A stretch of DNA of 62,087 nucleotides from contig NW_021831998.1 of NCBI RefSeq assembly GCF_006345805.1, forward strand, positions 1-62,087, written 5' to 3'. The position numbers were made by a program, and so were the translations under genes. Origin of the DNA: Octopus sinensis (taxonomy: Eukaryota). Positions 1 to 62,087 of the stretch are shown in pieces. The first letter of the stretch is position 1. Each line of letters starts with the position of its first letter. A model generated the notes under the pieces. The model was given only the letters and a program-made list of their open reading frames with translations, searched no databases and was not told the DNA's origin.

Positions 1-447
1 CAGTGAAAGAAGTGTGTGCGCTTCAAGGAGTCCCATGTTGAAAAAAAAAGTTCATTTGGTTATATTCCATGAAATTAAACTGATCAGGCTATGAACTATT
101 CTGCCGATCCTGGTATCATTGGTTTCAACCATTATTTTGCTAGAACTATCGGTATTCTTGAAACCTTGTGTATGGTACATGCATACATGCATACATACAC
201 ATACATACATACCTATATCCATCCATACATACATGCATACATACACATACATACATACATACATACATACATACATACATACATACATACATACATACAT
301 ACATGCACACATCCATTCCATCAATGGAACTGTAAAAATCGGTAAAATTTTCCAGCAGTTTATCATTGAAATATATATGAGCATGTCTAGATATGCAACT
401 ATATGCCTGGGGATGCACACATACATACATACATACATACATACACA

Positions 448-478
<31 letters not shown>

Positions 479-550
479 CGAAAAACGAAAATACCCTGTT
501 GTTGATGTTGAAATTTCAATGAAGGAGCCTTGAATGTGTGTGCCTGTGAA

Positions 551-805
551 GATACGTGGAATAGTGGTTAGGGTGCTTGGTCACAGGATCGTTAGATAAT
601 GAGTTCGATTCCCAGACCTAGCAGCGCATTGTCTCCTTGAGCACAACATTACATTTTACGTTATTCCAGATCATTCAACTGTAAATGAGTAACTCTGTGG
701 CGGAACAACAACTCAGAGTGTCGTCATTCGAAAGCTAAAACAATGCAAAGCGCATTGTGACCAGCGATGTATAACAACATTCAATAGTCTGGTCGGTTCT
801 ATGAT
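551..805 (+). mobile_element. tRNA-derived SINE (paralogues at ~3081-3330 and ~7641-7895)
   Basis: A-box-like TGGAATAGTGGTTAG and B-box GAGTTCGATTCCC followed by a non-tRNA body. Confidence 0.75.
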
Positions 806-1078
806 GTGCGTGTGCGTATGTGTGTGTGAGAGTCTATCATTTAATCTTCTTCCGCCAAGCTAAGGAGATTGTACGTCAATACGTCAATACCTTTAATATA
901 AATATAAATAAATTAGTAAATTATATCTGGGTCATCTGATATTCATTAATCGATACGAAGTTCTTATAATGATTATACTTCGTTAAGAAGTTAGATTTAA
1001 ACTAGTAACATCTAACTGACAGTCATTTCTACTTAGAAGACAGACAAGATGTTGCAGAGGAATTCTCTTCAAGTTATT

Positions 1079-1195
1079 TTACTCTTACTCTTTACTCTTT
1101 TACTTGTTTCAGTCATTTGACTGCGACCATGCTGGAGCAACGCCTTTAGTCGAGGAAATCGACCCCCAGGACTTATTCTTTGTAAGCCTAGTACT
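1079..1195 (-). mobile_element. 3' fragment of the octopus-type tRNA-SINE family that is complete at 24899-25294
   Basis: Reverse complement of ~25190-25294 (GGGGTCGATTT..CTAAAGGCG..CCAGCATGG..GCAGTCAAAT); absent from copies B and C, so it inserted after the duplication. Confidence 0.85.
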
Positions 1196-1244
1196 ATTTT
1201 GTATATAAACTTTTTTTGTTTTTTTGTATAATTAATTTCTTTTT

Positions 1245-1445
1245 CCTAAAGGCACAAGGCCTGAAATTGGCCAAGGGGGCTAGTCGATCACATCTACACC
1301 TGTGTTTGACTGCTACTTAATTTATCAACGCCGAGAGGATGGAAGGCAAAGTCGACCACGGCGATATTTGAACTGAGAAAGTAGCAATGGGTTAAATACC
1401 GCTAAGCGTTTTGACCGGCGTACTCACGGTCCTTCCAACTCGCCG
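1245..1445 (-). mobile_element. tRNA-derived SINE, second family (further copies ~3640-4020, ~8215-8414, ~27500-27685, ~56325-56448)
   Basis: Recurrent GGATGAAAGGCAAAGTCGACCTCGG..TTTGAACTCAGAA..AAATACCGCTAAGCATTT; the B box GTTCAAAT reads on the minus strand. Confidence 0.85.
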
Positions 1446-1812
1446 ACTTTTTTTGTTACATCTTTATATATAAAATACCGTTTGCACATACGAGCGTTTG
1501 TGCGTGTATTTCGTTGTGTGTGTGTGTGTGTGTGTGAACTTCCATGGTGTATTTACGTATTTCATTTAGAACTTTTTTTCCCGTTTGTTTGCTTGCAATT
1601 ATATTTCCAGCAAATTTTCTAACGGAAGTCTGCAGTTTTACTTGTATCAAAGCACCAGTTATTCTACCTATTGAAAACCCTTCTCTGCCGCTCAGTCGGT
1701 CTATTTTTATACCCATCCTTGCCCCTCATTCATCCCTATTCCATTTATTGTTACACACATACACTCTACACACACACAGACTCTTTCACACACACACATG
1801 CACACACACGCA

Positions 1813-2272
1813 CATGGACGATAATATTTTCAAAGAGTAGGGGTTGCGTTCCGGCCTCATAAACTGAATTTAGAATGGGAAAGGAGAGTCTAGAAGAGAC
1901 CCCAAAACCTGGACGACCTGCAGCTTCGACGCCGGAGGAAAATATTGGTCGTGTTTTGCTGATGGGTGACAGGCGAATGTCTTTAAATCAAATATCCAAT
2001 GCTGTTAGCATATACCGTGTGAGAGTTGCGAATATTCTACACAATGAGATTGGCATGGCGATGGTTTCCGCTCATTGCTGCCTGTATCGCTGTGACGATG
2101 ACACCATATCTGGTGCTGATGGAGTTCTTTGAACAACACAGCATAAAAGCAACACCAGTGAAAGAAGTGTGGGGGCTTCAAGGGGTTCCATGTTGGGAAA
2201 TAAAATTCATTTGGTTATATTCCATGAAAATAAACTTATCAGCCTATGAACTTTTCAGCCGATCCTGGTATC
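1813..2272 (+). mobile_element. Internally deleted mariner transposon remnant (paralogues ~6468-6937 and 1-117)
   Basis: Translation GKESLEETPKPGRP...RRMSLNQISNAVSI...ILHNEIGMAMVSA matches the mariner HTH/WVP region, followed by a degraded C-terminal (KGDYVEK-like) segment and TIR-like TCAGCCTATGAACTTTTCAGCCGATCCTGG|TA. Confidence 0.75.
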
Positions 2273-2684
2273 ATTGGTTTCTACAATTATTTTGCTATAA
2301 AACTATCGGTATTCTTGACAGCTTGTGTATGGTATATACATACATACATACATACATACATACATACATACATACATACATACATACATGCATATGCATA
2401 CATACAACATACATACACCATACATACATACATACATACATACATACATACATACATACATACATACATACATACATACAGATATGAATACATACATACA
2501 GATATATATACATACATAAATACATACAAACATACATATGCATACATACATATGCATACATACATACATACATACATACATACACACACCTTACATACTT
2601 ACATACATATATACATACATACCTAAATGCATACATAAACACACCTTACATGCATACAAATCTGCATATATACATACATGCACG

Positions 2685-2970
<286 letters not shown>

Positions 2971-4034
2971 ATCTGTAAGTGTGTGTGTGTGTGTTTGTGT
3001 GTGTGCGTGTGTGTGTGCGTGTGTGTGTGTTTGTGTGTGTGCGTGTGTGTGTGTTTGTGTGTGTGCGTGTGTGTGTGTGAAGGTACGTGGAGTAGTGGTT
3101 AGCGTGCTTGTTCACAGGATCGTTAGATAATGAGTTCAATTCCCAGACCTAGCAGCGCATTGTCTCCTTGAGCACAACATTTTAGGTTATTCTAGTTCAT
3201 TCAACTGTAAATGAGTAACTCTGTGGCGAAACAACCACTCAGAGTGTCGTCATTCGAAAGCAGAAAACAATGGAATGTTCATTGTGACCAGCGATGTATA
3301 ACAACATTCAATAGTCTGGTCGATTCTGTGATGTGCGCCCGTGCGTATGTGTGTGTGAGAGTCTATCATTTAATCTTCTTCCGCCAAGCTAAGTGGATTA
3401 TACATCAATACGTCAATACCTTTTAATATAAATATAAATAAATTAGTAAATTATATCTGGGTCATCTGATAATGATTAATCGATACGAAGTTCATATAAT
3501 GATTATACTTCGTTAAGAAGATAGATTTATACTAGTAACATCTCCAAATTGACAGTCATTTCTACTTAGAAAACAGACAAGATGTTACAGTGGAATTATT
3601 TTGAATATAAACTTTTTTGTTTAATTACTCATTTCTACTAATGGCACAAGGCCTGAAATTGGCTAAGGGGACTAGTCGATCACATCTACACCTGTGTTTG
3701 ACTGGTTCTTAATTTATCAACGCCGAGAGGATGGAAGACAAAGTCGACCTCGGATACATTTGATCTCAGAAAGTAGCAATGGGTGAAATACCTATTTCTT
3801 TACTACCCACAAGGGACTAACACAGAGGAGACAAACAATACAGACAGACGTATCAAGTCGATTATTTCGACCCCAGTGCGTAACTGGTACTTAATTTTTA
3901 GTCCCCGAAAGGATGAAAGGCAAAGTCGACCTCGGTGGAATTTGAACTCATAACGTAACGGCAGACGAAATACCGCTAAGCATTTCGTCCGTCGTGCTCA
4001 CGGTTCCACCAACTCGCCGCCTTTTTTTGTTACA

Positions 4035-6068
4035 TCAATATCTATAAAGCTGAAATGCGAAAAAGTTATTTGTCTCATTTTGGGATGGGAACAGTAGATG
4101 GAGTTGGATTGGCGCCAAAATTTACTGGGACATGTAAAAAGAGGCGAGGAAACGACTGGACTAGGTTAGACACCCCTATCTCAAAAGCTGTGGTTCTTAG
4201 GGCAACAAAACCCAAAGTTTTACAAGTGTTTGTCGTTTTTCTCTTTCGGATATGACTTTGTCTTCCTCGATCTCTTTCTTTCCTTCCTTTAAACTGCCAG
4301 CATGTTGCTGTACGCCGTTAAGAAGTTTTGAATGTCAGCCATGGTGAGTCTACTATCCTCAGGTTCTATCCCTTCAAACTTTGGTTTCCAATATCTTTTT
4401 TATTTTTATTCAGCTCGCATGTTCGTCTGTCCCTTTTAAATGTTAGTGTTTTGCTGTCCGCCTTGAAGCAGACCTTTCCGTTGTCACTGCCTGATATTTA
4501 TGATGGATCTTTCAACATATTTTCTTTCTCAACTTACTCAAAATCTTTTGTTCTTTATAAATGGCAGAGAGAGAGAGAGATAGATAGAGAAAGATAGAGA
4601 GTAAGAGAAAGCGAGGGAGATTCCGAGAGAAAGGAAGAGTAAGAGAGGGGGAAAGTGAGAGAGAAAGGAGAGAGAAACAAAGAGGGAGAATGTGGCGATA
4701 AGAAACAGAAAGGAAGCAACAGAAAGTAAAAACTAAAAAACTGAAATGCGAAAAGTTTGTTTGTCTCATTTTGCGATTGGAACGGTTTAAAGGGCACTCG
4801 ATGGGGTCGGATTGGCTCCAAAATTTACAGGGACATGTAAAAAGAGGCGAGGAAGTGAGTGGACTAGGTTAGAAATCCCTATCTCAAAAGCTGTGGTTAT
4901 TAGGACAACAACACCCACACTTTGACAAGTGTTTGTCGTTTCCCTTTCACATATCACCCTGTCTTCCTCCGTCTCTCTCTTTCCTTCCTTTCTTCCACAT
5001 TCTCTCTATAATGACGTTTGACAGCTTCGCCATCTCTCTGTCAATCTGTCTCCCACCACCTCTCTCATTGCACGTCTGTCTGTATAGAGAGAAAGTATTG
5101 ACAGCCTCAAAAGTTTAAATATTTCCGTCACAGGTCTTTTAGAACTGTGAATTATTACGTTGATACAAATTGGATTTTTATGTGAAGCGGGGATGGAAGG
5201 GGATTAAAATTTACAGAAGGGGGTGTTTAGGAATTCTCTGTTACATCAAACTAAAAATTTTGCGCCAGCCTTCAAATCGTCAATGTGTTGCCATCCGTCA
5301 TGAAGAAGTTTTGAATGCCTGCCATGGTGAGTCTACTGTCGTGAGAAAGAATCGCTTCAAAACTTGGTGTTTAGGGATTTTCTTTTACATCAAGTTCAAA
5401 ATTTTGCGCCAGCCGTTAAACTGCCAGTACGTTGATGTACGTCGTTAAGAAGTTTTGAATGCGAAAAAGTTGTTTGATTTCTTGGTTATTTGTCTCATTT
5501 TGGGATGGGAACGGTAGATGGGGTCGGATTGGCGCCATAATTTACACTGGGGGGGGGGTTAAAATGGTGTGGGCAATGGTGTGAGGAGGGTTGTAAGTCG
5601 CTCGGGGTTACCGTTTGGGGAAAATTGAGTTTTATGGGATAGACATGTTGTGCTGTTTGAATAATGGTGGCTTTTCGTGTTGCTGCAGGGGCTAGAGGCT
5701 GTTATCTTTAATCTAATCTATAAAATGAAGAAGGCGAACGTTGATACAAATTGGATTTTTATGTAAAAAGGGGTCTAAATGGGGCTGGAAGGGGATCCAA
5801 ATTTACAGGAGCGGGTAACTTGAGGTGAGAAATTGATTGGGAGACGTTTTGGGGCGCTACAGTGGTTGCTTTGGATCTAGACTGGACGCCCTTTGCCCGA
5901 TTTCAATCAAATTTTCAACATGGTAACGTGGAAGCGGATTTCTAATTTAAGCGCAGAAAAAGGGTTCGAAATTTTGAAAATTAAGGTAAGATTTAAGAAA
6001 CAGAAATGAAGCTACAGAAAGTAACAACCACGCCCTCACCCGCGCGTAGAGCGGGTCACCTTAAGCTA

Positions 6069-6069
<1 letters not shown>
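4035..6069 (+). mobile_element. Non-autonomous Helitron with internal tandem sub-duplications
   Basis: Begins A|TC (TCAATATCTATAAAG), ends with GC hairpin ACCCGC-GCGTAGA-GCGGGT (6038-6056) then CTAG|T (6066-6070); no TSD; internal repeats 4050-4290~4741-4990 and 5157-5225~5738-5810. Confidence 0.75.
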
Positions 6070-6099
<30 letters not shown>

Positions 6100-6105
<6 letters not shown>

Positions 6106-7510
6106 AGCGTTTACATGTATGTGTGTTGTGCGTGTGTTTCGTTGTGAGTGTGCGTGTGTATGTGTGAGTGGGGGGGGGGTCAACCTCCATTGTGCATTTA
6201 CGTATTTCATTTAGAAGTTTTTCTGTTTTGTTTGCTTGCAATTATATTTCCCACAAATTTTGTGACGGATGTCTGCAGTTTTACTTGTATCAAAGCACCA
6301 GTTATTCTACCCATTTAAAACTCTTCTCTGCCGCTCAGCCGGTCTGTTTTTATACCCATCTCTGCCCCTCATTCATCCCTATTCTATTTATTGTTACACA
6401 CATATACACTACACACACACATAAACTCACACAAACACACTCTGTTTCACATACACGCACACCCACATGGACAATGATATTCTCAAAGAGTAGGGGTTGC
6501 GTTCCAGCCTCATCAACGGTGCAAAAGTACGCAACTGAACTTAGGATAGGAAAGGAGAGGCTTGAAGAGACCCCAAAACCTGGACGACCTGCAGCTTCGA
6601 AGCCGGAGGAAAATTTGGGTTGTATTCTGCTGATGGGTGACAGGCGATTGTCTTTAAATCAAATATCCAATGCTGTTAGCATATCCCGTGTGTGAGTTGA
6701 GAATATTCCACACAATTAGATTGGCATGACGATGGTTTCCGCTCATTGGTGCCCGTATCGCTGTGACGATGACACCATATCTAGTGCTGATGGAGTTTTT
6801 TCACCAACAGCATGAAAGCTACCAAACACTGCAACATCAATGAAAGAAGTGTGTGGGCTTCAAGGGGTCCCATGTTGGAAAATAAAACTCATTTATATAT
6901 ATTCCTCAAAATTAAACTTTTCAGCCGATCCTGGTATCATTGGTTTTTACCAATATTTTGCTAAAACTATCGGTATACTTGACAACTTGTGTGTGGTACA
7001 TACATACATACATACATACATACATACATACATACATACATACATACATACAAACATACATATATACATACATGCATACACCTCACATATATACTTATGT
7101 TTTTTCTCTTTTTTTCTGTGTTTTCTTGTTTGGATTAACTTTATATACATACATACATACATACACCTTACATATATATATCCATACATACACCTTACAT
7201 ATATATATACATACATACATACATACACACACCTTACATACTTACATACATATATACATACATACCTAAATGCATGCATAAACACACCTTACATGCATAC
7301 ATATGCATATATACATACATGCACGTATCTATTCCATCAATGGACCTGTAAAAATCTGTAAGATTTTCCAGAATTTATCATTTAAATATATGTGAGCGTG
7401 TCTAGATATGCAACTATATGCCTGGGAATACACACATACAACACATACAAATCTGCACATATACATACACACATACATACATACATACATACATACATAC
7501 ATACATACAT

Positions 7511-7541
<31 letters not shown>

Positions 7542-8430
7542 TACATACATACCAAAAAACGAAAATACCCTGTTGTTGATGTTGAAATTTCAATGAAGGA
7601 GCCTTGAATGTGTGTGTGTGTGTGCGCGCGCGCGTGTGTGAAGGAACGTGGAGTAGTGGTTAGGGTGCTTGCTCACAAGATGGTTAGATAATGAGTTCGA
7701 TTCCCAGACCTAGCAGCGCATTGTCTCCTTGAGCACAACATTACATTTTACGTTATTCTAGTTCATTCAACTGTAAATGAATAACTCTGTGGCGGAACAA
7801 CCACTCAGAGTTTCGTCATTCGAAAGCTAAAACAATGGAATGCGCATTGTGACCAGCGATGTATAACAACATTCAATAGTCTTGTCGATTCTGTGATGTG
7901 CGCGCGTGTGTGTATGTTTGAGAGTCTATCATTTAATCTTCTTACGCAATGCTAAGTGGATCGTACGTCAATACGTCAATACCTTTAATATGAATATAAA
8001 TAAATTAGTAAATAATGTCTGCGTCATCTGATATTGATTAATCAATACGCAGTTCTTATAATGTTTATGCTTCGTTAAGAAGATAGATTTAAACAAGTAA
8101 CATCTAACTGACAGTCATTTCTACTTAGAAGACAGACAAGATGTTGCAGAGGAATTCTCTTCAAGTTATTTTGTATATAAACTGGGGGTTTTTTGTATAA
8201 TGAATCCTTTCTACTGAAGGCACAAGGCCTGAAATTGGCGGAGGGTGCTTGTGTATCACATCGACACCAGTGTTTTACTGGTACGTAATTTATCGACCCC
8301 GAGAGGATGAAAGTCGACCTCGGCGGTATTTGAACTCAGAATGTAGCGATGGGCGAAATATTGCTAAGCATTTTGACTGGCGTGCTCACGATTCTACCAA
8401 CTCGCCAACTCGCCAACTTGTTTTGTTATA
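6100..8430 (+). repeat. Copy C of the triplicated block
   Basis: Colinear with copy B. Confidence 0.9.
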
Positions 8431-8457
8431 CTTTTATATATAAAAGGGCGTTTGTAC

Positions 8458-8489
<32 letters not shown>

Positions 8490-8493
8490 TTCG

Positions 8494-8539
<46 letters not shown>

Positions 8540-9594
8540 CTGTGAGTGTGTATGTTCCTCGTGCATTCAGAAACTGACTTCCCATTTTGATGTATGTGGT
8601 ATCAAAAGATTCAGTAATCTTTCGACTACCAAATAAACTTTATTTTCATTTACATATTCGCATGACAAAAATTTATCATTATAATTTTTTTTTGTCGCCT
8701 ATCTTAAACTGTATTTTGTACCACCTTGCAACGGCGACGACGTTACATTTTCTGTATACTTTTGTTTACGCTTTAGTTACGTTCGTTAGGCCGATGACCG
8801 AGAAATATATGTGTATGACGGTGTATGGGTCTGTCAATACACGTACATTTTTGTTACGACTAACACACGCATTCTTTCTTAAAGAAACACTAAAATCTTC
8901 TCGAACAGCCATCCATCACCTCACCACTTTCAAAATTCTACAAACTCCCTATGTTTCACTGTTAGCTTTTTGGAAAGCGAGGAATATTCTTCAGAAATAA
9001 TGTCGTTTACCTGTTGTTTCTAGCATGCTGGGTTTTCTGGTGGTGTCTGGTATATTTTATGTCTGCTGTTTCAGTGCATTTCTACGCATGCGTGAAACAT
9101 CAGATGAAAGTGAAACATTGGGTAATTTCAGCTTTTTGAAAGCGGGTAGGTGATGGGTGGGCGAGGTGGGGGGAAGAGCACTGAGTGTTTCTTTATGAAA
9201 ATTAAACTTTAAAAATATATTTCCCAGATTAGTAATCTCTGTATTTTACTACGTGGATAAAAAAGCAAAAAATTCGAAAGAAAGTTACGAATTAAGAAAT
9301 TGCAACGGGGACGGTGGGTGTGCGGATTCAAATTTTACAAACATGATTTCTGGCCAAAATCATATTAACCCTCTTTTATACGTAGAAACAATATATAGTT
9401 TGTGATCCTTCTTAAGGACAGAAAGCACTTTCATACACCCTCCCCCTTCACTTTAAACAAAAAATAACTTTCATTACGCTAGTCATCCAGTTCACTGTAT
9501 ATCAGCTGTACCGATTCTGCCTATAAGAAAGGAACCAATAATACAATGTGACTATCGTTCATAGCAGCCGTGCAACGCCGGGATGCATTGGTAG
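8430..9594 (+). mobile_element. Probable non-autonomous Helitron
   Basis: 5' CTTTTATATATAAAAG-type start; 3' GCCGTGCAACGCCGGG hairpin followed by GTAG|T (CTAG with one mismatch). Confidence 0.55.
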
Positions 9595-9660
9595 TGATTA
9601 ATATATTGTTTTTAGTTATTTAAGAATTTAGCCAGCACGACTACACAGAGACACACATTC

Positions 9661-9762
9661 TATACATACATACATACATACATACATACATACATACATT
9701 CATACATACATACATTCATACATACATACATACATTCATACATTCATACATACATACATACA

Positions 9763-9793
<31 letters not shown>

Positions 9794-9862
9794 GTACATA
9801 TGTACATACATACGTACATACATACATACATACATACATACATACATACATACATACATACA

Positions 9863-9893
<31 letters not shown>

Positions 9894-9926
9894 GTACATA
9901 TGTACATACATACATACGTACATACA

Positions 9927-9957
<31 letters not shown>

Positions 9958-10058
9958 GTACATACATATATACATACATACATACATACGTACATACATA
10001 CATATGTACATATGTACATACATACATACGTACATACATACATACATACATACATACG
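9661..10058. repeat. (TACA)n microsatellite
   Basis: Seen directly; similar arrays at ~180-300, 2338-2620, 2820-2905, 6998-7270, 15590-15660, 18795-18895 and 29160-29230. Confidence 0.97.
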
Positions 10059-10059
10059 T

Positions 10060-11545
10060 GAGAGGGGATCCCCAAAAGTAACCAGAAACGGTCTCTGTGG
10101 GGCAAGCCAGTTGTAGTTCAGTCTTTCGCTGCTAGAAGGCACTTGATGCGACGCTTAGGCACCAGTCTGCGACCAGCGGCGTTGGATTAAGTAGTAATGT
10201 CACGTGGTCTGTCTTTGTTTTGCAGTGTTTCTTCCCTGTTCGTCGATATTTGCGATGGCTGAAACGAAGGAACAACGTGTTTCTGTGAAATTTTGTTCTT
10301 TATTGGGGAAAGCGGCGAGCGAAAGAGTTGTCATGCTGCAAACAGTTTACAAGGACGCTGTCATGAGCAAATCACAAGTTTACGAGTTGTTTTCACGCTT
10401 TAGGAGTGGTCACTTGTCGCTTGAAAATCAACCTCGTTCGTGGCGACCATCGACCACCCGAACGAATGAAAACGTCACGAAAATACATGAACTGATCTTA
10501 GGGGACCGTCACTGAATGATTGATGAACTTGTTGATATGACTGATGTTTCTTGGAGATCTTGCCAACGAATTTTGAGCGAGGAATTGCGAATGAAAAGAG
10601 TTGCAGCCAAATGTGTGCCTCACTTGCTCACGTAAGAATAAAAGTAGTCACGACTAAATGGGTATCGTGAACTGAAACAACTGTTGGATGGTGATCCGGA
10701 CCTTTTTTCGAAGGTCATTACTGGTGGTGAAAGCTGGTGCTACGAATACAACCCGGATACGAAGCAGCAATCAAGTCAATTGAAGCATTCAATGTCACCA
10801 CGCTCCCCAAAGTGCATCAAGTGAAGTCCAGTGTCAAGATGATGCTGACTTGTTTCTTCGATGAGAAAGGAATTGTCCACACAGAATTTGTTCCTCCAGG
10901 TCAAACTATTAACCTAGCATTTTACTTGGAAGTTCTGAAACGTTTGCGAAATGTGGTGAGACGAAAACGCCCCAACTTGTGGAAAAGAGTGATGGTTTCA
11001 TCACGACGATGCGCCTGCGCACAAAACCTTAAGTGTAAGACAGTTTTTGACCGAATTGACGTGGTGATATTGAATGCTTCATTTGACTTGATTGTTGTTT
11101 TGTATCCGTGTCGTAGTCGTAGCATTAGCTTTCATCACCAGTGATGGCCTCCGAAAAAAGTCCGGATCACCAGCCAACAGTTTGTTTCTGTTCAGGATAC
11201 GCTTTCAGTCGTGACTGCTTTTATTCTTCCGTGAGCAAGTGAGACACAAATTTTGCTACAACGCTATTCATTCGCAATTCCTCACTCAAAATTCTTGTCC
11301 TGTCCACCCCGAATGCAAAGCGTCCTTAGAGGAAAACGTTTTACAGATGTGAAAGAGATGAAGAAAAGAAAAACGACGGAGGCGTTAAAAGGAGTTTAAA
11401 GATTGCTTTGAACAGTGGAAAACGCGTCTGGACCGATGCATTGCTTCAAATGGAGAATACTTTGAAGGCGATAAAAGTGTAAACATGTAAATCGAAGTGA
11501 ATAAAATAATATTGCAAAATTCCGGTTTCTTTTGGGTACCCCTGG
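10060..11545 (+). mobile_element. Mariner transposon with pseudogenised transposase and an internal inverted duplication
   Basis: Imperfect TIRs GGGGATCCCCAAAAGTAACCAGAA / TTCCGGTTTCTTTTGGGTACCCC; fragments EQRVSVKFC..LGK, PRSWRPST, CVPHLL, ITGGESW, FFDEKGIVHTEFVPPGQT, CIASNGEYFEG across frameshifts. Confidence 0.9.
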
Positions 11546-11585
11546 GAAGGCATACATACATACATACACACACATGTATGTATGT

Positions 11586-11623
<38 letters not shown>

Positions 11624-11671
11624 ATATATATTATATATATATATATAATATATATATATATATACATATAT

Positions 11672-12171
11672 ATATTAAATTAGAGATAAAACCACCATTA
11701 GGCAAATCTAATTTAATATAAATATATATATTGTTATATTTCGGAATGGTCATTTCACTAAATAAACATAGACTCATATAGAGATATAAGCATACGCAAA
11801 TGAAGACACATACAATAGAAATACAAAATGGCGGACGGTTAGTAAGGAGAGACACAATTAAGAAAGAAAAAAGCAAAGGACCACTGATGCAGTCACAGGA
11901 GTGTGACGAAAGAACTCTGGCCGAAATAAGATTAAAATTAATGTAAAAAATAAATAACACTGAAGCAAAATAACACCAAATATATAGTGCGTGTGTTTTT
12001 ATTGGCTAAACTGGCAGAATGACCATTCCGAAATATAACAATATATGTTTCAACACACGACTTCACATAAAAAATCTTGCACAACAAATATAAATATATA
12101 TATTTATACTGTAAAATTGGATTTAATCCTAGATCTAATTTTTCCCTGTAAGTTTGGATTTACTCCCTAAT

Positions 12172-12175
<4 letters not shown>
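11672..12175. mobile_element. Penelope-like pLTR-derived remnant with inverted repeat
   Basis: Inverted repeat ATATATTGTTATATTTCGGAATGGTCATT (~11725-11754 vs ~12018-12046), hammerhead-like motif at 11881-11920, flanked by (TA)n/(ATT)n. Confidence 0.55.
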
Positions 12176-12202
<27 letters not shown>

Positions 12203-12217
12203 TTTTTATTATTATTT

Positions 12218-12257
<40 letters not shown>

Positions 12258-12593
12258 TAATATATATATATATATATAATATATATATATATATATGTAT
12301 GTATGTATATGTATATATGTATGTATGTATATATATATAATGAGGGTGATAAATTGAATATTAATTTAATTAATATTAATTTAAAACCAGTAACCTAGCA
12401 TATAGAAAAATCTGAAAATTCAGAAAAATTGTAATACATGCGCATAATAAGGATGACCACTAAGTGGGCATCCAATATGCTAGAAGATCACCTACGATCT
12501 AACTACAAAGAAAAGAATGTTCTCTAGAGAAATTCAGCAAACACCAGAACATTAGCGGGTAAGACAGATGAAAATATACAAAATACAGAATTA

Positions 12594-12664
12594 ATCGTTG
12601 ACCGATTTCGTCATCAACGATTTTACTTATGTAATCATCGTTCGTGGACTCTTCAGTACGATCG
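12594..12664 (-). ncRNA. Type I hammerhead ribozyme motif (degenerate)
   Basis: Minus strand: GATCGTA-CTGAAGA-GTC..(long stem II)..GAC-GAAA-TCGG-TC-AACGATT. Confidence 0.55.
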
Positions 12665-12782
12665 TTCCAATTCAATATAATTTGTAGAACTATACACTAG
12701 TTGTCCTTATAAAATTATACGTTGTCCTTATAAAATTAAACATTACAAATCGTATACAATATTATTATTGGGAAAAATTCGA

Positions 12783-12840
12783 AGTCTTACAGCTGTTTCT
12801 GGGATATCTCCGAGTATGGGATATTCTATCATCAGAGACA
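12783..12840 (-). ncRNA. Type I hammerhead ribozyme motif (Penelope-type minimal)
   Basis: Minus strand: GTCT-CTGATGA-TAGAATATC..GATATCCCA-GAAA-CAGCTG-TA-AGAC; palindromic stem III. Confidence 0.7.
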
Positions 12841-13119
12841 AATAGGGAAAAATAGGGAAAATGAAAATGGAATATATTAATGAGATGAAGTCATAGAGGA
12901 AGGGAGTAAAGGAATAAGGAGATGGAGAGGGAAAAGAAGAAAGAAGCATAAAAGTTCATTGTTCAACTTTCTGATGTTATAGAAAAAGAGCATACTCGGG
13001 GATATCCCAGAAACAGCTGTAAGACTGAATTTTTTCCAATAATAATATTGTATACGACTTGAAATTTTTGCCTTGCCTTAATGTTTGTTGTCCGCTTTAA
13101 CAAGCGCGTTGTTTATTTG

Positions 13120-13296
13120 TGTGTGTTTGAGTATGTGTGTGTGTGTCTTTATGTATCTTTCCCCCACCCCATCACCGCTTGAAACCAATGTTGATGCGTC
13201 ATCGTAACTTAGCAGTTCGACAAAAGCGACCCGATAGAATAAGCTCTAGACTTACTAATGATAAGTCCTGGGGTCGATTGCTTAGACTAAAATCCT
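13120..13296 (+). mobile_element. SINE 3' part, cut by the piggyBac insertion
   Basis: CGTAACTTAGCAGTTCG...AAGTCCTGGGGTCGATT matches 25157-25230. Confidence 0.8.
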
Positions 13297-13300
13297 TTAA

Positions 13301-14600
13301 CCCTTGGTCTACCCAATATTTTTCTTTTAGTTAAATTTTATTTAAATTACCTCTATTTCTTAGCTATATTATATATGCCATCAGGCGAATAAAGAATTAC
13401 TGTTTCACAGAAATTTTAATTAAAAAAATACAGCTTACAGAATATATTATAAATTTTTAAGAATTACAAAAATACAGAATTACAGCTCTTCATGGCAGTG
13501 AATGCAGACAACATTTGAATGTTCTTGACAAACATGGATATTACAATTCTTACATGTAATACGAAACTTCCCGTCTTTTGTGGGGACCACACAAAGAACA
13601 TCTTCCTTTTTTCTTTGGTTGAGAAATCTCAAATGAGGTTGAATATCATCTTCTTTTTCTGTTTGGTTGAGAAACAGAACTAGAAGATTGTTTGTCGTGT
13701 TCTTGTTGAGCATTAACTCCAGCAAGTTCCTTTCCTAACTGAATTAGGCACTGTCTTCTTCTATCCTCGAAACTTTGCAAGTGAAGCTGTTAACAATAAT
13801 GTAAGCATTCACTGCCCTTATATCAATCATATTGTAGAATATAACCATAGGCCATCTTTGACTTTTTCTTTTGCAAGTGTATATCATTACCATCTTATCT
13901 AGGGTATTTGCTCCTCCTTTTGTTTTGTTGTAACGTGTAATAACTTCAAGTTTCTTCTCAGCACTTTTTGAATCAATTGAATGCTGGGAGTCATTGTACT
14001 CATAAGTGTGACAACATAATTTTTCTTGGGACAATAAGATAGAATCATAGAATCCTTTTGAAATCCAAATACTGTGCTGTTGATTTCTCTTTCTTTGCCA
14101 TTTGTGAAACCACTTGGAAGTTCAACCCTGTTCTTTCTAATTGTTCCAGCTAAAGTAGTTTTCTTGCTAAGCAGCTTTCAAGCCAATCCTAGACTTGTAA
14201 AAAAATTATCACAAGTTATATTGCGACCAGTATGTTCAAGTTCCTAGGTCTTCAACAACTCTTGAACCTTGATTTGTCTCTCTACTTTTTACTGGGTCTT
14301 TTCCAGTGTAGATTTGCATTTTCCAGGCATAAGACGTTTCACTGTCGCATATTGCCCAAATTTTAATTCCATATTTCCCTGGTGTTGAAATAATATATAC
14401 CCGGAATGGGCAGCGCCTTCTGAATGAAACTAATTGTTCATCAACTGTCATGCATGAACTTGGAGTATATCTATCTTGCAAATTCTGATTCCACATTTCA
14501 AATACTTCTCTTATGGGTTCCAATTTATCATCACTTCTCTTTTATCTTCTTTGCACTAGCATCCTCAAAACGCAATACTTGTAAAATCTGGTTTGTTCTT
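13301..14600 (-). mobile_element. piggyBac transposon, 5'-truncated, transposase pseudogene
   Basis: TTAA|CCC terminus at 13297-13303; minus-strand motifs MTVDEQLVSFRRRCPFRVYI..PGKYGIKIW, NITCDNFFTS, YNKTKGG..TLDKM, RWPMVIFYNMID and C-terminal Cys-rich CKNCNIHVCQEH..CIHC. Confidence 0.92.
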
Positions 14601-14609
14601 AGTAAATAA

Positions 14610-14905
14610 TGCAAAAATAGAAGACGCCGGTTGCATATTGATATTCCTTATCATTATGTGTGTGATAAAGGGATGACTGTTTGGAAACTACACGAGAGAT
14701 GAGAAGAGAAAATTACTTCAAGACTTTAGTTTCTAAGTCCAAAGAAAGAAGAAATATTTTATCTGAGATTGTTATTGTTACATGTTGAAGAAGCTCGTAT
14801 TTTTTTTTGTTTTTTTTGGTGGTCTTAAAATAGTTAATTGTGTGCGATGATCTTGAAACAGTTGACGGTGTACGATGTAAGTTATGATGAGAAAGCTGTT
14901 AATTT
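14610..14905 (+). pseudogene. Helitron RepHel coding fragment (paralogues 31775-32020 and 54030-54200)
   Basis: Degenerate translation DIPYHYVCDK...EEIFYLRLLLLHV...DLETVDGVR resembles the Helitron Rep-helicase linker. Confidence 0.7.
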
Positions 14906-15547
14906 TCATTTAGCACAAATTACAATAAACTTTATATAAGGCTGGGACCCTAATTATTCGGAATATTTTTGATTGTTTTTAAATGAAAAACTGCCAAGCC
15001 TTTACATAAGAAATTTATCAATGGTCTTTTTCCGTTGTTTTGATAAAATTATTTTTCACAACTTGTGTATAGTAATCCATACATGCATACAACAACACAC
15101 ACATACACGCACAGACACGCGCACATAGACACACATAGACACGCACGCACACACACACAACTATACATATGTATATGTATATATAAATGTATCATTTAGC
15201 GTTCTTATGCCATTTCAAGTTGTAAGACAATACCTTTTCATCCAGAGTACCTTCGTAAGGTGTATTGAATAGATAAACACTTCAGTTGAGCTATACAATA
15301 CCAGGTAATAATGATAAATCGATACGAAGATCATATAATGATTATACTTCATTAAGAGGATAAATGCAAACAAGTAACATCTCGTTCTTGACAGACATTT
15401 CTACCTAGAAAACAGACAGGATGCTGCAGAGGAATTGTTTTCAAATTATTTGTATGTAAACGATTTATTGTATAATTAATATATGTTTTTAATTACTTAA
15501 GGGCTTAGCCATCACCACTATGTGTATATATATATATATTATATATA

Positions 15548-15594
<47 letters not shown>

Positions 15595-15632
15595 CATACA
15601 TACATACATACATACATACATACATACATACA

Positions 15633-15659
<27 letters not shown>

Positions 15660-15665
<6 letters not shown>

Positions 15666-16420
15666 GCCTTATTTATGCATGAATAAATATATCCTTGGAT
15701 GTATTTCCTTTGAGAGTTTTAATGCAAATTTCATTTTCTCACATATATATGAATATATTTTGTTTATTTTATTGCATAAGTTAATGTTTAAAGAATGTGT
15801 TGTTACATTGTTTCGCTGTGATTCTTTACAGTATGTAGTGTAAAATATAAACATTTTTCTGGCTGGTGATTATATATGGAATTTTTGCATGCATGGAATG
15901 GAACTATTTGAGATGTACGACTAAATTGAAAGTGTCTTGCGTACGATAAGGGCCGAGTTTATCTGGATCATATTTTGGACTGACAATAACGTCGATATGG
16001 CTTTTATGATTTTGTTTATTTTTTTTATCATACATTGTTCTTCAATTACTATTGATATTGTTTTCAAATTCATACCTGCTTCCTATTTATTTTCATTTCA
16101 AGACTTGAACATTGAGTTTCCACATCTCTCACCGGAAATGTTTGGACAAAAAGAAATTGAGATATCAATAAGAGTACAAATATTGTTCTTTCACTTTTTA
16201 ATAAATTATATTTGTACGTTTTTCTTTTATATCTTTGTCAGTCATTCTCCAGTTGTAAATAACTGGACTTAGCAAGGAATGGATCGCCGGAAAGGATGTG
16301 GTCAACTCTTTCATTATATTTTTCGTTGTACAGTCTATGTTCCGCATACAGAAGTCAGTCCTAAAAAGTTCTCCAATGTTTTATTTTAAATCGGTGAGTG
16401 ATTTTTGCACCAAAATTATA
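15660..16420 (-). mobile_element. Old R4/Dong-type LINE 3' remnant (duplicated at ~36765-37380)
   Basis: Minus-strand traces RLYNEK..VDHILSG.PFLA, CTLIDISI, IVRKTLSI*; colinear second copy. Confidence 0.6.
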
Positions 16421-16829
16421 TTCTATGATCTGGTTAAGTACATATTAGGCTATATTTCTCCGCGAGTAGTTGGTAAGACTAAAACATGTCTGGAATTAAC
16501 CCTATCCCAAATTTCAAAAATTAAAAATTCTTTTTGGTTCACTACATTCACTCTTTATCTCGCTCTTAATGTACGTAATACTTTCACTAAAGTTTCTGAA
16601 GTGTCTAGAATTTTCTATTCCAAGAAATATTCATGCTTCTTATCTCGTTTGAAACTGATAACATTTCTTTTTCTTTCCTCATCTTCTCCCTTTTCTATTT
16701 TTGTTACTATCTTTCATCTCACCCTCACTCCTCCACTCTCTCTTCTTAATTTTCTCTATCTTTCTATCCCTCTCTCTATCACTCCCTCTCTCTCACTCTC
16801 TCTCTCTCATTATTTCAATGAATAACTTT

Positions 16830-17700
16830 ATGATTGTCCAAGCAAAAAGTTTTTTAATTTAGTCTCATGGCATTTTCTGGCCAACCATAAATAGCATAGA
16901 ATATTTAATAGAAGAACGCTTAACGTCATGTATTCTTATTGCAAGCACTTCGGCTCTCTAACAAGCCAGCATAGCACGAAAATACTAAGCAAAACTAACG
17001 GCACCACTGAAGGAAACAGCCGAAAATGTAACTTCAAAGACCAAAGCTGCTGTCCTTTAGGGGGAGATTGTCTACTTAAAGGCGTAGTAAACAGAGCCAA
17101 ATCCCAGATGGACAGCACGGATGAATACAAGATGTACACAGGCTAGGCAGAGAATTCCTTTAAAACGAGACCTTAGCAACTTATGAATTGATTTAAACAT
17201 CTAGGAAACAGATCTACGACGAGCCTAGCTAAACATATATAGCATTTAAAAGGAACAAAGTTTTTATCGTTTGAAATCCATTGGGCTGTCTTGGAAATGA
17301 TGATGCCCATAACAACAGCAGCAACATTACCAACGTGACGACGGAATTCCATACGTAATATCATGGAGAATCCTAGAACACCCAGGCCCCCTCCATAAAC
17401 GGGACCAAGCATTGTAAACTGTGCATAGCTGAACCGGTGAGAATACTAAAGGTCTTCCTCGACCCGGGGAACATTCTTTACTCCAGAACAGCGGTCTTCG
17501 GAACATGTTAACACTTCAGGATATTCCTGCAGGCCTATTGCGATCCACATGACAACAGAGTCATTTACGATTGAGAGCCAAAGGGAGATAACCCCTATTG
17601 CTAGAGAGGCTGTGATCCAATAGGTTTGGGTTTCACGTCCATAAAGCGCTTAGCTTTATGGACGTGAAACCCAAGGTAATCCCATAGACCGGCCTTATCT
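16830..17700 (+). mobile_element. Penelope-like element, GIY-YIG endonuclease remnant
   Basis: IFNRRTLNVMYS...KCNFKDQSCCPLGGDCLLKGVV...MYTG*AENSFKTR...CKLCIAE, the Penelope linker/GIY-YIG pattern. Confidence 0.8.
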
Positions 17701-18224
17701 AACTTTAAATAATATGCTGCTCTATAACTTAGAGAGTTTTATTTCTGATTTATGTGTTACCTACGATATACATACATGTATATATATTTATATATATATA
17801 TATAAATACATATATTTATATACATATATATACACACACATATATATATCTACACATATGATATTTTTATATAAGCTTAAAGCTTATGGTGATCACTGTA
17901 TGTCTAATAGTCTAATAAAGCGACAGACAAAAGGCTTTCTTATTCGCACGGAATTCGAATCCACATCCCTTTGTAAATACGACCAAATGTGTTACCTTTA
18001 CACTTGCTAATAAGCCTCCCTCTTTCTGTCAAGTTTAAGTTCGTATTTGTTTTAAGTAATCAAACTTTCTATATGATTTCGGGGCGAATGTTTTTTTTTT
18101 ATTACGGCGCCATAATAAAACAAAACATTCGCTCCGAAAGCATATATATATATGCATGTGTGTGTGCGTGTGTGTATGTGTGTGTGTGTTTGTGTGTGTG
18201 TATGTATGTATGTATGTATGTATG

Positions 18225-18269
<45 letters not shown>

Positions 18270-18836
18270 TAGATTCTGTTACGAACGTCGTAGACACGCA
18301 ACGTAGTTCTCCAGGCTTGCAGGTATTTGTTTGTGTAACCGTTTCCCTGCATTATACGATCTAGTTGTGCTTCAAGGGCATCCTATTCGTTCGTCGACGC
18401 CTGCGAGCTTGAAGCAGCCACTGAGTGTATCAAGAGATGTATCTCTTGATACAGTCAGATGTATCTGTTGATACTCTAAGAATAGCACAGATTATATCGG
18501 CAGACAAAATGTCGTCAGCATTGGCGGATGGAAACGTTGTATCACGGGATTTCATCGTAAATTACGAATCATAAGCAAGAAGTATCCAAGCAGCGAATGT
18601 TTGATAGAAAGTCTGTCAAACCGATACAGTTAACACTGAGTAAAAATCTTATCCACTTTTGCTGACGAAACTCCCCCACCCGAAATACGCTGTATTTTTT
18701 GGCACCTAACGCTTATACGGCATATTTTCTCAGGACAAAGGCCACAGTCTACGGCGTCTACGGCGTTCTGAACAACACCTCCTAGAGCAAATTAATACAT
18801 ACATACATACATACATACATACATACATACATACAT

Positions 18837-18875
<39 letters not shown>

Positions 18876-20124
18876 GTCAGACAGACAGACAGACGTGTGT
18901 ATAGGTTAAGATTTATAATTAAACGTACTAGTTTCTAATTTCGTGCAAATATGTAACCCAAATTTTTTTTTGTTTTTTTCAAAATCGATGTTGTTTTAAA
19001 ATTGATTTAATTTAGAATATAATTATGTTAACTGGACAGTTGATTATTTTCAGAAGTAAAGAAGTAATCATTTTGATCATAAATTTAATGAAATTGAACA
19101 CTAGATCCATATTCTCGAAACAAACATTCTGAATATAATTATTTTCAGTTGCATTTATTTAAAATAGCTGTACATAGTTTGTTTTTGTTTTTAATTTTAA
19201 GAAATGATATATAAACAACAAAGCTAATCCATTAATGTATGTCGTATTGTTGCTATGTGTAGGTGCTTTCCATGGGTGGCTGTGTTGAGTATAGTATGAT
19301 GTGGGCGAATTAGTTCTCAACTGTTTAATACCCAATATTGCAGAGAAAAACTTACAAATTGCATGGGTATATATTAAATTTATAAAGAGAATATAGAATG
19401 GAAATATATATATAACAATTGCCAATCCAAAACTTAAAATTTAAAATATATTAGCATAACAGCTGCCATATGCGTATCTTCCATTGCTATTATACTTACT
19501 CACTAATCTACTTCAACTATTAGCGGTTCTTCTACTTCCTACACTATTAATACTACAGCGATCTCTAACTGGATTTCTGCACATTTCCACTACTCCACTA
19601 ATCAAGCCCACTTAAGACATCAAACTCTCCTACTCTCATCGCACTTATTCCACGTGATCTCTTTGATCGTGCATTAAACTGTCTGTCTGCTCACTCCTCC
19701 AAGAGCAACGGTCTTATAATTCTCTCACCAGTCATTTTATTTCTTATTGAAACCAACCTAAACACGTTTAAACTAAAAATCCACTGGATTCATCTGTAAC
19801 AGTATAGATTTTTAAAAATTGGTAACACTAGGCAACAAAATTTTTGCTACTATTAGACGAAACGGTGCTCATAGGTAATTTGGGAGCGCTGATTCCGAAT
19901 CTGCAATCATTTTTGTTCTAGCACGTCACATTTTTGCGCTATCATTATTATGCTGCTATCAAAATTATAATAATGTGAAAATTCATGACAAATCAAATGT
20001 ATGTTATGTTAAGCGTAAATTACTGTTATTTGATATAAGAACAATAGCAACTAGGTGAACAAGTGGCTCTAAAACCAATGAAACAAGACAAAAGTGTAAG
20101 TGAATATTATTAATTTTATGTTTT

Positions 20125-20410
20125 TCAAAAATAGCTTTGGCGTCTTCTTTTACGCTTCTGCTGCATATCCGTTTCTCGTTTAAAAAACCAGCAGTAGTCC
20201 GTCAGCATGTTTGTTGTAAGCCTGCCACTGTAGCGCCTTTCTAGCTCTTTGATTTCGTGATGAAGTCGTTCACCCTGCTCATCGCTTACATCACTCATAC
20301 TGAGTGGAAAAAAAGTCAAGATGACAGTGGACGAAATGAATTTTTAGAGACATTCCCAAGTTGCTCATAAGCTTTCGAAAAATCTTTCACAATTGCAACA
20401 TAGTTAGATG
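20125..20410 (-). pseudogene. Chapaev3 transposase, C-terminal part
   Basis: SLKIHFVHCHLDFFP..VSDEQGERLHHEIKELERRYSG..MLTDYCW continues the reading interrupted at ~25295. Confidence 0.88.
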
Positions 20411-20438
20411 AAGTGGCGGTGTGGTAAGTAGCTTGCTT
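20411..20438 (+). mobile_element. 5' head of a tRNA-derived SINE split by two insertions
   Basis: AAGTGGCGGTGTGGTAAGTAGCTTGCTT (A-box region); the SINE resumes at 24899. Confidence 0.8.
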
Positions 20439-22608
20439 TCTTCATTGCGCATGTGTGAATCAGAGTTGTGTTTGATACTGAAGCTGTAAGATGTGTTTTT
20501 GAAGCTGTCTTAAATGGAAGATTTTTGAAACTCAGCTGTAAGGTAAGATTTTTGGTGTCCAGTGGGGACCTGTTGTTTGCCGCAACTATTTTTCACAAAC
20601 AAGAAGTCCTCACTGGATTCTAGTCTACCTGGAGCTGAGTGAATTTTTTTTTTTTCACTTAATTGTGAAAGTTTTTGTATAGGTGGGCGCTTGAAAATAG
20701 TATTTGTCCAGGAATAACTCCGTGGGAATTTTTAGAAAAATTTCAACAATATTGTTCCTGTCAAGGTGTACCTATTAGAAGAAAATTGGAATGATTTTTT
20801 TAACTGTTTAACATTTGCGTTAAAATTTTGGCATGCAGTGCCGAGTGGCCTTTGCTGTATTTTGAACTGTTGCTCTCTCTTCATCTATCTTTTATTAAAA
20901 AAAAACTCTTTATTGAGCTGTTATTTTTCTCCTTCCTTTTTGTTTGAACTTTTTTCTCTTCCTTCATTTTCCTTAGTTATTTTGTATTTTAAAACTGTAT
21001 TTTTGGACTTTTTTAAAAAACATGGCAAATAACAATGGAAAGTTGGTGGAGTGGGAAATTACGCCACCCAAAAGTTGGTTAAAAGAACTTGAAAGTAAGA
21101 CGGTGGTTTTGAAGACCTACTCTAGGACCTTCGACGCCATTGCCGTTTTCATAAAGGATATAATCGAAAGAGAGCTGGCAGAATTTAAGCCAGCGATTAA
21201 GTTTATCTCTCGGGAGTCAAATACGCAACCATGTGGTTGCTGTTTGAATCCCCAGAAGTGGCTTGTGAATTTGCGAGCCAGCCCTGGAGGGCAATGAAAT
21301 TTTGTTTCTTCCAACTTATTGTGGGAAGAAGTTGACGAGAGCCTGGGTATGCGGCTTGCCACCCGGAGTTGAGCACGAAGGGATAGGAGATGCTATCCGC
21401 CGGGGTATGGGTGGCAGTAGCACCAAGCTCCTCAACGTAAATATTCTGCCTCCGGCTTACTGGGGGGAGTCAAAAATTGTTTTGACCCTATGGACCCAGT
21501 CAGCCGAAAGTCTGGTATTTCGAGACTTTTTGAGAATGGCCGGGTCTAGGTATCCGGTAATGCTTGAGGGACGCCCCCGCCCCAATTGTCATCTGTACCT
21601 GGAGCCTGGCCAAATAAATAAGAACTCTCCTCAAGGGCAAAGCAAAGTCCTGGAGCGGTTGACGGAGACCTCTGTAGAGGAAGGAATGAAGGCGGCCGAA
21701 GAGACGAAGGACTCCTCAAAGAAGAGCCGCAAAAGGAAGAAGGTGAGCAATCCTAAGGATGAGGGAGGAGAGGCGAATCTCCCGGTCACGGAAGAGACGC
21801 ACCCTCCCCCAGTCGAGAAGAAAAAAGAGGAAGAGGAGGAGAAACGGGACATTGCCTGCAGTCGGAAACATGGCGCCGGAGTGTCCCCGAGCCTCATCGG
21901 TTGTGTCACCGGCGGGGCGGAAATTGTGCCGCCAACGGTAGAATTGACCCCCTCGGACCCGGAGGACGAAGAACAGTTGGTCTTCTTTTATAGAGGTGGA
22001 GAGGTGGAAAAGGTGGTGGCAGAACACTACGAGGGAGTACCTTTGGCCTTCACACGGGATCCCGAATGGCCTCCACAGATAGCTGTGGAAGTGATAACGT
22101 TGCGCGTGTTACATAGGCTGGAGGGAATAAAAGAGAAATATCGCTCGTGGCCGGGTGACGCCAACTCGGAGCCCGTCTTGATTTTAAAGCAAGCATGGGT
22201 GATGGTGGAGTACATGGACACAAGCGATGATGAGGTGGAAAATTGACAAGAGGTTGAAAAGACTCAGTATTATAAAGTGCAAGAGGCTCAGCGCCTCATT
22301 TGTAATGGACTAGTGTTGATTGTATATTGAATATTTTATTGTATGTTATTGCATGTTATTATTTGTAATGGACTATTAAGTCCAATAATTGTAAAAACTG
22401 TCGTGAGAGGTTCAATACCGCATTTTGTTTTTGTTTTTTCTGTTGGAAAAAAAGAAGAATGATGTTTTAGAGAAGCAGAAAATCGGCGGACGTTTTTTTG
22501 TCTTCTCCCATCAATATCATCCTTGTTTCATCATTCACCTTATCAATGTATGTGTCCAGCCCGCAAGCCTCTCTTTCTAATGCCTTTATGGCAAACCTTA
22601 ATGAAATA
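20439..22608 (+). mobile_element. ORF1-only non-LTR retroelement, copy 1 (Tx1/L1-type gag, no RT or endonuclease)
   Basis: Flanked by direct repeat AAGTAGCTTGCTT (20426-20438 / 22609-22621); 5'UTR, frameshifted ORF 21022-22246, 3'UTR ending AAATAAA. Confidence 0.75.
21022..22246 (+). pseudogene. Gag-like ORF1 (RRM-like region, degenerate CCHC knuckle, charged low-complexity tail)
   Basis: MANNNGKLVEWEITPP..FLPTYCGKKLTRAWVCGLPP..RPNCHLYLEPGQINKNSP; homologous to 23326-24566; frameshifted around 21220-21300. Confidence 0.7.
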
Positions 22609-22632
22609 AAGTAGCTTGCTTACCAACCCATG

Positions 22633-24898
22633 AGTCTTTGAGACTTCCCATAAGTCTTTGTTGTCAGTGTACGCATGCGTCATTTTGATGTGCACTGAAA
22701 AAGACAGTCGGCAGTGTTTAACCTGCCAAAAAGAAGCTGCTGCAAGGTAAGACTTTTGTCTCTTGAGTCCAGTGGGTGTTGTTGTCTGTGGTTATATTTT
22801 TTACAAACAAGTAGTCCTCAGTGGATTCAGGATGTTGGTCTGCTTGCGGTTCAGCAATATTGGGAGCGTATCCTTCAACCAAAAGTTGTTCACTTTTTAA
22901 TAGTGCATGTTTTTACAACAACATTTACCATTTATTGGAAAGCTGTATTTCAAGTGTCCACATTAAGTGAAAATTTTTTTCTCGTTGTGAGAAGTATAGT
23001 TTGGTGGCGTATCCTGCCACCAAAAGTTGTTCGCTGTTTGTGAATAGTGTGCATTTTTACAACTACGTTTACCAATAATTGGAAAGCTGTATTTCAAGTG
23101 AATCAGTCCAGGTTCTAATTGGAATACCATAGGGTTTGGAGTACCTGAACGCCCAGGAGATTTTTTGCTGTGTTTTGTTGAACTATTGTTTTCTTCTTCT
23201 ATTGTGACTTTCTTATTGAACTGTTTGCTTTTTATCTTCTTCCCTTTTGCTTCCTTTTGATTTCTCACTTTTCTTTTTGAAATTTGTGAACTATTTTGGG
23301 GACTTTTTACTTTTTATTTTAAAACATGGCAAAAAATACGGATAAGATTGTAGAGTGGGAGATTGTCCCACCTAAGGAGTGGTTCAGACAGCAAGAGGGA
23401 AGGACGGTGGTGTTGAGAACGTATTCGAAGGTTCTCGACACCATTGCCGTCATCTCCAAGCAGATGAATGAGCAGGAGTTGGTGGAACATATGCTATCCA
23501 TTAAGTATATCTCTAGGGGCGTCAAATATGCAACGGTGTGGTTGCTGTTTGACACTCCAGAGAAAACTCGCAGTTTTGCGAGCCAGCCCTTTGAGGGTAA
23601 AGAAATTTTGTTTCTTCCCACTTATTGTGGGAAAAAATTGATGAAGGCTTGGGTTTGTGGTTTGCCACCCTGAATTGAACCTCAATGGATAGAGGATACT
23701 ATCCGTCGGGGTCTGGGTAGCAGCGGAGCCAGGCTCCTCAATGTGAAAATTCTTCCTACGTATGATTGGGTTGGGTCAAAAGCTGTTTTGACCCTGTGGG
23801 CCCAATCAGCCATGAATCTGGTTATGCCAGATTTTTTGAAAATGGCCGGGTGCAGGTACCTGGTGATTCTTGGGGTCGCCCCTTTCCCAGGTGTCATCGG
23901 TGCCTGGAGCCAAGCCATATAAAGAAAAGCTGTCCTCGGGAATAAAGCAAAGTCCTGGAGATCTCTGTAGAAGGAACGAAGACAGCCGAGGAGACGGAGG
24001 ACTCCTCAAAGAAGGGCCGCTAGAGGAAGAAGGTGAGCAACAATGGGTGCTCAACAAAGGATCCTAGAGATGAGGGAGGCGAGGCGAATCTCTCGGTCAC
24101 GGAGGAGACGCACCCTCCCTTAGTTGAGAGGAAAAAATAGGAAGAGGAAGAGAAATGGGACATTGCTGGCAGTCGGTGACATAGAACCAAAATGTCCCGG
24201 AACCTTGCCGGTAGGGGTTGTGCCTCCGGCAGGGTAAGAGACGCCGTTGGGAGCAATTGTGCCCCCAGCGGTAGAATTGACTACCTCGAACTCAGAGGAA
24301 GAGGAACTATTGGTCTTCTTCTACAGAGGAGGAGAGATTGAAGAGGTGTTGGAAAAGCACCATAAGGGAGTACCTTTAACCTTCACACAGGATCCCGAAT
24401 GCCCTCCGTAGATAGCTGTGGAGCTCATAACGTTGCCCGTGACGTATATGCTGCAGGGACTGAATGAGGAATAACGCTTGTGGCCGGGCGGATCCCGCCT
24501 TGGTCTTGAATGAGGCGTGGGGGATGGCGGAGTATATGGGCACAAGCGATGTTGGTGAGGAATAGTGACATGTGGTTGAAAAGACTCAGTGTTATAATGT
24601 TTATTGTATAATGTTTAATGATTATTGCATGTTATTGTGTTTAAGAGGCTTAACGCCCCAATTCTTAAATGGACTATTAGTCCAAAAATTGTAAAACTGA
24701 AGTAAGAGGTTCATTACCTCGTTTTGTCTTTTTCTGTTAAAAAAAACGAGAGAATTATGTTTTAGAGAAGCAAAAACAGGCGGGCGTTTTTTGTCTTCTC
24801 CTATTAATATCATCCTTTTCATCATTCACCTCGTCAATGTCTTTGTCCAGCCCGCAAGCTACTCTATATCATGCCTTTATGGCAAAATTTTTTAAATA
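22633..24898 (+). mobile_element. ORF1-only non-LTR retroelement, copy 2
   Basis: Flanked by ~24-bp imperfect direct repeat AAGTAGCTTGCTTACCAACC-CATG (22609-22632) / AAGTAGCTTGCTCACCAAACACATG (24899-24923); same organisation as copy 1; ~140-bp tandem repeat in the 5'UTR (22855-23100). Confidence 0.75.
23326..24566 (+). pseudogene. Gag-like ORF1 with intact CX2CX4HX4C zinc knuckle
   Basis: MAKNTDKIVEWEIVPP..FLPTYCGKKLMKAWVCGLPP*; 23892-23933 reads CHRCLEPSHIKKSC; several stops and frameshifts. Confidence 0.72.
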
Positions 24899-25294
24899 AA
24901 GTAGCTTGCTCACCAAACACATGGTTCCGGATTCAGTCCCACCGCATGGCACCTTGGGCAAGTATCTTCTACTATAGCCTCGGGCCGAACAAAGCCTTGT
25001 GAGTGGATTTGGTAGACGGAAACGGAAAGAAAGCACGTCGTATATATGTATATATATATATATGTGTGTGTATTTGTGTGTGTGTGTATATGTTTGTGTG
25101 TCTGTGTTTGTCCCACCAACCTCGCTTGACAACCGATGCTGGTGTGTTTACGTCTCCGTAACTTAGCGGTTCGGCAAAAGACCGATAGAATAATTATTAG
25201 GCGTACAAAGAATAAGTCCTGGGGTCGATTTGCTCGACTAAAGGCGGTCCTCCAGCATGGCCGCAGTCAAATTACTGAATCAAGTAAAAGAGAC
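24899..25294 (+). mobile_element. Body of octopus-type tRNA-derived SINE
   Basis: B-box-like GGATTCAGTCCC, CCTTGGGCAAG core, internal (TG)n, 3' CCAGCATGGCCGCAGTCAAAT..AAGTAAAAGAG. Confidence 0.9.
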
Positions 25295-26688
25295 AATTTT
25301 TTTAAAAATGCGAAGAGAAACATTTTCCCAAGCAGCTTTCTCTACTGGGTTTAATTTTTCTTGAAAAAGTTCATCACAGATTAGTGTGCGAATTTCTGGT
25401 CCATTAAAAACACTAGCTTTGATCTTAGCTTCACTCTTACTAGAAACAAATTTTTCCCTGAGATATTTGAATCCTACACCGCCTTCATTTATGGCCTTAA
25501 CAAAATTCTTAAATAAGCCAACTTTAATGTGTAAAGGGGGAAGATAAATTTTCTGCGAGTCAACTAAAGAGATATATTTAACGTTGTATTTCCCTGGAGT
25601 GAAATCACTTCTCTTTGGCCACTCTTTTTGATCAAAGCGATGCTTGTCATCTCTGCTTGTCCAAAAGCACAAAAAACACTGATGCGTTGTATACTCCATT
25701 TGCAACCCAAGAAGCAAACCAATAACTTTCGAGTCCCCGCATATTTTCCACTTGTGTTCAGAATGCTTAATCAAGTGCAAAATTTTATCCCTTGATTCAT
25801 AAGTTTCCTTTAATCCTACAGTATGTGCTAGTGGTATTGAAAGTTTTTGATTGCTATTATGCAGCAAAGCAGCTTTTAAGCTTGCTTTTCTGGAATCTTT
25901 GAAGAGTTTCCATTCTTCAGGATTATGGCTGTACCCCACCTCACGCAGGAGTCCTTCAACATCAAAACAAAAACAAATACCGTCTTTCTCCGTAAAAAAT
26001 CCATGTAATTCTGTATGCAGTTTTCGAAAATACGAGCATTATACATCATCGTGTTAAAGATCCCATTGTTTCAACCTGGAGCTAAGTAGTTCTGACTTTT
26101 CTTTTGTTAAACCCAAGTCTTTAACTAAATCATTTAACTCAAGTTGACTTAATAAATAAGGAACATTTTTGAAGATCCTGGTTCATCACAGGGATGTGCT
26201 GCATCACTAGGCACGACTTCAATTGAAGTAGATGCAGTGCTTTCTTCACTTAAACTATCTTTGTCAAAAGATGAAAGAGGTTCTGGAATTTAAATATTTT
26301 CAGCACTATGAGCAACTGATATTAAAGCTGAAGGGCAATCTGGATAAATAATCTTGGATTTGTTCTTCTTTGAGAAACCTGTGATGTTAGTTAAGCAGAA
26401 ATAACAATCGGTATAGTGGTTTGTTGGTTCGCGCCATATCATTGGTAATGCAAATGGCATACTTTTCCATTTACCATTCAGCCATTGGGTTAGTGCTATA
26501 GAGCAGATTTTGTAACAAACATGAGGCCCCCACAGTTTACCTTGATACCCAACTTTGCACCCAAAGCAAAACTTGTAAGCATTTAAAAATTTCTTTGTAA
26601 GCATATTTCTCTGATCTTTTGGTGCAAATTTTCCACACACTTAACAAAAGCTGTTCGGGTGATTAACACAAATGTTTCTGCTCATCAT
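25295..26688 (-). pseudogene. Chapaev3 transposase, N-terminal and central part
   Basis: C*VCGKF..GCKVGYQGKLWGPHVC..MPFALPMIWREPTNHYTDCYFC..; ICGDSKVIGLLLGLQ..CFLCFW..LPPLHIKVGLFKNFVKA; stops and frameshifts. Confidence 0.88.
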
Positions 26689-28009
26689 AAGTACATACAG
26701 TAATAACCTAAATCAACACTCAAAGAAGCCTATCAGTTAACTAAAATATAAAATATAAAATGTAAATCATCAAAATATATTTCTCAAAAAAAAAAAAAAA
26801 AAAATTAAAATTATAGAATGTACTGAAAGTATGGCTATCATGAAACAGTTTTTTCCATCTCTAAATTTCAAACATTGATCACTTTAATAAATAACAAAAC
26901 TACTTTTCATATAACCTGGCTCCCTATTTGATGTCCTTTGTTATGTCCTGCAGTTATCAAGAAAAGTGAGTGTGTGTGGTTTACTATAATAGCCTACCGT
27001 GAGGACAACTTTACTATAATTACAGCGATAACGAAGTAAAATGAATTCTCATCTTTTGTAGCAATTTAACAGGTATCCTACATTTTCTTCTGATAGCACT
27101 TAACTTTGTTTCACTGATAAGTTTATGAATGAAAATCGAAAGCAAATAGCCTACTACTTTGTCAATATTATCAATTGGTTGGAAAATCTGATGCTTTGAA
27201 TAAGTAAAAATTCTACACGTGCTGTCTGAAAACTGATGTCACATTGGGATTCAGCACCTTCAAGTTACTCTAAATCAGCTCAAAATGTTTAAATAGTATG
27301 ACAATTTTTCTTTCTTTTTAGCCCAGTGTAATTAAACTCAAGTAAACACTGGACAGAAAATGAACACGTATCCTTTTCCTTTTTTTTTTTCAATTATTTT
27401 TTTAATAATTATTATTTTAAAAAATTAACAAAGACTTCGCAAAGATATATTTACTCAAGCATCTATATGACATTTAGTGAAGCATCTATACAAGGTATCA
27501 AATTTGGGGGAAGGGTTTAAGCCGATTACATCGACCCGAGCGCGTAAGTGATACTTATTTAATCAATCCCGAGAGGATGAAATGCAAAGTCGACCGCGGC
27601 AGAATTTGAACTCAGAATATGAAGACAAATGAAATACCGCAAAGCATTTTACCCGGCGTGCTAACGATTCTGCTAGCACGCCACCCTTAGTTAAACATAT
27701 ACATATGAACGCAATGGAAACGTTTTCGGAAAACTTTTAATTACCTTCAGTTATCTCCCTTAGTGAATCTAACTTCCTCTGCAAGGGAAATAACTCCGGC
27801 TTCAATGTAAAGGGAGGTAATTCAGATTTTAACTACGTAACATTGATTTTAAATTTACACAGTTAAACTAACAAGGAAGTTTTTGTACAACTCGTGAAAC
27901 AAAAAGAAAAAAGGCATAAGTTACTTTTGTTCAATTCACAGGTTATTAACAATTTTCTGACTGATGCGCATGTTTTTTTTTTACGGATTCATACATACAG
28001 TCATACCAT

Positions 28010-29290
28010 ACGAGGCTAAACATCGATCCAAAATGCCTTTGAATGTCGCATCATTTCCCTTCGGCAACATTTTCTAGCTATCAAGTGTCGAAGTGCATCC
28101 CTTGACCAAGCTTGCATACGAGAGGCTGATAGCCTCATAAGACTTGGAAGGCAGCTCCTCGAGCAACGCTCTTTGTCTGATAACCTAGAATACATGCCCA
28201 AAGAAGTCGCACGACTCTACCGCAGCATATCATCAGATGAAAGGAAGAACCTATATGAACAGAAGACTTTGCATGGATATGTCAGTAGAAAGCTCCGTGA
28301 TGATAGTAACCTCGATCACCAAAGAAGTTTATCATGGATTTGTTGCCGGATTACTACCTCCCACTTTCAAGGGTATGCGTTTGCAAACCAGGAACAGGAA
28401 ATATCAACCAAGTACCTGATACATAAAGAGATAGAGATGCAAGAAAAACTGTAAGTTGTGACAAGCGATGCAGACTTTGTGGAGTTCATACTGAAGATGC
28501 CACGCATATCATAAGCAATTGTCCGAAAATGTCATCACGATATTATCTATCGATGAGACATGGTGTTGTAGCTAGAATACTCTACAATGAAATCCGTCGG
28601 AAGGATAATCCCGAGGACAAAGAAATAAGAACCGCAAGCCATGGTAGAAGCCATAGCCACTAACAATAAAAATGTAAAGGAATACTGGTGAAATGTATCA
28701 GGGAAGACCTCAATAAAATGTAAGCACACCAGACCTGATATAAAGGCTTGGGATAGAGAAGAGAGACTGCACAAGTGAGGAAGTTAGCTGCCCAGCAGAT
28801 GTTAACATAAAGCTAAAGATAGTGAAAAAGAGAATACCTACGTTGAACTATTGAGAAATCTGCGTTGAACTATTGAGAACTATTGACAATCCAGATTACA
28901 AGTTCAAGTTTATATCTGTAATTACTGGGAAACCGGTATATGTATTACACTGCCTAAATACCATTCTTGAGATATTTAGGCTTCTCAAAACCAGAAAAGA
29001 GAAAGCTAGTTCGAAGGCTACAGATCCAATCCATCACTGGAACTGTAAAAATTTGTAAAACTTTCCAGAAGTTTATCATTTAAATATATATGAGCATATC
29101 CAGACGTGCAACTATATGCATGAGATTACATACATAAAACATACAAATCTGCACATCCATACATGCATACATACATACATACATACATACATACATACAT
29201 ACATACATACATACATACATACATACATACAAAAATACCCTGTTGATGATGTTGAAATTTCAATGAAGGAGTCTTGGATCGAGGTTAGAA
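28010..29290 (+). mobile_element. R4/Dong-type (RLE-endonuclease) LINE, 3' part
   Basis: NQEQEISTKY..RCRLCGVHTEDATHIISNCPKMSSRYY..RH..RPDI motifs across frameshifts; 3'UTR with (TACA)n. Confidence 0.85.
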
Positions 29291-31040
29291 AGAGTGAAGT
29301 GCGTGCGAATGGGACCGCCCCCCTCCCCCCATTACCACCCTAATCAACTCCGCTGCGCAAGTTTTGTTCTCACACCACTTATCTCAACTTCTCCCCAATT
29401 AAGTCCTTCGGCAACGAGCAACAGATGACGGGAGCAAGAACTGTATGATGTTATAAGCCCTTAGTCTGGATCCTGCACATGGGTGACGCAGGCAATACGG
29501 CCGACTCGATGTTACCCTGGGACTGCACATCGATTCGTGTTCTACCTGCTTGACCAGGTGGACCTTTTAAGGACTAGCACCGCCTGCCTCAGCTGAAGAG
29601 AGGCCTATGAAATGTGGTCTAAAAGACGCCAATCCTTTTTCGCCTGGCCAGGAAATCGCACCTGGTAGGCCATTCCACACTGTACTCGATGATTAAAAGG
29701 AAAATCCTCTCATTTTTGCTACCTGCAACATACGAACCTTGATACACCATGATGACCACGTTGGGGCCACGCTCATCGCCTCTGAACTCAAACGATACAA
29801 TGTGGATATCACTGCACTCAGCGAAACAAGATTTCCTGATGAATGCTTTCTCACTGGGATACATATACTTCTGGAAAGGCCTTCCTCAATGCAATAATAG
29901 AATTCATGGTGTTGGATTTACTGTCCGTTCGTCATTACTGGAGAACATCTCTTCGATTGCAACCGATATAAGTGAAAGGCTGATGACTTTCCGAATTCTC
30001 CTCAGTAACAAAGTGCACGCCACTATCTTCAGTGTCTATTCCCCAATATTAGAGACTATTAAAGACACGAAAGATACCTTCTACGAGTCTCTTAACTCGG
30101 TTAAGAGAAGGTTACGTCGCACAGACAAAGGTATTCTTGGAGATTTCAGTGATAGAGTCGGTTTCAATGTAAACATCTGGCCCAGAGATCTCGGTTCTCA
30201 TGGGATGGGCAAAATGAATACCAATGGTCTTCACCTTTTGCGCCTGTGTGCCGAGCACAATCTCGTGATTACGAAGACCATTTTTCAGCAGCCCAATAAA
30301 TACAAGTTCTACTGGAGACATCTTCGTTCCAAGATGTGGCATCTCCTCGATTACGTGAGCGTTCGTGAACATGATCAGAAAGTTGTCCTCCATATCAAAT
30401 ATATGCGTGATGCAGAATGTTGGACCGATCACCGCATGTATGTGTCCTCAGATCCGCCCTCCTGCCACGAAAAGCAAAGTGTTTCCCATACTCAATGTGG
30501 CCTGTTTTTCCAGTACAACGAAACAAGATAAGCTTCAAGAAAACCTCGCTACTGCCTTCCCACTTCTTCCAGCTCTTTCAGTTCCAAAAGAGCTCCATCG
30601 CAATATGGAAAAAACATTGAGAATTATATTGAACAAATCGAGGTCGAACAGAATGAATTCAATTCACTCTGGGACTCTGCCATGTCCATCATTTGACAAA
30701 CTACTGAATCCACTCTTGGAAAAACCCACATGAAGAACCTTGATTTGTTTAATGAATCTGCAGACATCATCCAAACTCTTTTGTAGACGAAGAACCATGC
30801 TCATAACGCCCACCTCACAAATTCTTGTACCTTAGCCTCAAAGTGGTTTCTGAAGCACAAAATGTCTGGTGGCTCCGCAACTCCGAAAAGATCCAATGTT
30901 TGGCTGACGAAAATAAATCTTGCGAATTCTACAACTCGATTAAACATATCTTCGGTCCTTCGCACTGCCCGATTGCACCTGCCCGTGCCGCTGACGGCAA
31001 TACTTTAATTAAAGAAAAAGAAAAGATCTTTGCGCAATAG
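29290..31040 (+). mobile_element. RTE-clade LINE fragment (APE endonuclease region)
   Basis: GYIYFWKG..GVGF..ISERLM..VYSP..ILGDF..GLHLLRLCAEHNLVIT..WRHLRSKMWHLLDY..DAECWTDHR. Confidence 0.9.
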
Positions 31041-32020
31041 ACTTCTGCTTACAAATTCAGAAACCAACAACAAATATTGAACGTGAAACTTTACAGAAGC
31101 TCAGCTGTTCATTTAAATAACGGTGCGTATGATTCTGGTTTTCAGGCTGGACACACGCGCTTATTCTCCTCGCTTCATTCCAAGAATTTCCAAGAAACAT
31201 GCGAGAACGGTATTACGAGGCAATGGCTTTAGTAAGTTAACATGGCTCGTCTGATATTTTCATTTTATAACATTTAATTCAAATTGACCAGAAATTAAGG
31301 ATAACTTATTTCATGATCTGGGAGCAAGGTATTTCAAACTGAAACTAAAATAACTTTTGAATGATGTTAAAACGAGACACGTTTTCGATGGAGTTGCTTA
31401 CTCATTTGCCCATCCATGAGTATCAGAAGAAACGATCACCATGTGGCCATATCTTGATAATATTACATGCAGATGACCCGTTGAGAATAGATCAGATTGT
31501 TTGCGATGAAGGAAGATGGACAGTGAAGTTGTACAGGATGAAGTAAAACGGCATTTTCATGGGAGACATGTGAGTGCACCTGGAGTGATGTCGCGCTTGC
31601 ACGAAAACAGAATACATAACAAATCCCATGCTATTATACTGGCTGCCAGTGCATTTTCAACAAGAATCCGTCTTTTTCAGAGAAGGTAATGAGAACGAAG
31701 CGTTAGAGAGAGACAGAGCTGCCCGTCGTAACACACCGCTGCCATCATGGTTTGTCCTTAGTAAATGATACAGAAATACAAGACGCCGGTTGCATATTGA
31801 TATTCCTTATCATTATGTGTGTGACAAAGGGATGACTGTTTGGAAACTACACGAGAGATGAGTAGAGAGAATTATTTCAAGACTTTAGTTTCCAAGTCCA
31901 AAGCAAGAAGAAATATTTTATCTGAGATTGTTATTGTCATATTTTGAAGAAGCTCGCACTTTTTGATGATCTTAAAACAGCTGATGGTGTACGATATAAG
32001 TTATGATGAAATAGCTGTCA
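31040..32020 (+). pseudogene. Degenerate Helitron RepHel coding region (Rep motifs and linker)
   Basis: PRNMRERYYEAMALV (upstream of Rep motif 1), HEYQKKRSPCGHILIIL (cf. EFQKRGLPHAHIL, motif 2), HNKSHAII.LPVH, QESVFFREGNENEALER, EEIFYLRLLL; motif 2 repeated at ~34020-34090. Confidence 0.8.
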
Positions 32021-32578
32021 TTGTTTTAAAAAAACACAAGTGGAAATATACTTTATAAATGAGTGCGACCCATTTTTTCAACTCACAGCGGGAAATGTTA
32101 CATTTAAGAATTATTGGAATTAAAAAAAAAAAATTTTAACTCCAAAGTCTTTAGATACGAAATTTATCAATGGTTGCTTTAATTGTTTTGACAAAATTTT
32201 TGGTATTTTTCGCTTGTGTGTAGTACGTACGTGTAAGCAAACACACATACATTCACATGCACGCACGCACATAGACACACAACCATACATATGTATATAT
32301 ATATATATATATAGCAACGAATTGCCTCACCACACACCGAATTTAGAAATAGCAGTCAAAGAGTTATAGCTATTCTTTCTACTAAAAGGGAGATCTCAGT
32401 AAAAACACAGCACTTGAAAGGCAAACACAGACAGGTAAGAGAGAATGAAATAACGGCAATCTATCATACAATTTTAAGTCACCTACGGACGTACGTTTCG
32501 AAATTAAGTTTTAGGAAAGCATAAGAATTAGATAATTATATCTTACCCAACTTCTTTTCTGTGGATGAAAGTTTGTGT

Positions 32579-32669
32579 CCTACGCTGATGAGAAAAGAAG
32601 TTGGGTAAGATATAATTATCTAATTCTTATGCTTTCCTAAAACGTAATTTCGAAACGTACGTCCGTAGG
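32579..32669 (+). ncRNA. Type I hammerhead ribozyme, copy 1
   Basis: CCTACG-CTGATGA-GAAA..(~60-nt stem II region)..TTTC-GAAA-CGTACG-TC-CGTAGG; predicted cut after C32663. Confidence 0.82.
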
Positions 32670-33160
32670 TGACTTAAAATTGTATGATAGATTGCCGTCA
32701 TTTCATTCTCTCTTACCTGTCTGTGTTTGCCTTTCAAGTGCTGTGTTTTTACTGAGATCTCCCTTTTAGTAGAAAGAATAGCTATAACTCTTTGACTGCT
32801 ATTTCTAAATTCGGTGTGTGGTGAGGCAATTTGTTGCTAAACCCTTAATTGCTTAGTATTACTTAAACTTTCCTCGAATGAGGCTTTTACATGCCGAAAT
32901 CTACTTGGTTTAATTAATAATTATTCCAAATTAATTAATTTCACCCTATATTGTTACTGATAACCATATTTCATCTCAGTAATGACCACAGCATCTTGTC
33001 TTGGCTACACGCGGGTGGGAAGGGGCTGGTGACACAAACTTTCATTCACACTTTGAATTTGGTGGTACTGGTAACGGCTTTAGCTCGCTCTGATACTGAG
33101 TTGAGATGATGCCTTCTAGTTTCTCGAAATTTAATATACAATTATTCATAATTGTAGTGT

Positions 33161-33251
33161 CCTACGCTGATGAGAAAAGAAGTTGGGTAAGATATAATTA
33201 TCTAATTCTTATGCTTTCCTAAAACTTAATTTCGAAACGTACGTCCGTAGG
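33161..33251 (+). ncRNA. Type I hammerhead ribozyme, copy 2
   Basis: Same architecture; predicted cut after C33245. Confidence 0.82.
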
Positions 33252-33538
33252 TGACTTAAAATTATATGATAGATTGCCGTCATTTCATTCTCTCTTACCT
33301 GTCTGTGTTTGCCTTTCAAGTGCTGTGTTTTTACTGAGATCTCCCTTTTAGTAGAAAGAATAGCTATAACTCTTTGACTGCTATTTCTAAATTCGGTGTG
33401 TGGTGAGGCAATTCGTTGCTAAACCCTTAATTGCTTAGTATTACTTAAACTTTCCTCGAATGAGGCTTTTACATGCCGAAATCTACTTGGTGTAATTAAT
33501 AATTATTCTAAATTAATTAATTTCACCCTATATTGTTA

Positions 33539-33604
<66 letters not shown>

Positions 33605-33972
33605 GTATGTATGTATGTATCATCTGGTGATCTTATGCCATCTCAAGCGTTAAGTCAATACCTTTTCATCCGGAATATCTTTATAAGGTGTATTGAATAG
33701 ATACAAACACTTCACTTGAGGAATAAAATGCCAGCTAATAGCGATAAATCGATACGAAGTTCATATAATGATTATCCTTCATCAAGAAGATAGATTTGAA
33801 GTAGTAACATCTCGTTCTTGACAGCCATTTCTACCTAGAAAACAGACGGGATGTTGAGGAGGAATAGTTTTTTCAAATTATTTGTATGTAAGCGTCTCAT
33901 TTTATCTTTAATATATCATGTTTTTGATTATATAATATTTTAGCCATCACAACTGAGACTCCACTTATATAA

Positions 33973-34003
<31 letters not shown>

Positions 34004-34266
34004 TGTATGTATGATTTTAGAGTTGTTGCTCATTTATTCACCACTGAGTATCACAAGGAACGATTGTCATGTGGCCATATCTTAATAATGTTACATGCAG
34101 ACGACCCGTTGACACAACAAGATCTCTCAATGCAGAGCAACGTTTGCATAACCAAATACCTGCCAACATGGACGACTACGTTTCGTGGAAACAATTGTAG
34201 GGTTTACAAATAAATGTTCTTCTATACTCCTTCCTCTTGACTCCGACTTATTCAATTATACATCTA

Positions 34267-35493
34267 CACAGACATGAGAGAAGTAAATAGACGTCCCATA
34301 TAAAATATTGCTCTATGTTTATCCTAACTAGGAAATGTTTATATTTTTTATTAATTGACATTTTTGTGTCATGTTTTATACGAGACCGTTTAATCATGTC
34401 ATGTACAAAAAATGCCTTGGAACTGTCTGAATTTCAAAGAGGCCTATTGAGGGTCATTCCGAAGGTAGACATAGCGTAAAATCACAGAAGAACTTGGGCT
34501 CCCGCTTTCTACGGTTGATATAGTGAATATGCAATTCACCAGATAGAGGAAGGAATCCACTTCACTTCGCGAAGATTAACCAGAGCCTTCTGACAAGACC
34601 CTTCTCTTTGCTAAGAGAATTGTGGGGGATAATTCTCGTTGCTAGGCCTCTACCATAGCAGAATAAGTTATGTTAGTCCCAGAACAGCTATCAGGTATCT
34701 CCACAAACTTGGTTACTATGGCAGAGCAACAAGAAGGAAACCACTTCTTCGAGCAGCCAACACCAAGCGGATAAAAGATTGGGCCAGTGAGATGGTAGAG
34801 AGGCCACTAGAATTTTGGGACACTGCAATAGTCTCTGATGAGTCTAGATTGCTGTATTTCCTGACAGTGGTCGAGTGTCGGTCTGGAGACTCTGTGATCA
34901 AAACTTTAATGTGAAAAGATTCCGGCCAAGAAACACGGCAGCTATTCTGTGATGATCTGGGGAGCAATTTGGAGCAATGATTGATCAGAGTTGGTGGAGT
35001 GTGAGAGAAAGATAAACTCAGAAAAATTTATGTTCACATTGCAGAAAGGACACCTTCCAATCTTCTTCAGTTGTGAAATGATCAAAGAAGACTATTTATG
35101 AAAGATAGGGCTCCTTGTCACACAGCTAAAATGAGATGAGAATGGCATTAAAAAGCTTCCATGACCAAGCCAGTCACCAGATATGAACTCTAATGAACAT
35201 TTCTGGGACATAATGGACAAGACACTTCATAAAAATAACAAGAAAGCATCATCAAAGCCAGAACTTTTGAGATTACTGCATGAAACTTGGCAAGAAATTT
35301 TGCAAGAGAATATTCGTCATCTAATCAGTAAGATGCCTAATAGGGGCTTTGCATTGAAAAATGCATAGGGCATGTCTACTAAGTAGTAGATATTCACATT
35401 ATGAAAATTATTAAATAATTTGTATGTATTATTTCAGATTTGAATAAATTTCAATGATTGTAAAGGTGTCTATTTACTTCTGTTATGTCTGTG
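34267..35493 (+). mobile_element. Tc1-family transposon, transposase pseudogene
   Basis: TA|CACAGACATGAGAGAAGTAAATAGAC ... GTCTATTTACTTCTGTTATGTCTGTG|TA TIRs; RRKPLL, IVSDESR and QSPDMNSNEHFW motifs. Confidence 0.92.
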
Positions 35494-35669
35494 TATGTAT
35501 GTAAGTATGTATATATGTATCTATGTATATACATATATATGTGTAAAAAAAACAAAGTTAGTGGTTGAAAATAAACAACATAAATGGTCACACAACTTCA
35601 AATCATCCCCATAAATTCATACCGTAGAATGATGGATCCTCAGAACGGGAAACTTCTCTGATGAAGATT

Positions 35670-35755
35670 TTTTTCCTGATGAAGGGGCCGCTGCCGGTTT
35701 GGTGTTTTAATGTGTAATGGATCGTGGCAGTGGCTCTTGAAACGGCCGTAGACGT
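35670..35755 (+). ncRNA. Hammerhead ribozyme motif in a Penelope-like remnant (~35545-35930)
   Basis: CTGATGA-AGGGGCCGCTGCC..GGCAGTGGCTCTT-GAAA-CGGCCG-TA; 13-bp stem II, palindromic stem III, weak stem I. Confidence 0.6.
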
Positions 35756-35969
35756 GGATTTATTCTTACATTATTTTGGATTCCTTTTTCTTTGGGACTT
35801 GACGCCGGATGTATCCCGGATTCACTTAAAATTTAACAGTCTACCTAGTATATTATTTTCAATCGCCTCGCTATATACATTTATATTTTCTTCATATGTT
35901 TTTCTTCATACACTTTTTACAGTTTTTCACACGTTTTTTTTTTATATGTACATATACATGTACATTCTT

Positions 35970-36490
35970 ATAACTTCGGGCTTGGTGTCACAAGAAGTTT
36001 TGTTCGTCTCTCGCTCAACTGCACCTCACACTTAATAATCAAGGGGTTGCAGTCTGGAGAGTAAGGTGGCCAGACGTTAGCGATGATGTGGTTGCAGAAA
36101 TTGTCTGACAGTAATAGGGGTCTCTCGGCAGCCAACCTCTTGACCCAGGACAGCACTACCTCCTCCAGGCCTTCGTGTTGAATCAGAGGCCGTGTGAGAA
36201 GATGACTGGAGGTATAACTTCGCAATCACTAATGATCACTCCAAAAACCATGATGTTCACAGTATGTTTGATTTTTATCTCTCTTGGTACATGTCCTCAG
36301 ATTGCACTGTCCTCAGATTGACACCCAAACATTCTTAAATGTTCGTATTGGAACTTCCGGTGCGAATGCCAAGCAGTACGGTATGTCATTTCCAAATTTC
36401 TGGCAGCGTGAATCGCGTCATTGTGTTGTTTTTCTTACAGACGGTGCCCAACTGTCTCTACTATACTGTGTAGTCGACAAAATACAAAAA
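35970..36490 (-). mobile_element. Deleted Tc1/mariner (maT/DD37D-like) remnant
   Basis: LEEVVLSWVKR..WPPYSPDCNPL on the minus strand. Confidence 0.7.
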
Positions 36491-36676
36491 CAAAGAATGC
36501 AGCTACGCGAAATTTAAAATATAAAATGGCAACAATTTACATATTGCACCCTCTCCCTCTCCCTCTCTATCCCTCTTTCTCTCTCCCGTTCTTTCTCTCT
36601 CTCTCGCTGTCTCTCTCTGTTCTCTCTCTCTCTATATATATATGTGTGTATACACACGCACACACACACGCACGCA

Positions 36677-36707
<31 letters not shown>

Positions 36708-36708
36708 T

Positions 36709-36768
<60 letters not shown>

Positions 36769-38055
36769 GCATGAATATATCCTTGGGTGTATTTCATTTG
36801 AGAGGTTTTTATTCATATTTTATTCTCTCGGATATAGATGAATATATGCTGTCTACTATTTTATTAGATCAGTTAATGTCTAGAGAATGTGTTGTGATAC
36901 ATTGCTTCGTTGTGATTCTTTACAGTATGGGTTGTGTAAAATGTAAATATTTTATTGTCTGGTGATTATACAAGGAATGTTTTGTATGCAGAGAATAGGA
37001 TTATTTGAGATGTACGATTAAATTGAAAGACAAAAAGATCTTGATATTATTGTTCTATTCTTTTCCTTGATATCTTTATCTGTCATTCCCAAGTTGATTG
37101 TGGTCAGGTCGCTGTAAAGTCTCATGTTTCATGCATACTATTATTACTTCTTATCCATTCTTGTCTTCAAATGATGGTACATGTTCCAGTGAAGATAGAT
37201 TCCTTTCCAGGAAAAAAATTGCTCTTGGCAAGGAATGAATCACAAGAAACTATGTTGTCAACTATCTCATTATATTTTTACTTGTATAGTCTACGTTCCG
37301 CATACAGAAGGAAGTCTTACGAAATATTCCATCGTATTATTTTAAACCAATGCCTATTCAGTGAGTCATTTTCACACAAAAATTATTTTCTATGATCTGG
37401 TTAAATACATATTGGGGTATATTTTCTAACGAATATCTGATAAGACTAAAACATGTCCGGAGTTATCCCCAGACTTACTAAAATTTAGTAATCAATTTCA
37501 ATTTCGGAATTCTCTCCCTTCCATCTCTTGACAATGGTTATTATTCATTCAGGTGGGGTTTTTCTCTTCAATACCTGCGTAATTTCGATCAATTAAAAAA
37601 CTTTTTGGTTCACTACTCTTTGCCCTGCTCCTTATATACGTAATACTTTCACAATCTTTTCTGAAGTGTCCAGAATTTTCTCTTCCAAGAAATACTGATG
37701 CTTCTTGTCTTAATTGAAATAGCATTTCCTTTTCTTTCTTCGTCTTCTCCTTTTTCCATTTCTGTTCCTCTCTCTTTATCTCACTCTCACTCCTCCTCTC
37801 CATCTCCTTTTGTTTATCTTTCTATCCCTCTCCAATTTATCGCTCTCCCTCATTATTTCAATGGATAATTTTATGGTGATGTAGTGGTGGTCATCGTCGT
37901 ATTTGATATCGAATTATGCTTGTAGCACTTCTCTTTCCTATTCATTTCATCTTTATTCTTTGTAAATGAATGTTAAACGTGAATATGAAATATGAAATAT
38001 TTTACAAAATAAATTTTCGTTGCAGTTCTCTTCTACATCTCATTGACACTTGGAA

Positions 38056-50395
<12,340 letters not shown>

Positions 50396-50503
50396 TGGAA
50401 TTCACCCCAAAATTATTTACTTCTCAATGAAATGTGAGCAAGACTTCAACGGATCACATTTGCTAATAATAATTATATCAGATAAAATGTGTGTTTCTTT
50501 ATC

Positions 50504-50509
50504 AATAAA
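50504..50509 (+). terminator. Candidate polyadenylation signal AATAAA
   Basis: ~110 nt after the stop, followed by a T-rich stretch. Confidence 0.55.
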
Positions 50510-51689
50510 ATCAACTTAATTATGATAATTCTTTTGTTAATTTATTTTTATTTCTAATGTTTTTCGTCTTAAATTAGTCTTCTCTTAAAAATCCATTCAC
50601 ACATTTGAAGATTTATAAGATTTTTAAATTTACCCTTGTACCAATGAAACACTTGGTTATTATTTTATCGACCTTTGAAGAATGAAACATTAAGTTAACC
50701 TGGACATTATTTAATCTCAAAACGTAACGGGTCTAAACTAAATACTACAAACAGTTAAACCGAATCTTCAACACATTTTATCCATCATCTAAATAATATA
50801 GCAAATAAAAGACTTGCGCTTGGCTGATTTCTTTTGAGAAATGATAGGATTTGCAATTCAAACGAAACAAAAAATTGCATTAAAGGTGTGTGAGAGTGGC
50901 GCCAGACGTGGCATGCAGACCATCATATAACTTGATTGATATTTGCATTGCGTTTTTATTCTACTCATCTGTTCTTCAAATTCAATGTGCACATACGCAT
51001 CTTTTTTCCGGCTCCGACTCAAAACTGTTTATAGATCATAACCATCTCACCAACTACATTCGTGAGGAGCACTTCACCCTCCGATGGTGTGAAATAAAAG
51101 CTGATGAAGGTAATACCGAAAACTTTTCTGAGGAATATGGTAAACAATTTATAGGAATCAATGTCTGTTCATTCGAACGTAGGGAAGCACCAAAAATTCT
51201 AGACACCATGATTGTTAATTTGAGTTTAGCTCTGGTCTCTCATAAACTATTTAAGCTGACTGATCTAAACTATCTTTATCAAGGATTACAAAACCAAATT
51301 GAAGTTTTGCGTTTCAGCACCTTCTTGGCATATAACGTCGGTACAGGTTAAACAAAAATCCGAAATCAGTAACAGGAAAAACGTAATTCACTAGCGGTTC
51401 GTTTACAAATACAACAGCTCCGTGAGATCTTTTTGATTACTGGAGGGTTATACATAGCAGTGAAAAAAAATTGCAATACTGCAATTTAGTTTTCATTGGT
51501 TAAGTTTCAGATTTTTTTTTTCTTTTTTCATAGTTTAGTGAAGAGGGGAGATGGCGGTGGATATGGCGTTTGTAAGTTTTTATGGATTGGTGTGATCGAT
51601 ACGGTTAATCATTAGTTTGAAGATTTGTGTGTTGATATCTGTTGGGAAAATGGAATCAAGGATTGAATTTCAGTGGCGACCCAATCCAG

Positions 51690-53450
51690 GCGGATTTAGT
51701 TTTAAAAAAGCTCTAAGCACAGGCAGATATTTTATATAAATAATAATTTGAGTTTTAATTTAATAAATCAAATTTAAAGTCAACTTCTGAATGTGATTGA
51801 AAAACCAAATAAATAAAAAGTTAGCTATGAAAATACAAACTACACAAAAGTGATTCTCTTTTCGGTGTTTTGTCGGAAAACGAAAGAGGACGTCTTCAAA
51901 ATTCAGGTTTTCATCGCATCATCTATTCATAATAATTGGGCTAAATTATCCGGTTTATTGTCTACCAGGGAATTCTTCAGATAAGACTTGATTATCCATA
52001 GCTTCAGAAAGTATTCAAGTATTCATTCATAGCCTACCGTGTGCTTACAGGCAGTGTTACATCTTCTTGCTGCAGTTCGATCTGTTCGAACGAGAAATCC
52101 GTATAGAGATTCAAAATCTCAAGTAAATCGGTTAATGAGATCAAAAGGTGTCACTTCCACCCGATGAGTCGCTTTGCATAGTGGAATTCTGACTTCAGGG
52201 TGACCAAGTTCAGTTGAAATGTATATGCTATGGCTTTGAGACAAACAGCGTTCAGAAACTCGGAATTTAGTAATTAAGAATATGAGCGGCTCTCATTCTG
52301 CCACCATTTTATGCCGAAAATCGGTGTCAGAGCTCTAAGAAAATCTGGTTCAATATGACGGTCTCACGGAGAAAATTGATGAAAGGTCCTCTATTAATTT
52401 CCACCCGGTTTCCAACGCTCTCCCTGGCCGCCGAGATCTCCAAATGCTATGGAAGTTTAGGTTTCTCTGATCAGGTACTTAATCGATGACAAAACTTTCG
52501 TTTCGTTTGACATCAAGATGTTTAATGCAAATGGATATCGGTTTCGTTGCTGTAGTCACAGCAGTGAAGATTTTTCATATCTTTACAAAAGATATGATTC
52601 GTATTAAAACTTGTTTAGAGAAGACGAAGGCGCAATATTTCATAAACAAACGTAATAGAAGTACTTGTCTTTAATTTGCTCTCCCATGACTTGATAACCT
52701 TACTGAAATAAAGGAGAAATGTCCATAATAAATGAAAGCTCATAGTGGACAGCATAACACGATCCTGCTGTCAGACCCATAGTGTATTGGACAAGATTTT
52801 CGGCTCTGCTGGTTATCTTCGTTTTTCATCTTGTAAGTACTTGTACTGATGCACTATGAATCGATCCACAACAGGTAAAGTTGCTGCTGTATGACGAAAA
52901 TTCCCCGATAGCCTTTACATTTTTGTTAAGAGTTATCCACAGCTAGATTCAATTGGTTCAAATACGCGGTGCAGAACGTCTAAGAACGGTTCTGTTTTCG
53001 AAATGACCTTTGTTTCATTCAAACTTAATGTAAAGTTTAAGACTTAGTCAAGTCTTAAGCGAGTAATTCTTTGATTACTGGTTCCATGATTTAAAGAATA
53101 ATCATTGCGAGTACAATGATATAAGTATTTTGCTTTTCGTGGTCTCATTATTGTCCCCTTCTTGTCAAACGACCGTGAATAGCATCACAAGTTTCTTTCC
53201 CAAATGTTTGATATTCCCACCATACACAACCGGCTGAGATATAGATTTGGTACATTTTACCCCAATGCATACTTCCGTTTGAGAAAACTTGTTTTAATGA
53301 GTGCTTGCTATTACTATTTTGGGCTTTTTCCTAGAAAATATGGACAACAAAAGGAATATACTCTATTTTGTTGTATGCTGTACTCATTGATGTAATTTAA
53401 AAAGCCCTGGATTGGAACTGCGGCAACTTGGGTCAAACATTATTTATTTT
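51690..53450 (-). mobile_element. Highly degraded hAT (ZMYM/Tip100-like) transposon remnant
   Basis: Minus-strand traces EYSIQQNRVYSFCCPYF (TTF-type zinc finger-like, ~53330-53390) and TLPVST (hAT dimerisation-like, ~52040-52060). Confidence 0.5.
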
Positions 53451-54376
53451 TTGAATTCTGGTTGAAAAAGATTTATTGATTTGTTTGTGGCTAATGTTTT
53501 TAAGATGAAACTGCCGCTCACAAAGGCGCCTTTTCAAATGAAATATTTCCTTATCCTCAAGTCCGCTAGTCCTCCTGTATTTATCACAATACGATCACCT
53601 TTATTTCATCTTGCACCTTATTGAATCAGAATCCTATGAGAATATAACTGTATCATAATGTTCTAATTCTTCAAAAGCTGACTCTTTAAGGTCCTTTGGC
53701 TCTGAAGAATATTCATTATCTTTGGTTACTTCAGCAAGGTTCCTTCTTATGAATTAACGTATATCCATATATTGTACTGGGTCTACAATAAAGAATTAAC
53801 AGCTTGTATGTAAATATTGTTGTTATATAAAATAATGACCAAGACGTTTGCCATTTCAGCACCTTGAAACATAAATTCTCTAACGTTGTTGTATCAACAC
53901 TAAAGAGAAACGAGCAGTATCATCTCATTATCATTATTAAATGAATTATTATTCTTTTCATTTCAAACATTTGGTATCTAAACCTTCCGACAGTTATTTG
54001 AATAAAGCTGCTTGTCTTGCAATTCCTCTACCAGCATGGTTTGTCCTTAGCCAATGATATAAAAATACAAGACACCTTTTACATATTGATATTTTTATCA
54101 TTATGTGTTTGGCAAAGAAGTGACGCTTTGGAACTATACGAGAGACGGGAAAAGGAAATTACTTAAGGATTCTATTTTCAATGACTGTTTGGAAACTACA
54201 CAAGTAATTCATTATTTTTAGCTCCTTGCCGAAAATGTCACACTTAAGAGATACTGGAAATATTCTGTTCTTTTAAATAAAAACTACATAGTCTTCACGA
54301 AACTTATCTTTAGGAAGTTTCTTCCACTGTTTTGATAAAGTTGTTAACATTTTTCACATACATACACACTCATACC

Positions 54377-54469
<93 letters not shown>

Positions 54470-54470
<1 letters not shown>

Positions 54471-55002
54471 GGTGAGAAAGTTGGTGTTTGAAAGCACGTG
54501 GTTGAATATATAAAAATAGTAAAAAGTGAAAAAACTACAGAAGGCTTGTTTTAAAAGGTTAAAAATATATATTTGAGTCAATATGTCTGAAGAATGTTAT
54601 AAATTTTTGAAGAAATGACCGGTTTCGCGTTCAGCTTTTCAAATTTCTTACATCGTTATGTTTACGTTGAGAAGAGTTCCAGATAAGGGGAGGTAATAAG
54701 TGATTTCTTCCGGTGTAAGGGAGATAATCGCTTAAATTTCTTGCCTTTCTTTTGGAGTGAATTTCTCTGTATAAGTATGTTGGAATGGTTAAGTTTGGGC
54801 TTGTATTTTTCAATGAAGAATGTTTCCTTGTTTAGTCAAATTTGTGTAAGAAATTTGAAAAGCTGAACGCGAAACCGGTCATTTCTTCAAAAACTATGTC
54901 ATTGTATGAAAAAAATTTATAACATTCTTCAGACATATTGACTCAAATATATATTTTTTAACCTTTTAAACAAGCTTCTGTAGTTTTTTTCACTTTTTAC
55001 TA

Positions 55003-55005
<3 letters not shown>
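54470..55005. repeat. Inverted-repeat cassette, probably Penelope pLTR-derived, in (TA)n
   Basis: ~54512-54652 is the reverse complement of ~54845-55005; contains the hammerhead half-motif GAAACCGGTC. Confidence 0.7.
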
Positions 55006-55089
<84 letters not shown>

Positions 55090-55465
55090 GTGTGTTTGTG
55101 TGTGTGTGTGTGTGTGTGTATGTGTGTATTTATATATTATATATATACACATATATGTATATATATAGTTTCCTATTTCTCTCGTGGATATGATAACAGA
55201 CTACGAATAGTCTGCTACTATCATACTCCCGTATTTTTTCTCTCCTTCTTTCTCTTCTTTTCCTACACCTTCTTCTTCTTCTTCTTCTTCTTCTTCTCTT
55301 CTCTTCTTCTTCTTCTTCTTCTTCTGCTCTTCTTCTTCGCCGTCTCCTTCTAAAGTTACTACTGCTTAAACAATGCTGCTTAAAACTTCAGTACCAACAT
55401 CCCTCATATTAGATATTTCTTCAGACCTGCTACTACCTACCTGCCGAGCCTTCACAGAAGTAAAT

Positions 55466-55524
<59 letters not shown>

Positions 55525-55598
55525 AGAAAGAAAGAAAGAGAGAGAGACAGAATGTCACACCTATTTGAAACTATGGAAATATTTTTTAAAAACATTTC

Positions 55599-55687
<89 letters not shown>

Positions 55688-55703
55688 TACATATGTATGA
55701 ATG

Positions 55704-55754
<51 letters not shown>

Positions 55755-56479
55755 TGGTTGCCCCCTCGTTATCGAGTATGGTCATTGCGCGAAGCTTAAT
55801 CATTGTTGTTATCGTGCAATGCCTGTGCAAGAAGATTTTTTTAAGTGAGGAAAGGCTGTGCACTGAGTCAATCACACTCACTAAGCAACAGAAGCCATAA
55901 TCCGAAAAGAAAAACAAGTCAACATCATCGGTAACCACTGAGCCGCAGGTTTTATGTCGGAGTTATCCCAGTTACCTCGGTTACCTTCTCCTAGAAGGAT
56001 GCCCTAACAAAGGCTAGGAGTCCTTCACTCCCAGTGGTTTAACCGCGCGATCGGGTATTCAGTCCGATTATTTCTATGTCCCCGCGCATGATACAGCCTT
56101 AAGACATTTATTGGATGGCCGTTGACTTTCAAGAGTTCTTCCACCCTTTGACGGGTTTTGTTTTTCATCCCGCAGAATGTCCAATAAACACCCTCCTCAC
56201 CAAGCAAGCTTGGTGGGGTTACCGGTTAGTCGCCGACGACCCGACCATGCAACAAGTTGTACAGGGTTACATGTTACCAGTAGCACTCGAAAGTGACATG
56301 ACATATATATATATATATATATATTTTACTACTACCACAAGGGGCTAAACACAGAGGGGACAAACAAGGACAGACAAAGCGATTAAGTCGATGGGTGAAA
56401 TATTGCTAAGCACTTCATCCAGCGTGCTAACGATTCTGCTTGCTCGCCGTCTTCAAATAATAATGATAATTATAATTAT

Positions 56480-57280
56480 AATGCGCAGACTGAGACTGAT
56501 CCTTAAGTCGAAATTAAATGGGTGGAATAAGATTCAAGCTATCAAAACCTGGGTGGTTTCACTCCTCAGACATGGAGCAGGGGTAATTGCATGGACAGTA
56601 GACGAACTAAACAGCTTAGACAGAATGACAAGGAAGTTGCTAACTAGATATGGGATACTCCACTCAAAAGGTGACACAGAGAGACTGTATGAAACAAGAA
56701 AAAGAGAGGACTTACTGGATGCGAACACAGCATTAGATCAGAATAAAACAACATAGCATGGTATGTAAAAAATGCCACAGAAGAGCTATTGTTTGAAGTA
56801 AGAAGGTCAGGCTTGTGCAGGATGAAGGATTGCAACGATAAAAGTGATTTAAAATAGGAAACGGAGGCTCTAATCTGTGTTGCCCAAGAGCAAGCACTAA
56901 CAACAAATTACATAAAATACAGAATAGACAATACAGCAGAAAGTGATAAGTGCAGAATATGTGGACAAAACGGTGAAAAAGTATGGCATATTATCAGCCA
57001 ATGTACGCCACTAGCCCAGAAGGAATATGAGACGCACGACTATATAGTCAGGCTTCCATTGGACACTTTGCAACAAGTATGGACTTGACAGAGCAAAATA
57101 TGGGTACGACCACAAACCTGAAGGCATCGTCGAAAATGGAAATGCAAAGATCCTATGGGATTTTATGATTCAGTGCGACCAGGAGATAGAGAATAGGAAG
57201 ACAGACACAGTCTTAATTGTGAAAGAAAACAAACTATGCTGGATCATAGATATAGCATGCTCAGCTGACAACAAGGTGTG
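56480..57280 (+). mobile_element. R4/Dong-type LINE fragment, cut by the satellite
   Basis: RRLRLILKSKLNGWNKIQAI..ETEALI..QEQAL..CRICG..HIISQC..RHD..KILWDF..IIDIAC. Confidence 0.9.
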
Positions 57281-60200
57281 CGGTTTGAACCGGTTTGTCG
57301 GCACCGTATTACATCTTTGTCGGCATACTCCTTGATCTCTATCGGCACCGCCTTTGATCTCTGTCGGCACCATCTTTGATCTCTGACATTCCTGACATTC
57401 CTGACATTCTGACATTCCAGACATTCCTGACATTCCTGACTTTCCTAACATTCCAGACATTCCAGACATCCCTGACATTCCTGACATTTGAACCGGTTTG
57501 ATCAGGCTTGATCCAGTTTGAACAGTTTTGATCCGATTTCAAGCGGTTTGATCCGTTTTATCCGGTTTGAACCGGTTTAATCCGGTTTGAACCGGTTTGT
57601 CAGCACCGTATTTGATCTTTGTCGGCACACTCCTTGATCTCTATCGGCACCGTCTTTGATCTCTGTCGGCACCATCTTTGATCTCACATTCCTCACATTC
57701 CTGACATTCCTTACATTCCAGACATTCCTTACATTCCAGACATTCCTGACATTCCAGACATTCCAGACATTCCTGACATTCCTGACATTCCAAATATTCC
57801 TTACATTCCTGACATTCCTGACATTCCAGACATTCCTGACATTCCTGACATTCCTGACTTTCCTGACATTCCAGACATTCCAGACATCCCTGACATTCCT
57901 GACATTTGAACCGGTTTGATCAGGCATGATCCAGTTTGAAACGTTTTGATCCGGTTTCAACCGGTTTGATCCGGTTTTATCCGGTTTGAACCGTTTTGAT
58001 CCGGTCTGTACCGGTTTGTCGGCACCATATTTGATCTTTGTCGGCACACTCCTTGATCTCTATCGGCACCGTCTTTGATCTGTCGGCACCATCTTTGATC
58101 TCTGACATTCCTCACATTCCAAACATTCCTGACATTCCAGACATTCCTGACATTCCTTACATTCCTGACATTCCTTGCATTCCTGACATTCCTGACATTC
58201 CAGATATTCCAGACATTCCTGACATTCCAGACATTCCAGACATTCCTACATTCCAGACATTCCTGACATCCCTGACATTCCAGACATTCCTGACTTCCAG
58301 ACATTCCTGACATTTCAACAGGTTTGGATCGGTTTAATCGAGTTTGAACCGGTTTGATTCGGATTTATCCGGTTTGACCCGCATTGAACCGGTTTGAACC
58401 GGTTTGATCTGGTTTGAACGGTTTGTCGGAACCGTATTTGATCTTTGTCGGCACACTCCTTGATCTCTATCGGTACCGTTTTTGATATCAGTCGGCACTG
58501 ACTTTCATCTCTGACATTCCTCACATTCCAAACATTCCTGACATTCCAGACATTCCTGACATTCCTGACATTCCTGACATTCCTGACTTTCCTGACATTC
58601 CAGACATTCCAGACATTCCTGACATTCCAGACATTCCTGACATCCCTGACATTCCAGACATTCCTGACATTCCAGACATTCCAGACACTCCTGACATTCC
58701 TGAATTTCCTGACATTCCAGACATTCCAGACATCCCTGACATTCCTGACATTTGAACCGGTTTGATCAGGCTTGATCCAGTTTGAAACGTTTTGATCCGG
58801 TTTGAACCGGTTTGATCCGATTTGAACTGGTTTGATCCTGTTTCAACCGGTTCGATCCGGTTTGATCCGGTTTGATCCGGTTTGAACCGGTTTGTCGGCA
58901 CCGTATTTGATCTTTGTCGGCACACTCCTTGATCTCTATCGGCACCGTCTTTGATCTCTGTCGGCACCATCTTTGATCTCTGACATTCCAGACATTCCTG
59001 ACATTCCAGACATTCCTGACATTCCAAACATTCCTGACATTCCTGACATTCCTGACTCTCCTGACATTCCAGACATTCCTGACATTCCTGACATTCCAAA
59101 CTTTCCTTAGATTCCTGACATTCCTGACACTCCAGACATTCCAGACATTCCTGACATTCCTGACATTCCAGACATTCCAGACATCCCTGACATTCCTGAC
59201 ATTTGATCGGGTTTGATCAGGCTTGATCCAGTTTGAACCGTTTTGATCCGGTTTCAACCGGTTTTATCCGGTTTGAACCGGTTTGATCGGTTTTGACTGG
59301 TTTGTCGGCACCGTATTTGATCTTGTCGGCACACTCCTTGATCTCTATCGGCACTGTCTTTGATGTCTGTCGGCACCATCTTTGATCTCTGACATTCCTC
59401 ACATTCCTGACATTCCTGACATTCCAGACATTCCTGACATTCCTGACATTCCTGACATTCCTTACATTCCTGACATTCCTTATATTCCTGACATTCCTGA
59501 CATTTCAGACATTCCAGACATTCCTGACATTCCAGACATTCCTGACATTCCAGACATTCCTGACATTCCAGACATTCCTGACTTTCCTGACATTCCAGAC
59601 ATCCCTGACATACCTGACATTTGAACGGTTTGATCAGGCTTGATCCGGTTTGAACTGTTTTGATCCGTTTTCAACCGGTTTGATCCGGTGTGATCCGTTT
59701 TGATCCGGTTTGAACCGGTTTGATCCGGTTTGAACCGGTTTGTCGGCACCGTATTTGATCTTGTCGGCACACTCCTTGATCTCTATCGGCACCGTCTTTG
59801 ATCTCTTTCGGCACCATCTTTGATCTCTGACATTCCTCATATTCCTGACATTCCTGACATTCCAGACATTCCTGACATTCCTGACATTCCAGACATTCCA
59901 GACATTCCTTAAATTCCTGACATTCTTACTTTCCAGATATTCCAGACATTCCTGACATTCCAGACATTCCAGACATTCCTGACATTCCAGACATTCCTAA
60001 CATCCCTGACATTCCAGACATTCCTGACATTTCAGACATTCCTGTCATTCCAGACATTCCTGACATTACTGACATTCCTGACTTTCCTGACATTCCAGAC
60101 ATTCCAGACATCCCTGACATTCCTGACATTTGAACCGGTTTGATCAGGCTTGATCCAGTTTGAACCGTTTTGATCCGTTTTGAACCAGTTTGATCCGATT

Positions 60201-62087
60201 TGAACCGGTTTGATCCGGTTTCAACCGGTTTGATCCGATTTCATCCAGTTTCATCCGGTTTGAACCGGTTTGATCCGGTTTGAACCGGTTTGTCGGCACC
60301 GTATTTGATCTTTGTCGGCACACTCCTTGATCTCTATTGGCACCGTCTTTGATCTCTGTCGGCACCATCTTTGATCTCTGACATTCCTCACATTCCTGGC
60401 ATTCCTGACATTCCAGACATTCCTGACATTCCAGACTTCCTGACGTTCCTGACATTCCTGACATTCCTTACATTCCTGACATTCTGACATTCCAGACATT
60501 CCTGACATTCCTGACAGTCCAGACATTCCTTACATTCTAGACATTCCTGATATTTGAACCGGTTTCATCCAGTTTCATCCAGTTTGAAACGGTTTGATTC
60601 TGTTTGAACCGTTTTGATCCGGTTTGATCCGGTTTGAACCGGTTTGATCGGGTTTGAACCGGTTTTATCCAGTTTGTCCTGGATTGAACCGGTTTGAACC
60701 GGTTTGATCTGGTTTGAACCGGTTTGTCGGAACCGTATTTGATCTTTGTCGGCACACTCCTTGATCTCTATCGGTACCGTTTTTGATTTCAGTCGGCACT
60801 GTCTTTGATCTCTGACTTTCCTCACATTCCAAACATTCCTGACATTCCAGACATTCCTGACATACCTGACATTCCAGACATTCCAACATTCCTGACATTC
60901 CTGACATTCCTTACATTCCTGACATTCCTGACATTTGAACCGGTTTGATCAGGCTTGATCCAGTTTGAACGGGCTTGATCCGGTTTAAACCGGTTTGTCC
61001 GATTTTAACCGGGTTGATCCGGTTTGAAACGGTTTCATCCGGTTTGAACCGTTTTGATCCTGTTTGAACCGGTTTGTCGGCACCGTATTTGATCTTTGTC
61101 GGCACACTCCTTGATTTCTATCGGCACCTCTTTGATCTCTGTCGGCACCGTCTTTGATCTCTGACATTCCTCACATTCCTGACATTCCTGACATTCCTGA
61201 CATTCGTGACATTCCTGACATTCCTGACATTCCTTACATTCCTGACATTCCAGACATTCCAGACATTCCTGACATTCCTGACATTCCAGACATTCCTGAC
61301 ATTCCAGACATTCCAGACATTCCTGACATTCCTGACATTCCTGACATCCCTGACATTCCTTACATTTGAACCGGTTTGATCAGGCTTGATCCAGTTTGAA
61401 CCGTTTTGATCCGGTTTGAACCGGTTTGATCCGATTTGAACCGGTTTGATCCGGTTTCAACCGGTTTGATCCGATTTCATCCGGTTTCATCCGGTTGAAC
61501 CGGTTTGATCCGGTTTGAACCGGTTTGTCGGCACCGTATTTGATCTTTGTCGGCACACTCCTTGATCTCTATCGCAACCGTCTTTGATCTCTGTCGGCAC
61601 CATCTTTGATCTCTGACATTCCTCACATTCCTGGCATTCCTGACATTCCAGACATTCTTGACATTCCAGACATTCCTGACGTTCCTGACATTACTGACAT
61701 TCCTTACATTCCTGACATTCCTGACATTCCAGACATCCTGACATTCCTGACATTCCAGACATTCCTTACATTCCAGACTTTCCTGATATTTGAACCGGTT
61801 GATCAGGCTTGATCCAGTTTGAAACGGTTTGATCCCGTTTGAACCGGTTTGATCCGGTTTGAACCGATTTGATCGGGTTTGAACCGGTTTGATCTCCTTA
61901 GGGACACCTCGTTGATCTCTTTCGGCACCCTCTTTGATCTTTTTCGGCACCCTCTTTGATCTCTTTCGGCACCCTCTTTGATATTTTTCGGCCACCCTCT
62001 TTGATCTCTTTCGGTACCCTCTTTGATCTCGTTCGGGACTCCTCTTTGATCTCTTTTGGCACCATCTTCGATCTCTTTCGGCACAAG
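57281..62087. repeat. Complex higher-order satellite: blocks of 10-mer GA(A/T)CCGGTTT, 22-mer GATCTCTGTCGGCACCGTCTTT and 9-mer GACATTCC(T/A)
   Basis: About 11 ordered units of ~300-550 bp, then a pure 22-mer array from ~61900; runs off the window end. Confidence 0.97.

Follow-up and report, generated by a model that had tools for sequence, protein, structure and literature searches.

Target specificity has been described repeatedly within the Tx1 clade of LINEs. Tx1L, Keno, Kibi, and Koshi are target-specific members of this clade, and the targets given for it comprise rRNA, tRNA, and snRNA genes, microsatellites, telomeric repeats, DNA transposons, and LTR elements (PMC4494074, PMC4640811). 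In crocodilians, Tx1-Mar LINEs and SINEU-3 have the same preferred site in a Mariner DNA transposon (PMC4494074). HAL1, HeT-A, and Ag-Sponge, from the clades L1, Jockey, and CR1, are non-autonomous LINEs with ORF1 only, among which HeT-A targets chromosome ends, and the portions of these two reports available to us name no ORF1-only element from Tx1 (PMC5786205, PMC5753468). Target sequences take part in the insertion of rDNA elements: target-derived bases at the 5' end of R2Bm RNA pair with the upstream target DNA, and accurate initiation by R1Bm requires downstream target sequence (PMC6895275, PMC7265360).

The window, i.e., the whole stretch of 62,087 nucleotides of Octopus sinensis DNA that was analyzed, contains two decayed units whose family, made up of non-LTR retroelements with ORF1 only, numbers hundreds of copies across the genome (Table 1). 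It is very probable that this family is long-lived and inserts at GGT^AAG(T/A)AGCTTGC in the head of an abundant SINE, likely being copied in trans by a 5.45-kb LINE of the L1 group (likely Tx1). As far as the available sections on Tx1-Mar and SINEU-3 go, the octopus pair resembles them as a LINE and a non-autonomous passenger at one site in another repeat, with a 16-bp duplication, with tandem insertions enclosing a duplication, and with independence indicated by 5'-truncated copies. Unlike SINEU-3, which is a non-coding, snRNA-derived SINE in a Mariner target, the octopus passenger encodes a conserved ORF1 and its target is a SINE head. With HAL1, HeT-A, and Ag-Sponge, as covered in the same partial sources, it has in common one ORF1, no ORF2, a reliance on an autonomous relative (here inferred), and more than one origin; unlike them, it combines a predicted RRM-RRM-CCHC ORF1 with a fixed SINE site. 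HAL1 is not known to have a fixed insertion site. The octopus LINE, like Tx1L, Keno, Kibi, and Koshi, has an APE-type endonuclease and inserts sequence specifically into multicopy sequences, which include other transposons, and a SINE is absent from the Tx1-clade targets named in the accessible text of PMC4494074 and PMC4640811. Unlike the experimental evidence on R2Bm and R1Bm in rDNA, as far as those accounts were available, the RNA-borne leader proposed here is deduced from junction variants and concerns an L1-group element and its passenger.

Table 1. Features of the insertion locus (window coordinates)
Feature	Position	Strand	Remarks
SINE head remnant (A-box-like part)	20410..20425	+	Without first ~9 nt; end is the inferred first-nick position GGT^AAG
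Target copy 1	20426..20441	+	Match of 13 bp in window, 16 bp in duplicated versions of locus
Unit 1, decayed full-length ORF1-only element	20442..22608	+	81-83% to sibling copies L105, L106
Unit 1 ORF1, two frameshifts	21022..22246	+	Degenerate knuckle 21587-21628
Unit 1 terminal hairpin TGCC-N5-GGCA, common to LINE	22581..22593	+	
Target copy 2	22609..22626	+	18 bp in common with target copy 3; first two A's complete AATAAA
Unit 2, decayed full-length ORF1-only element, other subfamily than unit 1	22627..24898	+	
Unit 2 ORF1, broken	23326..24568	+	End set by alignment to unit 1
Unit 2 terminal hairpin	24872..24884	+	
Target copy 3 and SINE body (B-box-like part, core, microsatellite, tail)	24899..25292	+	
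Host DNA-transposase gene, broken, upstream part, split by SINE	25280..26038	-	
Host transposase C-terminal part, resumes on far side of SINE	20125..20409	-	

The recurrence of the target described in the original prediction was confirmed: AAGTAGCTTGCTT was found at 20426, at 22609, and, with one mismatch, at 24899 (3 matches, versus 0.06 expected from shuffles). Units 1 and 2 were 73% identical across the ORF and 3' UTR (1,644 aligned nucleotides); the strong divergence described for their 5' UTRs was confirmed, a single 92-nucleotide block being in common (76%). As claimed, homology to endonuclease or RT was absent from both units (best tblastx E value with ORF2, 0.54). Each unit had a single ORF1 as proposed, but it was broken in both. 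ORF1 of copy 1 is shifted out of frame near 21214 and at 21284 to 21311, and its knuckle is degenerate (CHLYLEPGQINKNS). ORF1 of copy 2 is interrupted by a stop at 23671, a frameshift near 23872, and further stops beyond; the CX2CX4HX4C codons of the knuckle reported as intact in copy 2 are present at 23892 to 23933 but out of frame with its ATG. Pfam searches with the window's own frames gave nothing useful. The duplications had been put at 13 bp and ~24 bp and were instead about 16 bp (copy 1) and 18 bp (copy 2): that of copy 1 reads as 13 bp in the window but as 16 bp where the locus has been duplicated (L172 and L173), and the value of ~24 bp is too long because the bases past 18 bp recur inside the 5' end of L023, another copy of unit 2's subfamily. 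AATAAA was present at the unit ends, but its final two A's (22609 and 22610) already belong to the target, as its opening two bases. No terminal direct repeat, the criterion for an LTR element, was found in the unit comparison. A segmental duplication encompasses the window pair, which recurs at four other places with flanks in common; the pair may have arisen in two separate events or in a single one, by template jumping. It does not occur only as one co-duplicated unit, since the subfamilies of units 1 and 2 each occur alone, with many solo insertions outside the co-duplicated pair.

Genome-wide, the 3' flanks obtained with target-free queries were not random, and the same SINE site dominated (counts are among the best-scoring 40 to 150 matches, which favors young, well-preserved copies). 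The target was present at 25/30 loci with the unit-1-type 3' query (20/25 without self and the four co-duplicates) and at 24/30 with the unit-2-type query (22/28 independent loci). With a protein query, the 3' end was at the target in 29 of 30 loci and the 5' end adjoined the SINE head or another element's end in 29 of 30; the same SINE head lay upstream of 25 of 30 young short copies. The target was missing from about one-fifth of the older copies (5/25 and 6/28), and inspection of the surroundings of four off-target copies revealed no duplication. A fixed 3' end, variable 5' truncation, target duplication, and a lack of terminal repeats, all features of non-LTR elements and TPRT, were present. 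Absence of ORF2 proved to be the norm, EN and RT being missing in 18/18 target-bounded short-type copies with ORF1. The family comprises many subfamilies, which are 65 to 93% identical and all about 2.0 to 2.5 kb long, and a second ORF1-only lineage is also seen. L314 was rejected as an RT-bearing partner of this second lineage, its RT piece being an antisense insert. Contigs of three runs, which we guess to be RNA, thinly covered most of one young copy, revealing neither where a transcript starts or ends nor its strand or any splice joint. In the cephalopod annotation, copies are now listed as unnamed genes (e.g., P0001).

Intact copies encode about 410 amino acids with predicted RRM-RRM and CCHC domains, and 18 natural open frames with CCHC (396 to 439 amino acids) were found among 50 loci picked for open frames. 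The dN/dS ratio of ORF1 was below 1, as the original prediction anticipated, at 0.13 to 0.31 (median, 0.17; 28 non-independent pairs from 8 natural copies; dS up to 2.2), indicating purifying selection; by region, it was 0.17 (median) in the N-terminal part and 0.29 to 0.63 in the C-terminal part. Two RRM-like domains were predicted in a model of the N-terminal half (pLDDT, 91.8; Z, 7 to 9), to which the RRM-RRM reading is limited, as prediction of the whole ORF1 from 14 sequences reached a pLDDT of 35. ORF1 matched zf-CCHC and gave no Transposase_22 match, so the element is not HAL1 proper. The description "gag-like" holds in the loose LINE sense, but the predicted fold is RRM-RRM plus zinc knuckle, and likeness to nucleocapsid is confined to the knuckle. 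An LTR element or retroviral gag was therefore rejected: there are no terminal repeats, and the N-terminal half is predicted to be RRM-RRM, not capsid type.

The autonomous APE-RT element that had been postulated was found as a young 5.45-kb LINE whose target and 3' terminus match those of the short elements. It ended at the same SINE site in 30/30 loci, with AAGTAG next after the end in all 30, and continued straight into the SINE body in 27/30. For comparison, the available part of PMC4494074 recognizes a target preference when >20% of flanks lie in one repeat; for the LINE, the figure was 30/30. Its ORF2 contains Exo_endo_phos, RVT_1, and zf-RVT domains, with human L1 ORF2p as the closest solved structure, and in one copy neither frame is interrupted and the catalytic motifs are present. 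Judged from its sequence, the LINE is a member of the L1 group (ORF1 and an ORF2 with APE, RT, and a C-terminal zinc finger) and likely belongs to the Tx1 clade, a putative label. Its type I ORF1 (RRM and zf-CCHC) is homologous to the modeled short-element ORF1, and such an ORF1 fits Tx1 in non-mammalian animals (PMC5203782).

Several observations tie the LINE to the short elements, which it likely mobilizes in trans on the evidence of sequence comparison. Their ORF1s are homologous (26% identity; tblastx E values down to 1e-18), and the terminal hairpin was found at 56/90 ends versus 0 to 2 in control windows, with compensatory changes, although the covariation count is inflated by relatedness of copies. 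LINE and short elements occur in mixed tandems (L287, L290, and L296), and the young short subfamily and the young LINE have the same 5' leader variants, including an extra-T form. The nucleotide sequence in common amounts to only ~41 nt (78 to 81%; E, 0.002 to 0.006), and the ORF1 tree places the window family on a long branch away from the LINE; hence another LINE lineage may be its parent and possibly what really drives it. The short elements would then be moved by a SINE-targeting LINE outside the present sample that is nearer to them in ORF1 and 3' UTR, the LINE found here merely being at the same site; the several LINE 3'-end variants at this site are consistent with it, as is the junction sample (90 of 309 exact junctions inspected, 12 unclassified). 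We consider this unlikely, given the lack of EN and RT inside any of the 18 target-bounded short-type copies as well as the common leader variants and mixed tandems.

The target SINE has a high copy number and a short-repeat tail. Its uninterrupted head 27-mer occurred 31,152 plus 27,782 times; the roughly 59,000 exact target sites represent about 1e-5 of oriented positions (hand calculation). Rfam and ARAGORN gave no tRNA match. Putative A and B boxes and a CORE-like block were recognized by eye from their motifs, the A box from its consensus. A preference for the TAAC variant was rejected, as this is just a major subfamily (filled, 188/27,782 versus 309/31,152). SINE body follows nearly every 3' end and many truncated copies are without a SINE head upstream, as if the element and SINE body formed a composite RNA, its weak poly(A) signal permitting read-through, that the SINE's partner LINE copied at random via the SINE tail, with no targeting. 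That account is very improbable. Truncated copies of many lengths lie behind the SINE head (in 12 cases, copies 40 to 1,100 nt long directly adjoin it or another element's end), and the flanking SINEs fall in three variants and are far more varied than the elements. Young LINE copies (n = 26) were 98.3% alike, compared with 90.3% for their SINE flanks, which means that these copies had entered different pre-existing SINEs. One LINE copy, L199, lies in a non-SINE repeat offering AAGTAGCTT, with a duplication of 16 bp. Mobilization through the SINE tail is largely ruled out by the truncated copies and flank diversity; it may account for some headless copies, for which later deletion or another route could also be responsible. 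Finally, the idea that the units arose by local deletion from a LINE, or by a single tandem or segmental duplication, and belong to no family is hardly credible despite the co-duplications and the internally deleted LINE copies (L135, L291, and L304), being ruled out by family-wide junctions, the 18 natural CCHC frames under purifying selection, the 18/18 copies without EN or RT, the many subfamilies, and the mere 73% identity of two units that each have solo relatives.

In young copies with a non-TAAC downstream SINE, the upstream target copy was TAAC in 16/18. The 5' "duplication" thus often tracks the element and not the local SINE, which suggests that target bases are borne on the RNA. Plain local duplications were seen in 2/18 (L205 and L301) and also in two copies with private variants in common (L207 and L288), which indicates that insertion does not invariably make use of the RNA-borne leader. 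Under targeted insertion driven by the LINE, the short RNA would make its own ORF1p (predicted RRM-RRM-CCHC) and attract LINE ORF2p via its 3' hairpin region, after which the APE domain would nick the bottom strand at ^AAGTAGCTT. Reverse transcription would begin at the element's end. A small number of target bases transcribed by read-through would probably assist it, given that the target completes the AATAAA and the insertions contain no poly(A). About 15 to 17 nt downstream of the first nick, the second would be made, and the cDNA end, with the target-like bases of the donor's 5' flank, would anneal at the second-nick site, so that the 5' duplication would often display the donor's variant. 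Every insertion would remake the target site, giving head-to-tail arrays like the window pair.

Whether these parts make up an undescribed three-tier system is, in our estimate, an evenly balanced question. In such a system, the endonuclease of a recently active Tx1-type LINE would have followed one site as the dominant octopus SINE passed through successive subfamilies, with insertions separating the SINE's promoter boxes, and ORF1-only lineages, at least two of them of independent origin and several-fold more numerous than the LINE, would combine their own RNA chaperone under selection with a common 3' hairpin and target bases on both RNA ends to achieve precise, self-renewing insertion. The octopus repeat library could include these families (PMC13282606). 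The short element would be a parasite riding a parasite, the LINE, into a third, the SINE. Sequence-specific retrotransposons would gain a SINE among their known targets, and the few ORF1-only elements on record would be joined by one that likely derives from Tx1. Why the passenger has held on to an ORF1 of its own over such a long time (dS up to 2), though SINEs need none, becomes testable, as natural intact copies exist for passenger and putative helper, with a minimal common signal of ~40 nt. The junction variants serve as a natural record of 5'-end joining in an APE-type element. For targeted insertion, a LINE that is young, sequence specific, and directed at a short, defined target is likewise of interest. 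The host transposase gene is presumably continuous across the SINE, as judged by eye from motifs; it has RAG1-like look-alikes at 0.89 to 0.91, which we regard as a lead.

Insertion of the short elements, the ORF1-only family to which the two decayed units of the window belong, was specific for one sequence in the SINE head (the target, starting AAG(T/A)AGCTTGC). Because a query containing the target was biased, the 3′-end genome queries were run without it. The 13-nt target came next after the unit 1 end in 25/30 loci fetched (40 scored, 1703 candidates) and in 20/25 after removal of the window and its co-duplicates (five loci), three of the remainder holding AAGT only; it followed the unit 2 end in 24/30 loci and, without self and duplicate, in 22/28. 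These non-random flanks at independent loci bear out the site targeting claimed in the original prediction. A protein query, blind to flanks, returned elements of 2090 to 2412 nt with target and SINE body downstream in 29/30 loci (150 matches listed) and a SINE head (25) or another element's end (4) upstream. By exact patterns, 31,152 and 27,782 sites were empty and 309 and 188 junctions filled (reversed controls, 0), with ~1% of exact target sites filled; chance arrival at such a site was put at ~1e-5 (hand calculation). Twelve 5′-truncated copies (40 to 1100 nt; two rows that proved unrelated and two copies with internal deletions are left out of the count) lay directly behind a SINE head or another element's end, with 8 to 10 matching bases in six and 15 to 17 in six, and the SINE head was missing upstream of many other truncated copies.

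An RT C terminus was present upstream of 2 of the first 30 junctions, and both extended to 5.46-kb elements (84% identity) flanked by SINE head on one side and SINE body on the other. Their ORF1 has a zf-CCHC domain and their ORF2 matches Exo_endo_phos, RVT_1, and zf-RVT; human L1 ORF2p was the nearest solved structure for both ORF2 halves. This LINE family is young. Copies were 96 to 100% identical along ~1.8 kb, elements were 98.3% alike versus 90.3% for their SINE flanks, and in one copy neither frame was interrupted (467 and 1130 aa) and the motifs expected of such proteins were present. In a target-free query AAGTAG came next after the LINE end in 30/30 loci, and upstream of 20 refetched loci a head or tandem end was identified by pattern in 19 and by eye in the last. 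An autonomous APE-RT element with the same target and 3′ terminus, as the prediction supposed, is present. One copy (L199) had a 16-bp duplication and lay not in a SINE but in another repeat, one that supplies AAGTAGCTT; this suggests that the bases directly downstream of the nick are what is recognised. Judged from these sequences, the short family is very probably mobilised in trans by this LINE lineage, and the original observation is real and its model supported, with corrections.

The ORF1s of the LINE and the short family were homologous (26% identity), and the window family formed its own long branch in the ORF1 tree, so the split is old. Nucleotide similarity was limited to the last ~41 nt, which held a 4-bp hairpin in 56/90 ends (control windows, 0 to 2; shuffles, mean 2.8, maximum 8), with compensatory forms TGTC/GACA, CGCC/GGCG, and GGCT/AGCC (covariation score inflated by relatedness). 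A second ORF1-only lineage (L305-L328, e.g., L306, L320, and L323; ~1.4 to 1.95 kb) occupied the same site in 22/24 loci, where the SINE was mostly of an older variant, AAGAAGCTTGCTTCCC. The ORF1 of this lineage was nearer to the LINE ORF1 than to that of the window family, which suggests a separate origin.

Of the 309 junctions, 90 were inspected; by motif these comprised 68 short-type ends, 10 LINE-type ends, and 12 of neither type. As predicted, no endonuclease or RT was found in any of the 18 short-type copies with ORF1 and a target on both sides (60 junctions with 6-kb flank). Eleven full-length short copies mostly shared 65 to 83% identity (one pair, 93%). A natural frame of 396 to 439 aa with CCHC was present in 18/50 loci, chosen for open frames. 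Among eight natural copies dN/dS was below 1, as foreseen: 0.13 to 0.31 over the N-terminal 200 codons, where dS reached 2.2, and 0.29 to 0.63 in the remainder; inside the youngest subfamily values were noisy (0.22 to 1.7). The N-terminal 205 residues were modelled with pLDDT 91.8 (111 homologues as input), giving two predicted RRM-like domains (14-102 and 104-185; Z 7-9, rmsd 2-3 per domain) ahead of the knuckle, and the ESM Atlas result agreed with this fold. Thus the "gag-like" ORF does have a zinc knuckle, but its predicted product is a type I LINE ORF1p and not a capsid Gag. The Octopus sinensis annotation lists one such ORF1 as an uncharacterised gene (protein P0001), and homologues bearing names came from Octopus species and Argonauta.

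The junction comparison covered 28 short and 20 LINE copies, all young and full-length (48 in total). In 18 of these the downstream SINE was not of the TAAC target variant, and the upstream copy was still TAAC in 16/18, often with an extra T, where pure local duplication would give none; L236 and L243, on different chromosomes, shared an odd upstream variant present at neither downstream site. Plain local duplication was seen in four copies. The element RNA would start inside the donor's upstream target copy, and the cDNA end, carrying donor target bases, would anneal to the overhang; such RNA-borne 5′ target bases and annealing have likewise been proposed for R2Bm (PMC6895275). No poly(A) followed the elements, and the last bases of AATAAA belong to the target. 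Precise priming is therefore probably due to read-through target bases, as stated for R1Bm (PMC7265360). Although so few exact sites were filled, 7/50 young copies were in tandem; since tandems are common, the pair in the window may stem from two separate insertions or from a single template jump. Head-to-tail arrays mixed subfamilies and LINE, with one triple (L238, L220, L287, L290, L296, and L236). A splice-donor-like AG/GTAAG lay 90 to 125 nt into the diverged 5′UTRs in 7/19 full-length copies (next 200 nt, 0/19); no spliced copy using it was identified.

Each component of the system is already known, making it a variation on known kinds. According to the sections consulted, a target-specific Tx1 element with a same-site passenger and tandem copies, as here, has been described (PMC4494074), and HAL1, HeT-A, and Ag-Sponge, ORF1-only like the short family, come from three clades, L1, Jockey, and CR1 (PMC5786205 and PMC5753468). 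In the portions covered, octopus surveys name L1-Tx1 families but analyse neither targets nor passengers (PMC13282606 and PMC8967140). Neither a SINE-targeting LINE nor a Tx1-derived ORF1-only element appeared in the accessible parts of the literature searched (including PMC4640811, PMC8869645, PMC5035012, PMC4758252, and PMC5203782; most subscription journals and Repbase Reports fall outside it), and either may have been described elsewhere.

Units 1 and 2 were 73% identical across ORF and 3′UTR, and their 5′UTRs were hardly alignable, in keeping with the divergence first noticed. The ORF is broken in both; the unit 2 knuckle, described as intact, retains its CCHC codons but out of frame, and that of unit 1 is degenerate. 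The duplications, given earlier as 13 bp and ~24 bp, measured ~16 bp (13 visible in the window, 16 in L172 and L173) and 18 bp. The array-bearing SINE splits a broken DNA transposase, which has RAG1-like look-alikes and may be of Chapaev/Transib type. The segment containing the array is present at four other places; both units are whole only in L174.

Features of the window and of related loci (array order: SINE head, target, unit 1, target, unit 2, target, SINE body)
Feature	Position	Remarks
SINE head	20410-20425	sequence reading
Unit 1	20442-22608	target copy at either end
Unit 2	22627-24898	target copy at either end
SINE body	to ~25292	
Splice-donor-like AG/GTAAG	20543-20547 and 22747-22751	also L124, L125, L126, L150, L151, L164, L166
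Broken host DNA transposase	20125-20409 + 25280-26700	minus strand
Segmental duplication	~16400-32000	copies 91-99% identical, L171-L174; most of unit 2 deleted in three
Inverted repeats, 249 bp	32312-33421	99% complementary, three arms
Complex satellite	57281-62087	9-bp + 22-bp units in ~430-bp higher-order repeats
ORF1 of further related element	L174:7963-8565	28% to short family; beside duplicated segment

Follow-up and report, generated by a model that had tools for sequence, protein, structure and literature searches.

A 582-nt, ORF-less hammerhead unit in a Penelope-like insertion of Octopus sinensis, probably an animal non-LTR retrozyme

The DNA analysed here, called the window throughout, is a stretch of 62,087 nt from Octopus sinensis (RefSeq assembly GCF_006345805.1, contig NW_021831998.1, positions 1 to 62,087), and consists of eukaryotic, microsatellite-rich DNA with remains of LINEs and DNA transposons. 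A LINE on the minus strand (41458-46389) retains a 656-aa reverse transcriptase (RT) frame at 42222-44189, with relatives 35-57% identical among the 120 matches listed, and C-terminal zf-RVT frames, and is broken up by stop codons and an (ATC)n tract. Remains of mariner/piggyBac-type transposases, a LINE endonuclease-like frame that we take to be RTE-like, and two inverted-repeat pairs lie at 10568-11294, 10731-11144, 13744-14121, 29743-30531 and 54358-55133. The plus-strand stretch 46663-47325, which matches a PAN domain (Pfam E 4e-6), is a probable host exon. At the far end, 57281-62087 is a higher-order tandem array in which blocks of ~400-450 bp are built of 9-bp and 10-bp units; one minus-strand frame in it encodes Ser-Gly-Met repeats, with a collagen-like Pfam match that is probably a compositional artefact. 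Old local duplications with 72-91% identity are also present (14589-16832/31748-37875; 1-8516; 21000-24916), and the second copy of the first pair, 31748-37875, has gained several inserts, including Tc1-like remains near 34400-35400 (recognized by eye) and the retrozyme-like element that is the subject of this report.

The insert (Table 1) is made up of an upstream 249-nt inverted arm and of a 582-nt unit repeated head to tail in 1.67 copies (32575-33544). Self-comparison of the window bears out an earlier note on this DNA, which had described two 388-bp direct repeats with five mismatches around a 194-bp spacer, and an inverted partial repeat upstream: the direct repeats are identical at 383 of 388 positions (mismatches at 32644, 32682, 32832, 32910 and 32927), and the arm is a near-perfect reverse copy of part of the unit, in which the ribozyme is incomplete (CUGAUG and the 5' strand of stem I are missing). 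The same note called the spacer unique, which holds within the window but not beyond it, where high-depth contigs cover the whole unit in all four sequencing runs that we aligned (X1, X2, X5 and X7). The arm is joined to repeat 1 through a 19-nt inverted piece of the spacer (the next best match to this piece in the window is 14/19), and the last 5 nt of the piece coincide with the start of repeat 1 (32575-32579), a microhomology. As repeat 1 opens with 5 bp of junction microhomology, its start is a truncation point and no LTR end; the repeats are a partial tandem, i.e. a pseudo-LTR (pLTR). Both outer ends of the insert halt at TA and then run into (TA)n and, with regard to a target-site duplication, both ends are embedded in that tract. 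A paralogous segment (14589-15135 plus 15162-15573, 72% and 80% identical to 31748-32281 plus 33590-34012) crosses a short TA tract with no insert, in line with the earlier remark that the paralogous site is empty. The GC content of 32001-34000 is 0.32, i.e. below 50%. The differences among the arm, copy 1 and copy 2 are each private to one segment (three in copy 1, one certain and one likely in copy 2, one in the arm), and seven minority alleles of run X1 are common to all three segments; thus the three segments stem from a single insertion event and from one template lineage.

Table 1. Features of the insert and of its empty paralogous site (positions in the window)
Feature	Coordinates	Strand	Evidence
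Left half of the (TA)n target; its final TA is also the element's left end	32294..32313		sequence
Inverted arm, unit 33173-33421 reversed; outer end is the putative second RT start site	32312..32560	-	247/249 to copy 2, 246/249 to copy 1
Junction piece, inverted spacer 33031-33049	32561..32579	-	18/19 match
Repeat 1, upstream unit copy, 5'-truncated (pseudo-LTR)	32575..32962	+	window self-comparison
Hammerhead 1, type I, predicted cut after 32663	32579..32669	+	motif and pairing
Predicted 582-nt cut-to-cut monomer	32664..33245	+	linear MFE -154.8 kcal/mol, z -5.78; 64% paired as circle
Long rod, repeat 32684-32758 pairing with spacer 32973-33045	32684..33045	+	helix probabilities 0.73-1.0
Spacer (194 bp), rest of the unit; high-copy, non-coding, structured	32963..33156	+	contigs, domain search, pair-conserving variation
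Two spacer hairpins, 33053-33134 and 33137-33156	33053..33156	+	fold; second with two compensatory changes in a relative
Repeat 2, 3' part of the complete unit 32963-33544; end is the putative main RT start site	33157..33544	+	self-comparison
Hammerhead 2, predicted cut after 33245	33161..33251	+	motif and pairing
Right half of the (TA)n target	33543..33601		sequence
Empty paralogous site, short TA tract	15160..15190		window self-comparison

Each repeat carries a full type I hammerhead core with the 6-bp stem I, palindromic stem III and ~60-nt stem II that had been noticed earlier, namely stem I CCUACG/CGUAGG, CUGAUGA, stem II, GAAA, the palindrome ACGUACGU and GUC. Stem II is closed by 4 bp (GAAA/UUUC) and is 60 nt in total, which leaves an extension of 52 nt, and C17, after which cleavage is predicted, stands at 32663 and at 33245. 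The assignment is based on the motif and a check of its pairing, not on Rfam models. The core pattern occurs twice in the window and not once in any of 100 shuffles, and a relaxed scan of both strands of the window returned no hammerhead beyond these two. Rfam gave no match at gathering score over the whole window, the hammerheads going undetected, and among its 19 weak matches at E<=10 in 32200-33700 there is no hammerhead; a miRNA model placed on the inverted-repeat hairpin scores best. An isolated ribozyme folds no better than its shuffles (z -0.70 to -1.34). Helix III consists of two pairs and a palindromic tetraloop in each ribozyme, the form described for dimer-dependent hammerheads (PMC4209133, PMC3088659; axolotl HHR_Amex1, PMC7229834). 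The bases that face each other just beyond stem I (33159/33253) are G/G here and A/A in most of the family depth, and such a paired change in an unpaired loop may be the mark of a tertiary contact. By eye, the 3' end of stem I at 33251 is splice donor-like, and acceptor-like sites stand 100 nt downstream (33351) and just before the ribozyme (33157), which recalls the 5'-UTR introns of Penelope-like elements (PLEs); the X7 contigs contain no joint that skips between these sites.

As the earlier note had stated, the element contains no ORF of its own: the longest ATG-started frame on the circularised unit is 38 aa, no PLE domain was detected in the six frames of the spacer and unit, and the longest open frame of the spacer, at 56 aa, has no relative among 36 candidate proteins, itself a weak test. 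No PLE ORF was found among the 31 scanned of the 55 window ORFs of at least 120 aa, and the ORF combining a telomerase-like RT with a GIY-YIG endonuclease, by which an autonomous endonuclease-bearing (EN+) PLE is recognized, is absent.

Words of the unit occur in 20 of the 24 sequencing runs listed (4 organisms, 8 studies), with a best share of 0.59 and a share below 0.2 in one of the 20. The four runs were aligned at 85% likeness to the unit rotated to 32800-33381, with both spacer borders internal, and gave 2826 (X1), 1634 (X2), 1035 (X5) and 27 (X7) contigs, which cover all 30 bins in each run. The lowest summed depth in full bins is 14017 in X1, 44442 in X2 and 2858 in X5, figures that are not copy numbers, and the single contigs listed reach down to a depth of 10. 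In three whole-genome-sized runs, from three organisms, the entire unit is tiled by high-depth contigs, and wrap-round joints lead from 33375-33381 to 32800 in X1, X2 and X5; no contig among the aligned runs spans the whole unit. Several related organisms contain the unit as a high-copy ('highly repeated') family with a conserved fold. Summed depth is higher near 32820-32959 and lower in the ribozyme; contig depth cannot rank parts of the unit, and the gradient would fit 5' truncation. None of the listed runs is recorded as RNA (X7 is guessed to be), and the contigs show neither ends nor strand. One X7 contig ends at the site of the insert's right end (loose end 32947) and continues into (TA)n. 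A scan of metagenomes returned a single locus with a 21-nt match, which we rejected as chance, there being no CUGAUGA upstream in the adjoining stretch, and viral contigs gave no match to the unit. In the literature searched there was no description of this retrozyme family, or of such an element in work on cephalopod retrozymes; supplements of PMC7229834 and of the preprint of Li et al. (bioRxiv 10.64898/2026.07.22.740005) may show similar ribozymes. On octopus hammerheads nothing was relevant by title bar PMC8557442, and on long-stem-II hammerheads there was nothing relevant.

The fold of the cut-to-cut monomer (Table 1) was equalled by none of 100 shuffles, and it is strong because the spacer pairs with the repeat: the repeat alone (z -0.27), the spacer alone (z -1.25) and the minus strand (z -1.85) fold far more weakly than the repeat/spacer rod at 32690-33035 (z -6.07). 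Twelve background windows ranged from z -4.65 to +2.42, one of them coming close to the unit (z-scores of parts and background are from 30 and 10 shuffles). Family substitutions were scored against the circular fold for 40 of the 71 entries, with indels ignored. For one X7 contig (record 27), 20 of its 25 substitutions, assigned by depth, break 3 confident pairs, create 3 and include 2 compensated pairs, against 8.9, 0.39 and 0.14 expected from 20000 position shuffles (P 0.002, 0.005 and 0.009); the compensatory changes, C-G to U-A at 33139/33154 and U-A to C-G at 33143/33150, both come from this single contig. Twenty X1-majority alleles, a set that excludes 33264, where the monomer already has that allele, break 3 pairs, create 2 and compensate none, against 5.9, 0.31 and 0.09 (P 0.08, 0.03 and 1.0), and weakly back a conserved structure. 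In the circular fold the GAUG of the core pairs with the CGUC of the cut site at a probability of 0.84, which could be a possible lock on the ribozyme. Both putative RT start sites lie in the branched distal domain of the rod; they are 123 nt apart, and each is just 3' of a small hairpin of that domain.

A precursor spanning 32570-33262 is predicted to adopt the double-hammerhead fold at a cost of 3.3 kcal/mol over its minimum, whereas folding it as two single ribozymes costs 16.3, and the cross-wise stems I form unconstrained at 0.96 and 0.94. The competing pairings leave stem II poorly populated (0.00 and 0.20) and the dimer helix III at 0.26. When the precursor is extended to 33544, the costs become 4.8 (double) vs 11.9 (single) kcal/mol, and the outer stem I falls to 0.07. 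With the inverted arm included, the active fold costs 123 kcal/mol, and a read-through transcript of the locus would be a 249-bp hairpin and no substrate for the ribozyme. The present copy is therefore probably no source of monomers unless transcription starts inside the element, since a transcript started upstream is predicted to fold the arm onto a ribozyme.

We consider it probable that this is an abundant, non-autonomous and non-coding non-LTR retrozyme of ~582 nt that is mobilised in trans by an endonuclease-bearing PLE. In a head-to-tail transcript, the computed unit fold would join the two ends of the unit as stem I, and neighbouring ribozyme halves would in this way compose a double hammerhead whose helix III is an 8-bp palindrome, a fold which a lone monomer is predicted to be unable to form. 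Double cleavage would free the 582-nt monomer, and a host ligase would close it into a stable circle, by analogy with the retrozymes of coral, mussel and axolotl, for which circular RNAs are reported (PMC7229834). The junctions suggest that the PLE protein would cut the (TA)n tract and use each of the target ends to prime cDNA, at two internal start sites on the RNA (unit 33544 and 33421, each UA followed by ACC or AACC). One cDNA would be 970 nt long, crossing two cut sites in 1.67 turns of the unit; the other would run for 249 nt across one cut site and then, skipping 124 nt that hold two hairpins, go on in the spacer. The 5-nt microhomology would join the two cDNAs. The earlier proposal of a non-autonomous hammerhead element with a 582-nt monomer, a dimer-type ribozyme and a Penelope RT is upheld by this analysis in its main lines, with the provisos that the repeats are a partial tandem, not LTRs, and that self-cleavage, circles and the RT partner are predicted.

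A bolder form of this reading, which we hold to be possible though rather doubtful, is that the unit is a viroid-like circular RNA parasite, 582 nt long, of an animal genome, whose rod fold acts as an on/off switch. The double hammerhead would then form in multimers only and be locked in the circle, the 52-nt arm of stem II would replace the usual loop-loop contact, possibly serving as a handle for the PLE protein, and twin rolling reverse transcription would start from the two stem-loops. If so, the insert would be the record of a single event in which a PLE copied a retrozyme circle, and the Rfam models used would be blind to a population of long-arm ribozymes.

The alternative that survives best, although we think it unlikely, is that the same PLE-mobilised family is copied with linear head-to-tail transcripts, still uncleaved, as templates; no stable circle would be made, and the hammerhead would be a weak or protein-dependent inheritance from a pLTR. 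It gains weight from the Poseidon system as reported in PMC11167929, where insertion proceeds from unprocessed RNA and ribozyme mutants are without effect, cleavage being dispensable and protein-requiring, and from the preprint of Li et al., which reports that one of nine predicted Xenopus dimers cleaved in vitro and that the other eight failed. By arithmetic from the coordinates, a multimer of ~2.9 units would explain cDNA running over the cut sites equally well, and the weak population of stem II points the same way. On the other hand, the core seems to be conserved in the family, in that none of the same 40 of 71 substitution entries changes CUGAUGA, GAAA, the palindrome or GUC, although two loose-end consensus sequences carry variants in stem I or the core. 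Moreover, the fold closes the ends of the unit just as a double hammerhead requires, and the circles of coral, mussel and axolotl retrozymes set a precedent (PMC7229834).

It is improbable that an autonomous PLE with long structured UTRs gave rise to the insert by truncation to its 3' end or by a rare internal deletion, with no independent small family behind it; a spacer that is just a Penelope 3' end was one of the outcomes that would have overturned the earlier note. The architecture does match a canonical PLE insert such as Pen2a_Av (PMC3846280), and a further 202 loose ends exist beyond the 24 listed. X7 record 27, a contig of 1330 nt and depth 109, matches 32896-33184 and exits the unit inside stem II at 33184 into ~1 kb of other sequence, where it may be a truncated copy, an insertion into the ribozyme or a partner element. 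Against this stand the high-depth contigs that bridge both borders of the spacer (repeat-end border, X7 record 27; ribozyme border, X2 record 15 at 33123-33259 and X7 record 28 at 33022-33324) and its middle (X5 record 18, 32996-33101, depth 451). Apart from three unassigned X7 cases, record 27 among them, the 24 loose ends listed point to unit variants, (TA)n or inversion junctions. The six frames hold no PLE domain, the 56-aa spacer frame matched none of 36 candidate proteins, a weak test, and 1-nt indels occur in the spacer among family contigs. The tiling of the whole unit in three runs, the missing PLE protein match and a spacer held in RNA structure with the repeat argue for a family in its own right, whose origin may itself be an ancient PLE deletion, as Li et al. 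(bioRxiv 10.64898/2026.07.22.740005) propose. The near-identical direct repeats around a short interior would suggest a miniature LTR element, either an LTR retrozyme or a TRIM, whose 388-bp repeats are true LTRs and which a Gypsy-type integrase moves; this reading is largely refuted and has next to no likelihood, given a ribozyme of type I and not type III, a repeat that starts at a microhomology junction, the inverted arm, ends that enter (TA)n with no 4-bp duplication visible, and inversion joints of other copies at other places (32800/33318 in X2, 32910/33128 in X1, 33022 in X7).

Mobilisation of animal retrozymes by PLEs, and the circle as template, are proposed and not demonstrated in the papers cited here. 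The present copy joins the full PLE insertion signature to an ORF-less, structure-conserved hammerhead unit with two mapped putative starts. As the deduced cDNAs would cross a cut site three times, the unit could go straight into the in vitro PLE assay already published, with a circle compared against a linear multimer, and it also suits asking whether dimers can cleave with a long stem II arm.

Several known systems bear comparison with the insert. Plant LTR retrozymes likewise have two ribozyme-bearing direct repeats and a structured monomer on the 600-nt scale, but are described with a type III ribozyme, true LTRs, PBS/PPT and a 4-bp target-site duplication; the type I topology here, and a repeat start that is a junction, rule out a retrozyme of the plant type. 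Chlamys derivatives such as MRC1 are, as described in PMC8557442, likewise ORF-less dependants of PLEs with pLTRs and head-to-tail inserts in microsatellites, but they are algal, and most Chlamys elements are there reported to be without hammerheads. For EN+ PLEs, PMC3846280 and PMC8557442 describe a pair of direct pLTRs next to which lies a shorter copy in inverse orientation, joins at microhomologies, and targets that are AT-rich or (TA)n, and purified Poseidon protein is reported to cut AT-rich DNA, extend both strands and start at internal stem-loops (PMC11167929). The insert shares with these elements (Pen2a_Av, PMC3846280; PMC8557442; Poseidon PAc, PMC11167929) the pLTR tandem, inverted copy, microhomology, AT-rich target, two internal RT start sites and hammerhead in the pLTR; unlike them, it has no RT/GIY-YIG ORF, and its start sites are 123 nt apart, as against the 30-40 nt tail described for them. 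While the min-HHR of PMC4209133 is given a helix II of 7-8 bp, a helix I of 4-5 bp and an extra base at 9/10.1, the geometry of stems I and II here is canonical, with G10.1 directly after the core.

The closest likeness is to metazoan non-LTR retrozymes as described in PMC7229834 and by Li, Clavereau & Pollet (2026), with which the unit has in common the type I hammerhead with a 6-bp stem I and a 4-bp stem II base, head-to-tail non-coding units of low GC, a highly self-paired monomer and, in axolotl HHR_Amex1 (PMC7229834), the dimer-type palindromic helix III; two consecutive complete ribozymes lie 582 nt apart in head-to-tail units, as expected of a non-LTR retrozyme. A PLE is likewise the proposed mobiliser there, the preprint of July 2026 arguing that animal non-LTR retrozymes of 51-972 bp are non-autonomous PLE derivatives. 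With 582 nt the unit is above the 150-450 bp of Cervera & de la Pena 2020 (PMC7229834) and inside the range of the preprint. It differs from the retrozymes so described in its 52-nt extension of stem II, where they have a small loop, and in being a dispersed insert of 1.67 units with an inverted arm, where they form satellite arrays; further, core and cut site are paired to each other in its predicted circle, while the ribozyme is reported to be free in most metazoan circles (PMC7229834). By all the features with a clear outcome the element is an animal non-LTR retrozyme, its cleavage and circularity being predictions from folding. It is a fresh example of retrozymes already in print (2020 and the 2026 preprint) and no new class, to which it adds the long stem II arm, a fold predicted to pre-organise the double hammerhead, and junctions that read as twin PLE priming on a template of more than one unit.
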